A stretch of 64,000 nucleotides of DNA from an uncultured Methanosarcinales archaeon (GTDB taxonomy: Archaea > Nanobdellota > Nanobdellia > Woesearchaeales > ARS49). The notes under the pieces were generated by a model. It did not search any database, had not been told where the DNA came from, and saw nothing but the letters and a program-made list of their open reading frames with translations. Where the stretch lies: assembly GCA_964497645.1 (NCBI GenBank), contig CAZCCU010000002.1:3525-67524 (forward strand). Direction: 5' to 3'. This document shows, piece after piece, positions 1 through 64,000 of the stretch (positions within the stretch are counted from its first letter, which is position 1; the number at the start of each line of letters is the position of its first letter). Both the position numbers and the translations under genes were made by a program.

Positions 1-1
1 A

Positions 2-145
2 TTCAAACCTTTGGAAGAGCGCAACCACCTCACAGACATATTCCCAAAACTAGCAGCAGCTAAACGTGAAATTTCAGAAGGAGAAAAAACTGAAGTCCGC
101 AAAAGAGACGACACCACCAGAATAATGCCGGCAGGCATTCGGTAA
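2..145 (+). CDS. 3' end of an upstream gene (partial, unknown product)
   Basis: An open frame enters the window and stops at TAA 143-145. Its tail reads ...KREISEGEKTEVRKRDDTTRIMPAGIR and gives no functional clue. Confidence 0.25.
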   Translation, partial: FKPLEERNHLTDIFPKLAAAKREISEGEKTEVRKRDDTTRIMPAGIR

Positions 146-178
146 GATTTATAAACATCACAAATAGACCTTTCTACC

Positions 179-1552
179 ATGAAAAGAGGTACACTGATAT
201 TTTGTATAGTAACACTTCTTCTCCTTGCAGCCTGCGGGAAAGCAGAATGCAAAAAAGATCCAGACTGCGTAAGAGCTCATTTCACAGGAAAATGTGTTGA
301 AAAGAAATGCGTTTACACGCCCATTCCGAATGAATGCGGAAACAAAAAGTGCGAAGAATCAAACAAAGAAGACAAGTGCAACTGCCCGCTCGACTGCGGA
401 TTATGCGAAGGAAAAGTAGACGGAAGCCAATTCTTAATCCAGCAATGCGTACAAGACAAATGCATAGAAGACGTAGAAGAATCACAAGTCAAACCAATCT
501 TCAGCTCGGTAGACATAACCAACGCGGGAGACAAGTTCAAGATTGACACAGTATACAAGCAACCGTTCAACATGAAAAAAGACACCTTCAGCATAACAGT
601 CATGCTATCCGACCAAGGACCAAGCAACAGCGATGAACACATAATCAATGCAGAGCTCACAGCAACAACAAAGGATAAGCGAACAATAACACTCTCACGC
701 ATAGACATTGACAAATACCTATGGACAGAAGGAAGCGCAATCCAAGAAGGACTCATAATAGATTTCCCAACAGTAGAACTTGAAGGAGAACTCACCAATG
801 TCGTATTAAAGGTCCAATACGAATATGCAATAACACAATCCGGCAAGAAAACAGTAAAACAGGCAGTATTACAGAACCGGTACAAGGAAAAATTCATCTT
901 TGTAAGACCAGGCGCGAGCTATCCATGTCCGGCAAGCTGCGATGACAAGAACGCAGGAACAAAAGACACGTGCGGGCCGCAAACAAGTTTCTTCTGCAGT
1001 CATGAGCCAATACCAAACGCGTGCGGAAACTTCAAATGCGACGGCAGTGAAAACAGATGCACCTGTCCAACAGACTGCGGAGTATGCCCGGGAAGCGCAG
1101 GAAACTTCCTAGACTACGCTTGCCAGACGAACAAATGCATCACCAAACTCAAAGCAGGAGTTTCCGTGCAGTCAAAACCATTATTTGATGACAGAAGCCT
1201 CGGACCAGTGCAATTACACAACAACTACAAATTCAACAGCCCATTCAACATCAAAGAAGACTCATTCAACCTCGACTTCAAGATTTACAGGATAGATCCA
1301 AGCGTCACAGGGTTTACGATAGAGACTATCAGAATCCTTGAGGGCGCCCAGCAATTCGTAGAAGTCGCCGTTGACCAAGAACTCGGAGACACTCCAACAC
1401 CAGTCGTAGTAAAAATACCAAGCATCCAGCAACCAGAAGAAGAACATTCTCTGAACATAGGAGTCTGGTACAAGTACATGCAAGACGACAAGGAAAAAAC
1501 AGGCAACTTCCAAAAACCACTTGGAAAAATAACGCTGATTAACCCAGGATGA
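179..1552 (+). CDS. Cys-rich secreted lipoprotein with an internally duplicated ~230-aa module
   Basis: The N-terminus MKRGTLIFCIVTLLLLAACGK has an LAAC lipobox-like signal. A Cys-rich knot CGNKKCEESNKEDKCNCPLDCGLCEG near the start recurs as CGNFKCDGSENRCTCPTDCGVCPGS about 230 aa later. Each copy is followed by a beta-rich segment. Confidence 0.6.
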   Translation: MKRGTLIFCIVTLLLLAACGKAECKKDPDCVRAHFTGKCVEKKCVYTPIPNECGNKKCEESNKEDKCNCPLDCGLCEGKVDGSQFLIQQCVQDKCIEDVEESQVKPIFSSVDITNAGDKFKIDTVYKQPFNMKKDTFSITVMLSDQGPSNSDEHIINAELTATTKDKRTITLSRIDIDKYLWTEGSAIQEGLIIDFPTVELEGELTNVVLKVQYEYAITQSGKKTVKQAVLQNRYKEKFIFVRPGASYPCPASCDDKNAGTKDTCGPQTSFFCSHEPIPNACGNFKCDGSENRCTCPTDCGVCPGSAGNFLDYACQTNKCITKLKAGVSVQSKPLFDDRSLGPVQLHNNYKFNSPFNIKEDSFNLDFKIYRIDPSVTGFTIETIRILEGAQQFVEVAVDQELGDTPTPVVVKIPSIQQPEEEHSLNIGVWYKYMQDDKEKTGNFQKPLGKITLINPG

Positions 1553-2208
1553 TGAACAAAAAAAACAGTCTTTTTTTCCCGCGAGGAAAAAAAGGCATGG
1601 AATTCAGCATCGGAATGGTTGTAGGACTCATACTCTCAGTCCTCATCTTCTCAATGTCAGTATATCTCGTCTTCAAATGGTTCGGCTCGGCAGGAGACAT
1701 CAAAGCAGAAATAGACAGGCAAACCCACGACCAAATCATGGCAGCGCTGAAAACAGGAAACCAGCTGGTAGCCATACCGATCTCAATCCAAGAAGCAAAG
1801 AGAGGCAGTGCTGCCATTTTCGGAGTCGGAGTAAGAAACATCGCATCAGAAGATTCGTTCAGCATGGCAGTCTCATTCTCAGGAGCGTTCACGCCGGATG
1901 GAAAACCAATACCAGTCGACAGGCAGCACATCGACCAGAAATGGATAGGCACAACAGAAACAGTGGACACGTTTACCCTGAAAAAAAATGAAGAGAAACT
2001 GATACCATTACTTCTCAAAGTAGATGTCAACACTGCACCAGGAGCACAAACACAAAAAGGAGATTATGTTTTCAATTTCTGCGTGTACAAAAAGCCATTA
2101 ACCTCGGATGGTAAAGCGCCTGCGCCGTGCAGTAAAGAACAATTCCAACTAAGCGCAGACGCGTTCTACACCAAGAAGATATACCAGATAGTGATCAGAG
2201 TGATATGA
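1549..2208 (+). CDS. Membrane protein with a possible archaeal class-III (type IV pilin-like) signal peptide
   Basis: The N-terminus ...PRGKKGMEFSIGMVVGLILSVLIFSMSVYLVF has KKG followed by a hydrophobic helix with an early Glu, which resembles archaeal prepilin signals. Its ATGATGA start overlaps the stop of the upstream gene. Confidence 0.45.
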   Translation: MMNKKNSLFFPRGKKGMEFSIGMVVGLILSVLIFSMSVYLVFKWFGSAGDIKAEIDRQTHDQIMAALKTGNQLVAIPISIQEAKRGSAAIFGVGVRNIASEDSFSMAVSFSGAFTPDGKPIPVDRQHIDQKWIGTTETVDTFTLKKNEEKLIPLLLKVDVNTAPGAQTQKGDYVFNFCVYKKPLTSDGKAPAPCSKEQFQLSADAFYTKKIYQIVIRVI

Positions 2209-2834
2209 AATACGACGCTATAGTGCTCATTGGAGGAGGACTGAAGAAAAACGGCGCTTTTCCACTCTGGGTTAAAAGAAGAATAGCGAAAACGCTGGAA
2301 TTATTCAACGGCAAAGAATACATAATTGCGACGAGCAGAGCAACATCGCACAAAGCACCGCCACTTAAAAAAGGATTTCCCGTTGATGAATCAATAGCAG
2401 CTGCTAAATATCTCATACGAAAAGAAGTGCCTGCAAACAAAATATTGGCTGAGACAGTCTCGCTGGACACGATAGGCAACGCTTACTTTGCAAGAGTAAT
2501 ACATACAGAACCGCGAGGGCTAAAAAGACTGTGCGTGATAACTTCAGAATTCCACATGCCACGCACAAAAGCGATATTTGACTGGGTTTTCGGACTAAAA
2601 CCACTTCATAAATATAAGATAAATTATGTAGAAGTATCTGATAAAGGCATTGATGCAGAATTGATGAAAGTCCGATATGCAAGAGAAAGACAAAGCCTGA
2701 AAAAAGTTCTCGCAAACAAAAAAAGCATCACGACCTTGGCACAATTTCATGCATGGCTGTTCACAAAGCACGAGGCGTACGCGCCCGGACTCAAGCCCAA
2801 AAAAGTTAAAGGCAAAATATTAGAATCCTACTAG
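2205..2834 (+). CDS. DUF218 / YdcF-ElyC-SanA family protein
   Basis: It has AIVLIGGGLKKNG near the N-terminus and CVITSEFHMPRTKAIF later, which are typical DUF218 signatures. Confidence 0.6.
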   Translation: MKYDAIVLIGGGLKKNGAFPLWVKRRIAKTLELFNGKEYIIATSRATSHKAPPLKKGFPVDESIAAAKYLIRKEVPANKILAETVSLDTIGNAYFARVIHTEPRGLKRLCVITSEFHMPRTKAIFDWVFGLKPLHKYKINYVEVSDKGIDAELMKVRYARERQSLKKVLANKKSITTLAQFHAWLFTKHEAYAPGLKPKKVKGKILESY

Positions 2835-3097
2835 CACATCCTTCCCTTATGCGCAACAGGACGGTCACGGAAGGTTTTTCTCAGGTAAATCATATCAGCA
2901 GACGCCTTTTTCACAGTCTCCTGGTCTTTGGTCACGTTTCTTAATTGAAGAAGACGCCTTATAACGGGAGCGTAACCATCACGCTTGACCAACCTTTCAA
3001 GAAGCAACCTTCTTTGACTCTGAGGTAGTTTCTTGCTCCAGCCGCCAAGCTTCCCAGACTCGAAGTGCGCCCACTTGCGAATGTATTTCTTCGGCAT
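2831..3097 (-). CDS. Hypothetical small basic protein
   Basis: It is an 88-aa ORF with coherent basic, helix-like composition that fills the gap between two genes. No motif was recognised. Confidence 0.3.
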   Translation of the reverse strand: MPKKYIRKWAHFESGKLGGWSKKLPQSQRRLLLERLVKRDGYAPVIRRLLQLRNVTKDQETVKKASADMIYLRKTFRDRPVAHKGRMC

Positions 3098-3195
3098 AAT
3101 CTGCCATTATGCAGTCTAAAGATAAAATAGTTCATAGTCACGAAGGAGTGAGCAGAGATATCATGTTAAAATTAATAATTGAAAAAAATAAAAAA

Positions 3196-4809
3196 TTATT
3201 GTTTACGGTGCCCGTATGCTACAATCACGATCAAACTAACAATAGCCAGCAAAGCAATTATGAACGTCGACGTGCTGAAAGTACCTTCAGGCAAGTTCAT
3301 AACGCCAGTCGCTGCAGGGAACGTAACTCCCCCTGTGAATAGTGCCACAGGTGATGGCGATACAGACGTGAAAGTATAGGGGCAATCACAACGCACACAA
3401 TTCTTATTGTTGTTTGCATTGTCGTTAGCATTCTTGAGACACTCTTGGTATGCGCGCCAAATAGCGCCGGCAAATGCGGTCGGATGAATTGAAAGCTCAA
3501 CATTCTTTGCGGCTTCCAAGTCGGCAATACTAATGAAGTTGTTGCCAACGCCAGTATTGCCGCAACCAGGCGCATAGACCAAGGTAGTTCCGATCACAGA
3601 GCCATGTCGGACATTGAGTGTCATAGTTGCAAATTGTACTGACAGCATGTATGCCATGTTAGTGGCAGTACCGCCCAAAAGCCACTTCTTGAGGGCTGTC
3701 TTGCCAGCGCTTATTTGCGTAGCTGTCGGAGTAGGGCAGTTTGCAGTGGCAACAGGATCGAAGTCCGACCCATCCGCGTTTCTTAGGTTCAGAGCGGTCA
3801 GGGCGCAGAGGTCTGATCCTGTGATCAAGGCCTGGCCGTTCTTGTTGGACCAAAAGCCGAGTGTGAAGCCTCCGCACGCTCCGAGGCAGACATTACCAAA
3901 CTCAACGAGCGCAGGTGGAGGAAGCGTTACTTCTACACTTGTAGGTGTTGTATCAATCCAATTCATTTCCAGCGGCACTCCTTCTACTACAGTATAGGTG
4001 CCTGGTGGTAAAAATTGGCTGAAAGGCGTTGATTCTTCGTTGCCATTGATGAATATCTGCCAGCCTGGAAGGTCATTGAAGTCATCATTAACGCCATTCA
4101 CGTTCGCATCGCAGAATTTGATGACTGTCAATAGGAATGATTGTCCAGGACAATTTGTGAAGAAATCAGTTGGACAAGGTAAGCATGGCTCTGGACTCTC
4201 TACTGAGCTCGTAACAATCGAACAAGATGAGCATGAGCTCGTAAGACTGCCACTATCCAGCGCATTGTTGATGCTGTCGACAACACTGTTGAGGCCTGAT
4301 ACAGTCCCACCGCACGTTGCTGAAGCAAGCAGCGCTCCTCCTAAAACAGATTCAGCGTCTGCTAAAATGGCACCCACTGTATTTCCAGCGCAGGGTCCAA
4401 CACCGACAATAAGGCTTGCAAGCCCTGACGGAGTGTCTCCATCGTTGGACATATCTACTGAGATTGCAAGTGCTAATACTTGTCCCGCGAATACTCCTGC
4501 TTCAGTTGCCAAAGGATCAGTATGATCCATTGTGAGTACACCAGGCGTGCCAGACGCAGGCAGGAAGCTTGTAATATCGCCAGTGCCGGAAAATGCAATC
4601 GTAAATCCATCGCCAATAGTGAAAGGCGTTTCTGAGTTATCCTCAAGAAAGCAACCTGGCTGATCTGGCGGGTGTGAAGGCTCAGGGCAAGCACTTCCCC
4701 AACCACCTTGTGTACGTGTGCAGGGAATTGGAGTGTCTTGAGCACTCACCATCGCGACGCTCATCAATGCAATTGATAATATTGTTATTAAAGTTAGAAT
4801 TTGTTTCAT
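3196..4809 (-). CDS. Secreted surface protein with a C-terminal TM anchor
   Basis: The signal peptide reads MKQILTLITILSIALMSVAMVSAQD. The body is Gly/Thr/Ser/Cys-rich. The C-terminus ...LPEGTFSTSTFIIALLAIVSLIVIVAYGHRKQ has a motif, a TM helix and a basic tail, which is a sorting-signal-like layout. Confidence 0.6.
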   Translation of the reverse strand: MKQILTLITILSIALMSVAMVSAQDTPIPCTRTQGGWGSACPEPSHPPDQPGCFLEDNSETPFTIGDGFTIAFSGTGDITSFLPASGTPGVLTMDHTDPLATEAGVFAGQVLALAISVDMSNDGDTPSGLASLIVGVGPCAGNTVGAILADAESVLGGALLASATCGGTVSGLNSVVDSINNALDSGSLTSSCSSCSIVTSSVESPEPCLPCPTDFFTNCPGQSFLLTVIKFCDANVNGVNDDFNDLPGWQIFINGNEESTPFSQFLPPGTYTVVEGVPLEMNWIDTTPTSVEVTLPPPALVEFGNVCLGACGGFTLGFWSNKNGQALITGSDLCALTALNLRNADGSDFDPVATANCPTPTATQISAGKTALKKWLLGGTATNMAYMLSVQFATMTLNVRHGSVIGTTLVYAPGCGNTGVGNNFISIADLEAAKNVELSIHPTAFAGAIWRAYQECLKNANDNANNNKNCVRCDCPYTFTSVSPSPVALFTGGVTFPAATGVMNLPEGTFSTSTFIIALLAIVSLIVIVAYGHRKQ

Positions 4810-4857
4810 GTTACCACCCCTATTTTTACCAGTTGTTGCTGAATGATGTATTTAAGC

Positions 4858-5319
4858 TTATCTAAACGTCCCAACCATGATGCCTTTCACGTTCACAAAT
4901 GCCACCAGCCACGGGTCTGCAACAGGGTTCGCCGTTCCTTTTGTCCTGTAAAAACTGCTTCCATCCTGGTCAATAATCTCAATAACCATGTGAAGCACTG
5001 TTTTGTCAACAGAAGGCTCGTAAAACGAAATAACATCGCCAATATGGACTTCATCCGCAGACTCCGGAACCTTTTCAAACACGACAGAGTCATGAGTTAT
5101 CAAAGGAGCCATGCTGTCAGAGCTCACCCTGGCATACCTAAGGCCAGGATAAGCTATCTGCACCTCATCAGCATATACTTTGTAAGAATCAAAAGGAATC
5201 CGCTGCGTGCTCTCCACTACAACATCGGTTGTGGCACTTCTAAAACCAATAGGAAGAGGCACGTTCAGCGAGAAACCTAAGAACAAAAATACAACCGCAA
5301 TTAACACCCCTTTAAACAT
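4858..5319 (-). CDS. Signal peptidase I (S26B, Sec11/archaeal type)
   Basis: It has an N-terminal TM helix. VSSDSMAPLI carries the catalytic Ser box, GDVISF is box D, and YRTKGTANPVADPW is the TKGDNN-like box E. Confidence 0.75.
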   Translation of the reverse strand: MFKGVLIAVVFLFLGFSLNVPLPIGFRSATTDVVVESTQRIPFDSYKVYADEVQIAYPGLRYARVSSDSMAPLITHDSVVFEKVPESADEVHIGDVISFYEPSVDKTVLHMVIEIIDQDGSSFYRTKGTANPVADPWLVAFVNVKGIMVGTFR

Positions 5320-5471
5320 ACATTTACCCCCGCATAGTTAAGTCGTGGATCTGTTTAAAAAGTTTCGTTGTCACTTCTGAGTGGAGTGGGGAATAAATGC
5401 TCTACCAGTATACAAAAAAGTAAACTTTTTATACACAAAGCCTATTTTACTATCCTAAGAGGGAAAAAAGA

Positions 5472-7346
5472 GTGAAATCACCAGCAGGATTACTATTCGC
5501 AGCATTGCTCGCAATTGCAATCGTTTCTGCAGCAAACGTAACTATCTCGCCCACTGCCATCTATGAAACAACAACTGCCTGGGAGACAGTCGACATAAGC
5601 AATTACAAAGGAACTTCTGTCATAAATGAAGTAGAAGTCGAAACAACAACTTTACCAATCACTGACTCAGAATCATATTTGGGATGGACAAAAGTGCAGG
5701 ATGCAGACAGCGTACTCTGGAAAGACGGAAGCATAGAAACAAACGTCAAAAGCTCAGTATTCGAATTCAAAGTAACCGCGCCAAACGTCAGCGCGGACAC
5801 AACCGAAATCGTAAAAGTCTCTCTGAACTCAATAGCAAAAACATACAACATCACAATTCTCAACGACGCAAGCCCGCCAGACATCACAAACATAAAACCA
5901 GAAAACTACGCCAGAGCAAACAACCCGGCACAATCAGTCAGCGCGACAATCATAGATGAAGAAACAAGCGTCTCAACAACATCATATAAGTGGAGCGACT
6001 GCAGCGGCGAAGACACAACAATAATTCTGACAAAAAGCAACAACACGTACGCAGGCACAGCAGACTTCACAGGCTATGATGAAGGAGAAAAAGCATGCTA
6101 CACATTCACAGCAACAAACGCTCCAGGAGAAACAGCAACAAAAACAGGAGAACTATTATTTGACGGCACTCCGCCAAACGTGACAATAATCTCGCCAACA
6201 ACATTCGCAACAGAAAGCACAACATTCTCATTCACAGCATCAGACAACATAGCAACAGTATTAACTTGCGTGCTGAAGCTCGACAGCACAGAACTGGGAA
6301 CGTATAACGCAAACAACGGAAGCACAAAAACAGCAACCATAGACCTAAGCAACTTCAGCGAAGGCAGCTACACTTGGAGTGTAACGTGCGAAGATGGAGT
6401 AGGCCTGACAGCAACACACGCACAAGCAATACTATTAGACACGCAGCCTCCAGCAATAACTCTCGCCTACAACCCATTCCTTCTCAGAACACGAACAAAC
6501 AATTTCATAGCAACAATAATTGACGCGATAGGACTCGCGAGCGTCAATTCGACATTTGAAGGAAACGACGTTGCGCTATCCCAGTCAGGAAACGCGTACA
6601 CAGGAAGCATCAGCTCAAACACATTAGGAACAAAAACACTGGAAGTCAAAGCAGTAGACGGCGTAGGACACTCAACCACAGAAACAAAAACAATAACAGT
6701 CGTTCCAAACCACCAGATAACACTCACATTGAATCCGTCAACAACAACTGAAGGCACAGCAGTAATAGCATCAGGAACACTCACAACAGACGGAAACGTA
6801 ACAGAAGACGACGTCGCGGTAAAAACGCCAAGCGGAGACTTCACAGTAGAATTAGACGAGAACAACGCGTACAGCATACCATTCAGCGCGCCAAACCCAG
6901 GCACGTACACAGTAACAACAGAATACACAGAAGACGGCTACACGTACAAAGCAGAAGCAACATTACTAGTGCAATCACCAAACGCACAGCGGATAGAAGG
7001 AACCTCTGGCATAGGAGCGGAAGCATGGAGAACGAGCGGGTACGTCAAACCAGACGATCCACTGCCAACAACCAGCTCAGACAGCAATAACGCAGTAATA
7101 CCAGACGAGCCAATAGAACAGCCAACCGCGCCTCCACCAGCAGAATACGAGCCGCTGCCACCAGAAGCACCAAGAGACGCGCTCATACCAAAAACAACAG
7201 GAATATTCACGCTAAGCAAAGGCATCAAATGGCTCGCACTACTCTTAGCACTGGCACTTATCGCAGGCCTGGGAGTTTACGCTTACAAGAAACGACCAAA
7301 AGATGACTCAGGCATTGACTGGAACGGGTACTTCAAAGGAAAGTAA
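5472..7346 (+). CDS. Thr-rich cell-surface protein with Ig-like repeats and a C-terminal TM anchor
   Basis: The signal peptide reads MKSPAGLLFAALLAIAIVSAANVT. The body contains many N-x-S/T sequons. A Pro-rich stalk PTAPPPAEYEPLPPEAP precedes the TM helix WLALLLALALIAGLGVYAY and a KKRPK basic tail. Confidence 0.65.
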   Translation: MKSPAGLLFAALLAIAIVSAANVTISPTAIYETTTAWETVDISNYKGTSVINEVEVETTTLPITDSESYLGWTKVQDADSVLWKDGSIETNVKSSVFEFKVTAPNVSADTTEIVKVSLNSIAKTYNITILNDASPPDITNIKPENYARANNPAQSVSATIIDEETSVSTTSYKWSDCSGEDTTIILTKSNNTYAGTADFTGYDEGEKACYTFTATNAPGETATKTGELLFDGTPPNVTIISPTTFATESTTFSFTASDNIATVLTCVLKLDSTELGTYNANNGSTKTATIDLSNFSEGSYTWSVTCEDGVGLTATHAQAILLDTQPPAITLAYNPFLLRTRTNNFIATIIDAIGLASVNSTFEGNDVALSQSGNAYTGSISSNTLGTKTLEVKAVDGVGHSTTETKTITVVPNHQITLTLNPSTTTEGTAVIASGTLTTDGNVTEDDVAVKTPSGDFTVELDENNAYSIPFSAPNPGTYTVTTEYTEDGYTYKAEATLLVQSPNAQRIEGTSGIGAEAWRTSGYVKPDDPLPTTSSDSNNAVIPDEPIEQPTAPPPAEYEPLPPEAPRDALIPKTTGIFTLSKGIKWLALLLALALIAGLGVYAYKKRPKDDSGIDWNGYFKGK

Positions 7347-8156
7347 ATGGTGCTGGAACAATTCCTTGACAGAAAACTAGTCATAAAGCACTTTCCCTTT
7401 GTCTTCATTCTCAGCGCAATCTACGTATTCGTCGCATACGCAGTCCAAACACTGTTTTTTCCAGGCCAAAGCATAGCAACAGTTCTACTGCTGACAATAC
7501 TGCTTGTTCCCAGCCTGCACCATCTGATAGTAATCGAAGAAAAAATAGAAAGAACAGGAGCCTCGCACTTCTGGAAAAAACACCGCACGATAGTAAAGTG
7601 CTATGTAGGAGCGTTCTTCGGACTTCTAGCCGGATTTTTAGCGCTCGGATTTGTCAACTCGGAAACGCTCTCATTCCAAATAAGCCAGCTCGAACAAGAC
7701 CACCTGAAACCAACCGCAATCGAAAATTTTGCAGGCAGGCCCTACATTCCAGACGTCCAAACAGCAATCGCACTATTCTCGCACAACGTAAGGTACTTGC
7801 TTATCGGATTCATACTATCAATCTTTTACGGAGCAGGATCGGTTTTCCTAATAGCGTACAACGCATCATTCTTCGCAGCATTTGTAGTAGAGTTGTTTTC
7901 ACGATGGACAACAGCAATACAGATGGCATCAATATCACTGGTTCACCTGCTTCCAGAAAGCACGGGCTACATTCTGACCGCAATAGCGGGAGCGACACTA
8001 TCGCGCGCCATCATACACGAAAAATTAGCCAAAGCGCCATTCAGAAACGTGCTCAAAAACTGCTTCATCCTGCTCGTACTAAGCCTGATATCGCTCCTTT
8101 TAGCAGCATTTATAGAAACATACGTGACTGCAAGCGTGTTTCACAGAATGATCTAG
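7347..8156 (+). CDS. Polytopic membrane protein, SpoIIM/DUF95-like
   Basis: It has at least 6 TM helices. The segment HNVRYLLIGFILSIFYGAGSVFLIAYNASFFAAF resembles the SpoIIM/DUF95 core. Its start codon abuts the stop of the upstream surface-protein gene. Confidence 0.5.
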   Translation: MVLEQFLDRKLVIKHFPFVFILSAIYVFVAYAVQTLFFPGQSIATVLLLTILLVPSLHHLIVIEEKIERTGASHFWKKHRTIVKCYVGAFFGLLAGFLALGFVNSETLSFQISQLEQDHLKPTAIENFAGRPYIPDVQTAIALFSHNVRYLLIGFILSIFYGAGSVFLIAYNASFFAAFVVELFSRWTTAIQMASISLVHLLPESTGYILTAIAGATLSRAIIHEKLAKAPFRNVLKNCFILLVLSLISLLLAAFIETYVTASVFHRMI

Positions 8157-10111
8157 TTTTTCTCGAAAATGAGCTTCTTGAGACCGTTTAGAATCATTTC
8201 ATTGTTATCCAATGTTTCACCAGCATTCCTGTATTGAATGCCAATCTTATCTGCAGGGATGCCTGAAAGCATTGTCCTTGCAGATTTGATCTTATCAAAC
8301 AATCCATTAAACTCGGCTTCCTCAATTGGCTTTTTCTGCAGCTCTGTTTTGTCGTCATATCTTTTCTGAATTGAGTCAATGCCGTCAAGAATCGGTCTGA
8401 CGAATGAGCTTTGCACAGTGTTGAACATGTCAACAAATGGGCCATACGCTTCGAATTCTTTTTTCAACCCTGTATATTCCTCGACGAGAACAGGGTGTTT
8501 TTGCTTAACGTCATCATTTTGCACGGCTGTTTCTGCCCTTTTAAGACAGTCCCCAAACGCAACATAATCCTGAGAATCATTATATTTCTTTGCGCCCCTC
8601 AGCAATCCTGTGGCGCTCTTGTTGGACAATGCGACATTCACATCTCTTTCCAAAGTGCCGAGCCTGTCCTTAAGAGGGTCATACCTCACTGTTTTTGGAA
8701 GTTTTTCAAATAGTTCTTTGATACGTGCTCCGGCCTCAGTTAGCTCTCCAGTTTCATAGAGTCCGTTTATCTCAGCAATAGTTTGCTCAATAGTTTTGTA
8801 ATTCAGACGCGTATCCAGTTCCTGTTCTTTGTACCTGAGTTTTTTTCTTTGCCTTCGTGTTCTGTCAAGCTCTGCCTGGAGTTCAGCAGGTGTGAGCTGC
8901 TTTTGATCTCCCTGCTCGGCATGCTTTTGTTTTTTTATGATGTCTCCCAGTTCTGCCTTCATTTCACTCATTTTCCACCGGTCACCAGGCACTTTCGAAC
9001 GTGCGACTTCAATAGTTGTCGCGAATTCAGGCGAAATACCAGTTCCGTGCTCCCAGACATATGATGGATGAGGGACGTCAAGCTGTCCGAGCGAGTGAGC
9101 AAGAACTGTGAAGTCTGTGATTTCGTATGCCCTCTTTCCAGTAACTGCAGTGTAAAGAACGGTTCCTAACTGGAAAGTATCGGTTTCTTCAGTTATCTTT
9201 TCAGCACGAACCTGTTCAGGCGCCATGAAATGAGGCGTGCCAACGGGTTTGTTTTGAAGTGTGAGCCCCTCATCATCATCAACCCATTTGCCGATGCCAA
9301 AGTCTATAATTACAACACTGCCATCTTCTCGTATCTTTATATTTGCAGGTTTGAGATCGCGATGAATAACGCCTTGTCCGTGCGCGTACTGCAATGCGTC
9401 AGCGAGCTGATACCCGATCTTGGCAGCCTGATCCAACGGAACCTTTTGGCCCGGCAACTGCTTCTGCAACTCGTCAAGGGTTTTTCCCTCAATCCACTCG
9501 AATAGAAGGCAATATCCCATTTTGGGATCGTTCACGATTCCAAGGCGCTTGACGATGTTCTTGTGATGCAACTTTTGCAGTATGAGGTTTTCCTTTTGGA
9601 ATCTGCTTATGAATTCCTTTTGTACAGAAGCATCCAGTTCTTCGTTTTCTCTTGTGCGAGGCTTAAGCACCTTGACGGCAAGCTGGCTGCTTTCCAAGAA
9701 ATAAGGATCGATAAGCTCAAGGAGTGAATGGTAGTGCTCTTTTGCGGCTTTAGGATCTTTTTTATGAAGTTCGGCATACTCCTGCCACATCGCGTACGCG
9801 GCAGTATAGATTTGTTTGATGTGATCTTTGTCCGTGATAGGCTTTGGAACCCAATCATCGAGTTTTGTCGTTGGAGCTTCAAATGGAATGTCGTTCAGGC
9901 CAAAGAGCACAGGGTTTTCCTCTCCCCAGACCATACGTTCCGCGAGAATCGACATCGCGTTTCCCCTCTTGGCGCGCCAGACTTCGCCCATTCCGCCATA
10001 CGCAACGAGCTCTTCAAGAAAAGCAATATTATTCTTTAAAGCAATAGGCTGTGGAGAGACAAGTATGGTTTTATCGCCTAGTGGACCTCCACCTGCTCTC
10101 GTATCCGTCAT
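8153..10111 (-). CDS. Hanks-type Ser/Thr protein kinase with a ~330-aa C-terminal extension
   Basis: GGMGEVWRAK is the Gly loop, LAVKVLKP carries the VAIK-type Lys, and HRDLKPANIKI followed by DFGIGK is the catalytic loop plus DFG. APE-like TPHFMAPE follows. The C-terminal helical, charged region is unassigned. Confidence 0.8.
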   Translation of the reverse strand: MTDTRAGGGPLGDKTILVSPQPIALKNNIAFLEELVAYGGMGEVWRAKRGNAMSILAERMVWGEENPVLFGLNDIPFEAPTTKLDDWVPKPITDKDHIKQIYTAAYAMWQEYAELHKKDPKAAKEHYHSLLELIDPYFLESSQLAVKVLKPRTRENEELDASVQKEFISRFQKENLILQKLHHKNIVKRLGIVNDPKMGYCLLFEWIEGKTLDELQKQLPGQKVPLDQAAKIGYQLADALQYAHGQGVIHRDLKPANIKIREDGSVVIIDFGIGKWVDDDEGLTLQNKPVGTPHFMAPEQVRAEKITEETDTFQLGTVLYTAVTGKRAYEITDFTVLAHSLGQLDVPHPSYVWEHGTGISPEFATTIEVARSKVPGDRWKMSEMKAELGDIIKKQKHAEQGDQKQLTPAELQAELDRTRRQRKKLRYKEQELDTRLNYKTIEQTIAEINGLYETGELTEAGARIKELFEKLPKTVRYDPLKDRLGTLERDVNVALSNKSATGLLRGAKKYNDSQDYVAFGDCLKRAETAVQNDDVKQKHPVLVEEYTGLKKEFEAYGPFVDMFNTVQSSFVRPILDGIDSIQKRYDDKTELQKKPIEEAEFNGLFDKIKSARTMLSGIPADKIGIQYRNAGETLDNNEMILNGLKKLIFEKN

Positions 10112-10252
10112 TTCTTCACTCCTTCCTCGCCTGTGATTCTATGTCTGGCATACTGTGTCTTCACCGCCAATATGCAGAATTCCCCTTTTTCTACAATAAA
10201 AATAAGCAATGGCGGTGTTCTATATATAGTTTTTGACATACGGAATTTATAA

Positions 10253-10723
10253 ATGTTTCGGTATTTTTACTACTGGAAGGTTGTTAAAATGGGAAGATTT
10301 AAAAAAAGAGACGATATTCAGGAAGTTATGGCAACAGGCGGAAACTTAGAGCTCAGGATGCATAATACATCACTCTACGCCTCAACAACTCATGACGGAC
10401 AGAAAGTTTACAGGGCAATAAACGCATTTGCTTCGTTTCTCGATGTAATAAAAAATCCCGGTCCACAAGCCATCAAAGGCTTGTTCCACCTAGCATCAAA
10501 GCGACTGCTGCCATACAACCATGTAAATTCACTGCTTCTGAGCGATGAAAATCCATGCAAAACTCCGATGGACGTATGTGAAGTTGTCATAGACGTATAC
10601 CGCAAACTCGTATTGCATAATGCCAATCCGACCCATCGAAAACTTATTTCCAAAGGAGCAGTCAGGATATTGCACGCGAACAAATATGAGATTCTTAAAT
10701 TTAGAGATTACGCGCTGCGTTAG
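10253..10723 (+). CDS. Hypothetical protein
   Basis: It is a 156-aa ORF in an otherwise empty gap. No motif was recognised, and the true start may be the internal MGRFKKRDD. Confidence 0.4.
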   Translation: MFRYFYYWKVVKMGRFKKRDDIQEVMATGGNLELRMHNTSLYASTTHDGQKVYRAINAFASFLDVIKNPGPQAIKGLFHLASKRLLPYNHVNSLLLSDENPCKTPMDVCEVVIDVYRKLVLHNANPTHRKLISKGAVRILHANKYEILKFRDYALR

Positions 10724-11376
10724 TGACTGGTGAGCCCACGCACTAATTGCGTCAGCGCCTTCTCAGGGTCTTGCGCGTTTGTAACACCGGAAGCAACCAG
10801 AATACCCTTTGCACCCAGTTTTACTGCTTTCACAACATCGTCCTTTGTCTTGACACCGGCACCGCACAAAATAGGAATGTCTTTGATCTTACTGGTTGTT
10901 TGCGTGATAACTTCAGGCTTAGCCTGAGAAATAGCAATATTTCCGCCTATTAATTCAGGAGGCTCCACAGCAATAATGTCGGGATTAAACTTGGCAATTT
11001 CTGCAGCCTTAGCAGGAGTATCTGCGCAACAAACAGACAACATGCCGAGCTCTTTTAACCGCTTAACTGTTTCCTTAATCTGCGCAAGAGGAATCTGATG
11101 CTCAGAATGATTTATGAGACTGCCAACCGCGCCCATCTGCTGAACACTCTCGGGCAAAATCCAGCCAGTCTTCGCGCCAAACACAACAGCATCAACATGC
11201 TGAGCCATAACAGGAATTTTCACATTCCCAGCAACAGCCAGAATATCAGCAGGCTGAACCGCAACAACAATGTTCGCCCGCTCTTTCTTCGCGACCTTTT
11301 CACAGATTTTTGCCAACTTAATAGCATTCAAACCCGTAGAAGTCTGGTAAGCCTTGAAATTAATAATGGCGAGCAT
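10720..11376 (-). CDS. tpiA: Triosephosphate isomerase, short archaeal type
   Basis: It is about 218 aa long. IINFKAY, LINHSEH, AVEPPELIG, KPEVIT, LCGAGV and LVASGVT...DPEKA match archaeal TIM such as the Pyrococcus enzyme, nearly motif for motif. Confidence 0.9.
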   Translation of the reverse strand: MLAIINFKAYQTSTGLNAIKLAKICEKVAKKERANIVVAVQPADILAVAGNVKIPVMAQHVDAVVFGAKTGWILPESVQQMGAVGSLINHSEHQIPLAQIKETVKRLKELGMLSVCCADTPAKAAEIAKFNPDIIAVEPPELIGGNIAISQAKPEVITQTTSKIKDIPILCGAGVKTKDDVVKAVKLGAKGILVASGVTNAQDPEKALTQLVRGLTSH

Positions 11377-11687
11377 CAGCCCAAAATAGATGCCAGCTTC
11401 TTCTTCAGCGTAGCTTCGTCCTGAAAGCCGACAACACGGTCAACCTCTTCACCGTTCTTGTACACGATAATGCAAGGAATGCCCAGCACGCCGTTCTGCG
11501 ACGCAAGCGCACTGTTCTCGTCAACATTCACCTTAGTGAATTTGACATCCTTCAATTCATGCGACAATTTCTCAAAAACAGGAGCAATCATCTTGCACGG
11601 GCCGCACCACGGAGCCCAAAAATCAACCACGACTGGCTTATCACTCTTCAAGACTTCAGTTTCAAAATTATTTTCGTTTACTTCCAT
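11376..11687 (-). CDS. trx: Thioredoxin
   Basis: It is about 103 aa long and carries the WAPWCGPCK active site. Confidence 0.85.
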
Positions 11688-11780
11688 TTGTCGGAAACCG
11701 CTTACGCGGGCACCTCTTCCTTGATTACGGGGTAGGAAATCCAGCGGTTTCCGAGCACGCTCAAGAACCGCTTGACCATC

Positions 11781-12395
11781 CTATTGTCTTCTGACATTTT
11801 TCGCACCGTTTGATTTACTGGGCGGTTCTTGACGCTCAGCTCCCATATGATGCGTTTCAACTTCCTTGTTAACAGGAGTCAGCTTCTTAATCGGCTTGAT
11901 CAAGTACCGCTTGGTATCCTTATCCAAATCCAAAAAGTGGTCAGCAGCCTCAATTGACTTCGCGCTTGCACTCTTGCCAAAGGCAACAACTTCAACACGG
12001 CAGCCTAAGGCACGCTTTAAGTGTTCTATTAATGGTACGAAGTCACCGTCACCGCTGACTATGACAATAGTGTCTAATCTTGGAGCAAGCTCAATGCAGT
12101 CCATTGCAATGCCGATGTCCCAGTCGCCCTTCTTTGCTCCTCCATAAAAGATTTGCAAGTCTTTAGCGCGGATTTCAAAACCAATGTGGCCCAACGCATC
12201 AAAGAATTTCTCTTTGCTAAAATCCTCAGTCTTGATAACGTAAGCCAATGCGCGGACTAAAGTTCGTTCTTTGACAGCGTCCTGCAAAATCGTCTTGAAA
12301 TTAACGTGCGAATTATACACAAAACGCGCAGAATAATACAAGTTCTGAACGTCAACAAACACGCCAACCCTTTGCGCTCTATGAATTTCACTCAT
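11781..12395 (-). CDS. NYN (LabA-like) domain nuclease
   Basis: VGVFVDVQNLYY, SGDGDF and a central acidic cluster match the NYN/LabA fold. The track starts the ORF at a TTG at 12422, but the ATG at 12395 (MSEIHRAQRV) is the more likely start. Confidence 0.7.
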   Translation of the reverse strand: MSEIHRAQRVGVFVDVQNLYYSARFVYNSHVNFKTILQDAVKERTLVRALAYVIKTEDFSKEKFFDALGHIGFEIRAKDLQIFYGGAKKGDWDIGIAMDCIELAPRLDTIVIVSGDGDFVPLIEHLKRALGCRVEVVAFGKSASAKSIEAADHFLDLDKDTKRYLIKPIKKLTPVNKEVETHHMGAERQEPPSKSNGAKNVRRQ

Positions 12396-12532
12396 GTTTT
12401 CAACCTCACTTCGTAGCCGCAAGCGCTACACACCACGCGATTTGTCTCAGTGTCAAACGTTAATGACAATTTCCTGCACCGCGGACATCTTTGTGCCTGC
12501 GTCGGCGGAATTACCTCTTTTGGCAACGCCAT
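12392..12532 (-). CDS. Zinc-ribbon mini-protein (TFIIB-type Zn ribbon-like), 46 aa; not in the ORF track
   Basis: It translates as MALPKEVIPPTQAQRCPRCRKLSLTFDTETNRVVCSACGYEVRLKT. The C-P-x-C ... E-x-N-x-V-V-C-x-x-C-G pattern resembles TFB/TFIIB N-terminal ribbons. Its stop TGA overlaps the NYN ATG as ATGA. Confidence 0.45.
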   Translation of the reverse strand: MALPKEVIPPTQAQRCPRCRKLSLTFDTETNRVVCSACGYEVRLKT

Positions 12533-12577
12533 ACATGACTTGTATATTATTTGTTTAAATAAGTATCTGATTACCTC

Positions 12578-12994
12578 GTGGGAGTAAAGTATAAATACGA
12601 GTCAGAATCACGCAATTGCATGACTGATGGAAATCCGGTTGCAACAATACTTTGTTCTGTATACGATCGCAGCATAAGCGCACTGCTTGATATTCATATC
12701 AAGAATATGGGCTACCGCACTATATGTGTAAGCGACTCAACAGAAGCAATTCCCCATGTTCCGCGAGCAGATCTCGTAATAAGCGACATCAACAATGGCG
12801 GTTATGCAGTATACGTTTATGTAATGGGTAACCGTCATGGGGTAAACGTGATACTCATAAACGAAGCCGATAAATCTGTGAATATGGCAGCGCCAAAAGC
12901 AGCAATTCTCAGAAAGCCCTTCACGCCTCAAGAGCTTGAAGCGATCATCAAAGCAAACCTTCCGGAACATTTAAAACCTGTCAAAACGCGATAA
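12578..12994 (+). CDS. Stand-alone receiver (REC, CheY-like) domain protein, degenerate
   Basis: The alignment to CheY runs ATILCSVYD ... DLVISDINNGG (the Asp57 region) ... VNVILINEA ... ILRKPFTPQELEAIIKANL (the Lys109 region). The acid pocket is reduced to a single Asp and the conserved Thr is replaced by Asn. The true start may be the internal MTDGNP. Confidence 0.45.
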   Translation: MGVKYKYESESRNCMTDGNPVATILCSVYDRSISALLDIHIKNMGYRTICVSDSTEAIPHVPRADLVISDINNGGYAVYVYVMGNRHGVNVILINEADKSVNMAAPKAAILRKPFTPQELEAIIKANLPEHLKPVKTR

Positions 12995-12999
12995 TTCTT

Positions 13000-15408
13000 G
13001 TGGGCACAACATTTTATCCAACAGACATCGCATATACTGTAAGGAACGGCAAACCAATCATACAGCTATACGGCCGGACTGTTGAAGGCAGGCAGATCTG
13101 CGTTCTGGACGAGAATTTTGAGCCGTACTTCTACGTTGTCGGAGATACAGACGTAAAAGTTCTAGAAGCACTACGACAAGACGATTATTGCGTTGTGCGA
13201 GTTGAGAAGGTAAAAAAGAATCTCAACGAACACCCAACTGAAGCTCTCAAAGTATTCGTCAACATACCAAAAGGAGTGCCCGTTCTCAAAGACCTGGCAA
13301 AAGAACTGCCAGGCGTTATAGGAGTGTACGAGTATGACATCTTATACACGCGCAGATACCTGATAGACAAAGGAATCATTCCACTAACGCTGACAAAAGT
13401 AGAAGGAAAAGAATCACCATTCCAGTCAAAAGTGCCGTGCATAAAGGTGGATGAGATCATGCCTGCAGGAGAAGACACGCTCAAGCCCAAATTGTTAGCT
13501 GTTGATATCGAAACTTACAATCCAGAGAACAAAATAAACATGAAAAAGCACCCAATACTGATGATTGGGCTGTATGGAGAAAAGTTCTCACGCGTGATAA
13601 CTTGGAAAAAATTTGAAACTAATGAGAAATACATAGAATTCGTGCCAACAGAAGCTGAAATGCTCCAAAGATTTGTAGAATTAGTAAGCGATTACGGACC
13701 AGACATGCTGGTCGGATACTTCACAGACGGATTTGACCTGCCATACATTGTCGAACGAGCAAAAATGCACAAAATAAAATTAGACTTAGGGCTAGACTAC
13801 AGCCAGCTGGAAATAACCGGCAGAATGCAGGCAGAAGCCAAAATAACAGGCATAGCGCACATCGACATTTTCAAATTCATCAGAAAAGTCATCGCTCGAT
13901 CACTCAAAACTGACAGCTATAGTTTGGATGCTGTTGCGGGAGAGCTTATCGGTGAACATAAACATAAAGTCGACATGGACGCGTTCTTCAGAGCATGGGA
14001 CGAAGGAGGAAAACAAATAGAAGAATACTGCAAGTACAACCTCCAAGACTGCGCGCTGACTTACAAACTAACGGAAAAAGTACTGCCTAATCTTATAGAG
14101 TTTGTAAGGATAATAAGACTACCACCATATGACATCAACAGAATGACGTTCTCAACATACGTAGAATGGTTTTTGATGAACCAAGCAAGCGCGCGAAACG
14201 AAATATTGCTCAACAGGCCATACAAAAGAGACGAATTGAGCAGAATGTCAGACAGGATAAAAGGGGCATTCGTCTACGAACCAAAACCAGGATTTTACCA
14301 GAAAATAGCAGTGTTCGACTACCGCAGCTTGTATCCAAGCATCATCGCCTCGCACAACATAAGCAAAGGAACACTAAACTGCGACTGCTGCAAAGACACA
14401 CCCAAAGTGACGACCGAAAGAGGAACATTCTGGTACTGCGCGAAAAGAAAAGGACTATTCAGCACAGTAATTTCAGACTTGATTTTGAGAAGAGGAGAAA
14501 TTAAAAAACAGCTTAAGACGAGCAAAGACCCATTGCTTGCTGCAAGATCAGAAGCGCTCAAAGTCCTCGCCAACAGCTTCTACGGCTACATGGGATTCGC
14601 GCCAGCACGATACTACAGCATCGAATGCGCGGAAAGCACAACAGCCTGGGCAAGACACTACATACGCAAAGCGATAGAAACTGCGCAACAAGCAGGATTT
14701 ACTGTGCTTTATAGTGACACGGATTCCTGTTTTATTCTTTTGGACAAAAAAACAAAAGATGACGCGATGGCATGGATGGAAAAAGTAAACAAGGACCTCC
14801 CAGGGCTAATGGAGTTAGACTACGAAGGATTCTATCCAGCCGGCATTTTTGTTAGCTTGAAAACAGGAGAAGCGGGAGCCAAAAAGAAATACGCGCTGAT
14901 TGATGAAAAAGGAAGCATAAAAATCCGAGGCTTTGAAAGCGTAAGACGAAACTGGAGCTTCATCGCAAAAGACGTGCAGAAAAAAGTTCTTGAAATAATC
15001 CTGAAAGAGCACGATGCGGCAAAAGCAAAAGCGTATGTAAGAGAAGTTGTTGAGAAAATGAGGAAGAACGCAATTCCATTGGACAAAGTCGTAATCCATA
15101 CTGCGCTATCGAAAGCAACAACAGGCTATACCTCAATTGGCCCCCATGTGGCGGCAGCGCAACGCATGGAAGCAAAAGGACAAACTGTAGGAGCAGGAAG
15201 CGTAATCAAATACGTTGTTGTGAAAGGAAAAGGAAAAATACGCGACAAAGTCAAACTGCCAGATGAAGCAACACAAGAAGAGTACGATGGCGAGTATTAT
15301 ATACAAAACCAAATCATACCGGGAGTGGAAAGAATATTCGCAGTGCTTGGAATCAAGGTAGACGACCTTCTCAGCGCCACCAAACAAAGCTCGCTGGAAG
15401 GATTCTAA
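13000..15408 (+). CDS. polB: DNA polymerase, family B (archaeal PolB)
   Basis: It starts at a GTG. The exonuclease motifs are LAVDIETYNP (Exo I), GYFTDGFDLPYIVERA (Exo II) and YNLQDCALTY (Exo III). The polymerase motifs are KVLANSFYGYMG and YSDTDS. It is 802 aa with no intein. Confidence 0.92.
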   Translation: MGTTFYPTDIAYTVRNGKPIIQLYGRTVEGRQICVLDENFEPYFYVVGDTDVKVLEALRQDDYCVVRVEKVKKNLNEHPTEALKVFVNIPKGVPVLKDLAKELPGVIGVYEYDILYTRRYLIDKGIIPLTLTKVEGKESPFQSKVPCIKVDEIMPAGEDTLKPKLLAVDIETYNPENKINMKKHPILMIGLYGEKFSRVITWKKFETNEKYIEFVPTEAEMLQRFVELVSDYGPDMLVGYFTDGFDLPYIVERAKMHKIKLDLGLDYSQLEITGRMQAEAKITGIAHIDIFKFIRKVIARSLKTDSYSLDAVAGELIGEHKHKVDMDAFFRAWDEGGKQIEEYCKYNLQDCALTYKLTEKVLPNLIEFVRIIRLPPYDINRMTFSTYVEWFLMNQASARNEILLNRPYKRDELSRMSDRIKGAFVYEPKPGFYQKIAVFDYRSLYPSIIASHNISKGTLNCDCCKDTPKVTTERGTFWYCAKRKGLFSTVISDLILRRGEIKKQLKTSKDPLLAARSEALKVLANSFYGYMGFAPARYYSIECAESTTAWARHYIRKAIETAQQAGFTVLYSDTDSCFILLDKKTKDDAMAWMEKVNKDLPGLMELDYEGFYPAGIFVSLKTGEAGAKKKYALIDEKGSIKIRGFESVRRNWSFIAKDVQKKVLEIILKEHDAAKAKAYVREVVEKMRKNAIPLDKVVIHTALSKATTGYTSIGPHVAAAQRMEAKGQTVGAGSVIKYVVVKGKGKIRDKVKLPDEATQEEYDGEYYIQNQIIPGVERIFAVLGIKVDDLLSATKQSSLEGF

Positions 15409-15439
15409 TTGTTACTTAAGAGGAGTAAAAATAGTAACA

Positions 15440-15447
15440 TTTATATA
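15440..15447 (+). promoter_or_regulatory. Archaeal TATA-box-like element upstream of ndk
   Basis: TTTATATA lies about 80 nt upstream of the ndk ATG. It is followed by a CTAGGG/CCCTAG repeat cluster. Confidence 0.3.
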
Positions 15448-15524
15448 GCCTAAAATAATAATCAAAACTAGGGGGTAGAAAAGCCTAGGGAAAGCCCTAG
15501 ACTACTGCTTCCACAGAGACAACA

Positions 15525-16139
15525 ATGCCAAAAAAATTAATGAAACTGCCGCCTGAAGAATTAGAAGCGAGACTTAACGAGCGAACGCTTGTCATGTGCA
15601 AGCCTGAAGCAGTATTGCTCAGCAGGCACGGAGAAATTCTAAGCAGAATAGTCAATATTTGGCCCTTGAAAACACCTTTGATAAAAACTTTCAGCTTTAC
15701 AAAGGAAGCCATAGAAGAATTCTATGGACACGTCATAGAAGATTACGAGCCCAAAGAAGACATTCTTGCATCATTCCACAAAATGGTTGGATTGCCAACG
15801 CTGGCAATTGTCGTGCAAGGACCAAACAGCATTGCAACCATGAGAAAACTAGCAGGCGGGCTTCCAAAATACGCAATCGACGGAAGCGACGTGCGGTTCA
15901 GAGGCTACAGCGCACAATTCGATCCTACACTGGCGCCAATTGGAACAGTCAGAGGCGATATGTGTTCGGTTAGCACAGACTTTGCGAACTCAATCGGTAT
16001 GCCAGTTCCAAACTTCATGCACGCATCCGATAGTCCAGACAGCTATAAGAAAGAAATTGGATTGCTAAAGCACCACAAACTAATATCAGATGGTGACTTT
16101 GTCGATTACAAAAGACCTGATCAAGATATATACAAATAA
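15525..16139 (+). CDS. ndk: Nucleoside diphosphate kinase with an insertion
   Basis: ERTLVMCKPEAV marks the start of the NDK fold. The core is GTVRGDMCSVSTDFANSIGMPVPNFMHASDSPDSYKKEIGLL, with the His-Gly-Ser-Asp pattern replaced by HASDS. Confidence 0.8.
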   Translation: MPKKLMKLPPEELEARLNERTLVMCKPEAVLLSRHGEILSRIVNIWPLKTPLIKTFSFTKEAIEEFYGHVIEDYEPKEDILASFHKMVGLPTLAIVVQGPNSIATMRKLAGGLPKYAIDGSDVRFRGYSAQFDPTLAPIGTVRGDMCSVSTDFANSIGMPVPNFMHASDSPDSYKKEIGLLKHHKLISDGDFVDYKRPDQDIYK

Positions 16140-16154
16140 GAGCTTAAAAAAGGA

Positions 16155-16826
16155 GTGAAGAAAACGCCAAACTGGGACCTCGTAAGACGGATAGTAGCAG
16201 AAACTGGAGAATTAGATGAAGATGAAGTTGCAAAAGTTCTTGATTCGTCAGACAAAAACCAATTTTTGTTCCACGGCATAAGCTCAACCGAACTTTATAG
16301 AAGTGCGCAGCAAAAAGGTATAATGCCAAAGCCTGGAAGAACCCCAATCTGGTATCTCGGATCCAGAGCGTTTGGAAAAATTTCAGTGACTTCTACACCA
16401 AAGCAAGATGAAGGCTGTTTGTTTTTATCGGGTGAGGAAGAAAGGCCGATGACTCCGGAAGAGGAAACAAAAGAAGGAGAGCTGTTCGGTTACGACAGCG
16501 TTTTCTACAACGGCGCGCATGCACATGACCAGGACAAGAATGGCAAGTCGTATGGAACACTGGCAATAACAAGAATCGGAGACATCCAACCGCAAGGCGT
16601 ACTGGTGAACTTGACAGAAGAAGAAATACCGATAGTTCAACAGGTGCCACGCAGGCTTATCCATATAGTGCGCGTAGAGGTAGACCACAGCGACGCCCGA
16701 AAAGAATCAAGAGAAATCGGCAAGATTGTGGAACGCACTTTGTTCAAGCACATTTATGATGTTGTTGTAAACAACAACTATCTGCCAGGGGATACCAATC
16801 TGGACCAAATAAAACTGGAACGCTGA
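16155..16826 (+). CDS. Hypothetical protein
   Basis: It is a 223-aa ORF lying 15 bp downstream of ndk, so probably co-transcribed. No motif was recognised. Confidence 0.5.
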   Translation: MKKTPNWDLVRRIVAETGELDEDEVAKVLDSSDKNQFLFHGISSTELYRSAQQKGIMPKPGRTPIWYLGSRAFGKISVTSTPKQDEGCLFLSGEEERPMTPEEETKEGELFGYDSVFYNGAHAHDQDKNGKSYGTLAITRIGDIQPQGVLVNLTEEEIPIVQQVPRRLIHIVRVEVDHSDARKESREIGKIVERTLFKHIYDVVVNNNYLPGDTNLDQIKLER

Positions 16827-16932
16827 TTTCTTTAAATTTTATATAAAATTATAGGGCTAAATATAAAACGCTGAAAGTCAATCGTATTGCAACTACATCT
16901 TAAAAGAGGACGTATACTGGAGGGAGTCAGAC

Positions 16933-17079
16933 ATGGAACCAATAAAATACTTTGACACAGCAGACCTGGTAGAACCACATTGCAAAGGATGCCAGCACAT
17001 CATTCACTATGATAGAGACGGCGTGTTTGACAACAAAAAACAAATCCTTACTTGTTCATTCTGCGGAACAGCGCTATAG
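16933..17079 (+). CDS. Zinc-ribbon mini-protein, 48 aa; not in the ORF track
   Basis: It translates as MEPIKYFDTADLVEPHCKGCQHIIHYDRDGVFDNKKQILTCSFCGTAL, with C-x2-C ... C-x2-C. It lies just upstream of the L15e gene. Confidence 0.4.
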   Translation: MEPIKYFDTADLVEPHCKGCQHIIHYDRDGVFDNKKQILTCSFCGTAL

Positions 17080-17115
17080 AAATGTTTAAAAAGGGCTCAT
17101 TATAACCGCACACAC

Positions 17116-17682
17116 ATGGGACTCTATAAACACTTAGTCAACAGATGGCAGGAAGACGGCATGCCAGCCGATTTGAAACGAGCGCGCTTGATAGCATGGA
17201 GACGCGAATCTGCAACAACCCGTTTAGAGCACCCGACAAGACTTGACCGAGCACGCGCACTAGGCTACCGCGCAAAGCAAGGCATATTCATTGTCAGACA
17301 ACGCCTCACCAGAGGCTCGCACAGACGAGAAGACTGGAGCGGAGGCAGGCACTCGCACAACATGGGCGCGCGCTTAAACCTGCACAAAAACTACCAAGCA
17401 ATCGCAGAAGTAAGAGCCAACAAGGCATATCCAAATTGTGAAGTTCTTAATTCATACTACGTCACAGAAGACGGCAAAAACTACTGGTATGAGATAATAC
17501 TAGCAGACAGAGCACACCCAAGTGTTCTAGCAGACAAAAGAACAGCATGGATCGGCAAGATACACGGAAGAGCCTTCCGCGGAATCACCAGCGCAGGCAG
17601 AAAGCACCGCGGACTTCGACATAAGGGCAAGGGTGTAGAGAAAGCACGCCCATCGCGCAGAGCACACAAACGAAGCTTGTAA
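17116..17682 (+). CDS. rpl15e: Ribosomal protein L15e
   Basis: LGYRAKQG, HRREDWSGGRH, RVLNSYYV-like NCEVLNSYYV and TSAGRKHRGL match the L15e family throughout. Confidence 0.9.
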   Translation: MGLYKHLVNRWQEDGMPADLKRARLIAWRRESATTRLEHPTRLDRARALGYRAKQGIFIVRQRLTRGSHRREDWSGGRHSHNMGARLNLHKNYQAIAEVRANKAYPNCEVLNSYYVTEDGKNYWYEIILADRAHPSVLADKRTAWIGKIHGRAFRGITSAGRKHRGLRHKGKGVEKARPSRRAHKRSL

Positions 17683-17703
17683 TCACATAATGAGGTGGTT
17701 TAG

Positions 17704-17895
17704 TTGCCAAAAAAGAAAGAAGTCAAGACAGAAGAATACGACAAAGAAGAAGAAGAAGTAGTAGAAAAACCAGTAGAGGAAGACGATCCAGTTGTTGACA
17801 GCAACGAAGACGCAGAATACGAAGAAGACCTTGAAGTTTCTGATGGGAAAGAAGAAGACGTAGAAGAATCAGCAGAAAATTGGACAGACGAATAA
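17704..17895 (+). CDS. Small highly acidic protein
   Basis: It starts at a TTG with a GAGGTG Shine-Dalgarno sequence 6-8 nt upstream. The 63 residues are dominated by Glu/Asp after an MPKKKEVK head. Confidence 0.4.
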   Translation: MPKKKEVKTEEYDKEEEEVVEKPVEEDDPVVDSNEDAEYEEDLEVSDGKEEDVEESAENWTDE

Positions 17896-17938
17896 ATTTT
17901 TCTAAAATTATTTAAAGTGCGCCTGTTTTTTTGTCCAT

Positions 17939-18352
17939 ATGATTCGTCTTTACGGGAGCGATACGCTTTTCATAATCACAGGCTGGTTCTACAATGAACA
18001 AGATGGTCACAATAGCGGCAATTTTCCATTTGGCGGTCATTTTAATCTTGATTCTGAAAAACGTCTTGAAGGCAGGCTGTCTGACGACGGCGGCGCCTCG
18101 CGCATAAACGGCACGATGACACGCGGCGTACTTGAGTTTGAGAAAACATATGAGCCTAAAGGGATTCACAAAAAACGGACATATTATTACAAATTCGAGA
18201 AAAAAAGCGGAATCTGGGTGGGAGGCTGGTTCACTCGAAAGATAGAGACCACCTACCTTGACAATAATCCTTCCCTGCAGGCGCGCTGCCAGACACTGCG
18301 TGCTTGGGATGCTTACCGCGCGATGAATAAACTACGCCTTGATAAAAGATAA
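17939..18352 (+). CDS. Hypothetical protein
   Basis: It is a 137-aa ORF with no recognised motif. Confidence 0.35.
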   Translation: MIRLYGSDTLFIITGWFYNEQDGHNSGNFPFGGHFNLDSEKRLEGRLSDDGGASRINGTMTRGVLEFEKTYEPKGIHKKRTYYYKFEKKSGIWVGGWFTRKIETTYLDNNPSLQARCQTLRAWDAYRAMNKLRLDKR

Positions 18353-18440
18353 AACTGCTGCCCCATATTATTACGCTTCTATAATATAGTCTCTTCAAGT
18401 TGATTTGGTTACTACTGCCCAGTGCTAATTAATAGAAACC

Positions 18441-18448
18441 TTTATATA
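18441..18448 (+). promoter_or_regulatory. Archaeal TATA-box-like element upstream of the lipoprotein gene
   Basis: TTTATATA lies about 40 nt upstream of the ATG at 18487. Confidence 0.3.
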
Positions 18449-18486
18449 TTGGTATGTGTTTTACTCCTCTTCGGGGGTATCAAAAC

Positions 18487-19980
18487 ATGCTTAATGACAA
18501 CAACACCCAGTCAAAATCACCTTCAACACTCGAATCACTATTAGATTTCTTCAGACTTAAAGCAGTTCCAGTTGTCGCAGCAGTCGCAGCAATTACAGGA
18601 TGCAGTGCAACAGGCACAAACGAGGCATCAGATGAAGCCAAGGGCCGTCTCGACACAAGAATTCTTCCAAAAGAATACAGCGTTAAAGACGCAAATCAAG
18701 TTAATGAAGCACTTGACAAACAAATCAAGATCGACACAGATTCTGCAAAAAGCTTAAGCCAATTCGAAGATGCACGCCTAAAAAACCTGAAAAAAATCGT
18801 AGACAAACTTCCAGGAACAAGCGCAGACGTCAAAGCATTCAACGAGTTAGAAAGACAAAACGAATTATTGTATAATTTGTTCAAGACAACCGGAATCAAG
18901 CACGTACTTATCCGCGATTTGAAGCGCAACGTCGACGTTGGCTCACTTCAATTACCAGAACTTTCAAATGACCAGATTTCACAGGCAATGAGCTACCTTG
19001 CGCCACTGAAAGTATCACTTGACGCAAAAGACCTCAGCTATGATGCACGACAAAAGCTCAGCAAGCGATTTGGCAAAAATGCAGACTATATAAAAATGTC
19101 TGAGTACAACCAAATCCTGTTGACGCTGCTCGACCAAATGTCAGCAACCCAGGCAAAAATAAACCATCATGAATTCCAACTGAACCAAATCGCATCAGCA
19201 GAAGACCTTACGGTAAAGATCAACAAGTCAATTTCTGGCAGAAAAGTAAACGATGTAACGGTTGCCAATGACATGTACGAGCATGGCGAACAAGCGCTCG
19301 CAGCAATAAGACCTTTGCCGGTAACCGGGCGTATCTCAAAGGAAAGCCCACTGGGAGAAGAATACTCAGACTTCGGAAGCAAAACAATAGGCGCGTTGTA
19401 CGATGCTATAATGACCGCTGCAGAAAAAGAAGCAGCAGACTACGGCAGAGGCAGCAAGCACACAATCGGACAATTCCACTATTTCCACCTGAAATCAATC
19501 GGAGACCAACTGCACAAAGCAGGAATCTTGAGAGACGAAGACTGGATAGCACTTGAAAAAGTCATGACAAGAGACTTTGCCAGAAAAGTCGTTCACGCAC
19601 TTCCAGAAGAAGAAAGCGTCAAACTCCTGCCAACACTCGGCAAAGCAGTACCGCTCGTCGGATGGTACTTTGGCGGCAAGAGCTTAGTAAGACTATTGCA
19701 AAACACAACTTACTCCTCAGGATCAATCATGGGCATAGTCAAGGACGGCACGTACCAGCAATATGGAGCTGGCACAGGATACAACAGAAAGGACAACAAC
19801 GCACAAGACCTTGCTGATGTAATCTCAACCGGAACTTCAATGGTGATTTCTGGCATAGGAGCCTACTTAATCTATGATCATAACAGATCAAGCAGCAGCG
19901 ATAGTGGCAGCGGCGGAAGCTCATCCGGCCCTGCAGGACTCTTCGGCACAGAAATAGGAGGCCCGGGTACAGGACCATGA
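18487..19980 (+). CDS. Putative lipoprotein translationally coupled to the giant surface-protein gene
   Basis: AVPVVAAVAAITGCSATG is a lipobox-like signal. The tail is Gly/Ser-rich. Its stop overlaps the giant-gene ATG as ATGA. A TATA-like box at 18441-18448 favours the ATG at 18487 over the ATG at 18454. Confidence 0.55.
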   Translation: MLNDNNTQSKSPSTLESLLDFFRLKAVPVVAAVAAITGCSATGTNEASDEAKGRLDTRILPKEYSVKDANQVNEALDKQIKIDTDSAKSLSQFEDARLKNLKKIVDKLPGTSADVKAFNELERQNELLYNLFKTTGIKHVLIRDLKRNVDVGSLQLPELSNDQISQAMSYLAPLKVSLDAKDLSYDARQKLSKRFGKNADYIKMSEYNQILLTLLDQMSATQAKINHHEFQLNQIASAEDLTVKINKSISGRKVNDVTVANDMYEHGEQALAAIRPLPVTGRISKESPLGEEYSDFGSKTIGALYDAIMTAAEKEAADYGRGSKHTIGQFHYFHLKSIGDQLHKAGILRDEDWIALEKVMTRDFARKVVHALPEEESVKLLPTLGKAVPLVGWYFGGKSLVRLLQNTTYSSGSIMGIVKDGTYQQYGAGTGYNRKDNNAQDLADVISTGTSMVISGIGAYLIYDHNRSSSSDSGSGGSSSGPAGLFGTEIGGPGTGP

Positions 19981-22900
19981 TGAAAAAACTCTTACTAGCA
20001 TTACTTGTACTTTTAGCAATTCCAATAGTCCACGCAGCAGCTGACGTCACGTACAATTTCAACCAGAACAACGTCAACGCATCAGTTTACAACTGCCTTG
20101 ACTCAGCATGCAACCAAGTCGGCACGTTCGGCGGAAGCATAAGAGACGGTCCAAACGTCACAGACGGAACACTCACAATCAGATATCCAGATACTCTAAA
20201 CACGCACGGATACGGCGCATTCTTCGTAAGCAAAGGATACAGACCATTAGAAATCAGAGCAACTTGGCATACAAACGGAAACACCGGAATCGCCAGCACA
20301 TCAGTCAACTACGAATTCACCAAATACCCGATCACCTGCCGTGCAGTCGTATCACAATTAACATTCGTAAACGAATTACAACCGAACGTACCATTAGTGG
20401 TTAACATGTCTGCAAAACTTGACGCCCAGACAGCAAGCGCATTCCAATTAACCAACAACGAAGTCGGCTATGTGCCTCCAGAATTCAAGCAGGAATACTA
20501 CGGTGCTGACACCATTGTCAAAATGGAAGTGCTCCAAAGCGGCTCAGTCGTACACAGCCAGCAGCAGGAATTCAGCGCAGTCAAAGGCAACTCACTGATC
20601 GCAGACAGCACAGTACCAGTGCAATTCACATACCTGCCAACATCAACAGGAAATTTCGCAGTAAAAGTCACAGCACAAGTCGTTGACGACCAGTGCGCGG
20701 CAACAGAAGACGTAAACGCGCAAGGAGCGTTCACAGTATTACAAGCACTGCCAACAAGCCAATTCTACACAATATTGAACGGTTTAACGATCAACAACAC
20801 GCACCCGCGAATCGGACAACCAGTACTAGTTTCATACAACAAGATAACAAACCACGCAGACGGCGTACTAGGACCATTAACACCAGTCCAGACAGACGTA
20901 GATTATATCGTAAAGAACGGCGCAACAACAATATTCAGCCATACTACAACCCTGTTCGAAAACCCAGACGCAGTCAACCCAGTAACATACTCATTCACGT
21001 TCAATCCAACATCAGCAGGCGTATATAATATAACAGTCAAAGGCAGAGCAAACTCGGCAATCCCGACCACGAACCCAGAAATAACAGACGAAGAAAGCCT
21101 GCTCCTTACAGTAATCGGCTCAATGTCATACAAAGTAGCATTTAACGTAAGAAACGCAGACAACGGAACGCCAATAGAAAACGCAAGCGTTTCACTCTCA
21201 GGAATTGGAACAAACGCGACAAACGCAAATGGAACAATAAGCTTCTCACCAGTTCCAGAAGGAATGTACACTTACACGATAACAGCCCAAGGATTCGGAA
21301 CAAAGAACGACAAAGTAAGCGTCACCACAGACAAAACAATATCAGTTTCACTGCACTCAGGCGCAAACGAAAGCGACGCGAACACAGCACCATTCATGAA
21401 CCTTCCAAACCAGATTGAAGTAGAAACAGACTCATACGCACGATTCAACTACCACGACTACGTCCAAGACGACCAGGACTCAGACAGCTCACTCGTATTG
21501 AGCGTTGTCAGCGGAGACGACGACATTACAGTCAACATCAACCAATTAACAGGCGTTGTAACATTGACTCCAGAACCAAGCTTCAGCGGAAGCAACACAA
21601 TCCGGTTCAGAGTGACTGACACTCAAAACGCATCAGAAACAGACAGCATCACAGTCACTGTTGACGCGACCGCAGTCGCGCCAGTCTGGGCAACAGTCTC
21701 AGACATTGAAACAGATGAAGACACGGCAGCAGTACGCGTATTGAACTTAAGAGAATTTGTTTCAGACGCAGACACGCCAGTCGCAAACCTTGTCTTCAGC
21801 GTTGTCGGAGTTGTGCCAAGCACGCTAGCAACAGCACAAATCGACAACGGCCAATATTTGACAGTATATCCAAAGCCAGACGCAAACGACTTTGGAACAA
21901 TCAACGTCACAGTATCAGACGGCACAACAAGCGTTGAAACAAGCATAGACTTGGACGTAACACCAGTCAACGATGCGCCAGTAGTCATTGCTGTTCCAAG
22001 AATACCAAACATCAACGAAAGCACAAACTACACGCTGAACTTATCACAAGTATTCAGAGACGTAGACGGAGACCCATTATACTTCAACGTCACAGAAACA
22101 ATGAATGTAGGCTTTGCAATCAGCAACTCAGCACAACAGATGACAATACTTCCGGAATTCAACGTCACCGGCACAAGAACATTCAACGTCACAGCAACAG
22201 ACCCAAGCGGTCTGAACGCAACAGCAACATTCACACTCTACCTGAACTTTGTAGACGACTCACCATTCTTCACACAAGTCATACCAGGCATATTAACATT
22301 TGAAGAAACACCAAACTCAAGAGACCTGTCTCCATACGAAGATGACCCAGAAGACGGACCAGGCGCAAACGGAAACACACTCACATGGAAGATGCAACTG
22401 GCAAACCAGAGCAACGTCACACCTGTAACTTTCATCAGCCATCCAATATTCAACGCATCAATAAACACAACTACAGACTTCTTCCTAGTATTGCCAAAAG
22501 CAAACCAGACAGGAATCGTAGAAATGACACTGTACTTGTTCGACAGCACAGGAAAGAACGTATCACAAAACATAACAATCAACATCACAAACGTCAACGA
22601 CGCGCCAGTATTCGTAAACTTGAGCAACCAAGTCGTAGAAGCTGGAACAGCATTTGTCTATGACGTAAACGCAACAGACTCAGACCCAACAAATGATACA
22701 CTTGCGTTCAGCTTGAACAACGTCACGCCATCACTTTCAGGATTCAGCATCGACAGCGCAACAGGCATGATCAACTACACTCCAATGGTTAACGGAGCAT
22801 TCAACGTATCATTGCAAGTATGCGACAACTTCAGCGCGTGCACCAACGGAACGTTCGCTTTAACTGTTACAGACATCACAGCACCAGTACCAGACGGCCA

Positions 22901-25900
22901 GATAACGCCTCTAAACCCAAGCGTATACGCACCAAACGCAAGCTACACCTGGGGAATCAACTGGTCAGACAACGGAAACATAACAAACGTAACATTCCAG
23001 CTAGGAAACACGAACTTCACAAACGTAACACAAACCGGAAGCTTCTACCAGACAACACTACTTGACCTTGCCGCAGGAAATTACACATTCGCATGGTTCG
23101 CAAGAGACGGCGCAAACAACGTCAACATGAGCAATTCAAGCAATTTCACAATCCTGAAAGCAAACAGCACAATGGACCTATTGCTTAACGGAACAGCAGG
23201 AAACATAACAGTACCACAAACAAGCAATGTTACAGTGATGGCAAACATCACAAACACCACAGGAACTGTTTCAATATTCAGAGACGGCAACCTTGTAGGA
23301 ACAGGCGCAGCGCCATTGTCAATCAATCAATCATTCCCAGACCAAGGAACGTTCAATATCACCTCAAGCTTTGCAGGAGATCAGAATTACACAGGAACTT
23401 CAGCCACGCACTTCGTAATAGTGCCAGACACGACTCCGCCAGTATTTGGCACACAAACAGTAAGCCCAGCATCACCAGCAATGTTCACATCATTATACAA
23501 CTTTAAAGTAAGCGTGACAGACAACGTTGGAGTAGCAAACGTCACACTTGAATTAGACAATGCAACAAACAGCACAGCTTCACAGATAGGCAACACCAGC
23601 ACATGGGAAGCAAACCTGACATTCATATCGGTTGGCAACCACAGCTTCAAATGGTTCGCAAACGACTCAGCAGGCAACCAGAATTCAACTGCCATAAGCA
23701 ACTACACAGTCACACCAGGAATCGCAGCACTCACATTGACGATAAACGGAGTAGCAGGCAACACGAACGCGCAAGTAAGCGATTCAGTCACATTTGTCGC
23801 AAACGTAACAAACCCAGCAGGCGGACCAGTACAATTGTACATCAATGGAACGCTTGCATCAAGCGGAGCCTCACCTTTAACACACGTCACAAGCTTCGCA
23901 AGCACCGGAACAATGCCGATATTGGCACTATTCCCAGGCGATGCAAACGTAGCAACTGGAAACATCACAAGAACCCTCACGATAACACCAATTGTAACAT
24001 CAGCAAACATAACGCCAGCAAGCGGAGCATCATTGAACTACAGCACATTCCTCATCGCGCTTGACACAAATGGCGCGACAACCTGCAAGTGGAGTTTCAC
24101 AGACGTAGCACAAGGAAGCATGACAAACAGCTTCACCACAGCAAACGGTCTGCAACACACAGCAAACGTCACAGGCTACTTGCTAGGACCATTCAGCGTC
24201 TCAGTAGCATGCAACGGGCAGAGCGCAATCACAAACACAGACTTGAGCTACACAGCACAGAACTTCCTAGACGGAAGCACACTAAACGGCCTGAACAACA
24301 TAAACAACAGCATATTCACACAAGGAATATCAAACGTCTCAACAGTACTGAACAGCAACATAACCACGAGCGAGTCAACAAACAGCGCACTTACGAACGT
24401 TACAGCAATAAACTCAGAATTCATTGATTCAACCCTGACAAACTGCGTCGTGACAAACAGCATAGTCAAAGACATCATAGCAACAGGATGCACGTTCACA
24501 GACAGCTTTGTAGACCCAAGCAACCTGACAGGAAGCACTATAATATCAAGCAACACTATTGACAGCAACGTAACATTCTCAAACGTAACAGACAGCACGA
24601 TAGTGAACGCAAACGTCAACAACAGCAACGTAATGGACAATTCGGTAATACATGTTGGAATCAACAATGTTGAAAGCAGCAACCTTTCAAACGTTCACAT
24701 GCACAATTCAAATGTCACAAATTCAGCACTTACAGACGTATTTATGGATTTGACAGTTGTTACAAACTCAGTCATCGACTCCGCAGATTTCATATACAAT
24801 TCAACAATAACCGACTCAACGCTAGTAGATGTCCTTACGATAAGAAACTCAATCATCACAAACTCTTATGTTGAAGATTCAAGCCTATTCGATGTCACAG
24901 TAATAGACGCGAACATCACCAGCGGAGTCATATACAGTGGTGTAATAATCTCTCACTTGATTAACCTGACATACAACGCAACTCAAGACGGACCATCAAA
25001 CCTGACCAATTTTGTAAACTATGCGCCTTTTGTTTTAATGACGATAAGCCCAACCAGCGGAATCAGAGTTGGAACAACTGTAACTTTCACAGCAAACGCG
25101 TCAGACGTAAACATTGGCACACTGCTTAACGATTCAATCGTAAGATACGAATTTTACTTGATTGACGATAACACTCCTACAATAACTGTCAATACCTCAA
25201 ACACATCTGTAAGCGTCACACACGCATACAATGCAACAGGAACATACTTCCCATTCGTATTAGTTTATGATTCATTCGGAGAAGTCGGAGGCTTTGGTGA
25301 TACGGTAAACGTCTCAGCAGCACCAAGTTCAGGAGGCGGCGGAGGCGGTGGCGGTGGAGGCGGTGGAGGAGGCGGTGGTGGAGGCGGCGGAAGCAACATA
25401 CCACGCATAGCACTCACAGACACACCTGTCACAAGAATAGTCTACCAAGGACAGCCATTGCAGTTCAGCATCGAAGGCAAATTACAGCCATTGAGCGTCA
25501 CACTGCGAAGAGTGGTTATCAGCGGAAACGGTTCAACAGAATGGATGTCAAACGGAGCCCAATCAACAGTAATGACAGGCGAGCACATGCTCTTCGACCT
25601 TACAAGAGATAATATTCCAGAACTAGACCTAGAAGTTTTGAGCGTCAGCAGAGGCAGCACAACAATAAGCATGAAACTAGCAAGCGCACCAAGCGTTACA
25701 ACAATGCCTCCATTGCCAGTATTCAACTTCACACCAGTACGAGAGCAGCAACCGCCAGTGGTTCCACCACCAGCAGTTGTTCCAGTAGTACCAGTAGTAG
25801 AAGAGGAAGAAGTTGAAGTCAAAGCAGAAGTCAAGCAAGGCTTCTGGCAGAAACTCAAGGACATGTTCACAATCAAGCTCTCAGCAAAATCAGCAGCTGT

Positions 25901-25979
25901 GCGAATAGGCATAGTTATTGCAGTTGTTGTAATCGGCTTGATAGCGTACGCATTCTTCGTGCGCTGGGAATCATTTTAG
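19977..25979 (+). CDS. Giant (2000 aa) type-I membrane-anchored surface protein or adhesin
   Basis: The signal peptide reads MMKKLLLALLVLLAIPIVHAAADV. Repeated Ig/cadherin-like modules end in VNDAPV. A pentapeptide-like periodic segment follows, then a run of about 20 Gly, a Pro/Val linker PPVVPPPAVVPVVPVVEEEE, and a C-terminal TM helix IGIVIAVVVIGLIAYAFFV. Sequons are extremely frequent. Confidence 0.8.
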   Translation: MMKKLLLALLVLLAIPIVHAAADVTYNFNQNNVNASVYNCLDSACNQVGTFGGSIRDGPNVTDGTLTIRYPDTLNTHGYGAFFVSKGYRPLEIRATWHTNGNTGIASTSVNYEFTKYPITCRAVVSQLTFVNELQPNVPLVVNMSAKLDAQTASAFQLTNNEVGYVPPEFKQEYYGADTIVKMEVLQSGSVVHSQQQEFSAVKGNSLIADSTVPVQFTYLPTSTGNFAVKVTAQVVDDQCAATEDVNAQGAFTVLQALPTSQFYTILNGLTINNTHPRIGQPVLVSYNKITNHADGVLGPLTPVQTDVDYIVKNGATTIFSHTTTLFENPDAVNPVTYSFTFNPTSAGVYNITVKGRANSAIPTTNPEITDEESLLLTVIGSMSYKVAFNVRNADNGTPIENASVSLSGIGTNATNANGTISFSPVPEGMYTYTITAQGFGTKNDKVSVTTDKTISVSLHSGANESDANTAPFMNLPNQIEVETDSYARFNYHDYVQDDQDSDSSLVLSVVSGDDDITVNINQLTGVVTLTPEPSFSGSNTIRFRVTDTQNASETDSITVTVDATAVAPVWATVSDIETDEDTAAVRVLNLREFVSDADTPVANLVFSVVGVVPSTLATAQIDNGQYLTVYPKPDANDFGTINVTVSDGTTSVETSIDLDVTPVNDAPVVIAVPRIPNINESTNYTLNLSQVFRDVDGDPLYFNVTETMNVGFAISNSAQQMTILPEFNVTGTRTFNVTATDPSGLNATATFTLYLNFVDDSPFFTQVIPGILTFEETPNSRDLSPYEDDPEDGPGANGNTLTWKMQLANQSNVTPVTFISHPIFNASINTTTDFFLVLPKANQTGIVEMTLYLFDSTGKNVSQNITINITNVNDAPVFVNLSNQVVEAGTAFVYDVNATDSDPTNDTLAFSLNNVTPSLSGFSIDSATGMINYTPMVNGAFNVSLQVCDNFSACTNGTFALTVTDITAPVPDGQITPLNPSVYAPNASYTWGINWSDNGNITNVTFQLGNTNFTNVTQTGSFYQTTLLDLAAGNYTFAWFARDGANNVNMSNSSNFTILKANSTMDLLLNGTAGNITVPQTSNVTVMANITNTTGTVSIFRDGNLVGTGAAPLSINQSFPDQGTFNITSSFAGDQNYTGTSATHFVIVPDTTPPVFGTQTVSPASPAMFTSLYNFKVSVTDNVGVANVTLELDNATNSTASQIGNTSTWEANLTFISVGNHSFKWFANDSAGNQNSTAISNYTVTPGIAALTLTINGVAGNTNAQVSDSVTFVANVTNPAGGPVQLYINGTLASSGASPLTHVTSFASTGTMPILALFPGDANVATGNITRTLTITPIVTSANITPASGASLNYSTFLIALDTNGATTCKWSFTDVAQGSMTNSFTTANGLQHTANVTGYLLGPFSVSVACNGQSAITNTDLSYTAQNFLDGSTLNGLNNINNSIFTQGISNVSTVLNSNITTSESTNSALTNVTAINSEFIDSTLTNCVVTNSIVKDIIATGCTFTDSFVDPSNLTGSTIISSNTIDSNVTFSNVTDSTIVNANVNNSNVMDNSVIHVGINNVESSNLSNVHMHNSNVTNSALTDVFMDLTVVTNSVIDSADFIYNSTITDSTLVDVLTIRNSIITNSYVEDSSLFDVTVIDANITSGVIYSGVIISHLINLTYNATQDGPSNLTNFVNYAPFVLMTISPTSGIRVGTTVTFTANASDVNIGTLLNDSIVRYEFYLIDDNTPTITVNTSNTSVSVTHAYNATGTYFPFVLVYDSFGEVGGFGDTVNVSAAPSSGGGGGGGGGGGGGGGGGGGGSNIPRIALTDTPVTRIVYQGQPLQFSIEGKLQPLSVTLRRVVISGNGSTEWMSNGAQSTVMTGEHMLFDLTRDNIPELDLEVLSVSRGSTTISMKLASAPSVTTMPPLPVFNFTPVREQQPPVVPPPAVVPVVPVVEEEEVEVKAEVKQGFWQKLKDMFTIKLSAKSAAVRIGIVIAVVVIGLIAYAFFVRWESF
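25332..25391 (+). repeat. (GGN)20 triplet tract encoding a run of about 20 glycines inside the giant surface-protein gene
   Basis: The sequence is ggaggcggcggaggcggtggcggtggaggcggtggaggaggcggtggtggaggcggcgga. Confidence 0.9.
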
Positions 25980-26032
25980 TTTTTCTTCTTAGAATTGCAA
26001 TTTATCTGTAGCTCTACGGCTTTATTTTTAGC

Positions 26033-26233
26033 TTATTCAGCAGTCTTGCGCAGCCAAATTGCCATCGCTGCTGATATCACTATGGCAACCCAACTCGGCC
26101 ATATAGCAATAGACCAGTTTCCAAACGTCACAGGCATATTGCCAATCACGCGCACCAAGTGCGCCAGAGCGACCAGCGCAAAAATAACTGCTGCCACGAT
26201 ATGAACTGTTGAATGATTGTTCTTCTTTGCCAT
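26033..26233 (-). CDS. Small two-helix membrane protein
   Basis: MAKKNNHSTVHIVAAVIFALVALAHLV...IAIWPSWVAIVISAAMAIWL is far more protein-like than the overlapping plus-strand ORF. Confidence 0.35.
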   Translation of the reverse strand: MAKKNNHSTVHIVAAVIFALVALAHLVRVIGNMPVTFGNWSIAIWPSWVAIVISAAMAIWLRKTAE

Positions 26234-26318
26234 AGAACGCATATTGATTTACTTATATAAATAAATATTGTATTAAATAGAACGAAAAGGTGAGTATTCT
26301 CTGCTGGTTGCTTTGTAT

Positions 26319-26828
26319 TTAGCTGACAGGAAAAAGCTCAACACCACTAGATTTTGCTATTGCTTTCAAATCTTTCCGTATTCGTTCATTTGCTTGGCGA
26401 GGGTCTCCTGGAACAACCCTTAAATCCGGGTTATCTGGCGCATAAAGTAATTTTGTTCTTGGTGTTACAACCATGCCAATAAAATCAGGATAGTGTCTCA
26501 ATTGGTCTTGATAACTTTTTATGTCTGCATCTGAAAAATGAGTTTCATAATAACTGCCGTGTTGACTGATAGTGCCTTGGCTGTGAGTGTGAAACTTCAC
26601 ATACTGGTAGTCTGGATTTTTCCTAAAGAATTCATTGGCTACTTTCATTTGTGAATCTTCCGCCACCACATGAGAAGTAGTTCCTATTCCTGTCGTAAGA
26701 ATAGCTTCGATCGGGCAATAATCCCCTTGACGTCTATACAGTAAGATGCCGTTTACTTCGTTAGTAAGTTGTGCCATTCTATCTAACGCACTGTTAAACC
26801 TTTTTGCTAGTAATACTTGTCTAGACAT
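26319..26828 (-). CDS. Possible MPN/JAB (JAMM or RadC-like) domain protein
   Basis: KFHTHSQG resembles the HNHPSG motif of RadC/JAB proteins. SDAD lies downstream and AED/EAIL Glu residues upstream. The HxH-to-SxxD spacing is longer than canonical, so the call is tentative. Confidence 0.45.
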   Translation of the reverse strand: MSRQVLLAKRFNSALDRMAQLTNEVNGILLYRRQGDYCPIEAILTTGIGTTSHVVAEDSQMKVANEFFRKNPDYQYVKFHTHSQGTISQHGSYYETHFSDADIKSYQDQLRHYPDFIGMVVTPRTKLLYAPDNPDLRVVPGDPRQANERIRKDLKAIAKSSGVELFPVS

Positions 26829-27001
26829 AAAGAATCAAACAATAATCCATTATTTAAATCTTTCCATTTTTACCACTCTTGAGTGTCTAAAGTTGCAGCA
26901 ATCTATCCAAGTCTTCCGCGGATTGTTCGCTTCTTTTTATTACTTCTTATCAGTGGTAAACTATGGGAAGCTTTTTATAAGTGAGTTCTTTACGTCTGTA
27001 T

Positions 27002-28096
27002 ATGAGTGGCGCGACTGAATTCGGACGACGCAAGTTTCTCATAATGAGCGGAGCAGCACTTGGCGCAGGCTGCAGAGTAGTCTATGAAGACGGCGTTCCT
27101 GTCGCGCGCGCCACAGACGGAAAGATTGATCCTGGCGTCACTGAATATTATAAAAACACGCCACGCGTACAAGAATATGATGCCGAGATAGCAGATGTCG
27201 TGAACGAAACATGGGTGAAAGAGTTCGGGAGAAGCATTGATGACCGTATCACAATCAGATTTGTTGACAACGCCAGCGCAGTCTGCGGGCATTTCAGCGC
27301 ATGCTATGACGCAGGCCACGACGTTGAATGGAAAGAGCTTAAAGATGTACATTGGAAACGCATCTGGATGCAACGCGGACTTCCACCAATAATAACAACA
27401 AACGTAATAGCACACGAGCTGGGCCACCAGTTTGACCGTTCTGAGAGCATTCCAGAGCTGATGAGCTTCCGTCACGGAGTAAAGTCAAGCGTCCACTTTC
27501 CAGAGTTCAGCAAAAATACGGAATATGGTCTTCTGAACCGCGCGTATTATTCCATAGCAGAAGCGCACAGCGCGATCTGGACGTCATACGAACCTCCCTT
27601 AGGCAAAACACCGCACAACATGGGCAAACTTTCAGCACTATTCGCGCTGAACCAAAACAATGGCGCCTTTGAGGCTGCTCATCAAGCCCTTTTAACAAAT
27701 GGACACGCGTATGCAGACCTCACTGACCGCTTTATCGAACACGCTGCAGCACAACCTGAAGTAACTGTCATACACACACTACCAGACAAAACACAATATG
27801 CAAGCAACGGAGTGTATTTCTTCCTCGCATTCGCAGACCTTATGAACGTGGTCACGCATCAACTAATAGAAAAATACGTCAGAACAAACAACGTACTCGG
27901 TGCTGAAACTAAAGTGTCGCTGGAATACGAACTCCAAAAAGCGTCATTCAACCATCTTGGAAGCATTTACAATCCAGACATTCAAAACCCATTTATTTTC
28001 TATCCTTCAGATTACGACTACAGCATTCCTATGGGAAAATGGATGCCCGAGCCGGAAAATACCCATCCAGGACACCCGCATCCACACACAAAATAG
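27002..28096 (+). CDS. Tat-signal lipoprotein with an HExxH zinc-metalloprotease motif
   Basis: GRRKFLIMSGAALGAGC combines a twin-arginine RRxFL motif with a lipobox Cys. NVIAHELGHQFD is the zinc-protease motif. The C-terminus has a His-rich GHPHPH tail. Confidence 0.6.
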   Translation: MSGATEFGRRKFLIMSGAALGAGCRVVYEDGVPVARATDGKIDPGVTEYYKNTPRVQEYDAEIADVVNETWVKEFGRSIDDRITIRFVDNASAVCGHFSACYDAGHDVEWKELKDVHWKRIWMQRGLPPIITTNVIAHELGHQFDRSESIPELMSFRHGVKSSVHFPEFSKNTEYGLLNRAYYSIAEAHSAIWTSYEPPLGKTPHNMGKLSALFALNQNNGAFEAAHQALLTNGHAYADLTDRFIEHAAAQPEVTVIHTLPDKTQYASNGVYFFLAFADLMNVVTHQLIEKYVRTNNVLGAETKVSLEYELQKASFNHLGSIYNPDIQNPFIFYPSDYDYSIPMGKWMPEPENTHPGHPHPHTK

Positions 28097-28210
28097 CTTT
28101 TTTGCCTACAAATGCAGCAACCTATCCAATTAAGGCCGTAAAAAAGCAAACGCTTAAAAACCATTGCGCATGTTTATGAGAATAAACAGTACTTATGGAG
28201 GCAGTAGAAA

Positions 28211-28411
28211 ATGAAAGGGAAAGTAAAATTTTTTAATACGCAAAAGAAATTCGGCTTCATCGCAGGTGAAGACGGAAAAGAATATTTCGTCCACGAAACC
28301 GGACTTGAGTCAGGTGTTGTATTGAACGAAAATGACGAAGTCACCTTTGAGATTGAGCAAGGAGAAGGAGGCAAAGGTCCGAAAGCAGTCAAAGTCGCGA
28401 AAGCGGCATAA
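28211..28411 (+). CDS. csp: Cold-shock protein (CspA family)
   Basis: KGKVKFFNTQKKFGFI carries the RNP1 motif and VHETGL is the FVHF-like RNP2 motif. A GGAGG Shine-Dalgarno sequence sits 8 nt upstream and an oligo-T run downstream. Confidence 0.9.
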   Translation: MKGKVKFFNTQKKFGFIAGEDGKEYFVHETGLESGVVLNENDEVTFEIEQGEGGKGPKAVKVAKAA

Positions 28412-28440
28412 TTTTTTTAAATTTTCTTTTAAGTTTTTAT
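28412..28440 (+). terminator. Oligo-T tract downstream of csp (archaeal-type intrinsic terminator candidate)
   Basis: TTTTTTTAAATTTTCTTTTAAGTTTTT follows immediately after the csp stop codon. Confidence 0.3.
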
Positions 28441-28462
28441 AATTGCAATAATCTATCTGTCA

Positions 28463-28882
28463 TTACTTCGACATTTTGTTCTGCAATGAAAACCAGTAGA
28501 ACATATGCTCTGGGTCAAACTTGAAGAATTTCTTCACACTTCCAACCTTCTTAAAACCGTTCTTTTCATAGAATTTCCGAGCCCAAACAGTTTTGCTTCC
28601 AGTATTCACGCTGATACCCCGCATTCCTTGGTCGTGCGCATACTTTTTCACGAAATCGAGAAGCTCAGTCCCTATCTTCTTTTCTCTGTAATTTTCCAAC
28701 ACAAATATGAAGTCAAGAAGAATGCGATCCTTGGATGGCTGCAAAATCACCCATCCCAACGCTTTTTCATCTTTAACAAATAAAAACTTCTTAAAGAAAG
28801 ATGCTTGGAACATTTCCTTATTTTCTTTATCCAAGTGAGGCCATACTTGAGTTCTATATTTATTCTTGAATTCGACAATCAT
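28463..28882 (-). CDS. GNAT N-acetyltransferase
   Basis: YREKKIGTELLDFVKKYAHDQG is motif A (R/Q-x-x-G-x-G/A), and FYEKNGFK is the C-terminal GNAT motif. Confidence 0.75.
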   Translation of the reverse strand: MIVEFKNKYRTQVWPHLDKENKEMFQASFFKKFLFVKDEKALGWVILQPSKDRILLDFIFVLENYREKKIGTELLDFVKKYAHDQGMRGISVNTGSKTVWARKFYEKNGFKKVGSVKKFFKFDPEHMFYWFSLQNKMSK

Positions 28883-28883
28883 A

Positions 28884-29285
28884 TCACAACCTCAGCATCT
28901 TGTCCAATTCTTCAGCAGCCTGTTTCATCTCTTCCATCGCTCTCTGCATGTCACGCTGCAAATCGTCGACTAACAAAGACAGGTTGTCTCCGCGCATGAC
29001 ATAACGATTGCCTTCGTGGCGGACAATACCGCGCTCCATCAAAGCATTTAGATGATGAATGACGGTCGCTCTGGTAAGACCAAGCCTATCGGACAATTCA
29101 TCACTAGACAAGCCGCCGGTAGCTTTAATGGCTTTTATTAGTTCTAGAAAAATGCGGTAACAAGACTTGTCCTTGTCACGCTCGCCAAATAAGCCAAGCG
29201 AAGACCCAAACCACTGAAGTTCATCATTTACCGACAACTGCCTGGGCCTTCGCACATTAACAATGGTGATTCTGCGGACGAACAT
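28884..29285 (-). CDS. Winged-helix transcriptional regulator (ArsR/MarR-like); candidate heat-shock regulator
   Basis: The helix-turn-helix SSDELSDRLGLTRATVIHHLNALMERGIV is followed by a wing and a C-terminal coiled coil. The gene is divergent from grpE-dnaK-dnaJ. Confidence 0.6.
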   Translation of the reverse strand: MFVRRITIVNVRRPRQLSVNDELQWFGSSLGLFGERDKDKSCYRIFLELIKAIKATGGLSSDELSDRLGLTRATVIHHLNALMERGIVRHEGNRYVMRGDNLSLLVDDLQRDMQRAMEEMKQAAEELDKMLRL

Positions 29286-29287
29286 GC

Positions 29288-29689
29288 TCAGCCCAGATAC
29301 GTGGGCACGTCAGTCGTTTGTTCAGCCTTCTTCATCATCTCTTTCTGCTTCTTTTCTGCTTTTTCCAATGCCTTAGGCTTCTGAATCTTGCCGAACTCCT
29401 GCTCATACTTCTGGATAACGCTTGTCAGAACATTAAGCAAAGTCTTGGCATGCCACGGGTCAAGCATGATAACATTATGTTTTAACTGAAAACTCGGCTT
29501 CTTGCTCCTCGGATCACTCCTGGGAGTGATGCACTTGTAATCCATGGTCAGCTGCGTGGGAGTAAAATTTACCGTGACCTCGTGCGCGAAAAAAGGCTCT
29601 CCCTCATTGATGTTTATGTTAATCTGTTCTTGTGGCATATGATTCACCTCAACAGCCGGAAGATGGCTGAAGTATATAAATTTTGCCAT
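29288..29689 (-). CDS. DUF3467-like protein
   Basis: INININEGEPFFAHEVTVNFTPTQLTMDY resembles the DUF3467 core. It lies 2 bp from the regulator gene on the same strand, which suggests an operon. Confidence 0.45.
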   Translation of the reverse strand: MAKFIYFSHLPAVEVNHMPQEQINININEGEPFFAHEVTVNFTPTQLTMDYKCITPRSDPRSKKPSFQLKHNVIMLDPWHAKTLLNVLTSVIQKYEQEFGKIQKPKALEKAEKKQKEMMKKAEQTTDVPTYLG

Positions 29690-29715
29690 AATTAAGGAAA
29701 GATTTATATATTAGT

Positions 29716-29789
29716 TATGTCTACTGTCAACTTCGTTGACTTAAAGTCAACCAAATGTGGGTAGGGAATTATCGACAACTTCGTTGTCG
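29716..29789. promoter_or_regulatory. Operator-like palindrome cluster in the divergent promoter region between the DUF3467/wHTH operon and grpE-dnaK-dnaJ
   Basis: GTCAACttcgTTGAC lies at 29716-29730, GTTGACTTaAAGTCAAC at 29725-29741, and CGACAACttcGTTGTCG at 29773-29789. Two copies of the core CAACTTCGTTG are about 57 bp apart. Confidence 0.4.
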
Positions 29790-29814
29790 GAACTTCCTCG
29801 GAGACCTCGGAAGC

Positions 29815-30312
29815 ATGGACGAAAAGGACAAGAAAGAACCAGTGGAGCACGAACAGTTCAAGCAAGAACTGGCAAAGAAAGAAGCGCTGATCGCAGACTA
29901 CACTGACCATTTGAAAAGACTGCAGGCAGAATTCGAAAACTACTGCAAACGCGTTGAAAAAGAACGCAAAGACTTTGCAGGCGTTGCATCAGAAAAACTC
30001 ATTGTCAAGCTATTGCTTGTAATCGATGACTTTGAACGCGCCCTGGCGACGCTCAAAAGCGTGCCGGAAGAAGCGCGAAAAGGAATCGAGATGATTTTCA
30101 AGAATTTACACAAGATTTTGCATGAAGAAAGAGTCGAGCAGATAAAAGCAGTAGGACAAAAATTAGACCCGTACAAGCACGAAGTCCTGCTGCAAACACA
30201 AAGCGACCAGCCAGACGACATCATACTCGAAGAATTACAAAAAGGATACACGATGAATGGAAAAGTCATCAGGTATGCTAAAGTAAAAATCAGCAAACAC
30301 GGAGGAAAATAA
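29815..30312 (+). CDS. grpE: Nucleotide exchange factor GrpE
   Basis: [29 protein letters not shown] and [12 protein letters not shown] match GrpE. The ATG at 29815 is preferred over the upstream ATG at 29755 used by the track. Confidence 0.85.
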
Positions 30313-30313
30313 A

Positions 30314-32137
30314 ATGGGTAAAGAAAAAATCATAGGCATAGATCTCGGCACATCGAACAGTGCAGCATCAGTTTTAGAAGCAGGCAGGCCAAAAATAATC
30401 CCGTCAGCAGAAGGAGTATCGCTATACGGAAAAGCATTCCCGTCATTCGTCGCGTTTACGAAGGATGGACAGCTTCTTGTTGGCGAGCCGGCAAGACGAC
30501 AAGCAGTCTCAAACCCGCACGGAACAATCTACGCTGCAAAAAGAAAGATGGGCACTAATTTCAAATACCAAATCCACGGCAAAGAATACACTCCTCAGCA
30601 AATTTCTGCGTTTATCCTGCAGAAGATCAAGCGAGATGCTGAATCATTCTTAGGAGAGCCAATAACGAAAGCAGTGATTACAGTTCCTGCCTACTTTGAT
30701 GATAATCAGAGACAAGCAACCAAAGACGCAGGAACAATCGCAGGATTGGAAGTTGTACGCATTGTAAATGAGCCAACATCAGCAGCACTCGCATACGGTC
30801 TTGACAAAGCAGGCCAGGAACAAAAGATTCTCGTGTTTGACCTTGGCGGCGGAACATTAGACGTCACAATCATGGACTTCTCAGAAGGAGTCTTTGAAGT
30901 CGTAAGCACATCAGGAGACACGCAGCTAGGTGGCACAGATATGGATAATGTGTTGATTAGCTACATTGTCAAGGACTTCCAGAAAGAATCTGGAGTTGAT
31001 TTGAGCACAGACGCAGTAGCAATGCAGAGAATCAGAGAATCAGCAGAAAAAGCAAAAATAGAATTGAGCACAGTACTTGAGACTGAAATCAACCTGCCAT
31101 TCGTCACGGCAACACAGCAAGGACCAAAACACTTGCAGATGAAGCTCACACGAGCCAAATTAGACGAGTTGATTGATCCGATAGTTAAAAAATGCAAGAA
31201 ATCAGTCGACCAAGCAATAAGCGACTCAAAATTAGCAGTCAAGGACCTACACAGAGTCGTCCTTGTAGGCGGACCAACAAGAATGCCACTAGTCCAGAAG
31301 TATCTGGAACAATGGTTCGGCAACAAGGTTGAAAGAAGCATCGACCCGATGGAATGCGTCGCAATGGGAGCAGCAATCCAAGCAGGAGTGCTCGCAGGAG
31401 AAGTAAAAGACATACTGTTGCTGGACGTCACACCATTAAGCTTAGGAATTGAGACACTCGGAGGCGTGTTCACCAAATTAATTGAAAGAAACACAACAAT
31501 TCCAGTAAAAAGAAGCCAAAACTTCAGCACTGCGGCAGACGACCAGTCAGCTGTCACAATAAGAATCTCGCAAGGAGAACGACCAATGTTTACTGATAAT
31601 AAACTGCTCGGACAATTCGACCTTGTAGGAATCCCGTCAGCTCCCCGCGGAATCCCGCAGATTGAAGTTACGTTCGATATTGACGCGAACGGAATACTCA
31701 ATGTTTCTGCAAAAGACCTTGGCACCGAAAAAGAACAGAGCATGAGAATAACAGCTCCAAACAAGCTGGACACGGCAGAAGTCGAAAAAATGCGCAAACA
31801 AGCAGAAGAGTTCGCAGAAGTTGACAAGAAAAAGAAAGACGAAATAGAAACAATCAACCAAGCAGACACGCTGGTCTACACTGCAGAAAAACAGATGAAA
31901 GACTTTGAAGGCAAAATAAGCGAAAAAGAAATAAAGGACGTCAAAGACAAGATAAACGAGCTCAAGAAATTATTGGCAGAGAGTCCACGAGACCCTGCAA
32001 AGATAAAGAAAAACCTTGACGAGTGCAACCACGTCCTGCACGCGGCAGCCACTGCTTTGTACCAAAAAGCAGGCGCAAAAGCGCAAAAGCCAGGCAAGGG
32101 CAAAGAAGAAGATGTCGTAGACGCGGAAAAAGCATAA
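30314..32137 (+). CDS. dnaK: Chaperone DnaK (Hsp70)
   Basis: [29 protein letters not shown] and the substrate-binding domain give full-length Hsp70 homology. Confidence 0.97.
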
Positions 32138-32155
32138 GTTCAAGAGACTGAACCA

Positions 32156-32314
32156 ATGGAATACAAACTATATGCGTACATCGCATTTGCACTCTTAGCA
32201 GTCTATTTCTTAGTGCGAATGGCAGAGCAATGGGCGATAAAAAAGCTCATAAGAGCAGAATTCGAACACGTTATTCATAGTGAGGAACACAAGGTCAAAG
32301 GACGATATCAATGA
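32156..32314 (+). CDS. Small one-helix membrane peptide; not in the ORF track
   Basis: It translates as MEYKLYAYIAFALLAVYFLVRMAEQWAIKKLIRAEFEHVIHSEEHKVKGRYQ (52 aa). Its stop overlaps the dnaJ ATG as ATGA. Confidence 0.3.
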   Translation: MEYKLYAYIAFALLAVYFLVRMAEQWAIKKLIRAEFEHVIHSEEHKVKGRYQ

Positions 32315-33375
32315 CCAAGGATTATTACAAGATTCTCGGAATAGAAAAAGGAGTGTCAACAGAAGACATCAAAAAGGCCTACAAGAAACTAGCCAAAAAA
32401 TACCATCCAGACATCAACAAAGAAGCCGGTGCATCTGACAAGTTCAAAGAAATAAACGAAGCAGCAGCGGTATTAGGTGACCCTGACAAAAGAGCGCAAT
32501 ACGACCAGTTCGGCACAGCAGACTCCGGACAACAATTCTCAGGATTCGACTTTAGAGACTTCGCTGGCAGTGTTAATTTTGATGACATATTCGACCAATT
32601 CTTCTCAGGATTCGGCTTCAAAAAAGGCAGAAGCGGAAGACCAGGCAGAGATTTAGTAGCAGAAGTCGATATTACACTAGAAGACGTAGCTAAGGGCGCT
32701 ACGCGAGAAATCGACGTGCAAAGAATGGTGCAGTGCGCAGAATGCCGAGGCAAAGGCGGAAGCAATTTCACACAATGCAACACCTGCCAAGGACAAGGCG
32801 TGGTAAGACACGCAAAAAGAACACCATTCGGAATGTTCGCAACGACAACATCCTGCAATAACTGCCGCGGCAGCGGAGAAGTCGCTGAAAACATCTGCAA
32901 AGAATGCGACGGAGAAGGAAGATTGGTAAGCAGAGAGCCAGTAAAAGTCAAAATACCAGCAGGAATACATGATGGAATGCGATTGCGCGTCAGCGGAGAA
33001 GGAGAAGCAGGAGAGCACGGAGCGCCAGCAGGAGACCTTTATGTTCTAGTACACGTCCCTGAAGACAAAAGATTCACCCGAGATGGAGAAGATTTGATCA
33101 TCGAACAGCCAATCAGCTTTTCAACAGCATGCATGGGTGGTGAGCTGACAGTTGAAACACTTGAAGGCAAGAAAAAAATCGATGTAAAGCCAGGAACGCA
33201 GAATAATTCTGAGATAAGGCTTGACGGAGAAGGACTTCCAGAGCTAAGAAGCGGAAGACAAGGAGACTTTGTAATAAAAATATCAGTTGAAGTCCCAAAG
33301 AAAATAAGCAAAAAACAGGCAGAGTTACTGAAAGAATTCGAGAAAGAAGGCAAAAAGAAATGGGGATTGTTCTGA
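32311..33375 (+). CDS. dnaJ: Chaperone DnaJ (type I)
   Basis: The J domain carries HPD in YHPDINKE. A G/F region follows, then four CxxCxGxG zinc-finger repeats and the C-terminal domains. Confidence 0.95.
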   Translation: MTKDYYKILGIEKGVSTEDIKKAYKKLAKKYHPDINKEAGASDKFKEINEAAAVLGDPDKRAQYDQFGTADSGQQFSGFDFRDFAGSVNFDDIFDQFFSGFGFKKGRSGRPGRDLVAEVDITLEDVAKGATREIDVQRMVQCAECRGKGGSNFTQCNTCQGQGVVRHAKRTPFGMFATTTSCNNCRGSGEVAENICKECDGEGRLVSREPVKVKIPAGIHDGMRLRVSGEGEAGEHGAPAGDLYVLVHVPEDKRFTRDGEDLIIEQPISFSTACMGGELTVETLEGKKKIDVKPGTQNNSEIRLDGEGLPELRSGRQGDFVIKISVEVPKKISKKQAELLKEFEKEGKKKWGLF

Positions 33376-34266
33376 TTATTTCTTAATATTTTTAACGTAA
33401 AAAGTTGACTCGTCCCCGTCAAATTTCAGCGCACGAGCGCTGTCATCATATATTTTCTTGAAATCATCAATAAGTCTTGCTCTCTTTGCCGGCTCTTTTC
33501 TGAACAAAGGATGTTTTTGTGCAGGATAAAGCCACACTTGATTAATATTGCCTATGCGGGCAACTTCGCAAGCAACTTTGAGGCCGAGAACACTGGTAGG
33601 GTCCGCCTTTGGATAATCAGTGCGGGTATCTTGTATTTGGTCAACAACAATAACATCGTCAGCTGCCATTTTCCTATACCAAAAGCCAACCGTGCTCAAA
33701 TGCTGGTATGGTTCCTCTGAGCCAGCTGGATGATGCAGAATTTCAATGTTGAATGGAGCATCAGAAACAACCGCTTCACCAGGCCTGTTACCAATGCCGA
33801 AATTCGTCCTGACTTTATAACGAGAACTGAAATCTTCGCCCAACCTGACGCGGTCGGTAAGTTCAGCACGCGTGTTGAATTGCCGAAGATAATCGATAAC
33901 GCCATTGCTGACAGTTGGTTCTGTGCCAATTAGATATGCCTCGAGAAGAAAATCAGGAACTGCCATTTTTCTTGCCAAAAGAGGGACAAGCGCTGCAGGC
34001 ATCACTCTAGGCGACGGTCTTAATTGATCGCCTGCAGTGTCAAAATAATTGTCAGCACCATCTAAATTACTTAAATCATCCTTGAGTAACTCAAAAGCAT
34101 CAGATAAGTCTTTGTCCGAAAGGGGCTCTTGTGTATTTAGAATGGTTCCAAGATTGCACCGCAACTCAGAAAACCTACCTTCGCAAGTGACCTCTCTCTT
34201 ACGTCTAGAGTCCCCCATAACCACCGGCGAGTGATTAATATATAAAAATCTACCGTTTTTAAGCAT
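33376..34266 (-). CDS. Unknown-function protein, paralog B of a tandem pair
   Basis: It shares CEGRF(S/N)EL, R(T)(N/K)FGIG, VV(S/P)DAP(F/Y)(N/S)IE, VGFWY, QIQ, KHP(L/M)F and Y(D/Y)DS(A)(R/K)ALxF with the upstream gene. Confidence 0.6.
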   Translation of the reverse strand: MLKNGRFLYINHSPVVMGDSRRKREVTCEGRFSELRCNLGTILNTQEPLSDKDLSDAFELLKDDLSNLDGADNYFDTAGDQLRPSPRVMPAALVPLLARKMAVPDFLLEAYLIGTEPTVSNGVIDYLRQFNTRAELTDRVRLGEDFSSRYKVRTNFGIGNRPGEAVVSDAPFNIEILHHPAGSEEPYQHLSTVGFWYRKMAADDVIVVDQIQDTRTDYPKADPTSVLGLKVACEVARIGNINQVWLYPAQKHPLFRKEPAKRARLIDDFKKIYDDSARALKFDGDESTFYVKNIKK

Positions 34267-34268
34267 AC

Positions 34269-35213
34269 TTATAACACCTTCTTATAATAAGTACTTCTGG
34301 TTCCTGTAAAACCTAGAGCTTTAGCACTAGAGTCGTAGTACCCAGTAAATTCACCTTTCATTCTTGGCTTTCTATCCGGAAATTGCATAAACATAGGGTG
34401 CTTGTCTGCGGAATAGGTCTCTATTGCTCCGAAGCCCAGTTGTCTGGCTACCAGCTCGGCAATCTCCATGCCAACGATTCCCATTTGGGAGTCATTGCCA
34501 GGAAGCTGAGCCTTCTGGGGCTGCTGAATCTGGCTAATAACCATGACATCTTTCTTTTCCATAGGATCGTGTTTATACCAGAAACCAACAAGCAAAGACG
34601 GCTTTTTATCAGGGTTGAAAAGCTCAATACTGTACGGAGCGTCTGGAACAACAGCATCAGCTTCAGTGCGGCCAATGCCAAACTTGGTTCTTAATGAAAA
34701 TCCTCTTAAAGGAGCTCTATCAGGAGCTAAGCGAATAGGCTGTTCATAGCCCTTTTTAGCCTTCTCGTGATCCTTAACGGTCTCTTTTCGGATAGCTATC
34801 CGCCTTGAATCCAGGTCAAGATCAAGCTCTTCTTCAAGGTCCAGACCTTTGTGCCATTTTCCAAGGAGGCCGGCCATCCTGCTTCCGCAATTCTGGCGTT
34901 CTAAATAGCCTCGTGGTAAGCTTTCTTCCATCACGAATGCTCTGGAAATAAGCGGGACGAGATCTATGTGGGCATCAGCATCTGCATGTAATGAGTTAGG
35001 CCTAATAATATCCATATTTGACTGGAAATATGGGTCCAGTGGGTCAATAGTTTCCAGCCGATTAGCAATTAGGAAATAGGCATCCCTTAGCTCTTTAGGA
35101 GTCACACTCCTACTAAGACCTGGGGGCAATAGCAGTTCAAGAGCTTCAGTCAATTCGCCAGTAAGCTCGTTGAACCTTCCTTCACATTTTATAGTTCTTA
35201 CCTCGTTTTCCAT
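34269..35213 (-). CDS. Unknown-function protein, paralog A of a tandem pair
   Basis: It shows the same motif set as 33376-34266 at about 35-40% identity over the full length (estimated by eye). The two genes are 2 bp apart on the same strand. Confidence 0.6.
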   Translation of the reverse strand: MENEVRTIKCEGRFNELTGELTEALELLLPPGLSRSVTPKELRDAYFLIANRLETIDPLDPYFQSNMDIIRPNSLHADADAHIDLVPLISRAFVMEESLPRGYLERQNCGSRMAGLLGKWHKGLDLEEELDLDLDSRRIAIRKETVKDHEKAKKGYEQPIRLAPDRAPLRGFSLRTKFGIGRTEADAVVPDAPYSIELFNPDKKPSLLVGFWYKHDPMEKKDVMVISQIQQPQKAQLPGNDSQMGIVGMEIAELVARQLGFGAIETYSADKHPMFMQFPDRKPRMKGEFTGYYDSSAKALGFTGTRSTYYKKVL

Positions 35214-35351
35214 AGTACTACTATGTAGTGGTTAAAGTATATAAATCTTACTGTTTTTACCACTTTTAAGTGACTAAATAAGAGAGGTTTAAATAGCGAA
35301 GACAATATCACTTACTTCTTTAAAGCAGGTGAAAACAGAATTTGTAATGCT

Positions 35352-35888
35352 CTAGGCACACAGTTCTCTCAATCTCTTCAAAGCGCGAGCCTTGAAAGTG
35401 CGGACTTTTGACGCCGGTACTTTCAGCATAGCCCCAATTTCAACAAAAGTATGCGGTTTTTGGTCGTACAAACCATAATGGGAAGTAATCACGTACCGCT
35501 CATGCAGAGGCAAAGACTTCACTTCCCTGCAAAGCCTGTTAATAGCCGACCGGTCCTCTCTATTAATGATGTCATCCAGCGGAGTCCGCCCATGCGCAGC
35601 ATCATGATCAAGAGAGTCAAACGGCTCAAAGTGCCTCGACCGGCGCTTTTCAGTCTTAGTGATGTCCATAATCTTACGGCCCATGCACGTACAGACATAC
35701 GTTGAAAAAGATCCTTTTTTAGGATCATACTTCTGGGCAACTTCCCACATCCTGAACGCTGCTTCCTGCGCAGCATCATCACGCAGATAAAGAGGGCTAC
35801 GATTTTTTGCCATCGCATACGCCAAGCGCATATGAGAAGCAACCAAAGAGTCAACCGGCTTATTACTTCCCTGATAGTCCCCACTCAT
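35352..35888 (-). CDS. Sigma-70-family protein (regions 2 and 4; ECF-sized, 178 aa)
   Basis: Region 2 reads DDAAQEAAFRMWEVAQKYDPKKGSFSTYVCTCMGRKIMDITKTEKRR, against the consensus D-L-V-Q-E ... F-S-T-W-L ... Rxxxd. Region 4.2 reads LPLHERYVITSHYGLYDQKPHTFVEIGAMLKVPASKVRTFKARALKRLRE, against RFGL..TLEEIG....VTRERIRQIE.KALRKLR. Confidence 0.65.
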   Translation of the reverse strand: MSGDYQGSNKPVDSLVASHMRLAYAMAKNRSPLYLRDDAAQEAAFRMWEVAQKYDPKKGSFSTYVCTCMGRKIMDITKTEKRRSRHFEPFDSLDHDAAHGRTPLDDIINREDRSAINRLCREVKSLPLHERYVITSHYGLYDQKPHTFVEIGAMLKVPASKVRTFKARALKRLRELCA

Positions 35889-35975
35889 GTAAATCAGGAA
35901 TTTGGAGAGCTATAAAAAGATATCGCGATGATTTAAGTCACAATCTTTATAATAGCAAAAAACTTTTGCAAGATC

Positions 35976-36632
35976 ATGGGGGAATTAGCTATAGCAGTTC
36001 TAATGCGCGAACTAATATGCAGATTGAGCCCTTCATATGGTGATGTCGCGCGGAGATTTAAAGACGAACAAGACAAAAAACCCCACAAGCCATACGACGA
36101 GGCAAACATCCTTGGAAAAGTATCCAAACACTACCTCAGATGCATCATCGAAAGCGCACCACGACTGTTCAAAAGCGTCCATGAAATCGAAGGAAGAGAT
36201 TCCTACTATTCAACAGACAACGGCTGCCAAATGCTTGTCGAAACAGCAGCCCTTGACCCAAACAGGAAAGACGTGTGCACTATTGACACTCTGACAGAAT
36301 TCAACGGCCGCACAGCCTTAATCGACATAAGAGCCAGCGATTGGGCAAACATACGAGAGAACTATTTCACAAAAAGAAAAGGATACGTGCCAATACTTGA
36401 TGCCATCTTTGGACAAGATGCATATGACAGAATCCTATTATTATGCAGCGACGTCCCGCCAACACGCGATGAAATCGGAAGGCGGATAGACAAAAGATTC
36501 CACAGAGGAGTCCACATCGTAAAACTGCAACTTGAGCTTGCACAGCTGGAAAGAATGGCATCCAACATCGGACGCCAATACAAACTGCTCAGACCAGTCA
36601 GCCCTATCACGCCAAAGACTACAAGTCCATAA
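35976..36632 (+). CDS. Hypothetical cytoplasmic protein
   Basis: It is a 218-aa ORF divergent from the sigma-like gene. No motif was recognised. Confidence 0.5.
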   Translation: MGELAIAVLMRELICRLSPSYGDVARRFKDEQDKKPHKPYDEANILGKVSKHYLRCIIESAPRLFKSVHEIEGRDSYYSTDNGCQMLVETAALDPNRKDVCTIDTLTEFNGRTALIDIRASDWANIRENYFTKRKGYVPILDAIFGQDAYDRILLLCSDVPPTRDEIGRRIDKRFHRGVHIVKLQLELAQLERMASNIGRQYKLLRPVSPITPKTTSP

Positions 36633-36664
36633 AGCTTAAAAGCAGGAAAAAAGACATTTCTCAC

Positions 36665-37315
36665 ATGGTCAGCGTATATCTTCAAGGCCCAAAATGGTTC
36701 TTCGGAGCAGATGCCAGTTTAGAAGCTTTTGCAGCAGTGATTGCTTTATGCGTTGCGTTCGCGTCATTTCGCGTCTACAGGATGACGCGCGAGAAAAAAT
36801 ACGGCTATTTCACAGCAAGCATGATGTTGTTAACGCTCAGCTTCCTATCACGCGCAATAGCTGACACGCTGCTTGAAGAGTTGCTATTCACACTGCCCAG
36901 CAACGTGACAGGGTTAATCTTCTTCATAGGATACGTCGCGCACATTCTACTCGCATTGATCGCATACCTGATCCTAGTAATTGTTACATACAAAATAACT
37001 GACAAGCGCATCATAACATTGCTGTTCATTCTCACACTGCCAAGCCTGCTGATCAGCGGCAGCTATTTCCTAAGCTTCTACGGGCTAAGCGCCATATTGC
37101 TCGCATTCATCGCGTTTTCATATTACCAAAACTACCGCAAAGTGTGCAAAGCATCAGCGTGCATGGTATTTGTATCATTTCTGCTTTTGACGCTCGCGCA
37201 AGTCCTGTTCCTGTTCGAAGCAATCCATGACCCGCTCTACGTCGCAGCACACGTCACACAAGCAGCAGGATATCTCGTATTACTTTCCGCACTGGTTAAA
37301 ACCCTACTCAAATGA
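36665..37315 (+). CDS. Polytopic membrane protein (about 6 TM helices)
   Basis: It is strongly hydrophobic with regularly spaced helices. It overlaps the next gene by 4 bp. Confidence 0.5.
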   Translation: MVSVYLQGPKWFFGADASLEAFAAVIALCVAFASFRVYRMTREKKYGYFTASMMLLTLSFLSRAIADTLLEELLFTLPSNVTGLIFFIGYVAHILLALIAYLILVIVTYKITDKRIITLLFILTLPSLLISGSYFLSFYGLSAILLAFIAFSYYQNYRKVCKASACMVFVSFLLLTLAQVLFLFEAIHDPLYVAAHVTQAAGYLVLLSALVKTLLK

Positions 37316-37578
37316 AAAGGTCAAAACTCGACATTGTGTACGACATGCTTCGAGCAATCGAAGACAAGGGAGGAAAGATTATTCCCACACACTTACTTTA
37401 CAAGTCAAACCTTTCACACCAACGAATGAAATTGTATCTAGAAGAGTTGAAGCAAAGAAACCTGATTGCTGAAACACGTTTCAAAGAAAAATTACACTAT
37501 ATGTTAACAGACGAAGGCAGAAAATTCGTGCAAAACTACAAACAGATGAAACAGTTCACTGAGGCGTTCGGACTTTAG
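37312..37578 (+). CDS. Small archaeal winged-helix DNA-binding protein
   Basis: KLDIVYDMLRAIEDKGGKIIPTHLLYKSNLSHQRMKLYLEELKQRNLI is a typical about-90-aa wHTH protein. Confidence 0.5.
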   Translation: MKRSKLDIVYDMLRAIEDKGGKIIPTHLLYKSNLSHQRMKLYLEELKQRNLIAETRFKEKLHYMLTDEGRKFVQNYKQMKQFTEAFGL

Positions 37579-38113
37579 GCTTAACTAGAGCGTATACTTG
37601 GCCGTTCCATAGATATCCAGCGGCTTTTTCTTTCACAACATCAGGAAAGTCTAGAAGCTCGTGGAAAGCCTCAATATTGTTTGGCAGGCCAGAAACATAA
37701 GCCGTGCTTTTCGCCACCTGTTTTTTAGTATCCCGCACTAAAGCAGTAGCGAGAAGAAGAGCATATCGGTCTTCCTCAGCCATGCTGTTCTTCCATGCGA
37801 TTTCAACAGTCTTCCTGCGCAGAGCTTTATGGTCCTTGCGACCAACACCAGCAGTGTAGTTCTCAAATGTTGCGCGGATTCTATCTATAGTGTAGCCATC
37901 AACTGGATTTTTTGCGGGTTTTAATGACTGGAACAAATGCTGAGGCAAACGCCGGTTAGAAACTCTCCTAATCGCTTTGACAAATCCATCGAGCCCATCG
38001 TAATAGGAATATGTGATTTGCTGACCCGCAAAAGGAACAAACAAAGCAGAAAAGTCAAAAACAACTAAATCATGAGCCTTACAGATACCTTCCAAGCCAA
38101 AATCTCCACCCAT
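37556..38113 (-). CDS. Hypothetical protein
   Basis: It is a 185-aa ORF with no recognised motif. Confidence 0.45.
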   Translation of the reverse strand: MGGDFGLEGICKAHDLVVFDFSALFVPFAGQQITYSYYDGLDGFVKAIRRVSNRRLPQHLFQSLKPAKNPVDGYTIDRIRATFENYTAGVGRKDHKALRRKTVEIAWKNSMAEEDRYALLLATALVRDTKKQVAKSTAYVSGLPNNIEAFHELLDFPDVVKEKAAGYLWNGQVYALVKPKVRTPQ

Positions 38114-38429
38114 TAAGACGAGAAAAGCACTGTTCTATAAAAAGTTTTAGCCCTCAACGCGCTCTTTTTTACGCTCAATACGCTCAGAAGGAGAGGGCTC
38201 TTCGTCAGAAACCTTGGACGCTGGAGCCACCTTCAGACGAATATTCATCTCAAAAGAATATATACTCTTTCTTAGTATTTAAATCTTATCTGTGAAACGC
38301 ACCGAGGCCACACTGAAAACCTTGGGAGTCTGGGACAATCGTCCTCCCTGTAATTGTAGTCACTGTTTAGTAGGTACTAATACAAAGTTTTATATATCTT
38401 TCGGCTTTCATCATCTTTGAGGCAATCTC

Positions 38430-39449
38430 ATGGAAACCAAATACGGAATCATTTCCGATATTCACCGCGTAGACCCACGTGTGGTCTTTTTGGCAATCGA
38501 TTACTTTAAACAGAAAGGGACTAATGGAATCATTCTGAACGGCGACATTGTTGGAGATCAATATGCCGAGCTTAGCCCGAAAGATTACCTTGCGCTCGTA
38601 CTTGACCATGCAGGGAAGTCAAACATCGAGACTTTTGTCCAGCCAGGAAGCCACGAAGAAGTTGCTGAGACAGAGCCAGTGATTGAAGCGCTCCAGAACC
38701 GATATCCTAATCTCATCTACACCATAGAGCAATCGAAAAATGAAAAGCCAGACCATCACCTCGTATTCTTACCAGGTTCTGACTGGCGCTTCGCAAATGC
38801 ATTGCATACGGGTTATGCATTAGAACGCGGAGAACACCAAACGGGATTGTACAAAACACCTGCGGGCCATCTTCGTCTCACGAACATGGAAGACTTGAGG
38901 AAGCTCGTCACCGACCCAGATAAGACTATCCTCGTATGCCATATCCCGAGGAAATTCTCAAATGTTGAAACAGCAGTCGATTACGCACATTACCTTGATA
39001 TCATGCATGTTAATCTCTCAGGAGAACCACGCCTCAAACCAGAGGGCATACTCCCTGCGGTAATGCGCCCTCAGTTTGAAGCAGCAGGAAATCCGGTACT
39101 GCGATTCGATTCTACTCCGCAAACAGAAGAGAAAATTATCCAGTTTGCCCGCAAATATTCACCTAAGAAAAGCATCAGTATAGCTGTCGAACGGAAAGAA
39201 GACAGAGGAAACGCTGATCTCGAAGAACTAACCACTGAACTTGGAATAAAGAAATACATAACGGGCCATTTCCATGAGGCTACCCACCGCGCACACGATA
39301 GAATGGGTGCGCCTCGCAGACAAGGAGAATTAGGCGATGAGTTATTCTGGATGGCCAGCCATGCGGACAGCGGTAAGATAGGAATCCTCACAGTCAAAGA
39401 TAACAAAGTCGCATACGAAAACATAGACTTGACAGAATATCTTCGCTAA
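38430..39449 (+). CDS. Calcineurin-like metallophosphoesterase
   Basis: GIISDIH matches motif I (GDxHG-like). LNGDIVGD is motif II, QPGSHEE is motif III (GNHE), and later His residues complete the metal site. Confidence 0.75.
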   Translation: METKYGIISDIHRVDPRVVFLAIDYFKQKGTNGIILNGDIVGDQYAELSPKDYLALVLDHAGKSNIETFVQPGSHEEVAETEPVIEALQNRYPNLIYTIEQSKNEKPDHHLVFLPGSDWRFANALHTGYALERGEHQTGLYKTPAGHLRLTNMEDLRKLVTDPDKTILVCHIPRKFSNVETAVDYAHYLDIMHVNLSGEPRLKPEGILPAVMRPQFEAAGNPVLRFDSTPQTEEKIIQFARKYSPKKSISIAVERKEDRGNADLEELTTELGIKKYITGHFHEATHRAHDRMGAPRRQGELGDELFWMASHADSGKIGILTVKDNKVAYENIDLTEYLR

Positions 39450-39558
39450 ACCTCACCTTTTGCTACAATCCTAAAAACTCTTTTTATAGTCGACCTTTTC
39501 TAACCGTTAAAGAAGGTGAAAGATTTTGGAATAATTTTTATAGGACACACGGGTTTCC

Positions 39559-39771
39559 ATGCGCATGCACGAGAGCTGGCACGTTGTATGGGAGTTGATG
39601 TTGATCTTAGGTTCTGTGCTGATTTTCAGAAGCGTATGGCTGTTGCTTGACATCAATCTTGGCAACCGCGCGTTGGGATTGTTGCTGGTGCTTGGCTTTG
39701 TTCTGGTTATTCCTGCGTTATACATCCTGAACAGCCATCTGGAAAGATATTATAAAAAGAAGACGCGTTAA
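39559..39771 (+). CDS. Small two-helix membrane protein
   Basis: It is a hydrophobic 70-aa ORF in an intergenic gap. Confidence 0.3.
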   Translation: MRMHESWHVVWELMLILGSVLIFRSVWLLLDINLGNRALGLLLVLGFVLVIPALYILNSHLERYYKKKTR

Positions 39772-39856
39772 TCATAATCCTCTCAAATTCCCTACTTTTT
39801 CTCACCGTTCGAAAAGGGCGAGAAATTCTGACGATGAGAACTGGTGGGCGAATTTG

Positions 39857-40435
39857 TTAAAGTTGGTCTTCTATGTATACAACTTCTTTTAACAATCCCT
39901 CTTTTAACGGCAGTTCATCAATTTTTTTAAGTTGCTGGTCTTTAATGTACGTAAGACTCTTGTACTTATGATCCACATATAACTTTTTGGCAGAATTCAA
40001 ATCTCGTGCCAAAAAAATCATATCTACTATCCCGCCACCAAGAGTGTGACACCCATCATCTGACCCTAAATGAGAAAATACATAAGCTCTCAATTCACCT
40101 TCTGGAATTTCATGAGCAGAAGGATTAAAGCGAGTTTCCTTTGGGAGATAATCATCTATAGTCACAGGTTTTCGGTAAACGCCCTGAAAGCTCTCATCCA
40201 TGCAATTACCAGCGCTTCGCTCTTGATGGATGTCGAATACAAAGACTATTGTCCGATCGGATCCGGGTATGCGTACCTCCTCACCACTCTCGCCTTTAGG
40301 AAGGGGCTGAAGTTGGTCTATACCTGAATACAGTATTTCTTTTGTGGCGTCGACATCAGGGCAGAAATCAGGCGTCCGGCAGTGATACTTCACACGCACA
40401 CGATCATCAAGAAATTCAACATGTTCGATGCCCAT
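39857..40435 (-). CDS. Hypothetical protein
   Basis: It is a 192-aa ORF with no recognised motif. Confidence 0.45.
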   Translation of the reverse strand: MGIEHVEFLDDRVRVKYHCRTPDFCPDVDATKEILYSGIDQLQPLPKGESGEEVRIPGSDRTIVFVFDIHQERSAGNCMDESFQGVYRKPVTIDDYLPKETRFNPSAHEIPEGELRAYVFSHLGSDDGCHTLGGGIVDMIFLARDLNSAKKLYVDHKYKSLTYIKDQQLKKIDELPLKEGLLKEVVYIEDQL

Positions 40436-40617
40436 AGACCCACGAAAGTAGAAGGAATATTTAAAGATTTACCCGATTGCCGGCAGTGAAGAGGTGAAAA
40501 GAAACCTCTGTAAATAAACCTCATTATGTACCCATGACTGCCTATTGCCAATATTCATTTCAAGCTTTAACATTGCGTAAGAAGGCAGGGTTTTTCTATC
40601 GGTTCTAAAATGAAGCA

Positions 40618-40992
40618 TTACTTGTTTTTTCGTGCGGTGTGCTTCAGAAGCCATACTGAACAGGCAAGGTTCGTTGCTGCCGCTATTAAGAGAATCGCCC
40701 AGAAAGTGCTGAAGTTGAATAGCATTCGTCCATAGATTGCGAGTATTGCTACGGAAATAATGATGTTCGCAACAAAAGCCAGTTTTTTGTCAAGTATTGT
40801 TCCAATAATAGTTGCAATCATGATGATTCCGAAAGCCAGAGCTATTCCTGTATATTTATCACAATTAAAAATTTCTCCACGGAATCCCTGAACAGCATTG
40901 CAGGAGTACGCCGCAGCACCATTGAGTAAGAGCATTAATATTGCAAGTATTATCAACGAAATGCTTGCAAGAACTTTGCACAATTCTTTCAT
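40618..40992 (-). CDS. Small membrane protein (4 TM helices)
   Basis: It is a hydrophobic 124-aa ORF upstream of the ABC-2 operon. Confidence 0.4.
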   Translation of the reverse strand: MKELCKVLASISLIILAILMLLLNGAAAYSCNAVQGFRGEIFNCDKYTGIALAFGIIMIATIIGTILDKKLAFVANIIISVAILAIYGRMLFNFSTFWAILLIAAATNLACSVWLLKHTARKNK

Positions 40993-41073
40993 TTGACGTT
41001 TAAAAACTCACTTTATTTATATAATTAACGTCTATCACCTTCTTGAACGATTTATTGATTGTTCGCCCTAAAA

Positions 41074-41856
41074 TCAGCCGCCCGCGCTCGTATATTTCTT
41101 CATCGCGGAATTCCACAACAGCAATGAGCAGCCAAAATAAAGAACCACTGGAATAAGATATAACAACATCTTTGGCGTAAAGCCCTCGATAAGTATTTGC
41201 GCAGGAACATAACTGCTAACCGCCACCGGAAACAGGAAAATCAGGAAAAACTTGATGCCGACCCCATAAACGTTCAACGGGTAACGAGCAAAGTCAGTCA
41301 GCTTGGAATGCAAATGCAATAACGCCTCGCTCTTAACAGCAATAAAACCCAGTGAAGCAATAAAGATCTGCGAAGCGACAATCACTGAAGTGCCGGCAAG
41401 CACGAAAAACAAGTACATCAGCATGGCAAGGCTAAACACCGCAATCCCCAGCTCGCCCATGGAATAAATCACGATAATCAAGCCAGCCAACACTTCAACA
41501 AGACCATACTGGTCAACAGTCAAAGCCATAATGTACAACAAAGCAGAATAAGGCTTCAGCAAATACTGGTCAAAATTACCCCAGTTAATCGCGTCAAGAA
41601 CCCACCACGAAAAAGCATAAGAAATCGTGCGAGCCAAGCCGAAAATCATGATCAACGTGCCCTGGAATAACAACAACTGCGGCAAAGACCAGCCAGGAAT
41701 ACCCTTAGACGAAGTATAAATGAAGATAGACGTCAAAGGCATCAACAAATCAGAAAAGGCAGTGGAAAGAGCCTTGATGAAAAAATCACCCTTGTACGCA
41801 AAATCACGAAGCAACCAAATCTTCATACATCTCCATAGCAGCTTAAGATATTTCAT
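41074..41856 (-). CDS. ABC-2 family transporter permease
   Basis: It has 6 TM helices. It overlaps the upstream permease by 4 bp, which indicates an operon. Confidence 0.6.
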   Translation of the reverse strand: MKYLKLLWRCMKIWLLRDFAYKGDFFIKALSTAFSDLLMPLTSIFIYTSSKGIPGWSLPQLLLFQGTLIMIFGLARTISYAFSWWVLDAINWGNFDQYLLKPYSALLYIMALTVDQYGLVEVLAGLIIVIYSMGELGIAVFSLAMLMYLFFVLAGTSVIVASQIFIASLGFIAVKSEALLHLHSKLTDFARYPLNVYGVGIKFFLIFLFPVAVSSYVPAQILIEGFTPKMLLYLIPVVLYFGCSLLLWNSAMKKYTSAGG

Positions 41857-42656
41857 ACGCCCACACTCGAGTACAACTTATACGCCCGCTTCCATACTAT
41901 GTAAATAAGTCCGTATAAAGCAGCAATCCAGAACAATTGAACTCCAAGCGCTCTCAACACTTCCGCATTCGAAATAGTGCCGAGATAAATCGTAATCGGC
42001 ACGAACCTCGTGCTTTCAAAAGGCAAATAATGGAGCGCAGACTGCGCCCATTCAGGAAACAAAGTCAGCGGGATAAAACTGCCACCAAGAAAACCAAGCA
42101 CAACCCTGCGAACTCTCCTCAAACCAGTAATCTTCTTCAGCCAGAACGCAGACAATCCCAAAAGGAAAGTCATGCCGTAATAAATGAAAAATGCCAAAAG
42201 CAAAGAGATAAGGAACGCGATGAAGTTAAAGGCAGGAGCGATACCAAGACCGAAGAACACAAAACCAATAATGAAAACAGGAATCATCTGCCAGATGATG
42301 TTCATAATGTTGATCCCAATCTCAAAAAACATGTACCACGATATAAAAGAGACAGGCCTCAACAAGCCCGAAATAGTACTGCCGTGAAGCAAATCCATCT
42401 CAACCCACTTATCGACCTCAGACCAGGTGAAAAAACCAACAATCATGCTCAGCACATAATAGTTAATCATCTGCTGAAGAGTAAAACCACGAATGACTTC
42501 CTGCCCGGTATAAGAGTAGACCGACGTCCACAGAAAATAATAGATGATTAGCGAGATGGGAACACTCAGCAAGCCCACAACAAATTCAAACCTATACGTA
42601 CTCCAAATCTTTATGCCCTTCTTTGCAATAGCCCAATGCGCATAAATACCGCTCAT
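41853..42656 (-). CDS. ABC-2 family transporter permease
   Basis: It has 6 TM helices. It overlaps the ATPase gene by 4 bp. Confidence 0.6.
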   Translation of the reverse strand: MSGIYAHWAIAKKGIKIWSTYRFEFVVGLLSVPISLIIYYFLWTSVYSYTGQEVIRGFTLQQMINYYVLSMIVGFFTWSEVDKWVEMDLLHGSTISGLLRPVSFISWYMFFEIGINIMNIIWQMIPVFIIGFVFFGLGIAPAFNFIAFLISLLLAFFIYYGMTFLLGLSAFWLKKITGLRRVRRVVLGFLGGSFIPLTLFPEWAQSALHYLPFESTRFVPITIYLGTISNAEVLRALGVQLFWIAALYGLIYIVWKRAYKLYSSVGV

Positions 42657-43636
42657 TCTCTGTAAATCTTCCTGATTATTTCCTCAATAGGAGGATCGGC
42701 AACAGTGATGTCAGCAACATCAAAATTCTTGAGCAGGTAGTTAATCAAGTCCTGGACTGGCGCTTTTTTCGTGTTAAGCTCTATCTTAATCTGGTAATCT
42801 TGCTTGTCAATAACCTTGCAGCCTTTGAACTTGAACGTGCGGATTTTATCACCGAACTTCACCTCGATATGCTTGTCAGTGAAGTACTTCTTTTTGATGT
42901 CCTCCAACGGGCCGTCGTAAATAATCCTGCCATGATTAATGATGATAATTCTCTTGCACAACTTCTCAATATCCTGCATGTCATGCGTGGTGATAATGAA
43001 CGTTGTTTTTTGCTCCCTGTTGATTTTTAAGATAAAATCTCTTAGTTTGTCTTTGGCAATGACATCCAAGCCAATGCTCGGCTCGTCAAGAAAAACAAGC
43101 CTAGGATAATGAAGCAAGGCATTAATCACTTCACAACGCATGCGCTCTCCTAATGAAAGCTCTCGCACTGGAGACTTCATGATTTCCTGCACTTCCAACA
43201 TCTTAACCATAAAGTTCAACCGCTTAGAAAAATCAGGCTCTGGAACATCATACAAGTCTTTATTTATGTAGAATGAGTCAATTGGAGGAAGGTCCCAAAT
43301 CATCTGAGACTTCTGACCAAACACTACTCCGATATTCGCCACGTACTTGATCCTATTCTCCCACGGAACCATTCCCAATACATTGGCTTCACCGCCATCA
43401 GGCCATAAAAGACCAGAAAGAATCTTGATCAAAGTAGACTTGCCAGCACCATTCGGACCAATAAGGCCAACAATCTCGCCTTCCTGCACTTCCAAGCTGA
43501 CTTTCTTCAAAGCGTCCTTTATAGTATACTCTCTGCTAAAAAGAGACTTAACAGCTTCAAGCACTCCCTGACCGCGCTTGTAAACCTTGAAAGTCTTGCG
43601 CAAGTCCTTAACACTAATAGCCGGCATACTCACCAC
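42653..43636 (-). CDS. ABC transporter ATP-binding protein
   Basis: GPNGAGKST is Walker A, the Q-loop is present, LSLGERMRCEV is the signature motif, LVFLDEPSIGLD is Walker B, and TTHDMQ carries the H-loop. Confidence 0.9.
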   Translation of the reverse strand: MVSMPAISVKDLRKTFKVYKRGQGVLEAVKSLFSREYTIKDALKKVSLEVQEGEIVGLIGPNGAGKSTLIKILSGLLWPDGGEANVLGMVPWENRIKYVANIGVVFGQKSQMIWDLPPIDSFYINKDLYDVPEPDFSKRLNFMVKMLEVQEIMKSPVRELSLGERMRCEVINALLHYPRLVFLDEPSIGLDVIAKDKLRDFILKINREQKTTFIITTHDMQDIEKLCKRIIIINHGRIIYDGPLEDIKKKYFTDKHIEVKFGDKIRTFKFKGCKVIDKQDYQIKIELNTKKAPVQDLINYLLKNFDVADITVADPPIEEIIRKIYRE

Positions 43637-43653
43637 TTTTTTCCTTCTGCCTA

Positions 43654-44634
43654 TTAAGAACTACTTAAAGGTTGTGGGCGCTTTTTAATACCGACGGCAA
43701 CATCACGCAAGTTAATCAATAATTCGTAAGCAAACCCGATCTTTGCAATCGAAGCAGAATCCAAACCATTGCCTTTGAACGACCGCTTCTCAATCTCATA
43801 AAACTTTTCGCGCAGCCTAATAATTTCCATGTAATCCTCCTCTTTTCCATGAATAAAGAACTGGCTGCACGCGTCAACCGCTTTCTTAATATCATTAAGA
43901 AGAATAAAAACATCATTGCTTACCTTCTTAGCGCCTGTCTTCGCCAAAATCATAGGAATCATGTAAATCTGGTCTCCCACCAATTCCAACTGCACCAATG
44001 CAGCGTACAACTCGTTCCCAACCTTAACGTCCTTATGCCCTTTCTTGTTCAAAATGCGCATGCAAAAATTGCAAAACTTGTTAACACCGCGGTCATACAG
44101 CCAAACATCCTTCAACTGGTCCGGCTTCATCGTTCGCAAAGCTTCCAGCGCCTGCTCAACCTGGTCCTGCAATCTGAAAAATATTTTTCTAAAAGCAGCA
44201 TCAAACTCCTCCTCAAGGCCCTCACTAAACTGCTTAATTATGAACAAGTTCGGAGAAGACTTCTCAATCTCCATGCCAAACAATTCTGTTGTGACAAGAT
44301 TCTCAATCTCCTCTTTCATGCTCACCTTGCGCTGAGTGCGTGAATGAACCAGCATCACATTTTCATACTCAACCTCGATTGTTTCAGCACCCATACGATA
44401 CGCTTCTGCAATATTACGGCGCAATTGAGTGATAGTGAGCCCGCGCGCGTCAATAAGCACAACTTTCTGAGAAACAGGGCCTTTCTTCGCGTTTAGAACA
44501 ATAGTGCTGCCATTCTCATCAACATCAAGCTCGTCCCCAGCCTTCAAGCCATACTGCTTAATCCATGATGCAGGAAGCGTGACGGTAAAAGAACCATGTT
44601 CTCTGTCCCCCTGCCGTATCAATTTACGCTTCAT
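43654..44634 (-). CDS. AbrB/SpoVT-like N-terminal domain fused to a PhoU-like helical domain (putative regulator)
   Basis: The N-terminus GSFTVTLPASWIKQYGLKAGDELDV is a swapped-hairpin AbrB-like domain. The rest is helical and resembles archaeal PhoU-domain proteins. Confidence 0.5.
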   Translation of the reverse strand: MKRKLIRQGDREHGSFTVTLPASWIKQYGLKAGDELDVDENGSTIVLNAKKGPVSQKVVLIDARGLTITQLRRNIAEAYRMGAETIEVEYENVMLVHSRTQRKVSMKEEIENLVTTELFGMEIEKSSPNLFIIKQFSEGLEEEFDAAFRKIFFRLQDQVEQALEALRTMKPDQLKDVWLYDRGVNKFCNFCMRILNKKGHKDVKVGNELYAALVQLELVGDQIYMIPMILAKTGAKKVSNDVFILLNDIKKAVDACSQFFIHGKEEDYMEIIRLREKFYEIEKRSFKGNGLDSASIAKIGFAYELLINLRDVAVGIKKRPQPLSSS

Positions 44635-44769
44635 ACAGTACGAAATAACTGTTCGAATATATAAATTTTTATATTAGTAATATAATTAATATCGGTTAGA
44701 TATAAATATGCAGCTTCTTATACCTTACTAACGGGTACGGGTGGTAGTTGAACATCCGCACTTGGTACA

Positions 44770-47700
44770 TTGGAGGTCGGTTTGACAAAAGCACGCATTC
44801 CATTGTTACCAATAAAAGGGGGACTTGGGGTTCTTACGCTATTTTTGATACTTCTAATAGCATGCACACAAGCAGACATAATAGCAAAGCCAACAAAACT
44901 CGCAGAACAGATACCTCCAGTACAGGAATTGAGCCAAGAGTCTGAACTGGAGAAAGCAACAGCAGTATCTCCTGTAACTGCGGCAATATCACTAGACGAG
45001 CCAAAACCCAAAATAGATCCAAAACTCGTCGAAGAGCTAAAAGAGCTCAAAAGGCAGAAAAAACACCAACGAGTCAGAGTACTTCTAGAAGCAACAGATG
45101 AAGAATCACTGGAAAGAGTAAGAGAAGCAGTCAAACGAGCAGGAGGAACAGTATATGAAAGCTTCAGCATAGGCGACATTGCAGTAGCAGAACTGCATTC
45201 AGACAAAATAGAGGAAGTCGTCCAAGCAGCAGGCGTGGAACAAATATCAGCAGAAAAAGAATATGTTGCTTTACTGCAAGACAGAATACCAGCGTTTTCT
45301 ATAGATACAGCATGGTCGAATAATATAACCGGAAAAAACGTCAAAATAGCGATACTCGACACAGGAATAGGACCTCACGACGACATTATCGTAGCAGCGG
45401 GACAATCATTCGTATCCGGAGAAGACACAGCAGACCAAAGCGGGCACGGAACACACGTAGCAGGAATAGCGCAAGGCATAGCCAAAGACGCGGTAATTTA
45501 CAATGCAAAAGTATTGAACAAGAACGGCGCTGGAACAACATCACAAATTCTCGCGGGAATAAACTGGGCAGTAGAACAGGACGTTGACATCATTTCTATG
45601 AGCTTTGGAGGAATGTTCACTGAATTAGACGGGCCACTTTCTTCTGCAGTCAAAGAAGCAATACAGAACGGAGTAATATTTGTTGTAGCGTCAGGAAACT
45701 GCAAACAAGGCTGCGGAGGATTTTATGGAGTTACAACACCAGGCAATGTAAAGGAAGTAATAACGGTTGGAGCGGTGGACGATAATAACGTTGTAGCTAG
45801 CTTCTCTTCAGGAGATACCTTTGATGGATACATCAAGCCGGATTTAGTAGCACCAGGAATAGACATCACCTCTGCCTGGCTGAACAACGGAGAAAAAACA
45901 GTCAGCGGAACCTCAATGAGCACGCCGTTCGTAGCAGGAGTAACCGCATTATTACTCGAGAAAGAGCCAGGATTGACGCACGAACAGGTAAAGCAGAGAC
46001 TGGAAAGCACGGCGACGGATCTGGGGGACGCGGGGAAGGATGAGAGGTACGGGGTAGGGCTAATAAGTGTGCCAAAATTAATTCAACCAGACCTAATTGT
46101 CAATCAGACCATTCAAAATTACACTGAAGTCTCCAGGACCAGAAACCTAAGCGAAATGCTCCCTTACGTGCTTACCAATTATACTGTATTGTATGAAGAA
46201 GGTAATCGCGGCAGCTATCAGTACACTACAATAGAGGGAGATAATGTTACTGTAAGCTTTTCTATCAGCAAACCAGAAAATTCAACAGAACTTGCCACAC
46301 AAATGCAATTGCCTTCTCAAGTTGAACCAAGCGACTCTGTGCCAGCCATTTTGGAATTCCTGGCAGGAGACAGGCCACCGCAAAGCACACCGCCTACATA
46401 TTTGACATTTGAAATAAGAGATACAGCTGGCGCTTTAGAAGGAATCCCACCGAGCTATACCATAACGCAATTCTTCAGAGACTTGCTTTATTCTGCAGAT
46501 CCAAGTGATATTGTCACGATTGGAATAATATTCACCGCGCCGAGCAGCTATGAAACATTCACAGCATATGCGTATATGTGGAACTTTCTTGTGGCTGATC
46601 CTGTCATGATTGATATCGATTCAGGAGGAAAAAGCTTTGACGTGGTATCAAATGCTAATCCATTTGATGAATGCGACAGAGATAGCGAATGTCCAGACGA
46701 CAGGTGGCGCGGCGGAACATACTGCCAAGATGGAGACATATATCAAGATTACAGAGACTGGTATTGCCTTGGAGCGTCAACAAGATATTCAAGCTGTGAA
46801 GTTGATACCTATCCCCGAAAGAAAGAGGAATGCGGAAGCAACGAATGCTGGAATGATCAATGTATTCCTCCATGCCAAGATGCAGACAAAGATGGCATCG
46901 GCTTGGCTTTCCCCTGCCCGATATTCGGTGACTGCGACGACAATGATGCAACTGTTTATGGCGGAGCTCCAGAACTGTGCGATGGCAAAGATAATGATTG
47001 TGATGCGTCAATTGACGAGGGCCTAGCAGACCTACCAGAGCTCTGCGACAATAACTTAGACGACAATTGTGACGGCCACATCAATGAAAACTGTCCATGC
47101 GGGAAAAACAGTGACTGCTTTCCTGGAATGGCGTGCGAGTTTGAATGGTACTCGGGAACCTGCCAGCCACTATCATGCACAAACAGATGCACGCCAGGAA
47201 CTTACACGTGTTCTTCAGGCTCGATATATGAATGCAAGGACAGCAACGGAGACGGCTGTACAGAACAGGTTTACAGAACATTCTGCGGATCAGGCAGATG
47301 CCAAAACGGACAATCAAATTGCCTGACAACATCATCTGTTGTTGTAAGAATAGAGGAATCAGAGGGCTCCATATACGTTCAACCAGGAGATGCAATCACT
47401 GTAAGCTTATATCCATCAGGAACTCAGACAGTCCAGCTCGAATATTCCTCAATATTCAGTCTGAACACGAGCACTTGTTCAAATAGCGCGTTCTCAATCA
47501 GCTCAAAAAAAGAGTGCAGATTCCAAGTAAGCCCGACAGCAGCGCGCGGAAGATATCATATTGGGGTAAACAGTGGAGACCGCAAATATATACTCGTGCG
47601 CACCAATCCAAACATGCTTATTCTGACAAACAAGGACAAACTGCGCGAGCTATACAAGGACACCAGCGGTGTAAACTCACTTCTTAGACAGACATATGCT

Positions 47701-49809
47701 TACGCAAACGAACACGTGGCAGTTGTATACGACCTGATGGACTACATTTCCAACCATCCATGGGCGTCCTTCGATGAGTATAAGGAAACATACACCGATC
47801 AGGAGCATGAAGACAACACATACGCGCTTGAGGCATCAGAATTCGTACAGGACAAGTGCAATGGTTGCTCGGACACGCTCGTATTAGGAGACGATTTTGT
47901 AGTACCACATTACAGACGCAAAATAGACATAAGCACGTGGTTCGGACTTTCAGAAACCACCCAAGAACTTTATTCCGATATAGCATACGTAAAAAGGACA
48001 ACCAAGGACTTCGCAGAATTTGAAGAATTGTTCTACCAATCTGACAATTTCGATGGAAAAAATGTGCTGATAATACTGCCGGACAATGTTGACAGCGCAA
48101 AAAGGGAGCAAATTAACAAGCTCAAAAATTTCCTCGAGAATCACCCAGAAATCCAAGCAGATGTGAGCCAGCGTGATGGAAATGATGCAGAGTGCAACTC
48201 GCATCTTGCGTTCTCATACTATGACGGGCACACCGTGATAGTCATAGGCTCTGAAGAAACAAACAAAGCACTGCAGTGCTTCCCATTTGTAATTGAAAAC
48301 ACCCTTGAAACATTAACAATCGAGCGAAACCCATGGGACGGTAGAGGGTATGCGGTTGTAGTGAACAGCGACAACACGGATGTTTTGACGCTTTTTAATG
48401 ATATATTAGAAAAAGAGACTTACAAAAATCTGACCTCCTCAGGCTGGCTCGTGGCCAGAACAGCCGCAAATGTAGGAGCTGGAGTGGCGATAGGCTCTGT
48501 AGTCATTGCATCAGGAGGAACGGCTTCAATTGCTTTGCTTGCAGTAGGCACTGGCGCAAGCATTGCAACAGATGCTATCGATGGCGCGGAGTGTCTGAAA
48601 TTTGCCGGAGGGCAATGCACAGAATTCGCAGTAGGATTGCTTCTTCCATTCGGAGTGGACAAAATAGGAAAACCATTCTTGAAAGGCGCAATCGACATTT
48701 TCGGCCCAAAACTCAGGTATGCGTACACTGCGCTTGGGGAGAACATAATCGGCTTTCTCAAAAAAATGGGGAAGAGAGGACACTTGAAGTTCGGCAGCGG
48801 CTATCATTCAGTTCTAAAACTAATTAATGATCGCGTGGACGACCCCATTTCAGGCCCTCTTGTTGAATACTTGGCTAAATCTGGAGACGAGTTCACCACT
48901 TTCATCTCAAAGACTGGGGAAACAAACCCAACCCGCGCCTTGAGCATCCTAAAGACAGCGCACACTATGAAATTGGATTCTGCACAACTCAAAATCATAG
49001 CTGAACAAAGAGGCATTTCACAAAAAACGCTATTGAAGTATGTTGACGGACTTGATGATGTCATCAAACTTGCGTATCACGAACAAACTCATTATGCGTC
49101 AGGCCAACTGAGGCCGCTGATGAGAGGAATTTCTGATATAACAGGCACTACAGACGAAATATTGAACGCGGTTGAGGGAGGGTTTGCCAAAACCGGCGCA
49201 AAAACCGGCGGTTTTGATTTTGCGAGGCACATCGGCTCGGGCGGAGACACTGAGCAAGCTGTAACAAGCTTCGCGCATGATTTGGGAGTTGCATATCATT
49301 TCGCAGCAGAGAAAGGTAAAGGAGCCGGCATTATTCTGGTGTATGATCCGAGAATGGCAACCATGGTGGATTCTCAGGCATCACTCAAAGCACTCGATGG
49401 AGCCGTGCCAGGCGCAGAAGTCAAGATGTATAAGTCAACAACGTCAAAGACGGTGGAGGAAGTATACACGGATGCATTGGGCAACAATGAAGCAAATCTA
49501 CTCGGAAGGCCAAATATTGAGCACGTGGTTGGCTGGTATGAAGTCTGGAAAAATTCAGATGGGGCATTTGCAAAGAAGTTTGTTCCAAATCCAAAATATG
49601 TAGGAATTCAAAGCGAATGGGATCACATCAAGAGCATTGATAGTGTTAAGCAGTTGTATTTGGACAACGGAATCAGCAATTATAACACTCTAGTGGAGCG
49701 TACGAAAGAACTTGCCCGCAGACATGGAAATGAACTGGATCCTGCGGACCTCCCCATCTTTAATGAAATGAACGGCAATACTGATTTATGGCCTAGAGAG
49801 GTGGGCTAA
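44770..49809 (+). CDS. Giant (1679 aa) subtilisin-like serine protease (S8) fused to MopE-like Cys repeats, a TM segment and a C-terminal HExxH domain
   Basis: It starts at a TTG with a signal/lipobox-like LILLIACTQ. The S8 triad is DTGIGPHDD, HGTHVAG and GTSMSTPFVAG. Cys repeats of the CDGKDNDCDASIDEG type follow. A Gly/Ala-rich TM segment WLVARTAANVGAGVAIGSVVIASGGTASIALLAVG comes next, then a 450-aa domain containing AYHEQTHY. Confidence 0.85.
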   Translation: MEVGLTKARIPLLPIKGGLGVLTLFLILLIACTQADIIAKPTKLAEQIPPVQELSQESELEKATAVSPVTAAISLDEPKPKIDPKLVEELKELKRQKKHQRVRVLLEATDEESLERVREAVKRAGGTVYESFSIGDIAVAELHSDKIEEVVQAAGVEQISAEKEYVALLQDRIPAFSIDTAWSNNITGKNVKIAILDTGIGPHDDIIVAAGQSFVSGEDTADQSGHGTHVAGIAQGIAKDAVIYNAKVLNKNGAGTTSQILAGINWAVEQDVDIISMSFGGMFTELDGPLSSAVKEAIQNGVIFVVASGNCKQGCGGFYGVTTPGNVKEVITVGAVDDNNVVASFSSGDTFDGYIKPDLVAPGIDITSAWLNNGEKTVSGTSMSTPFVAGVTALLLEKEPGLTHEQVKQRLESTATDLGDAGKDERYGVGLISVPKLIQPDLIVNQTIQNYTEVSRTRNLSEMLPYVLTNYTVLYEEGNRGSYQYTTIEGDNVTVSFSISKPENSTELATQMQLPSQVEPSDSVPAILEFLAGDRPPQSTPPTYLTFEIRDTAGALEGIPPSYTITQFFRDLLYSADPSDIVTIGIIFTAPSSYETFTAYAYMWNFLVADPVMIDIDSGGKSFDVVSNANPFDECDRDSECPDDRWRGGTYCQDGDIYQDYRDWYCLGASTRYSSCEVDTYPRKKEECGSNECWNDQCIPPCQDADKDGIGLAFPCPIFGDCDDNDATVYGGAPELCDGKDNDCDASIDEGLADLPELCDNNLDDNCDGHINENCPCGKNSDCFPGMACEFEWYSGTCQPLSCTNRCTPGTYTCSSGSIYECKDSNGDGCTEQVYRTFCGSGRCQNGQSNCLTTSSVVVRIEESEGSIYVQPGDAITVSLYPSGTQTVQLEYSSIFSLNTSTCSNSAFSISSKKECRFQVSPTAARGRYHIGVNSGDRKYILVRTNPNMLILTNKDKLRELYKDTSGVNSLLRQTYAYANEHVAVVYDLMDYISNHPWASFDEYKETYTDQEHEDNTYALEASEFVQDKCNGCSDTLVLGDDFVVPHYRRKIDISTWFGLSETTQELYSDIAYVKRTTKDFAEFEELFYQSDNFDGKNVLIILPDNVDSAKREQINKLKNFLENHPEIQADVSQRDGNDAECNSHLAFSYYDGHTVIVIGSEETNKALQCFPFVIENTLETLTIERNPWDGRGYAVVVNSDNTDVLTLFNDILEKETYKNLTSSGWLVARTAANVGAGVAIGSVVIASGGTASIALLAVGTGASIATDAIDGAECLKFAGGQCTEFAVGLLLPFGVDKIGKPFLKGAIDIFGPKLRYAYTALGENIIGFLKKMGKRGHLKFGSGYHSVLKLINDRVDDPISGPLVEYLAKSGDEFTTFISKTGETNPTRALSILKTAHTMKLDSAQLKIIAEQRGISQKTLLKYVDGLDDVIKLAYHEQTHYASGQLRPLMRGISDITGTTDEILNAVEGGFAKTGAKTGGFDFARHIGSGGDTEQAVTSFAHDLGVAYHFAAEKGKGAGIILVYDPRMATMVDSQASLKALDGAVPGAEVKMYKSTTSKTVEEVYTDALGNNEANLLGRPNIEHVVGWYEVWKNSDGAFAKKFVPNPKYVGIQSEWDHIKSIDSVKQLYLDNGISNYNTLVERTKELARRHGNELDPADLPIFNEMNGNTDLWPREVG

Positions 49810-50721
49810 ATGGAGATACATCTTGGTTCATTAAATGCAGGTGCTCCGAGACCAAAAGTCAATCAGACAGACGAACTAAAGCGAGCTCCAAGCGAAATAC
49901 TCTCGTGGCCACAGTCACATGGGTATATCAAAGGTCCAATAGAATTCAACATTCTCTGTGATCTAGTCCTAAAGGACATGCGTGCTGGCAGCTATCAGGA
50001 ACTTCTTCATAGATGCATAAAGGAAGGTCACTTGCCTTCTGAAGAGAAACCAACCTATATTCTGCTAACTAACGGGACATTCAAATTTACTACTTCTGCC
50101 ACAAGATTTTCAATTTCTATCATAGATTATACCCAGTACGAAGCTGCCTGCGAGGGAATTTTCGATATTCTAAAAGTCCTTACTGAACATGATTTGATCA
50201 GCAAGTTCCAGATTAGTCCTACCTATTTCCCGATCTACGATCATGGAAAACTCATATACTATGTAATACGCCATATTATTCCGCATTATGATACATACAG
50301 TGCATTTGACAAGAATTTCGACAAGTTTGAAAATTGTTTCAAACATCGCGCCAAGAACGGCCAGCTTATTTTCATGTTCAGATACGAAGATCCAATAAAA
50401 CTTTCAAACATTCCAAAAAAATACCTCGACACCATCGATCTCAAAATTGAAAATGTCCCATACCCAGAGCCAGTATATATTGCACAATTCAGGCAGGACA
50501 AACTTTACAAATACTTAGTACACGTTGGCGAAATGGGTGATCATCTAGGAAGGCACTGGCAACGTGATACAAAAATCATTCTGACTGTTGACAATGTTGA
50601 AGACGTTGCCAGCGCAATTGAGCACAAACTCGCCTTGTTCGGATTCAAAATTGAGAACTTTGAACAATTCAAACAAAAAATACATGAAGCTGGAAAAAAG
50701 GTGCTTATCAGTGAAGCATAA
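49810..50721 (+). CDS. Hypothetical cytoplasmic protein immediately abutting the giant protease gene
   Basis: Its ATG directly follows the TAA at 49807-49809. It is 303 aa with no signal peptide or TM helix. No motif was recognised. Confidence 0.55.
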   Translation: MEIHLGSLNAGAPRPKVNQTDELKRAPSEILSWPQSHGYIKGPIEFNILCDLVLKDMRAGSYQELLHRCIKEGHLPSEEKPTYILLTNGTFKFTTSATRFSISIIDYTQYEAACEGIFDILKVLTEHDLISKFQISPTYFPIYDHGKLIYYVIRHIIPHYDTYSAFDKNFDKFENCFKHRAKNGQLIFMFRYEDPIKLSNIPKKYLDTIDLKIENVPYPEPVYIAQFRQDKLYKYLVHVGEMGDHLGRHWQRDTKIILTVDNVEDVASAIEHKLALFGFKIENFEQFKQKIHEAGKKVLISEA

Positions 50722-53700
50722 GCCTGTTACCTGGATTTTCGCATTCATTCTTGTAATCACTATAGCGGCAGCTGTGCCCGTGAACCACGAAACCACATCT
50801 GTCTCAAGAATAGTTGCTGACAGTCCCGGACAAATGCGCAGGCAACTGTTTACAAGCGGGTTTACACTGCAAGATGCAGAACTGTTCACACAGCGCACAT
50901 TTGAAACAAGATATGATGTCAATAGTATCATGACTAGCCAGTTCCAATCAATGAGTTCAATGCCGCAATTCAGCGGATGGAGATTTGCAGACGTGGAAGA
51001 CCAACTCTCCAACGGGCAAAACAATTACTTAGTGCTTAATTCAAGAACGTCCAGCACACCATATAGCACAAGCCAAGGAACAATTGATGATATCAATGAT
51101 TGGGAATTAACTGAAAAAAATCTGTTCGTATTTGATTCGAAATACGCAGGACTGCACATGCCTGCAAGAACATCCTTCACCAGCAAACTCAGCGCCAAAG
51201 CACCATATATCGCGCCATTATCCTATCCGAGCGCACAATTCGTAAAATCACTCGTATGCAATCTCGGAAAACATCCACGCTTGGGAGAAGCGTTCAGGCA
51301 AGCACGCAATAACTACTACATTAACACCAATCTGCGCTCGGAATTTCTAGGACTCACGCTGCTATCATACGCGTTATATGGCTCGCCAAGAACAAACGTT
51401 CTAATCCCAACCTGGAACACCCAAGCACGACAAAGACTGTGCGGTGAATACGATAACACATACGGAACACAGGCAGCAGATATCCTTGAGATACAACAAC
51501 ACCAACTTGTGAAACAGGTCACAGCAAACATGGGAGAGCCAACGACCGCAGCATACGATGAATTCACCATAATAGAAACACCCAACACGCAGTCAAAATT
51601 CGCAGAAGACGAACTCATAACACCCTTCAAGACAGAAATCACAAAATTCCCACTAAATACGTTAATCACAAACGTCACTTTCATCGGATTTGAGGATCCT
51701 GTTGAGCTAACAGTGGACGATACGCCAATGTGGAACGGAGACTCAATGCAGGAAAAAACATGCTACACAGAAACGGACAGCCCAACAGCAGAATTCTCAT
51801 ATGCAGTTTCAGAAGAAGAACTCGTGGTTGTAGCGCACATAAATCCAGTGGAAGTCATAAGCTGCAGCCAAGGCAGATTCAAAATTTACAAAACAGCCAG
51901 ATATCAAATCGAGTACACTCCAAACTCACCTATCCTGATAGAAGAGGTGATCCATCCTGCAACAATGACTCCAAACCAAACCACCAACATCCAAGTAGAG
52001 ATAGAGAATATACAGTCAGAACCTGTAACTGGCATACTTGCACTTGTAGGAGAAGAGGGCGTAATATCAACAGTGGAAGTAACCAGCACACAAACATCAT
52101 ACTACCTGGAACTCATAGCTCCTGAAGAAGGACTGCACAATTACAGAATAGAATTCGTCCAGGAAAACGAATCAAAAACATTTTCTGAATTTGAGATAAA
52201 TGTAGCGGTTTTAGAAGCACAGCTGATAATACCCGAAATTGTAGGCCAAAGCGCAACTGTCACACTGGAAATAACAAATATGCTGTCAGAGACAATCAAT
52301 GCCACGATCAATGACATTCTAACCCACGATGAACAAACAATAACGAGCAATGACCAGGAAATGCAACTTCCTCCTGGAACAACCACCATTAATTTGGAAT
52401 ATGACAATCTTGAAAAAGAGGCTATCAGCTATGACTTATTGGTAAATATCGCTTACCTGGAAACAAACAAACTACTATGGGGCACAATAATAACAAACCA
52501 CGCACCAACAATACTCCAAGGAAATGTAGTCCTGAAAGAAGGCGACACGGTACAAATAACTCCAGAAGTAACTGACCTGGACGAAGATGATGTAAGCATG
52601 ACAATCGATTCGCCACTCCCGCTTGATGGAAGCTATACTCTGGCGTATGAAGACTCTGGCGTGTACATAATATCAATAGAAGCATCAGACGGAATAATCA
52701 CAATTGAAAAAACAATCTCTCTAACGGTGGAAAACGTCAACAGGCCGCCAACACTGACAGTGCCAGAAACAATCACGGTCAGCGAAGGCCAAGAAGCATC
52801 GATTGGCGCTTCTGCGAGCGATCCTGACAACCAAAACAGCGTAAACAATGACGACAATGCGTTAACAATCACGTATAGTGCGCCATTTGACTCAAATGGA
52901 AAGTACACGCCAAGCTATGACGCATCAGGAGAATTCACAACACTGGTCAGCGTAAGCGACGGGGAATTCACTGACACAAAAATTGTGACAGTCACAGTCC
53001 TAAACGTCAACAGGCCACCGCACCTGAATGATTTGACTGATATCACAATCAATGAAGGAGAAACAGTCTACGCACAAGTTGGAAGAGATCCAGACAACGA
53101 GAACATAGATCCAAGCGATGACAACAACATCACACACCGCTACTTCAACGTTCCACTCGACCACGAAGGCAAATGGAAAACCAACCACGAGAACAGCGGC
53201 AATTATACTGTTGGCGTGGAAGTTTCTGATGGAACGCTTGGAGTGAGAAAAAATGTCAGGCTAACAATATTGAACGTCAACAGGCCGCCAGTAATCTCCG
53301 CGCCGGAAGTAATCTACGCGAATGGCTCTGCTGACCTGTCAGTCTATATTTCAGACCCTGACAATATGAACTCTGTCACAAACGATGACAACGTGCTTAC
53401 CATAAATTACGGAGGCAGCCCATTCGACGCAAACGGAGTATGGTCGCCAACAATACCAGACAGCACAGCATACACTACAATCACCGTATCAGACGGCGAA
53501 TTCACAGTCAGCAAATATGTGGCAGTCCACGTAGCACAAGTAAATGTTCCACCAGCGCAAACACCGCCAGCACCACAAACACTGCCATCTGAATCAACAC
53601 AGCCAACTGAAACAATCACGCCTGTGACAACCACGCCTCCTGTGGAAACAATTCCGCCGGCGCCAGCGCCACAACCAACAACCGAGCCTGAAGGAACAGC

Positions 53701-54772
53701 TGAACCAAATCCAGAAACAACTCCAACAGAAGAAACAACAACAGAAGAGAATATCACAGCTTCGCCAGCGCCAGTGGTAGTAATTGTACCACCAGCCACA
53801 GACTCAACTTCAACAGCACCAGCAGTGCAACCAGCGCCAGCTCCTGCACTGACTGAAACACCAGCAGTACCAGCACCCGCACTGACAGAAACCCAGCCGA
53901 CACAACAAACAGCAACACAAAATACGGCGGCAGCACAAATTGACGAACTCAGCATTCAAGTGAAAGTCGGCAGCAAAAAAGTAGAAGACGGAGACTCAGT
54001 CAAAGTAAAACCAGACAAAGAACTCAAAATAGAAATAGACATAAAGAACAATGCCGCGGAAGAAAAAGAAATAGAAATAGAAGCGAGCATAGACGACCTA
54101 GACCAAGACGAAGAAGACAGCGTAACACTAGATCCAAACGAACAAGAAGAGTTCAAATACACATTTGACATTCCAAGACTCACAGAAGACGACGAATACG
54201 ACCTGGACATATTCGTACGAGATTCAAAACAAACCAGAGAATGGAATATTCTACTAAAAATAGACAAACCATCACACGAAGTAAACATCAAACAGTTCAG
54301 CATAACACCTGAAATCGTTCAATGCGAGCAGACAAGCGCAGAATTACAGCTCAAGTTAGAAAACACAGGCAAAAACGACGAAGAAGGCACCATACTCTTT
54401 GAAAGCGCCACGCTTGACATTTTGGAGACCATGCCATTTGATCTGGCCGAAGGAGAATCAAAACTGTACAAGAAAACAATCAGCGCGCTAAAAACAGGAA
54501 CACACGACATCAAAGCAAAAGCAGACTATGGCAAAACAGAAGAGCAAACCAAGACGCTCACTGTTCAGCCATGCATCGCAGAAGAAGCAACCGTCACGCA
54601 CGCAGAGCCTGAAACTCCACGAGTAGGCATCAGCAGCGGACAACAAATGGCAAAAACAGTAACAAACGCGGACACAATGCCAGCGAAAGACATAGCCAGC
54701 ATAGCATTTGTGATACTATCAGGATTATTCGCGGTCACGCTGATCATTTTCGCGATGCGATTTAGAAACTAG
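50684..54772 (+). CDS. Giant (about 1360 aa) type-I surface protein with cadherin-like VNRPP repeats
   Basis: The signal peptide is KHKPVTWIFAFILVITIAAAVPVNHE. The start could be the ATG at 50684 or the GTG at 50711, and both overlap the upstream gene. Repeats ending VENVNRPPTL, VLNVNRPPHL and ILNVNRPPVI follow. A Pro/Thr linker contains a tandem PAVPAPALTET pair. A CARDB-like acidic domain comes next, then the C-terminal TM helix IASIAFVILSGLFAVTLIIFA and RFRN. Confidence 0.75.
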   Translation: MKLEKRCLSVKHKPVTWIFAFILVITIAAAVPVNHETTSVSRIVADSPGQMRRQLFTSGFTLQDAELFTQRTFETRYDVNSIMTSQFQSMSSMPQFSGWRFADVEDQLSNGQNNYLVLNSRTSSTPYSTSQGTIDDINDWELTEKNLFVFDSKYAGLHMPARTSFTSKLSAKAPYIAPLSYPSAQFVKSLVCNLGKHPRLGEAFRQARNNYYINTNLRSEFLGLTLLSYALYGSPRTNVLIPTWNTQARQRLCGEYDNTYGTQAADILEIQQHQLVKQVTANMGEPTTAAYDEFTIIETPNTQSKFAEDELITPFKTEITKFPLNTLITNVTFIGFEDPVELTVDDTPMWNGDSMQEKTCYTETDSPTAEFSYAVSEEELVVVAHINPVEVISCSQGRFKIYKTARYQIEYTPNSPILIEEVIHPATMTPNQTTNIQVEIENIQSEPVTGILALVGEEGVISTVEVTSTQTSYYLELIAPEEGLHNYRIEFVQENESKTFSEFEINVAVLEAQLIIPEIVGQSATVTLEITNMLSETINATINDILTHDEQTITSNDQEMQLPPGTTTINLEYDNLEKEAISYDLLVNIAYLETNKLLWGTIITNHAPTILQGNVVLKEGDTVQITPEVTDLDEDDVSMTIDSPLPLDGSYTLAYEDSGVYIISIEASDGIITIEKTISLTVENVNRPPTLTVPETITVSEGQEASIGASASDPDNQNSVNNDDNALTITYSAPFDSNGKYTPSYDASGEFTTLVSVSDGEFTDTKIVTVTVLNVNRPPHLNDLTDITINEGETVYAQVGRDPDNENIDPSDDNNITHRYFNVPLDHEGKWKTNHENSGNYTVGVEVSDGTLGVRKNVRLTILNVNRPPVISAPEVIYANGSADLSVYISDPDNMNSVTNDDNVLTINYGGSPFDANGVWSPTIPDSTAYTTITVSDGEFTVSKYVAVHVAQVNVPPAQTPPAPQTLPSESTQPTETITPVTTTPPVETIPPAPAPQPTTEPEGTAEPNPETTPTEETTTEENITASPAPVVVIVPPATDSTSTAPAVQPAPAPALTETPAVPAPALTETQPTQQTATQNTAAAQIDELSIQVKVGSKKVEDGDSVKVKPDKELKIEIDIKNNAAEEKEIEIEASIDDLDQDEEDSVTLDPNEQEEFKYTFDIPRLTEDDEYDLDIFVRDSKQTREWNILLKIDKPSHEVNIKQFSITPEIVQCEQTSAELQLKLENTGKNDEEGTILFESATLDILETMPFDLAEGESKLYKKTISALKTGTHDIKAKADYGKTEEQTKTLTVQPCIAEEATVTHAEPETPRVGISSGQQMAKTVTNADTMPAKDIASIAFVILSGLFAVTLIIFAMRFRN
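53826..53894 (+). repeat. Tandem duplicated about-33-bp unit encoding PAVPAPALTET x2 in the Pro/Thr linker
   Basis: ccagcgccagctcctgcactgactgaaaca is followed by ccagcagtaccagcacccgcactgacagaaacc. Confidence 0.6.
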
Positions 54773-55656
54773 CCGTGAGCACTCAATAAATGCAGACCTT
54801 TCGCAGCATTCTGCAGATCATTCTTTCTGATAATCTTCTGAGACCACCTTTCTGGAATATTCTTAAAACCATAATGCGCTCCAGCTATCGCTCCAGCAAT
54901 CGCACCAGTAGTATCAGCGTCCCCACCAAGATTCACAACAGCAACAAGCGTGTCCTCAAACGAATTTCGAGAAAAAACCGCATAAAACACTGCTTTGAGC
55001 GTGTCAATAATATAACCAGAAGGCCTGTGCACTGGAGACTTTTGATAAAGACAAGATGTCAGTCTGCCGTCGATAGGAAGCCGTGCCGCGATCTCCAGTG
55101 CCTCTGTCAACGAACTGCCAGCCAACAATTTGGCTATGATTTCATTCACAAGCACGCACGCGGATATGCACAGAGGATTAGCATGAGTTATAGAAGAATC
55201 CTCCCTGCTGTAATGCGCCCTTTTTTCAGAATTGTTCCAATAGGCGATTCCAATAGGAGCGCAACGCATTGCGCTGCCATTAGCAGCTGCTGGTGCAGGT
55301 ACACCTGAAGAAACAGGACTAACACCTTTCTTAATAGCAGTAAGCGCTGTTCTGGTAGTCACTCCCATGTCAACAGGACCGCTCTCCAGCCATTCAACAT
55401 ACTTCTTAGCAGCGCCAAAAAGATCATAACCACCGCACTCAATAATTGAGTTGGCAAGACAAAGAGCCATGTCAGTATCATCGCTAACCTCGCCAGCATC
55501 CACAGACAACCAGCCACCGCCTATGATCTCCTTATGGACTTTATGCTGGCGCCAAATTTCATCAGGACTCATGCGCTCAACAGTCAAGCCTAGAGCATCA
55601 CCTACAGCCAACCCGAACATACAGCCTAACATCTTATCAAAATCAATGCCGCCCAT
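54769..55656 (-). CDS. ADP-ribosylglycohydrolase (DraG/ARH family)
   Basis: GLAVGDALG, SDDTDMAL, GSAMR and the C-terminal NLGGDADTTGAIAGAIAGAHYG are all family hallmarks. Confidence 0.9.
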   Translation of the reverse strand: MGGIDFDKMLGCMFGLAVGDALGLTVERMSPDEIWRQHKVHKEIIGGGWLSVDAGEVSDDTDMALCLANSIIECGGYDLFGAAKKYVEWLESGPVDMGVTTRTALTAIKKGVSPVSSGVPAPAAANGSAMRCAPIGIAYWNNSEKRAHYSREDSSITHANPLCISACVLVNEIIAKLLAGSSLTEALEIAARLPIDGRLTSCLYQKSPVHRPSGYIIDTLKAVFYAVFSRNSFEDTLVAVVNLGGDADTTGAIAGAIAGAHYGFKNIPERWSQKIIRKNDLQNAAKGLHLLSAHG

Positions 55657-55720
55657 TAGCTCTCCAGAATGTCATAATAAATACAGGTATGTGGAGTATA
55701 AAAGATTTGCGCAACCGCGC

Positions 55721-55963
55721 TTAATCGTGCGTGTCCAGATTAAACACGGCACCAGAATCCTTCAAAGCATTCGCAACATTGTCGCCTAACGCCAGAACTT
55801 CAGATTTTGACGGGTTTTTGCCCTTCCAGTCAAACACAAAATCAAACGGGCCAAACTCAGTAGTGAAGCCAAGAGATTCCAAGCGTTTAGAAGTTTCTGA
55901 TGCTGAAACTCCTTTTGTCCCAAAATACATCACCAAATATGTTTTAAAACCCATATCAATCAC
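55721..55963 (-). CDS. Small hypothetical protein upstream of the glycohydrolase
   Basis: It is an 80-aa ORF with protein-like composition, 65 bp upstream on the same strand as the ADP-ribosylglycohydrolase gene. It conflicts with the 5' part of track ORF 55731-56786, which looks spurious. Confidence 0.35.
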   Translation of the reverse strand: MIDMGFKTYLVMYFGTKGVSASETSKRLESLGFTTEFGPFDFVFDWKGKNPSKSEVLALGDNVANALKDSGAVFNLDTHD

Positions 55964-56156
55964 AACCGCGGCTTTCTTATATAAAATTATCTGTCAAGAA
56001 CACTTGGGTGTTCTTGAGCATGCGTCAGAAATCCACATAAATAATCATAAATTGTGCGGATTTCTGATCGCACTCGGAAAGCTGTGCTTTCCGATGCTCG
56101 GAAACCAAGGTTTCCAACATGTAAGGTTTTTAAAGAAACGCGGGCTTCCATGCGTT

Positions 56157-56786
56157 ATGAAAAAAGAGCTGCTGATGATACTATTCATCCTTGGACTGCC
56201 AACAGTTTTCATAATGAGCTTAGGACCACAATCAACAGGAGCGCTAGTCAATGGCATTGCACAGGTACGCGTTGACCAAATAAATCTCGCTATGAACTTT
56301 CCAATAGTGCTAGAACTGCCATACAAAGTAATAACTTACAGGGTAAGACAACATCTGAGAAACATGGCAAACGAAGGCTACTATTATCCAGACGGGCTCG
56401 GAAATGGAGATGGATATTACCTGGAAATGCTCAACCTGTTTCCAGACTTGCTGAGGCTGGCATGCCTGCGCCCGTACGAAGACCACTACATCAGCGCGAG
56501 CGGAAGAGCAATACTAATCCCGTGGAACAGATGGGCTGATGGAGAGTTCACAGACATCGGACAAATACCTTGTAATCCAGAACTAGCGCAAAAATCAGAA
56601 GAAACACTAGATGGACTTGTGGAATTGAACAACAAACTTCTGGAAATAACGATGCAAAACAGCAAATGCCCGGAGCTTGCTGCAGACAGCATGACATTAG
56701 CGCAAGAAAATGTTGAGAAAGGCAATTACGAAGCGGCAATCACCAACTGGAGAAGCGCCTGGAGCAAGGCAAAGAGCTGCGCATGA
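56157..56786 (+). CDS. Secreted hypothetical protein
   Basis: The track ORF is trimmed to the internal ATG that precedes a clear signal peptide, MKKELLMILFILGLPTVFIMSLGPQS. Confidence 0.5.
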   Translation: MKKELLMILFILGLPTVFIMSLGPQSTGALVNGIAQVRVDQINLAMNFPIVLELPYKVITYRVRQHLRNMANEGYYYPDGLGNGDGYYLEMLNLFPDLLRLACLRPYEDHYISASGRAILIPWNRWADGEFTDIGQIPCNPELAQKSEETLDGLVELNNKLLEITMQNSKCPELAADSMTLAQENVEKGNYEAAITNWRSAWSKAKSCA

Positions 56787-57349
56787 GATTCTCTAACTTT
56801 GAAATAAAGGAGATTGCAAAAGCATGGATAGCTGTCTCGCTCATGTTCGCCATAGCAATAACAGGAATCAGCTCAAAACTAATCATCGCGCTGCCATTAA
56901 CATTCTTAACTGCAGGAATAGGATTCCTACTTCACGAACTAGCCCACAAATACGTCGCACAAAGATACAAGTGCTGGGCAGAATTCAGAGCGAACAATCA
57001 AGCGCTAATAATTGGAGTATTGCTGAGCTTCACCGGACTTGTGCTTGCAGCACCAGGAGGAGTATTCATCCGAGGAGCAAACGCCAAACAACACGGCAGG
57101 ATAGCATTAGCAGGGCCGATGACAAATGTAATTATTGCACTTGCCTTTTATGGCATGACAAAAATAACAGCCGGACAAATGTTCGCAGCCTTTGCAGGAT
57201 ACGGACTTCAAATCAACGCGCTCCTGGCAGTGTTCAACATGATCCCATTCCCGCCATTCGACGGGTATTCAGTCTGGCAGTGGAACAAAATAGTTTATCT
57301 CATTGGAACTGCGGCAGCAGGCTCTCTATTCCTGCTGACCTCTCTCTGA
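56783..57349 (+). CDS. M50 (site-2 protease/SpoIVFB-like) zinc metalloprotease
   Basis: HELAH lies in a TM helix and FNMIPFPPFDG is the LDG-type motif. The protein is polytopic. Confidence 0.7.
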   Translation: MRFSNFEIKEIAKAWIAVSLMFAIAITGISSKLIIALPLTFLTAGIGFLLHELAHKYVAQRYKCWAEFRANNQALIIGVLLSFTGLVLAAPGGVFIRGANAKQHGRIALAGPMTNVIIALAFYGMTKITAGQMFAAFAGYGLQINALLAVFNMIPFPPFDGYSVWQWNKIVYLIGTAAAGSLFLLTSL

Positions 57350-57720
57350 GGAAAATAATGAGTGTACATTGTAGTAAATGAAGGATCACTGAGCAATTCA
57401 GTCCAATGCTTAACCGGCGAGTTCGTCAAGACAATATACGAAAGCACATCATAATCAGGTTTTTTTGAGCGAATAGATTCTTCTACTTTTTGAAGAGATA
57501 AGATTCCTTTGATGACTTCTTCATACGGCCACCTGCCCCTGAAATCAACAACAGTGTATAATTCCAAAGAATTCCTGTTTTCCGCAAACCCAACAACTGG
57601 CGGAAAACCCTCGTGGAGTTCATTCTCCACAATTAAGAATTTTCCACCATTCAGCACGCATTCTGCCACTGCGTTTTCAATACCAGGATTGTCAATAATA
57701 CTTCGTCGCTTCACTGTCAC
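57295..57720 (-). CDS. Hypothetical protein
   Basis: It is a 141-aa ORF whose 3' end overlaps the M50 gene by 55 bp in convergent orientation. No motif was recognised. Confidence 0.35.
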   Translation of the reverse strand: MTVKRRSIIDNPGIENAVAECVLNGGKFLIVENELHEGFPPVVGFAENRNSLELYTVVDFRGRWPYEEVIKGILSLQKVEESIRSKKPDYDVLSYIVLTNSPVKHWTELLSDPSFTTMYTHYFPQREVSRNREPAAAVPMR

Positions 57721-57729
57721 ATCTCTGCT

Positions 57730-59070
57730 TTAATCGTAAGCCTTTTTCAACAATTTGTCAACTTTCGGCTGCATATAATCACGCAAAGATTTGCCCTCAT
57801 ATTTCCTGTCAAATTGCTTCTTGGAGAGCATCTTGATTTGATCTGCCGTCAACAAGCGAAATTGCTTATATATCAAGATATCATTCTTCTTATCATAACC
57901 GCTCACGTCAATATTTTTGAAAGTTTCCCTGTCCTTGACGATTTCATCCAAAAACTCAGAAAGGATTGTTTCACCCATTATTTCACCAACCACTGTTTCC
58001 TTGCTCAAGTGGTTGCCGGCAATCTTGAAAGTATCGCCGAGCATCAGAAGAGGATTTCTGTGATACATTTTCGTAAGAATACCGCGATTTTCCCTTTCGC
58101 TCACGGTATCAATGATCAAAGCCCTCCGATCTGCAGTGCTCAACTTGTCCAAAATTTCCTTTCCGTAAATAAAATCATCAATCAAGCCCAGGACTGAACG
58201 CACTTCGCCGTCCTGCTCAAATTGCGATGTGAGCTTTTTAACAAAATCTGCCTCATCTTTCGAGGACTTATAGAGATCTCTCACGGCCATGTGATGAAGC
58301 AAAGACCCCATGCGATCGAAGAGTTTTAATTTATCTTCATACTTATCAAGAAGCTTTGGATCGGCCAATTCAGCATCAAAACCCGCTCCTTTGGTCTTTT
58401 CACCATCATAATAATTCTTTGCCGTTGCTTCAAGAACATTAACACGAATCTCAATCATATCCGTGCCTATCCAATGCACGTTTGATATGCCGGTTGAGAC
58501 AAGATTTCGTTTTTGAGCCCGATATGTAAAGGAATTGGAGATCAATTCAGGCTCAACAACGCGAAGTTTGACATATTCTTTGGTTATCCCGAACAGTTCC
58601 ATCTTCTTTTTTTCAGTGGAATCAATCTTGACAAGCTCATAATTAAAGGCAGTAGATTGATTAAAAATACGCAAGAACTTGAAGCGCAGACCCTGCTCAT
58701 CAAAGAATTTTTCAAGCTCCTTGCAGTCCTTTCCCTGTTTGATGTTTGCTATCCCTTCTTCAGGAATACCCGCTGATTTTAACGCAACTTCAAGTTTTTG
58801 CTCAAGCTCGCCTAGATCCCTGCGTCTCACTCCCATGTCCTTATCATAATTGGCATAGATAAAGTCGCGCAAAGGCGCAATGACGTCCTGACGCACAGGT
58901 TTTTTGACAGCATCTTGAACTTCAATCGGCGCAGGCCTTTCAGAAGCAGAATTATCATTACCTAGAGCTAGAACCCCTGCAATCACCAATGCTTGTAATG
59001 TCCCCACAAATTTCACCTGTTCTAATCTGGAATGTGACCTCTTTTTAAAGGTTACGACACAATTTGTCAC
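57730..59070 (-). CDS. Secreted hypothetical protein
   Basis: The start is a GTG or other non-ATG codon. An N-terminal signal-like VKFVGTLQALVIAGVLALG is followed by a 400-aa charged, helical body. Confidence 0.5.
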   Translation of the reverse strand: MTNCVVTFKKRSHSRLEQVKFVGTLQALVIAGVLALGNDNSASERPAPIEVQDAVKKPVRQDVIAPLRDFIYANYDKDMGVRRRDLGELEQKLEVALKSAGIPEEGIANIKQGKDCKELEKFFDEQGLRFKFLRIFNQSTAFNYELVKIDSTEKKKMELFGITKEYVKLRVVEPELISNSFTYRAQKRNLVSTGISNVHWIGTDMIEIRVNVLEATAKNYYDGEKTKGAGFDAELADPKLLDKYEDKLKLFDRMGSLLHHMAVRDLYKSSKDEADFVKKLTSQFEQDGEVRSVLGLIDDFIYGKEILDKLSTADRRALIIDTVSERENRGILTKMYHRNPLLMLGDTFKIAGNHLSKETVVGEIMGETILSEFLDEIVKDRETFKNIDVSGYDKKNDILIYKQFRLLTADQIKMLSKKQFDRKYEGKSLRDYMQPKVDKLLKKAYD

Positions 59071-59113
59071 AAGATATTAATAGAGGTGAGGGCGAGTGCT
59101 CTAAGGGGTTGAA

Positions 59114-59572
59114 GTGACATACTACTGGTTTCCTCTTCCACGGAAAACCGCACAAAGCGAGGAATTTGAAAAGCTCCGCAAGCAAGGAGAAATATTTGTT
59201 CTCTACCGTACTGTTTTGAAAGTTATTTCAAAAGGCTGTGATTTGCCTGCTGTTTTTGACCCGGCTACAAAGGCACTCACAATGCTATTGCGAGGCGAAA
59301 GCAAGAAAAATCTTTATCTTTCAACAGAACCACGCGAGCTTGATGCATTAGTGAAGCTTGAGTTAAAAGACGGCAAAAAAATAAGCCATTCAGCGTACAT
59401 GAGCGCGTTAAGACCAGTCATACTAGAAAGGTTCACTGCACGCGGGCTCACATATCGTGATATCCTTGCTGCTTCTTCAGACAGAGTCCCCAAAATTTAT
59501 CGCGAGACTTTTAATCGTTCAATTGCAGACATTATTGAGAAGTATATAATTGAACCACGGGATTTCACTTAA
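59114..59572 (+). CDS. Hypothetical protein
   Basis: It is a 152-aa ORF with no recognised motif. Confidence 0.45.
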   Translation: MTYYWFPLPRKTAQSEEFEKLRKQGEIFVLYRTVLKVISKGCDLPAVFDPATKALTMLLRGESKKNLYLSTEPRELDALVKLELKDGKKISHSAYMSALRPVILERFTARGLTYRDILAASSDRVPKIYRETFNRSIADIIEKYIIEPRDFT

Positions 59573-59691
59573 ACCCATGCACTCACCCTATACGGCGGAA
59601 CAAATACCTATTTTTAACGGTTTTGACTGATTTCTACCATAAAATATATAAGAAAAAGGATGAAAGATAGCCCAGTGGGGCTCAATCTGAT

Positions 59692-60489
59692 ATGAGATAT
59701 AGCGATCCGAAAAAACGAGAAAAAATGCTCAAGACTGAGCTACGGAACGGGCTGATATGGGTGCTCTATAAAGAACTTCAGCGGTCTCAGAAATGGATTG
59801 CATATGTTATGGGCACAAACAAAGACGTTATCAGCTCTGCTGTTTATCACGTTCGTGATTTTGACAAGCTATTCAAAGAATGGCTGGCCCGAGAAGTCTA
59901 TCTCTCAGCTCACAACATTACTGACAGGAGGAGCTATAAAACAGAAATCGAACAACTCTGCATGCAAAATCAACATGTCCTCCATGAGCAGGCAAAACTT
60001 CAAGACGAGAAAACAAGAATTGCCTATAGGACGATGTATGCCACTTACATGGCACTCATATGGAAACGCCTGCAACAAAACAAGCCAGCAGATATTTATC
60101 AATACCAGGGCACTATAGTTTCGCCTAAAACAAACCTTGATGGACATTTCATACTGGTGCCAAGAAAAGAATTGCCTTGCTTAGTTGTTTCGAGTAATTC
60201 AAGCAGCATAGAATTATGCGATGAAAATGGATACGAGTTAAATGTGCAGATTAATGGAATAGGCAAAACTGACCCTGCAAAGGATAAAGTTATGCCACTC
60301 CAAAGTATTGCTAATGGTGAAGTATACAACACTTGTCTATCATATTTCCAGAGAAATAAATATGACTCAAGGAATGGCCTGCTCTGCCAAATAGAACAAC
60401 GGGCACGCAAAGAACTTGCTCCGGTTCACATGCGGCTAGAGCACCTTTTCCTTGCAGAGCCGCAATACGCTTCTAATGGGAGAGAGTAA
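59692..60489 (+). CDS. Hypothetical protein
   Basis: It is a 265-aa ORF with no recognised motif. Confidence 0.45.
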   Translation: MRYSDPKKREKMLKTELRNGLIWVLYKELQRSQKWIAYVMGTNKDVISSAVYHVRDFDKLFKEWLAREVYLSAHNITDRRSYKTEIEQLCMQNQHVLHEQAKLQDEKTRIAYRTMYATYMALIWKRLQQNKPADIYQYQGTIVSPKTNLDGHFILVPRKELPCLVVSSNSSSIELCDENGYELNVQINGIGKTDPAKDKVMPLQSIANGEVYNTCLSYFQRNKYDSRNGLLCQIEQRARKELAPVHMRLEHLFLAEPQYASNGRE

Positions 60490-60608
60490 GCATCACACGA
60501 CCGGATAGCTTTGCATACCGCTTATTTTCACTGGACATTCTCGCATAAGCTTTTTATAGCGATGATTTAGCTATTGTGGTAGAATAATATGCAATAATTA
60601 TTTTCAAT

Positions 60609-63600
60609 ATGGAAGATAAAGATTTATTGACGTGGAAGGAAAAGCCCAACACCGAGACAGAAGTAGATGCAATACTCAACCCAACCATCAAAAAATGGTT
60701 CAACAGCCGATTCCCAAGCTTTTCACTGCCACAACTCTTTGGAGTGCTAGAAATACACTCACGCAACAACATACTTGTCTCAGCGCCAACAGGAGCAACA
60801 AAAACACTGACAGGATTCTTATCAATCCTAAATGAACTCGTTGATTCAGCTGAAAAAGGAATCCTTCAAGACAAGGTCTACTGTGTTTACATCTCCCCTT
60901 TGAAAGCACTATCAAATGACATTTCAAAAAATCTGAAAGAACCACTAGAACAAATCGAGCAGATTGCCGGCAAAAGTTTAGGCATTCGAGTTGGCGTACG
61001 AACAGGCGATACAACCGCAACTGAAAAAAGCAAAATGCTCAAGAAACCGCCACACATCCTGATCACGACACCAGAAAGCCTCGCAATCATGCTCGCCTCT
61101 ATGAAATTCAGAGACCACTTGAAAAATGTCGAATGGTGCATAGTAGACGAAATCCACGCACTCGCAGAAAATAAACGCGGAACGCACTTATCTTTATTAT
61201 TAGAAGGACTCCAAAATATCTCAGGACACATGTGCAGAGTAGGTCTTTCTGCAACAGTTGCGCCAATAGACCAGATCGCCCACTTCCTTGTTGGAAATGA
61301 AAGACCGTGCAAGATAATAGACATCCAATTCTTGAAAGACTTAGACTTGAAAGTACTTTCTCCAGTTGACAATTTAATTGACACTCCTCACGGAGTTGCA
61401 CACCACGCCATGTACACGTTAATTGACGAATTAATCCAACAGCACAAAACAACACTCGTGTTCACCAACACCCGTGCGGCAACAGAACGAGTAGTAGACC
61501 ACTTGAAAACACGCTTCCCACAAAAATATATCGGCAACATCGGCGCCCACCACGGCAGCATGAGCAAGCGGATGAGGCTCGAGATAGAGGATAAATTGCG
61601 AAAAGGAGAGCTGAAAGCAGTAGTTTGCTCAACATCGCTTGAACTGGGCATCGACATCGGCTACATTGACCTCGTCGTATGCCTCGGCTCGCCAAAATCA
61701 GCCGCAAGATTCCTCCAAAGAGCAGGAAGAAGCGGGCACAAACTCCACGAAACTGTCAAAGCAAGAATTATCGTCATGGACCGCGATGACTTGGTAGAAT
61801 GCGCAGTCATATTGAAAAGCGCAATCGAGAAAAAAATCGACAAAGTGCACATACCAACCAACGCCCTTGACGTCCTCGCACAACAAATCATCGGAATGGC
61901 ACTAGAACAAGTCTGGGAAGAAAATGAGCTCTACAAGACAATCAAAAAAAGCTACTGCTACAAAGACCTAAAACGAGACCAGTTCAACCAAATACTAAGT
62001 TATCTTGCCGGCGAATTCGCAGAACTAGAAGACCGGCATATTTACGCAAAAATCTGGCGCGAAGACGGAAAAATGGGCAAGAGAGGCAAGATGACCAGAG
62101 TCATCTACATGATGAATATCGGCACAATCCCAGACGAATCATTCATCACAGTAAAAATCGGAACTGAAACAGTCGGAATGCTCGACGAAGGATTCGTAGA
62201 AAAAATGAAACCAGGAGACGTGTTTGTCTTAGGTGGAGAAACTTACATGTTCAAATTCACCAGAGGAATGGTGGCGCAAGTCTCAGCATCTGTTAACAGA
62301 CCGCCAACAGTCCCGCGCTGGGCATCAGAAATGCTTCCACTAAGCTTTGACTTAGCGAACGAGATAGGACGCTTCAGAAGACTGATGCTGGAAAAATTCA
62401 ACGCTGGCGAGAATAAAGCAACAATCATCAAATTCATCAATGAACACCTGTACGTCGATGAAAAAGCAGCCAACGCAATCCACGAATACCTCAAAGAACA
62501 ATATGACTACTGCAAAAAACTGCCTTCAGACAAGACAATATTGATAGAATATTATGCAGATGAACGCGACCAAAAAATCATCTTCCACTCACTCTTCGGA
62601 CGACGCGTGAACGATTGTTTAAGCCGAGCAATAGCCTTCGCGCTCAGCAGAACAGAGCACAAAGACGTCGAACTAGGCATGAACGACAACGGATTCTACA
62701 TCAACGGAAACAAAAAACTCAATCCGATAAAGGCGATCAAACTGCTCAAAGCAGACAAACTGAATTTAATCATGAACAATGCAATTGAGAAAAGCGAAGT
62801 CTTCAAAAGACGCTTCAGACACTGTGCAACTAGGTCGTTCATGATATTGCGCAACTACATGGGACGCCAAAAGCGCGTTGGAAGACAACAAGTCAGCTCA
62901 ATGATACTAATGAGCGCTTTAAAACAACTAGACAACAACTTCACAATACTCCAAGAAGCACGGCGCGAATGCCTTGAAGACTTAATGGACATTGAAAACA
63001 CAAAAAAAGTGCTTCAAGGCATCGAGAATGGGACCATTAAACTTGTTGAGATCGAAACAACCATACCATCACCTTTTGCGCTGAATTTAGCACTGCAAGG
63101 CTACATGGACGTATTGCGCATAGAAGACAAATACGAGTTTTTGCGAAGAATGCACGAACAAATCCTCGCAAAAATAGCAGGAAAAGAAGCAAAAGCAATC
63201 AGCGGAACAGCTTTTGTGGAAAAGTCGCGCGGAGAGAGAAACGAATTCAAAGAAATGCTCAAAAAAGACGCCTGGAACCTAAAACACGTGCCAAAATTCG
63301 CAAAAGCGGAATTAGTTCGCATAATTGACGGCGAAAGAAGCAATATTGATGCGCGATTCATCGAAGGATGCAAGAAATACGAAAAAGAAATCAACGCTAA
63401 CTGGCCGGACGAGCTCAAAAAGTTCCTGTTCACAGTACTCGAAGACCTGAAAACAGGAGATTTCAGCTACGAAGACTTCTGGACAGAAGAAACAGCAAAA
63501 GAAGAAGGAAAAGTCGAAGAAGAGAAGCAGAAGCTGTTTGAACAATTCAACACGGCAGCCAAGAAAGCAAGATTAGACCCGCAAATACGCTACGACGTCT

Positions 63601-63743
63601 ACAAAATGATTGCTGGCGACAAAGAAGGATTCAGAGATGATACCCTGAAATGGATGAAACAGCTCTTCAGCAAGACAGTTCCTAAAGCATGGGAAGATGA
63701 AATAGCCAAGTTTTTACAGAAAAAATTAAAAGAGCTGGCATAA
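60609..63743 (+). CDS. lhr: Lhr-like large ATP-dependent helicase (superfamily 2)
   Basis: SAPTGATKTL is motif I, VDEIHAL is the DEIH box, LSATV is motif III, and the helicase-C arginine finger is QRAGRSGH. The long C-terminal Lhr-core extension is present. Confidence 0.85.
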   Translation: MEDKDLLTWKEKPNTETEVDAILNPTIKKWFNSRFPSFSLPQLFGVLEIHSRNNILVSAPTGATKTLTGFLSILNELVDSAEKGILQDKVYCVYISPLKALSNDISKNLKEPLEQIEQIAGKSLGIRVGVRTGDTTATEKSKMLKKPPHILITTPESLAIMLASMKFRDHLKNVEWCIVDEIHALAENKRGTHLSLLLEGLQNISGHMCRVGLSATVAPIDQIAHFLVGNERPCKIIDIQFLKDLDLKVLSPVDNLIDTPHGVAHHAMYTLIDELIQQHKTTLVFTNTRAATERVVDHLKTRFPQKYIGNIGAHHGSMSKRMRLEIEDKLRKGELKAVVCSTSLELGIDIGYIDLVVCLGSPKSAARFLQRAGRSGHKLHETVKARIIVMDRDDLVECAVILKSAIEKKIDKVHIPTNALDVLAQQIIGMALEQVWEENELYKTIKKSYCYKDLKRDQFNQILSYLAGEFAELEDRHIYAKIWREDGKMGKRGKMTRVIYMMNIGTIPDESFITVKIGTETVGMLDEGFVEKMKPGDVFVLGGETYMFKFTRGMVAQVSASVNRPPTVPRWASEMLPLSFDLANEIGRFRRLMLEKFNAGENKATIIKFINEHLYVDEKAANAIHEYLKEQYDYCKKLPSDKTILIEYYADERDQKIIFHSLFGRRVNDCLSRAIAFALSRTEHKDVELGMNDNGFYINGNKKLNPIKAIKLLKADKLNLIMNNAIEKSEVFKRRFRHCATRSFMILRNYMGRQKRVGRQQVSSMILMSALKQLDNNFTILQEARRECLEDLMDIENTKKVLQGIENGTIKLVEIETTIPSPFALNLALQGYMDVLRIEDKYEFLRRMHEQILAKIAGKEAKAISGTAFVEKSRGERNEFKEMLKKDAWNLKHVPKFAKAELVRIIDGERSNIDARFIEGCKKYEKEINANWPDELKKFLFTVLEDLKTGDFSYEDFWTEETAKEEGKVEEEKQKLFEQFNTAAKKARLDPQIRYDVYKMIAGDKEGFRDDTLKWMKQLFSKTVPKAWEDEIAKFLQKKLKELA

Positions 63744-63753
63744 TACCACTCAT

Positions 63754-64000
63754 ATGATCGTTATTGTGGGCGCGGGCAAGTTCGGACAAGCAATCTCCAA
63801 GCTACTGGGAAGCAATAAAAACCAGCTCGTAGACATCGAATCAGATGGCACTTATTCTGCAGATACAGTTGAGAAAATCAAGAAAGCAGACAAACTGATC
63901 ATCTGCGTTCCCTCACCAGTATTCTCTGACTGCATAAACATGATATCGCTCATCGTAAACCCAGACGCGCCAATACTCAGCACCACAAAAGGGCTTTATG
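63754..64000 (+). CDS. NAD(P)-binding Rossmann-fold oxidoreductase (GpsA/ApbA-like), 5' partial
   Basis: MIVIVGAGKFGQAISKLLG is a GxGxxG dinucleotide fold. ADKLIICVPSPVFSDCIN resembles the glycerol-3-P dehydrogenase or ketopantoate reductase family. The gene is truncated by the window end. Confidence 0.45.
   Translation, partial: MIVIVGAGKFGQAISKLLGSNKNQLVDIESDGTYSADTVEKIKKADKLIICVPSPVFSDCINMISLIVNPDAPILSTTKGLY

Follow-up and report, generated by a model that had tools for sequence, protein, structure and literature searches.

A giant surface protein of a Woesearchaeota-type archaeon and its probable exchangeable toxin-immunity cassette

The locus and the scaffold of the giant protein

The window, i.e. 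the whole stretch of 64,000 nucleotides that was analysed, holds an open reading frame for a giant protein, giant1, which is followed by a gene for a 303-aa protein, by the gene for a second giant protein, giant2, and, on the opposite strand, by a gene for an ADP-ribosylglycohydrolase (Table 1). Gene callers give giant1 a length of either 1675 or 1679 aa. A TTG codon at 44782, located 12 nt 3' of the reported start and yielding 1675 aa, is likely to be the true start, and is preferred because of the Shine-Dalgarno-like GGAGGT at 44772-44777 and because of the callers that return the shorter protein.

Table 1. Features of the giant1 locus, with window positions and, where applicable, residues of giant1.
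Feature	Residues or size	Positions	Strand	Basis
giant1, probable polymorphic toxin gene	1679 aa from TTG at 44770	44770..49809	+	ORF list and translation
N-terminal signal sequence with lipobox-like LIAC	1-35	44770..44874	+	hydropathy peak at residues 10-40
S8 subtilisin catalytic domain	188-430	45331..46059	+	Pfam PF00082 Peptidase_S8, E 9e-56
Cys-rich region, 29 Cys	C635 to C851	46672..47322	+	Cys positions; Pfam PF11617
Two MopE-type repeats in the Cys-rich region	CDGKDNDCD 737-745; CDNNLDDNCD 759-768		+	PF11617
Stalk domain (DDFVVPHYRR, FAEFEELFYQ, NPWDG)	950-1225	47617..48444	+	alignment A2, 49-64% identity
Gly/Ala-rich hydrophobic segment	1226-1272	48445..48585	+	hydropathy, Kyte-Doolittle up to 1.9
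Pre-toxin linker (C1275/C1283 pair, LLLPFG, terminal KKMGKRG)	1273-1337	48586..48780	+	Cys pair in nearly all loci
Variable tail, type A, probable toxin	1338-1679 (~340 aa)	48781..49806	+	alignment A3 and profile searches
Helical adaptor of the type-A tail	1338-1429			
Divergent ART-like core of the type-A tail (R1452, S1500, N1572-x-E1574)	1430-1634	49057-49671	+	
Predicted cognate immunity gene, family a	303 aa	49810..50721	+	abuts the giant1 stop; covaries with the tail
giant2, conserved partner surface protein	1362 aa	50684..54772	+	syntenic in at least 16 loci
ADP-ribosylglycohydrolase gene		54769..55656	-	Pfam PF03747, E 4e-78

Kyte-Doolittle analysis revealed two hydrophobic stretches only in giant1, namely the N-terminal signal and the Gly/Ala-rich segment. 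Homologues carry L[VI][AS]C at the position of LIAC, and giant1 may be processed as a lipoprotein at this site. The predicted export signal, which belongs to the marks of a polymorphic toxin (Zhang et al. 2012), is seen both in the hydropathy and in the lipobox-like motif, in giant1 as well as in its homologues.

The S8 domain gave a full-length match to PF00082 (189.8 bits) with intact catalytic motifs (ILDTGI 195-200, HGTHVAG 226-232, GTSMSTP 380-386), including the triad D197, H226 and S382 and the oxyanion residue N310 in ASGN. Its nearest solved relatives are subtilisins such as BPN' and Carlsberg (PDB, E 8e-48) and, judged by its sequence, it is a true subtilisin and not a kexin-type dibasic protease. 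An I9-like propeptide region probably precedes it at about residues 80-175. Among the family members with a complete N-terminus, only about half possess an S8 domain, and proteolytic release in cis can therefore not be the general mechanism.

In the Cys-rich region Pfam placed Cu-binding_MopE at residues 721-750 (E 3e-10), and two stretches were found when the segment was scanned alone. The stalk domain is the signature common to the entire family, and 31 family loci were recovered with it. It matched nothing in Pfam or the PDB, and its AF2 model (pLDDT 58) gave weak flavodoxin-like matches only. The Gly/Ala-rich segment consists of two halves of about 20 aa that flank a conserved SGGT turn, and is a putative membrane hairpin or translocation element; it recurs with the GGT turn in many loci, while other loci have 4-Cys, less hydrophobic linkers instead.

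An earlier note on this DNA had described, at 44770-50721, a giant ORF with a secreted S8 protease, a Cys-rich block of CDGKDNDCD-type repeats and a Gly/Ala-rich hydrophobic segment near residue 1230, followed by an abutting ORF for a 303-aa protein lacking a signal peptide. Each of these elements was recovered here, with a start of the giant ORF that probably lies 12 nt further downstream. The signal, the S8 domain, the Cys-rich region, the stalk, the hydrophobic segment and the Cys-pair linker, i.e. the N-terminal five-sixths of giant1, constitute a conserved scaffold.

At the giant1/303-aa junction (GGC TAA ATG) the ATG at 49810 comes right after the stop codon, with a gap of 0 nt, and a Shine-Dalgarno-like GAGGTG lies immediately 5' of it. 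For the 303-aa product, Pfam, NCBIfam and the PDB gave no match, and its hydropathy (maximum KD19 0.83) shows no hydrophobic segment. Its gene overlaps that of giant2 by 38 nt. As judged from hydropathy and repeats, giant2 is built of an N-terminal signal/anchor, three 90-aa Ig-like repeats, a Pro/Thr-rich linker and a C-terminal transmembrane segment; no PDB match was obtained. It is found downstream of the small ORF(s) with 26-78% identity in at least 16 loci.

Replacement of the tail and the downstream gene across the family

When the window locus (W) was compared by blastn with its closest relative, L013, the two were 78% identical over 42000-48782, shared nothing until 50771 except for one 160-nt patch, and were then 79% identical. 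The DNA homology stops right after the codons for the junction motif KKMGKRG, at 48760-48780. At the protein level the stalk and the linker are both 79% identical, giant2 78% and the products of the downstream genes 87-90%, as against 46% for the tail and 27% for the 303-aa protein (flanks 78-90%), so that the divergence is limited to the tail and the 303-aa gene.

The same uncoupling was observed in other pairs of loci. L015 and L031 have stalks with 92% identity and tails with 29%, and for L015 and L018 the corresponding values are 42% and 51%. L014, whose stalk is 65% identical to that of the window, nevertheless differs from it in both the tail and the small ORF. In total, about 30 related DPANN loci share the stalk and the linker, and their tails fall into at least 12 unrelated clusters. 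The tails of L015 and L018 matched the Pfam family Scabin-like above the gathering score, and also NarE, and the tail of L017 matched Enterotoxin_a above the gathering score; other tails have HExxH-type modules or PD-(D/E)xK-like motifs. Downstream of every tail in the family lies at least one small ORF, and the small ORFs differ according to the type of tail, Scabin-type tails being accompanied by a small-ORF family of their own and nuclease-like tails by another.

Orphan cassettes or ORFs were found in the relatives (L019 d2-d5, L022.d2, L042, L008.d2, L031.d4), and none of the orphan toxin-end/immunity type in the window. Those in L019 (d2/d3 and d4/d5), L022.d2 and L042 are toxin-end fragments, each with an immunity homologue behind it, and some of them retain homology to the linker. 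The locus family thus displays the hallmarks of polymorphic toxins (Zhang et al. 2012): a conserved scaffold with swapped tails and a sharp junction (at 48782), a covarying immunity gene directly downstream, with the exception of the P0007/P0008 scaffold described below, and orphan cassettes in relatives. The sequence 3' of KKMGKRG is replaceable.

The polymorphic-toxin layout proposed in the earlier note is supported by these findings, as the C-terminal domains vary among the relatives and the downstream ORFs vary with them. Its second suggestion, that the C-terminal domain is an intracellular signalling module of a membrane sensor, is not supported, the tails being of classic secreted-toxin types, with covarying partners and orphan cassettes. 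We consider it probable that residues 1338-1679 and the 303-aa ORF form a toxin-immunity cassette of a conserved polymorphic toxin system of Woesearchaeota-type DPANN archaea.

The association between the tail and the small ORF was quantified for the type represented in the window. An ORF of family a lies directly 3' of all six type-A tails on the S8 scaffold (W, L013, L007, L009, L030, L044) and of none of the 23 other tails; one further copy is a second, orphan ORF of L008. Over all locus pairs, which are not phylogenetically independent, the association gives a Fisher p of 7e-10. The type-A tail is also found on a different scaffold (P0007, P0008), and there a family-a gene is absent from the available surrounding sequence.

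A small ORF that changes with the tail and is coupled to it in translation could also encode a toxin-specific chaperone or export adaptor, the more so as the 303-aa protein is bigger than most immunity proteins and matched no known immunity family. We regard such a role as quite unlikely, since some homologues are orphans that lack their toxin (L008.d2, L031.d4) and homologues also form multi-gene arrays (L016, L019, L031, L042), both of them immunity-gene patterns, and since a toxin with an N-terminal Sec signal does not require a cytoplasmic chaperone for its C-terminus. As the cognate immunity protein, the cytoplasmic 303-aa product would neutralise the tail in the producer and its kin, and this is probably its function.

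The type-A tail and the ADP-ribosyltransferases

A search of 1.84 billion representatives with the tail returned nine matches, itself included, five of them with a type-A tail. No Pfam model of an ADP-ribosyltransferase (ART) and no PDB sequence was matched directly by the type-A tails, and the link to ARTs is transitive, via the tails of sibling loci. The type-A tail alignment (A3) was compared by hhalign with a profile of seven non-A ART tails of sibling loci (A4). The two were matched at 97.1% probability (E 7e-11, 117 columns), whereas reversed, shuffled and unrelated controls reached 0.6% at most. In addition, the A4 HMM matched the window protein directly at 34-36 bits, and in the PDB A4 matched TreX (1e-8), ArtA, pierisin-1, Scabin, LT-A and CARDS.

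The Arg, Ser and Glu of the type-A tail align with the ART residues in both MAFFT and HMM alignments. R1452 sits in L-M-R-G, T1499-S1500 aligns with S-T-S, and E1574 aligns with the second Glu of ExE, the first position being an invariant Asn rather than Gln or Glu. S1500, N1572 and E1574 are invariant in eight of eight type-A tails and R1452 is present in seven, the remaining homologue having Lys at the catalytic Arg position. Taken together, the alignments point to the window tail as a member, albeit a very divergent one, of the R-S-E (cholera-toxin/pierisin/Scabin-like) ART superfamily, with R1452, S1500 and E1574 as candidate catalytic residues and N-x-E replacing [QE]-x-E.

The system could also be a polymorphic toxin system in which the type-A tail, though remotely ART-like in its scaffold, is some other enzyme or has been inactivated. 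The lack of a direct Pfam or PDB match, N-x-E in place of [QE]-x-E and Lys for Arg in one member would agree with this, as would two additions to the tail, about 90 aa of helical sequence and a C-terminal extension of 45 aa in which W-P-x-E-V is conserved; the AF2 model of the tail (pLDDT 45) is uninformative. On the other hand, S1500, N1572, E1574, G1588/W1589 and N1607-P-x-Y are strongly conserved, indicating purifying selection, across tails that are only 32-50% identical, a covarying immunity gene has been retained, and the profile link to bona fide ARTs comes with clean controls. A tail of another or lost activity is accordingly rather unlikely, and we favour a divergent ART.

The earlier note had placed an HExxH domain in the tail. 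The motif itself is present: AYHEQTHY is found at residues 1436-1442, with HExxH at 1437-1441, and from typical residue frequencies its chance expectation is estimated at about 0.01 per 400 aa. HExxH tails also exist in other family members (L016, L020, L027, L035), albeit not homologous to the window tail. However, H1437, E1438 and H1441 are each missing from all seven type-A homologues of the tail, the corresponding columns reading LEGKLT, VDDTIY, PYTKQF and others, and no metallopeptidase family was matched even at E up to 10. With an unconserved motif, and a tail that aligns with ARTs, the zincin domain was rejected, and a C-terminal zinc metalloprotease is highly improbable.

Possible mode of action and relation to known systems

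Giant1 might use the Sec pathway for export and be presented on the cell surface alongside giant2, which is encoded in the same operon. In giant1 the hydrophobic hairpin, together with the Cys loop, may tether the tail and/or aid the crossing of a target membrane, the tail might be released near the junction, possibly through the S8 protease in cis, and the released tail may then enter an archaeal neighbour, whether competitor or host.

Sec-exported 'stalked' polymorphic toxins are known as the Rhs/WapA, MafB and CdiA types, and subtilisin is among the proteases that process polymorphic toxins within the protein (Zhang et al. 2012, PMC3482391). Giant1 resembles these classical toxins in its signal peptide, long conserved N-terminal scaffold, sharp junction motif and hypervariable C-terminal toxin domains, and the family resembles them in its ART, nuclease and metallopeptidase tails, in the cognate immunity gene directly downstream and in its orphan cassettes. 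In contrast to the classical systems, no RHS/YD, filamentous-haemagglutinin, MafB-N, PAAR, LXG or HINT elements were detected in giant1, its scaffold (stalk, Gly/Ala hairpin and Cys-pair linker) is without a match in Pfam and PDB searches, a second giant surface protein is encoded by a fixed partner gene, and the hosts are DPANN archaea. Archaeal polymorphic toxin systems have been reported to be uncommon and confined to some methanogens and haloarchaea (PMC3482391).

A similar association is known from the BetaH toxins of Firmicutes, which are Sec-secreted polymorphic toxins linked to an S8 subtilase and encoded next to an immunity gene; the toxin of S. aureus is activated extracellularly by the S8 peptidase, which cuts its carrier domain (PMC9424270; PMC13556192). 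The BetaH system has the S8 peptidase as a separate secreted protein and a small BetaH domain as carrier, whereas giant1 has its S8 domain in cis, as part of a chain of about 1700 aa, and half of the family lacks the domain.

The SPEARE proteins of Nanohaloarchaeota, compared here by layout in the published description only, are likewise giant DPANN surface proteins, in which an N-terminal serine protease is combined with laminin-G/adhesion-type domains, a near-C-terminal hydrophobic segment and a C-terminal enzymatic domain; their C-terminus is reported to be cytoplasmic and the most conserved part (Hamm et al. 2019, PMC6642349). If the hydrophobic stretch of giant1 were a single span the tail would be cytoplasmic, as proposed for SPEARE proteins. 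Giant1 could then be a resident surface protein that delivers nothing, with protease and adhesion domains outside, a transmembrane segment near the C-terminus and the enzyme in the producer cytoplasm, and with the small ORF, which lacks a signal peptide, as a regulator or inhibitor. Such a resident tail might act on imported material or serve in signalling. The SPEARE C-terminus is restriction-endonuclease-like (type III), and several tails of the present family are nuclease-like, with PD-(D/E)xK-like motifs. Pfam finds no LamG or ResIII domain in giant1.

Several observations make a resident protein unlikely. The hydrophobic stretch, of about 45 aa with a central conserved GGT turn, suggests a hairpin rather than a single span, it is replaced by non-hydrophobic 4-Cys linkers in many members, and the conserved Cys pair that follows suggests an extracytoplasmic location. 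Moreover, the tail is the least conserved part of the present proteins, the tails match the secreted toxins Scabin, NarE and LT-A, and orphan toxin/immunity cassettes would have no role in a resident protein. Neither an immunity gene nor cassette polymorphism has been described for SPEARE (PMC6642349).

With regard to the cargo, the sibling tails directly match the R-S-E ART toxins Scabin, pierisin-1, NarE, LT-A, ArtA and TreX. The window tail aligns with these siblings over the S-T-S and ExE regions and retains Arg, Ser and Glu; it differs from R-S-E ARTs in N-x-E, in extra N- and C-terminal segments and in having no direct match to an ART model. Tre1-Tri1 is an ART effector/immunity pair. 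Tri1 and DraG belong to the ADP-ribosylglycohydrolase class of enzymes, and a gene of this class lies 4 kb downstream, outside the conserved locus; none of the known ART immunity proteins is related to the 303-aa partner. The ADP-ribosylglycohydrolase gene is absent from all other loci, and 54760-56156 has no counterpart in L013. It is an insertion specific to this genome, and its tie to the toxin system is only circumstantial.

The A-B toxins diphtheria toxin and Pseudomonas exotoxin A have a hydrophobic translocation hairpin and are activated by a subtilisin-like protease (furin), and in exotoxin A the ART domain is C-terminal, as is the putative one of giant1. By analogy only, giant1 offers the same parts, i.e. 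a binding part, a hydrophobic helical hairpin, a disulfide loop, a basic processing site and a putative ART domain. No homology to A-B toxins was shown, however, and the Cys loop (1275-1283) and the basic motif (1335-1336) are about 50 residues apart; the protease would moreover act in cis and be a true subtilisin rather than of the furin/kexin type.

More tentatively, and with less than even probability, giant1 and giant2 may together be a DPANN-specific, contact-dependent delivery apparatus unrelated to bacterial secretion-linked systems, in which the hairpin, the Cys loop and the basic junction would inject swappable cargo; episymbiotic Woesearchaeota would use it, and SPEARE-type proteins would be the same weapon. 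The translocation and release module of such an apparatus might be likened to the T-domains of diphtheria toxin and exotoxin A. An ART, a nuclease or a protease would be delivered as cargo into neighbouring archaeal cells, and the apparatus could serve kin discrimination, or the manipulation or killing of the hosts of episymbiotic Woesearchaeota.

DPANN archaea live attached to other cells, and to our knowledge little has been established of how they compete with or act on these cells. As a toxin-immunity cassette, the type-A tail would define a new divergent ART-like toxin family and the 303-aa protein a new immunity family. In this Woesearchaeota-type lineage a giant surface protein at one fixed chromosomal site would have its enzymatic tip, of at least 12 unrelated kinds, exchanged together with the immunity gene as a cassette, by means of a scaffold (stalk, hairpin and Cys loop) whose delivery is not explained by known secretion systems. 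This would provide a concrete, testable function for giant 'hypothetical' surface proteins, which make up a sizeable share of these small genomes, and offers a new reading of SPEARE-like proteins, and the repertoires of toxin and immunity genes could mark strain-level conflict in uncultivated archaea.

A conserved scaffold with a replaceable cassette

The locus pairs a conserved scaffold with a toxin/partner cassette that can be replaced, and its genes lie as close together as those of an operon. In almost all related loci giant1 (in the window, the giant protein with the S8 domain, MopE repeats, stalk and tail) is followed by at least one tightly abutting small ORF (130-360 aa) and then by giant2, the partner surface protein, and the kind of small ORF varies along with the kind of tail. 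The boundary between giant1 and the 303-aa gene reads GGC-TAA-ATG, so that the latter begins on the base directly after the giant1 stop, as the earlier note had it, and a GAGGTG ribosome-binding-like element lies 5' of this gene. The start of giant1 is likely the TTG at 44782, since GGAGGT stands at 44772-44777 and the gene callers give a protein of 1675 aa.

All the features previously read from giant1 were recovered. The S8 domain has intact Asp, His and Ser motifs, with true subtilisins as the closest solved structures (E 8e-48), MopE-type repeats were matched by Pfam, and hydropathy gave two hydrophobic stretches, an N-terminal signal ending in a lipobox-like LIAC and the Gly/Ala-rich segment that had been placed near residue 1230 (1226-1272). 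The 303-aa product, described earlier as being without a signal peptide, shows no hydrophobic segment by hydropathy and no family match in Pfam or NCBIfam. The genes around the locus (PolB, Lhr helicase, Hsp70, ABC-2 transporter) are those of an ordinary chromosome.

Features of the locus and of other genes in the window
Feature	Position	Strand	Description
508-aa ORF	18454-19980		unknown function
Second giant protein	19977-25979	+	2000 aa; Big_9, cadherin-like and CarboxypepD_reg domains
326-aa gene	43654-44634	-	AbrB/MazE-type DNA-binding and CwfJ_C_1-like domains
giant1 ORF	44770-49809	+	1679 aa counted from TTG
Peptidase_S8	giant1 residues 188-430		Pfam, E 9e-56
MopE repeats	giant1 around residues 721-768		Pfam
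Predicted immunity ORF	49810-50721	+	303 aa
giant2	50684-54772		signal/anchor, Ig-like repeats, C-terminal TM
ADP-ribosylglycohydrolase (ARH) gene	54769-55656	-	PF03747, E 4e-78; directly after giant2; flank to 56156
351-aa ORF	55731-56786	+	

The nearest relative is locus L013. The DNA of the window and of L013 is 78% identical over 42000-48782 and 79% identical again from 50771, and between 48782 and 50771 no DNA similarity was found except one 160-nt patch. The break falls directly after a KKMGKRG motif (nt 48760-48780), and what has diverged is exactly the tail together with the 303-aa gene. Protein identity is correspondingly 79% for the stalk, 46% for the tail, 27% for the immunity protein, 78% for giant2 and 87-90% for the downstream genes. 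Contigs identical to that of the window recur in several metagenomes and are thus uninformative on variability.

An exhaustive HMMER search with residues 1275-1679 as query, against 1.84 billion representatives, gave nine matches including the query itself. Two were giant proteins with the same architecture and tail (P0004, P0006), two were fragments bearing the tail, here called type A (P0005, P0008), and in one the type-A tail was joined to a different N-terminal scaffold (P0007). Two further giants (P0009, P0010) matched only the first 66-84 residues of the query and then had a different C-terminus, and P0011 was a weak match of doubtful relevance (E 7e-4 over a 47-residue stretch). A scan of JGI metagenomes with a tail alignment yielded no locus; a rescan with an alignment of the stalk (residues 950-1225, 49-64% identity) was productive, and the stalk scans gave 17 loci in species-representative genomes and 14 in JGI metagenomes. 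Nearly all hosts are Candidatus Woesearchaeota, Nanoarchaeia or other DPANN MAGs. Several close relatives (L013, L017, L024, L026, L029) were deposited as 'uncultured Methanosarcinales archaeon', labels that are probably taxonomic mis-assignments because locus content and nearest neighbours are of the Woesearchaeota/Nanoarchaeia DPANN type.

In most members the stalk is followed by a hydrophobic stretch, rich in Gly and Ala and about 45 aa long, with a GGT turn at its centre, and by a conserved Cys pair and a short hydrophobic/Pro motif; some members have a non-hydrophobic four-Cys linker in place of the hydrophobic stretch. Profile searches of the PDB with the stalk gave no meaningful match, and its AF2 model (pLDDT 58) gave weak flavodoxin-like matches only.

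Beyond the stalk/linker region the family runs out into unrelated tails. Above the Pfam gathering score, the tails of L015 and L018 are Scabin-like and NarE ADP-ribosyltransferases (ARTs) and that of L017 is Enterotoxin_a, while the L016 tail has a weak SprT-like HExxH match. Read directly from the sequence, HExxH occurs in the tails of L020, L027 and L035, and PD-(D/E)xK-like motifs in those of L019, L021, L022, L025, L037, L040 and L042. Homologues of the 303-aa protein (family a) lie directly 3' of each of the six type-A tails borne by this scaffold (the window, L013, L007, L009, L030, L044) and, in the loci compared, never directly 3' of any other tail type, these loci being phylogenetically non-independent with regard to covariation statistics. 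One further copy is the second ORF after a type-B toxin in L008. Scabin-type tails have a partner family of their own, and nuclease-like tails another. Neither family a nor giant2 gave a meaningful match to the PDB by profile. The polymorphic-toxin layout proposed in the earlier note is supported: relatives carry alternative tails with different small ORFs and, far from being strictly conserved, both vary.

Comparison of stalk and tail identities shows shuffling in both directions, with 92% for the stalk and 29% for the tail between L015 and L031, 42% and 51% between L015 and L018, and 65% and 21% between the window and L014. Small-ORF arrays are present in L016, L031 and L042, and orphan toxin-end fragments, some with linker homology and each followed by an immunity homologue, were found in L019, L022 and L042. 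The arrays after the main toxin span 5094-9343 in L019 (the same as L033/L034), 4388 to the end in L022 and 4407-8276 in L042. The second and fourth downstream ORFs of L019 are orphan toxin ends homologous to the L021/L022 tails (E 3e-49), followed by immunity homologues as the third and fifth. In L022 the second downstream ORF repeats the linker of the locus itself at 89% identity, and this repeat is likely a recombination handle.

The type-A tail also occurs on another, S8-less scaffold, in L010 (10001-14032, P0007) and L045 (36-962, P0008), next to M17 peptidase and DUF2203 genes. Around neither of them was a family-a homologue found within the available flanking sequence.

Assignment of the type-A tail

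The type-A tails gave no direct match, either in Pfam with each tail scanned singly or in the PDB with a type-A core profile. A profile of seven non-A sibling tails (A4), on the other hand, matches the solved ART toxins TreX, ArtA, pierisin-1, Scabin, LT-A and CARDS, and the type-A profile (A3, eight sequences) matches A4 with 97.1% probability (E 7e-11, 117 columns). Control profiles (reversed, column-shuffled or unrelated) gave at most 0.6%. The A4 HMM also matches the window protein directly, with 34-36 bits. In both HMM and MAFFT alignments L-M-R1452-G aligns with the ART Arg motif, T1499-S1500 with S-T-S and N1572-N-E1574 with E-x-E; among type-A tails S1500, N1572 and E1574 are invariant and R1452 is present in seven of eight. 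On this indirect but consistent evidence, the most likely identity of the tail is an R-S-E ADP-ribosyltransferase that is very divergent and has N-x-E as an unusual motif. An AF2 model of the tail from six sequences had a pLDDT of 45, too low to be of use.

The earlier note had called attention to an HExxH motif, and AYHEQTHY is indeed present at 1436-1442 of giant1. A metalloprotease was nevertheless ruled out as the identity of the tail, because the HExxH residues are conserved in no aligned homologue.

The partners of ART tails (L015.d1, L018.d1, L031.d4, L017.d1, L031.d1 and L008.d1, small ORFs downstream of giant1) show weak profile similarity to the 303-aa protein, limited to their C-terminal 40-130 residues. 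Profile A6 gave 6-17% against them and immC gave 84% against L017.d1 (E 8e-6), with only 0.1-0.2% for partners of nuclease or HExxH tails, a hint that these proteins may form one immunity superfamily, very divergent and co-diversifying with ART tails.

Genes flanking the locus

The stretch 54760-56156, which holds the ARH gene, has no counterpart in L013, and none of the other loci carries the gene, indicating a genome-specific insertion beside the predicted ART toxin locus. The gene possibly serves as an extra guard against ADP-ribosylation; as a conserved second immunity gene it was rejected as a general feature, being absent elsewhere. The 351-aa ORF probably starts near 56157, its N-terminal 142 codons being an over-extension into the inserted segment, since relatives align only from residue 143 on (90% identity to L013).

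The divergently oriented 326-aa AbrB/MazE-type gene directly precedes giant1 in L013 and L018 as well (62-64%), with weaker conservation in L008, and its product may regulate the toxin locus. The 508-aa ORF is fused head to tail upstream of the 2000-aa giant, and the two (18454-25979) make up a further operon for large surface proteins within the window.

Relation to known systems and proposed mode of action

On comparative-genomic criteria the locus belongs with the polymorphic toxin systems (PMC3482391). It differs from those described in a scaffold without known domains beyond S8 and MopE, in giant2 as a fixed partner gene, in its DPANN hosts, and in the type-A toxin and family-a immunity protein, which appear to be new families relative to the literature searched. 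The giant1 layout resembles that of SPEARE, the giant surface proteins of Nanohaloarchaeota; the SPEARE C-terminus is reported as conserved and cytoplasmic, the opposite of what the giant1 tail shows (PMC6642349). No description of the giant1 family was found in the literature searched, which did not extend to the principal survey of polymorphic toxins in archaea by Makarova et al. (mBio, 2019).

Subtilisin has been named among the in-protein processing proteases of polymorphic toxins (PMC3482391), and in the S8-PTS of Firmicutes processing is by a separate S8 peptidase (PMC13556192). The S8 domain in cis may process giant1. Of the family members that are complete, about half lack it, and it is not of kexin type; S8 therefore cannot be how the tail is released in general, and on the same grounds kexin-like dibasic cleavage in cis between KR and G is weakened.

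With good support, we infer that the tail acts as an ART toxin, with the 303-aa protein as its cytoplasmic immunity protein. Sec might export giant1, to be displayed at the surface alongside giant2. The tail could be extracellular, because the 45-aa stretch with its central turn is hairpin-like and dispensable in some members and a conserved Cys pair lies downstream; it might be set free near its junction and pass into a neighbouring cell.
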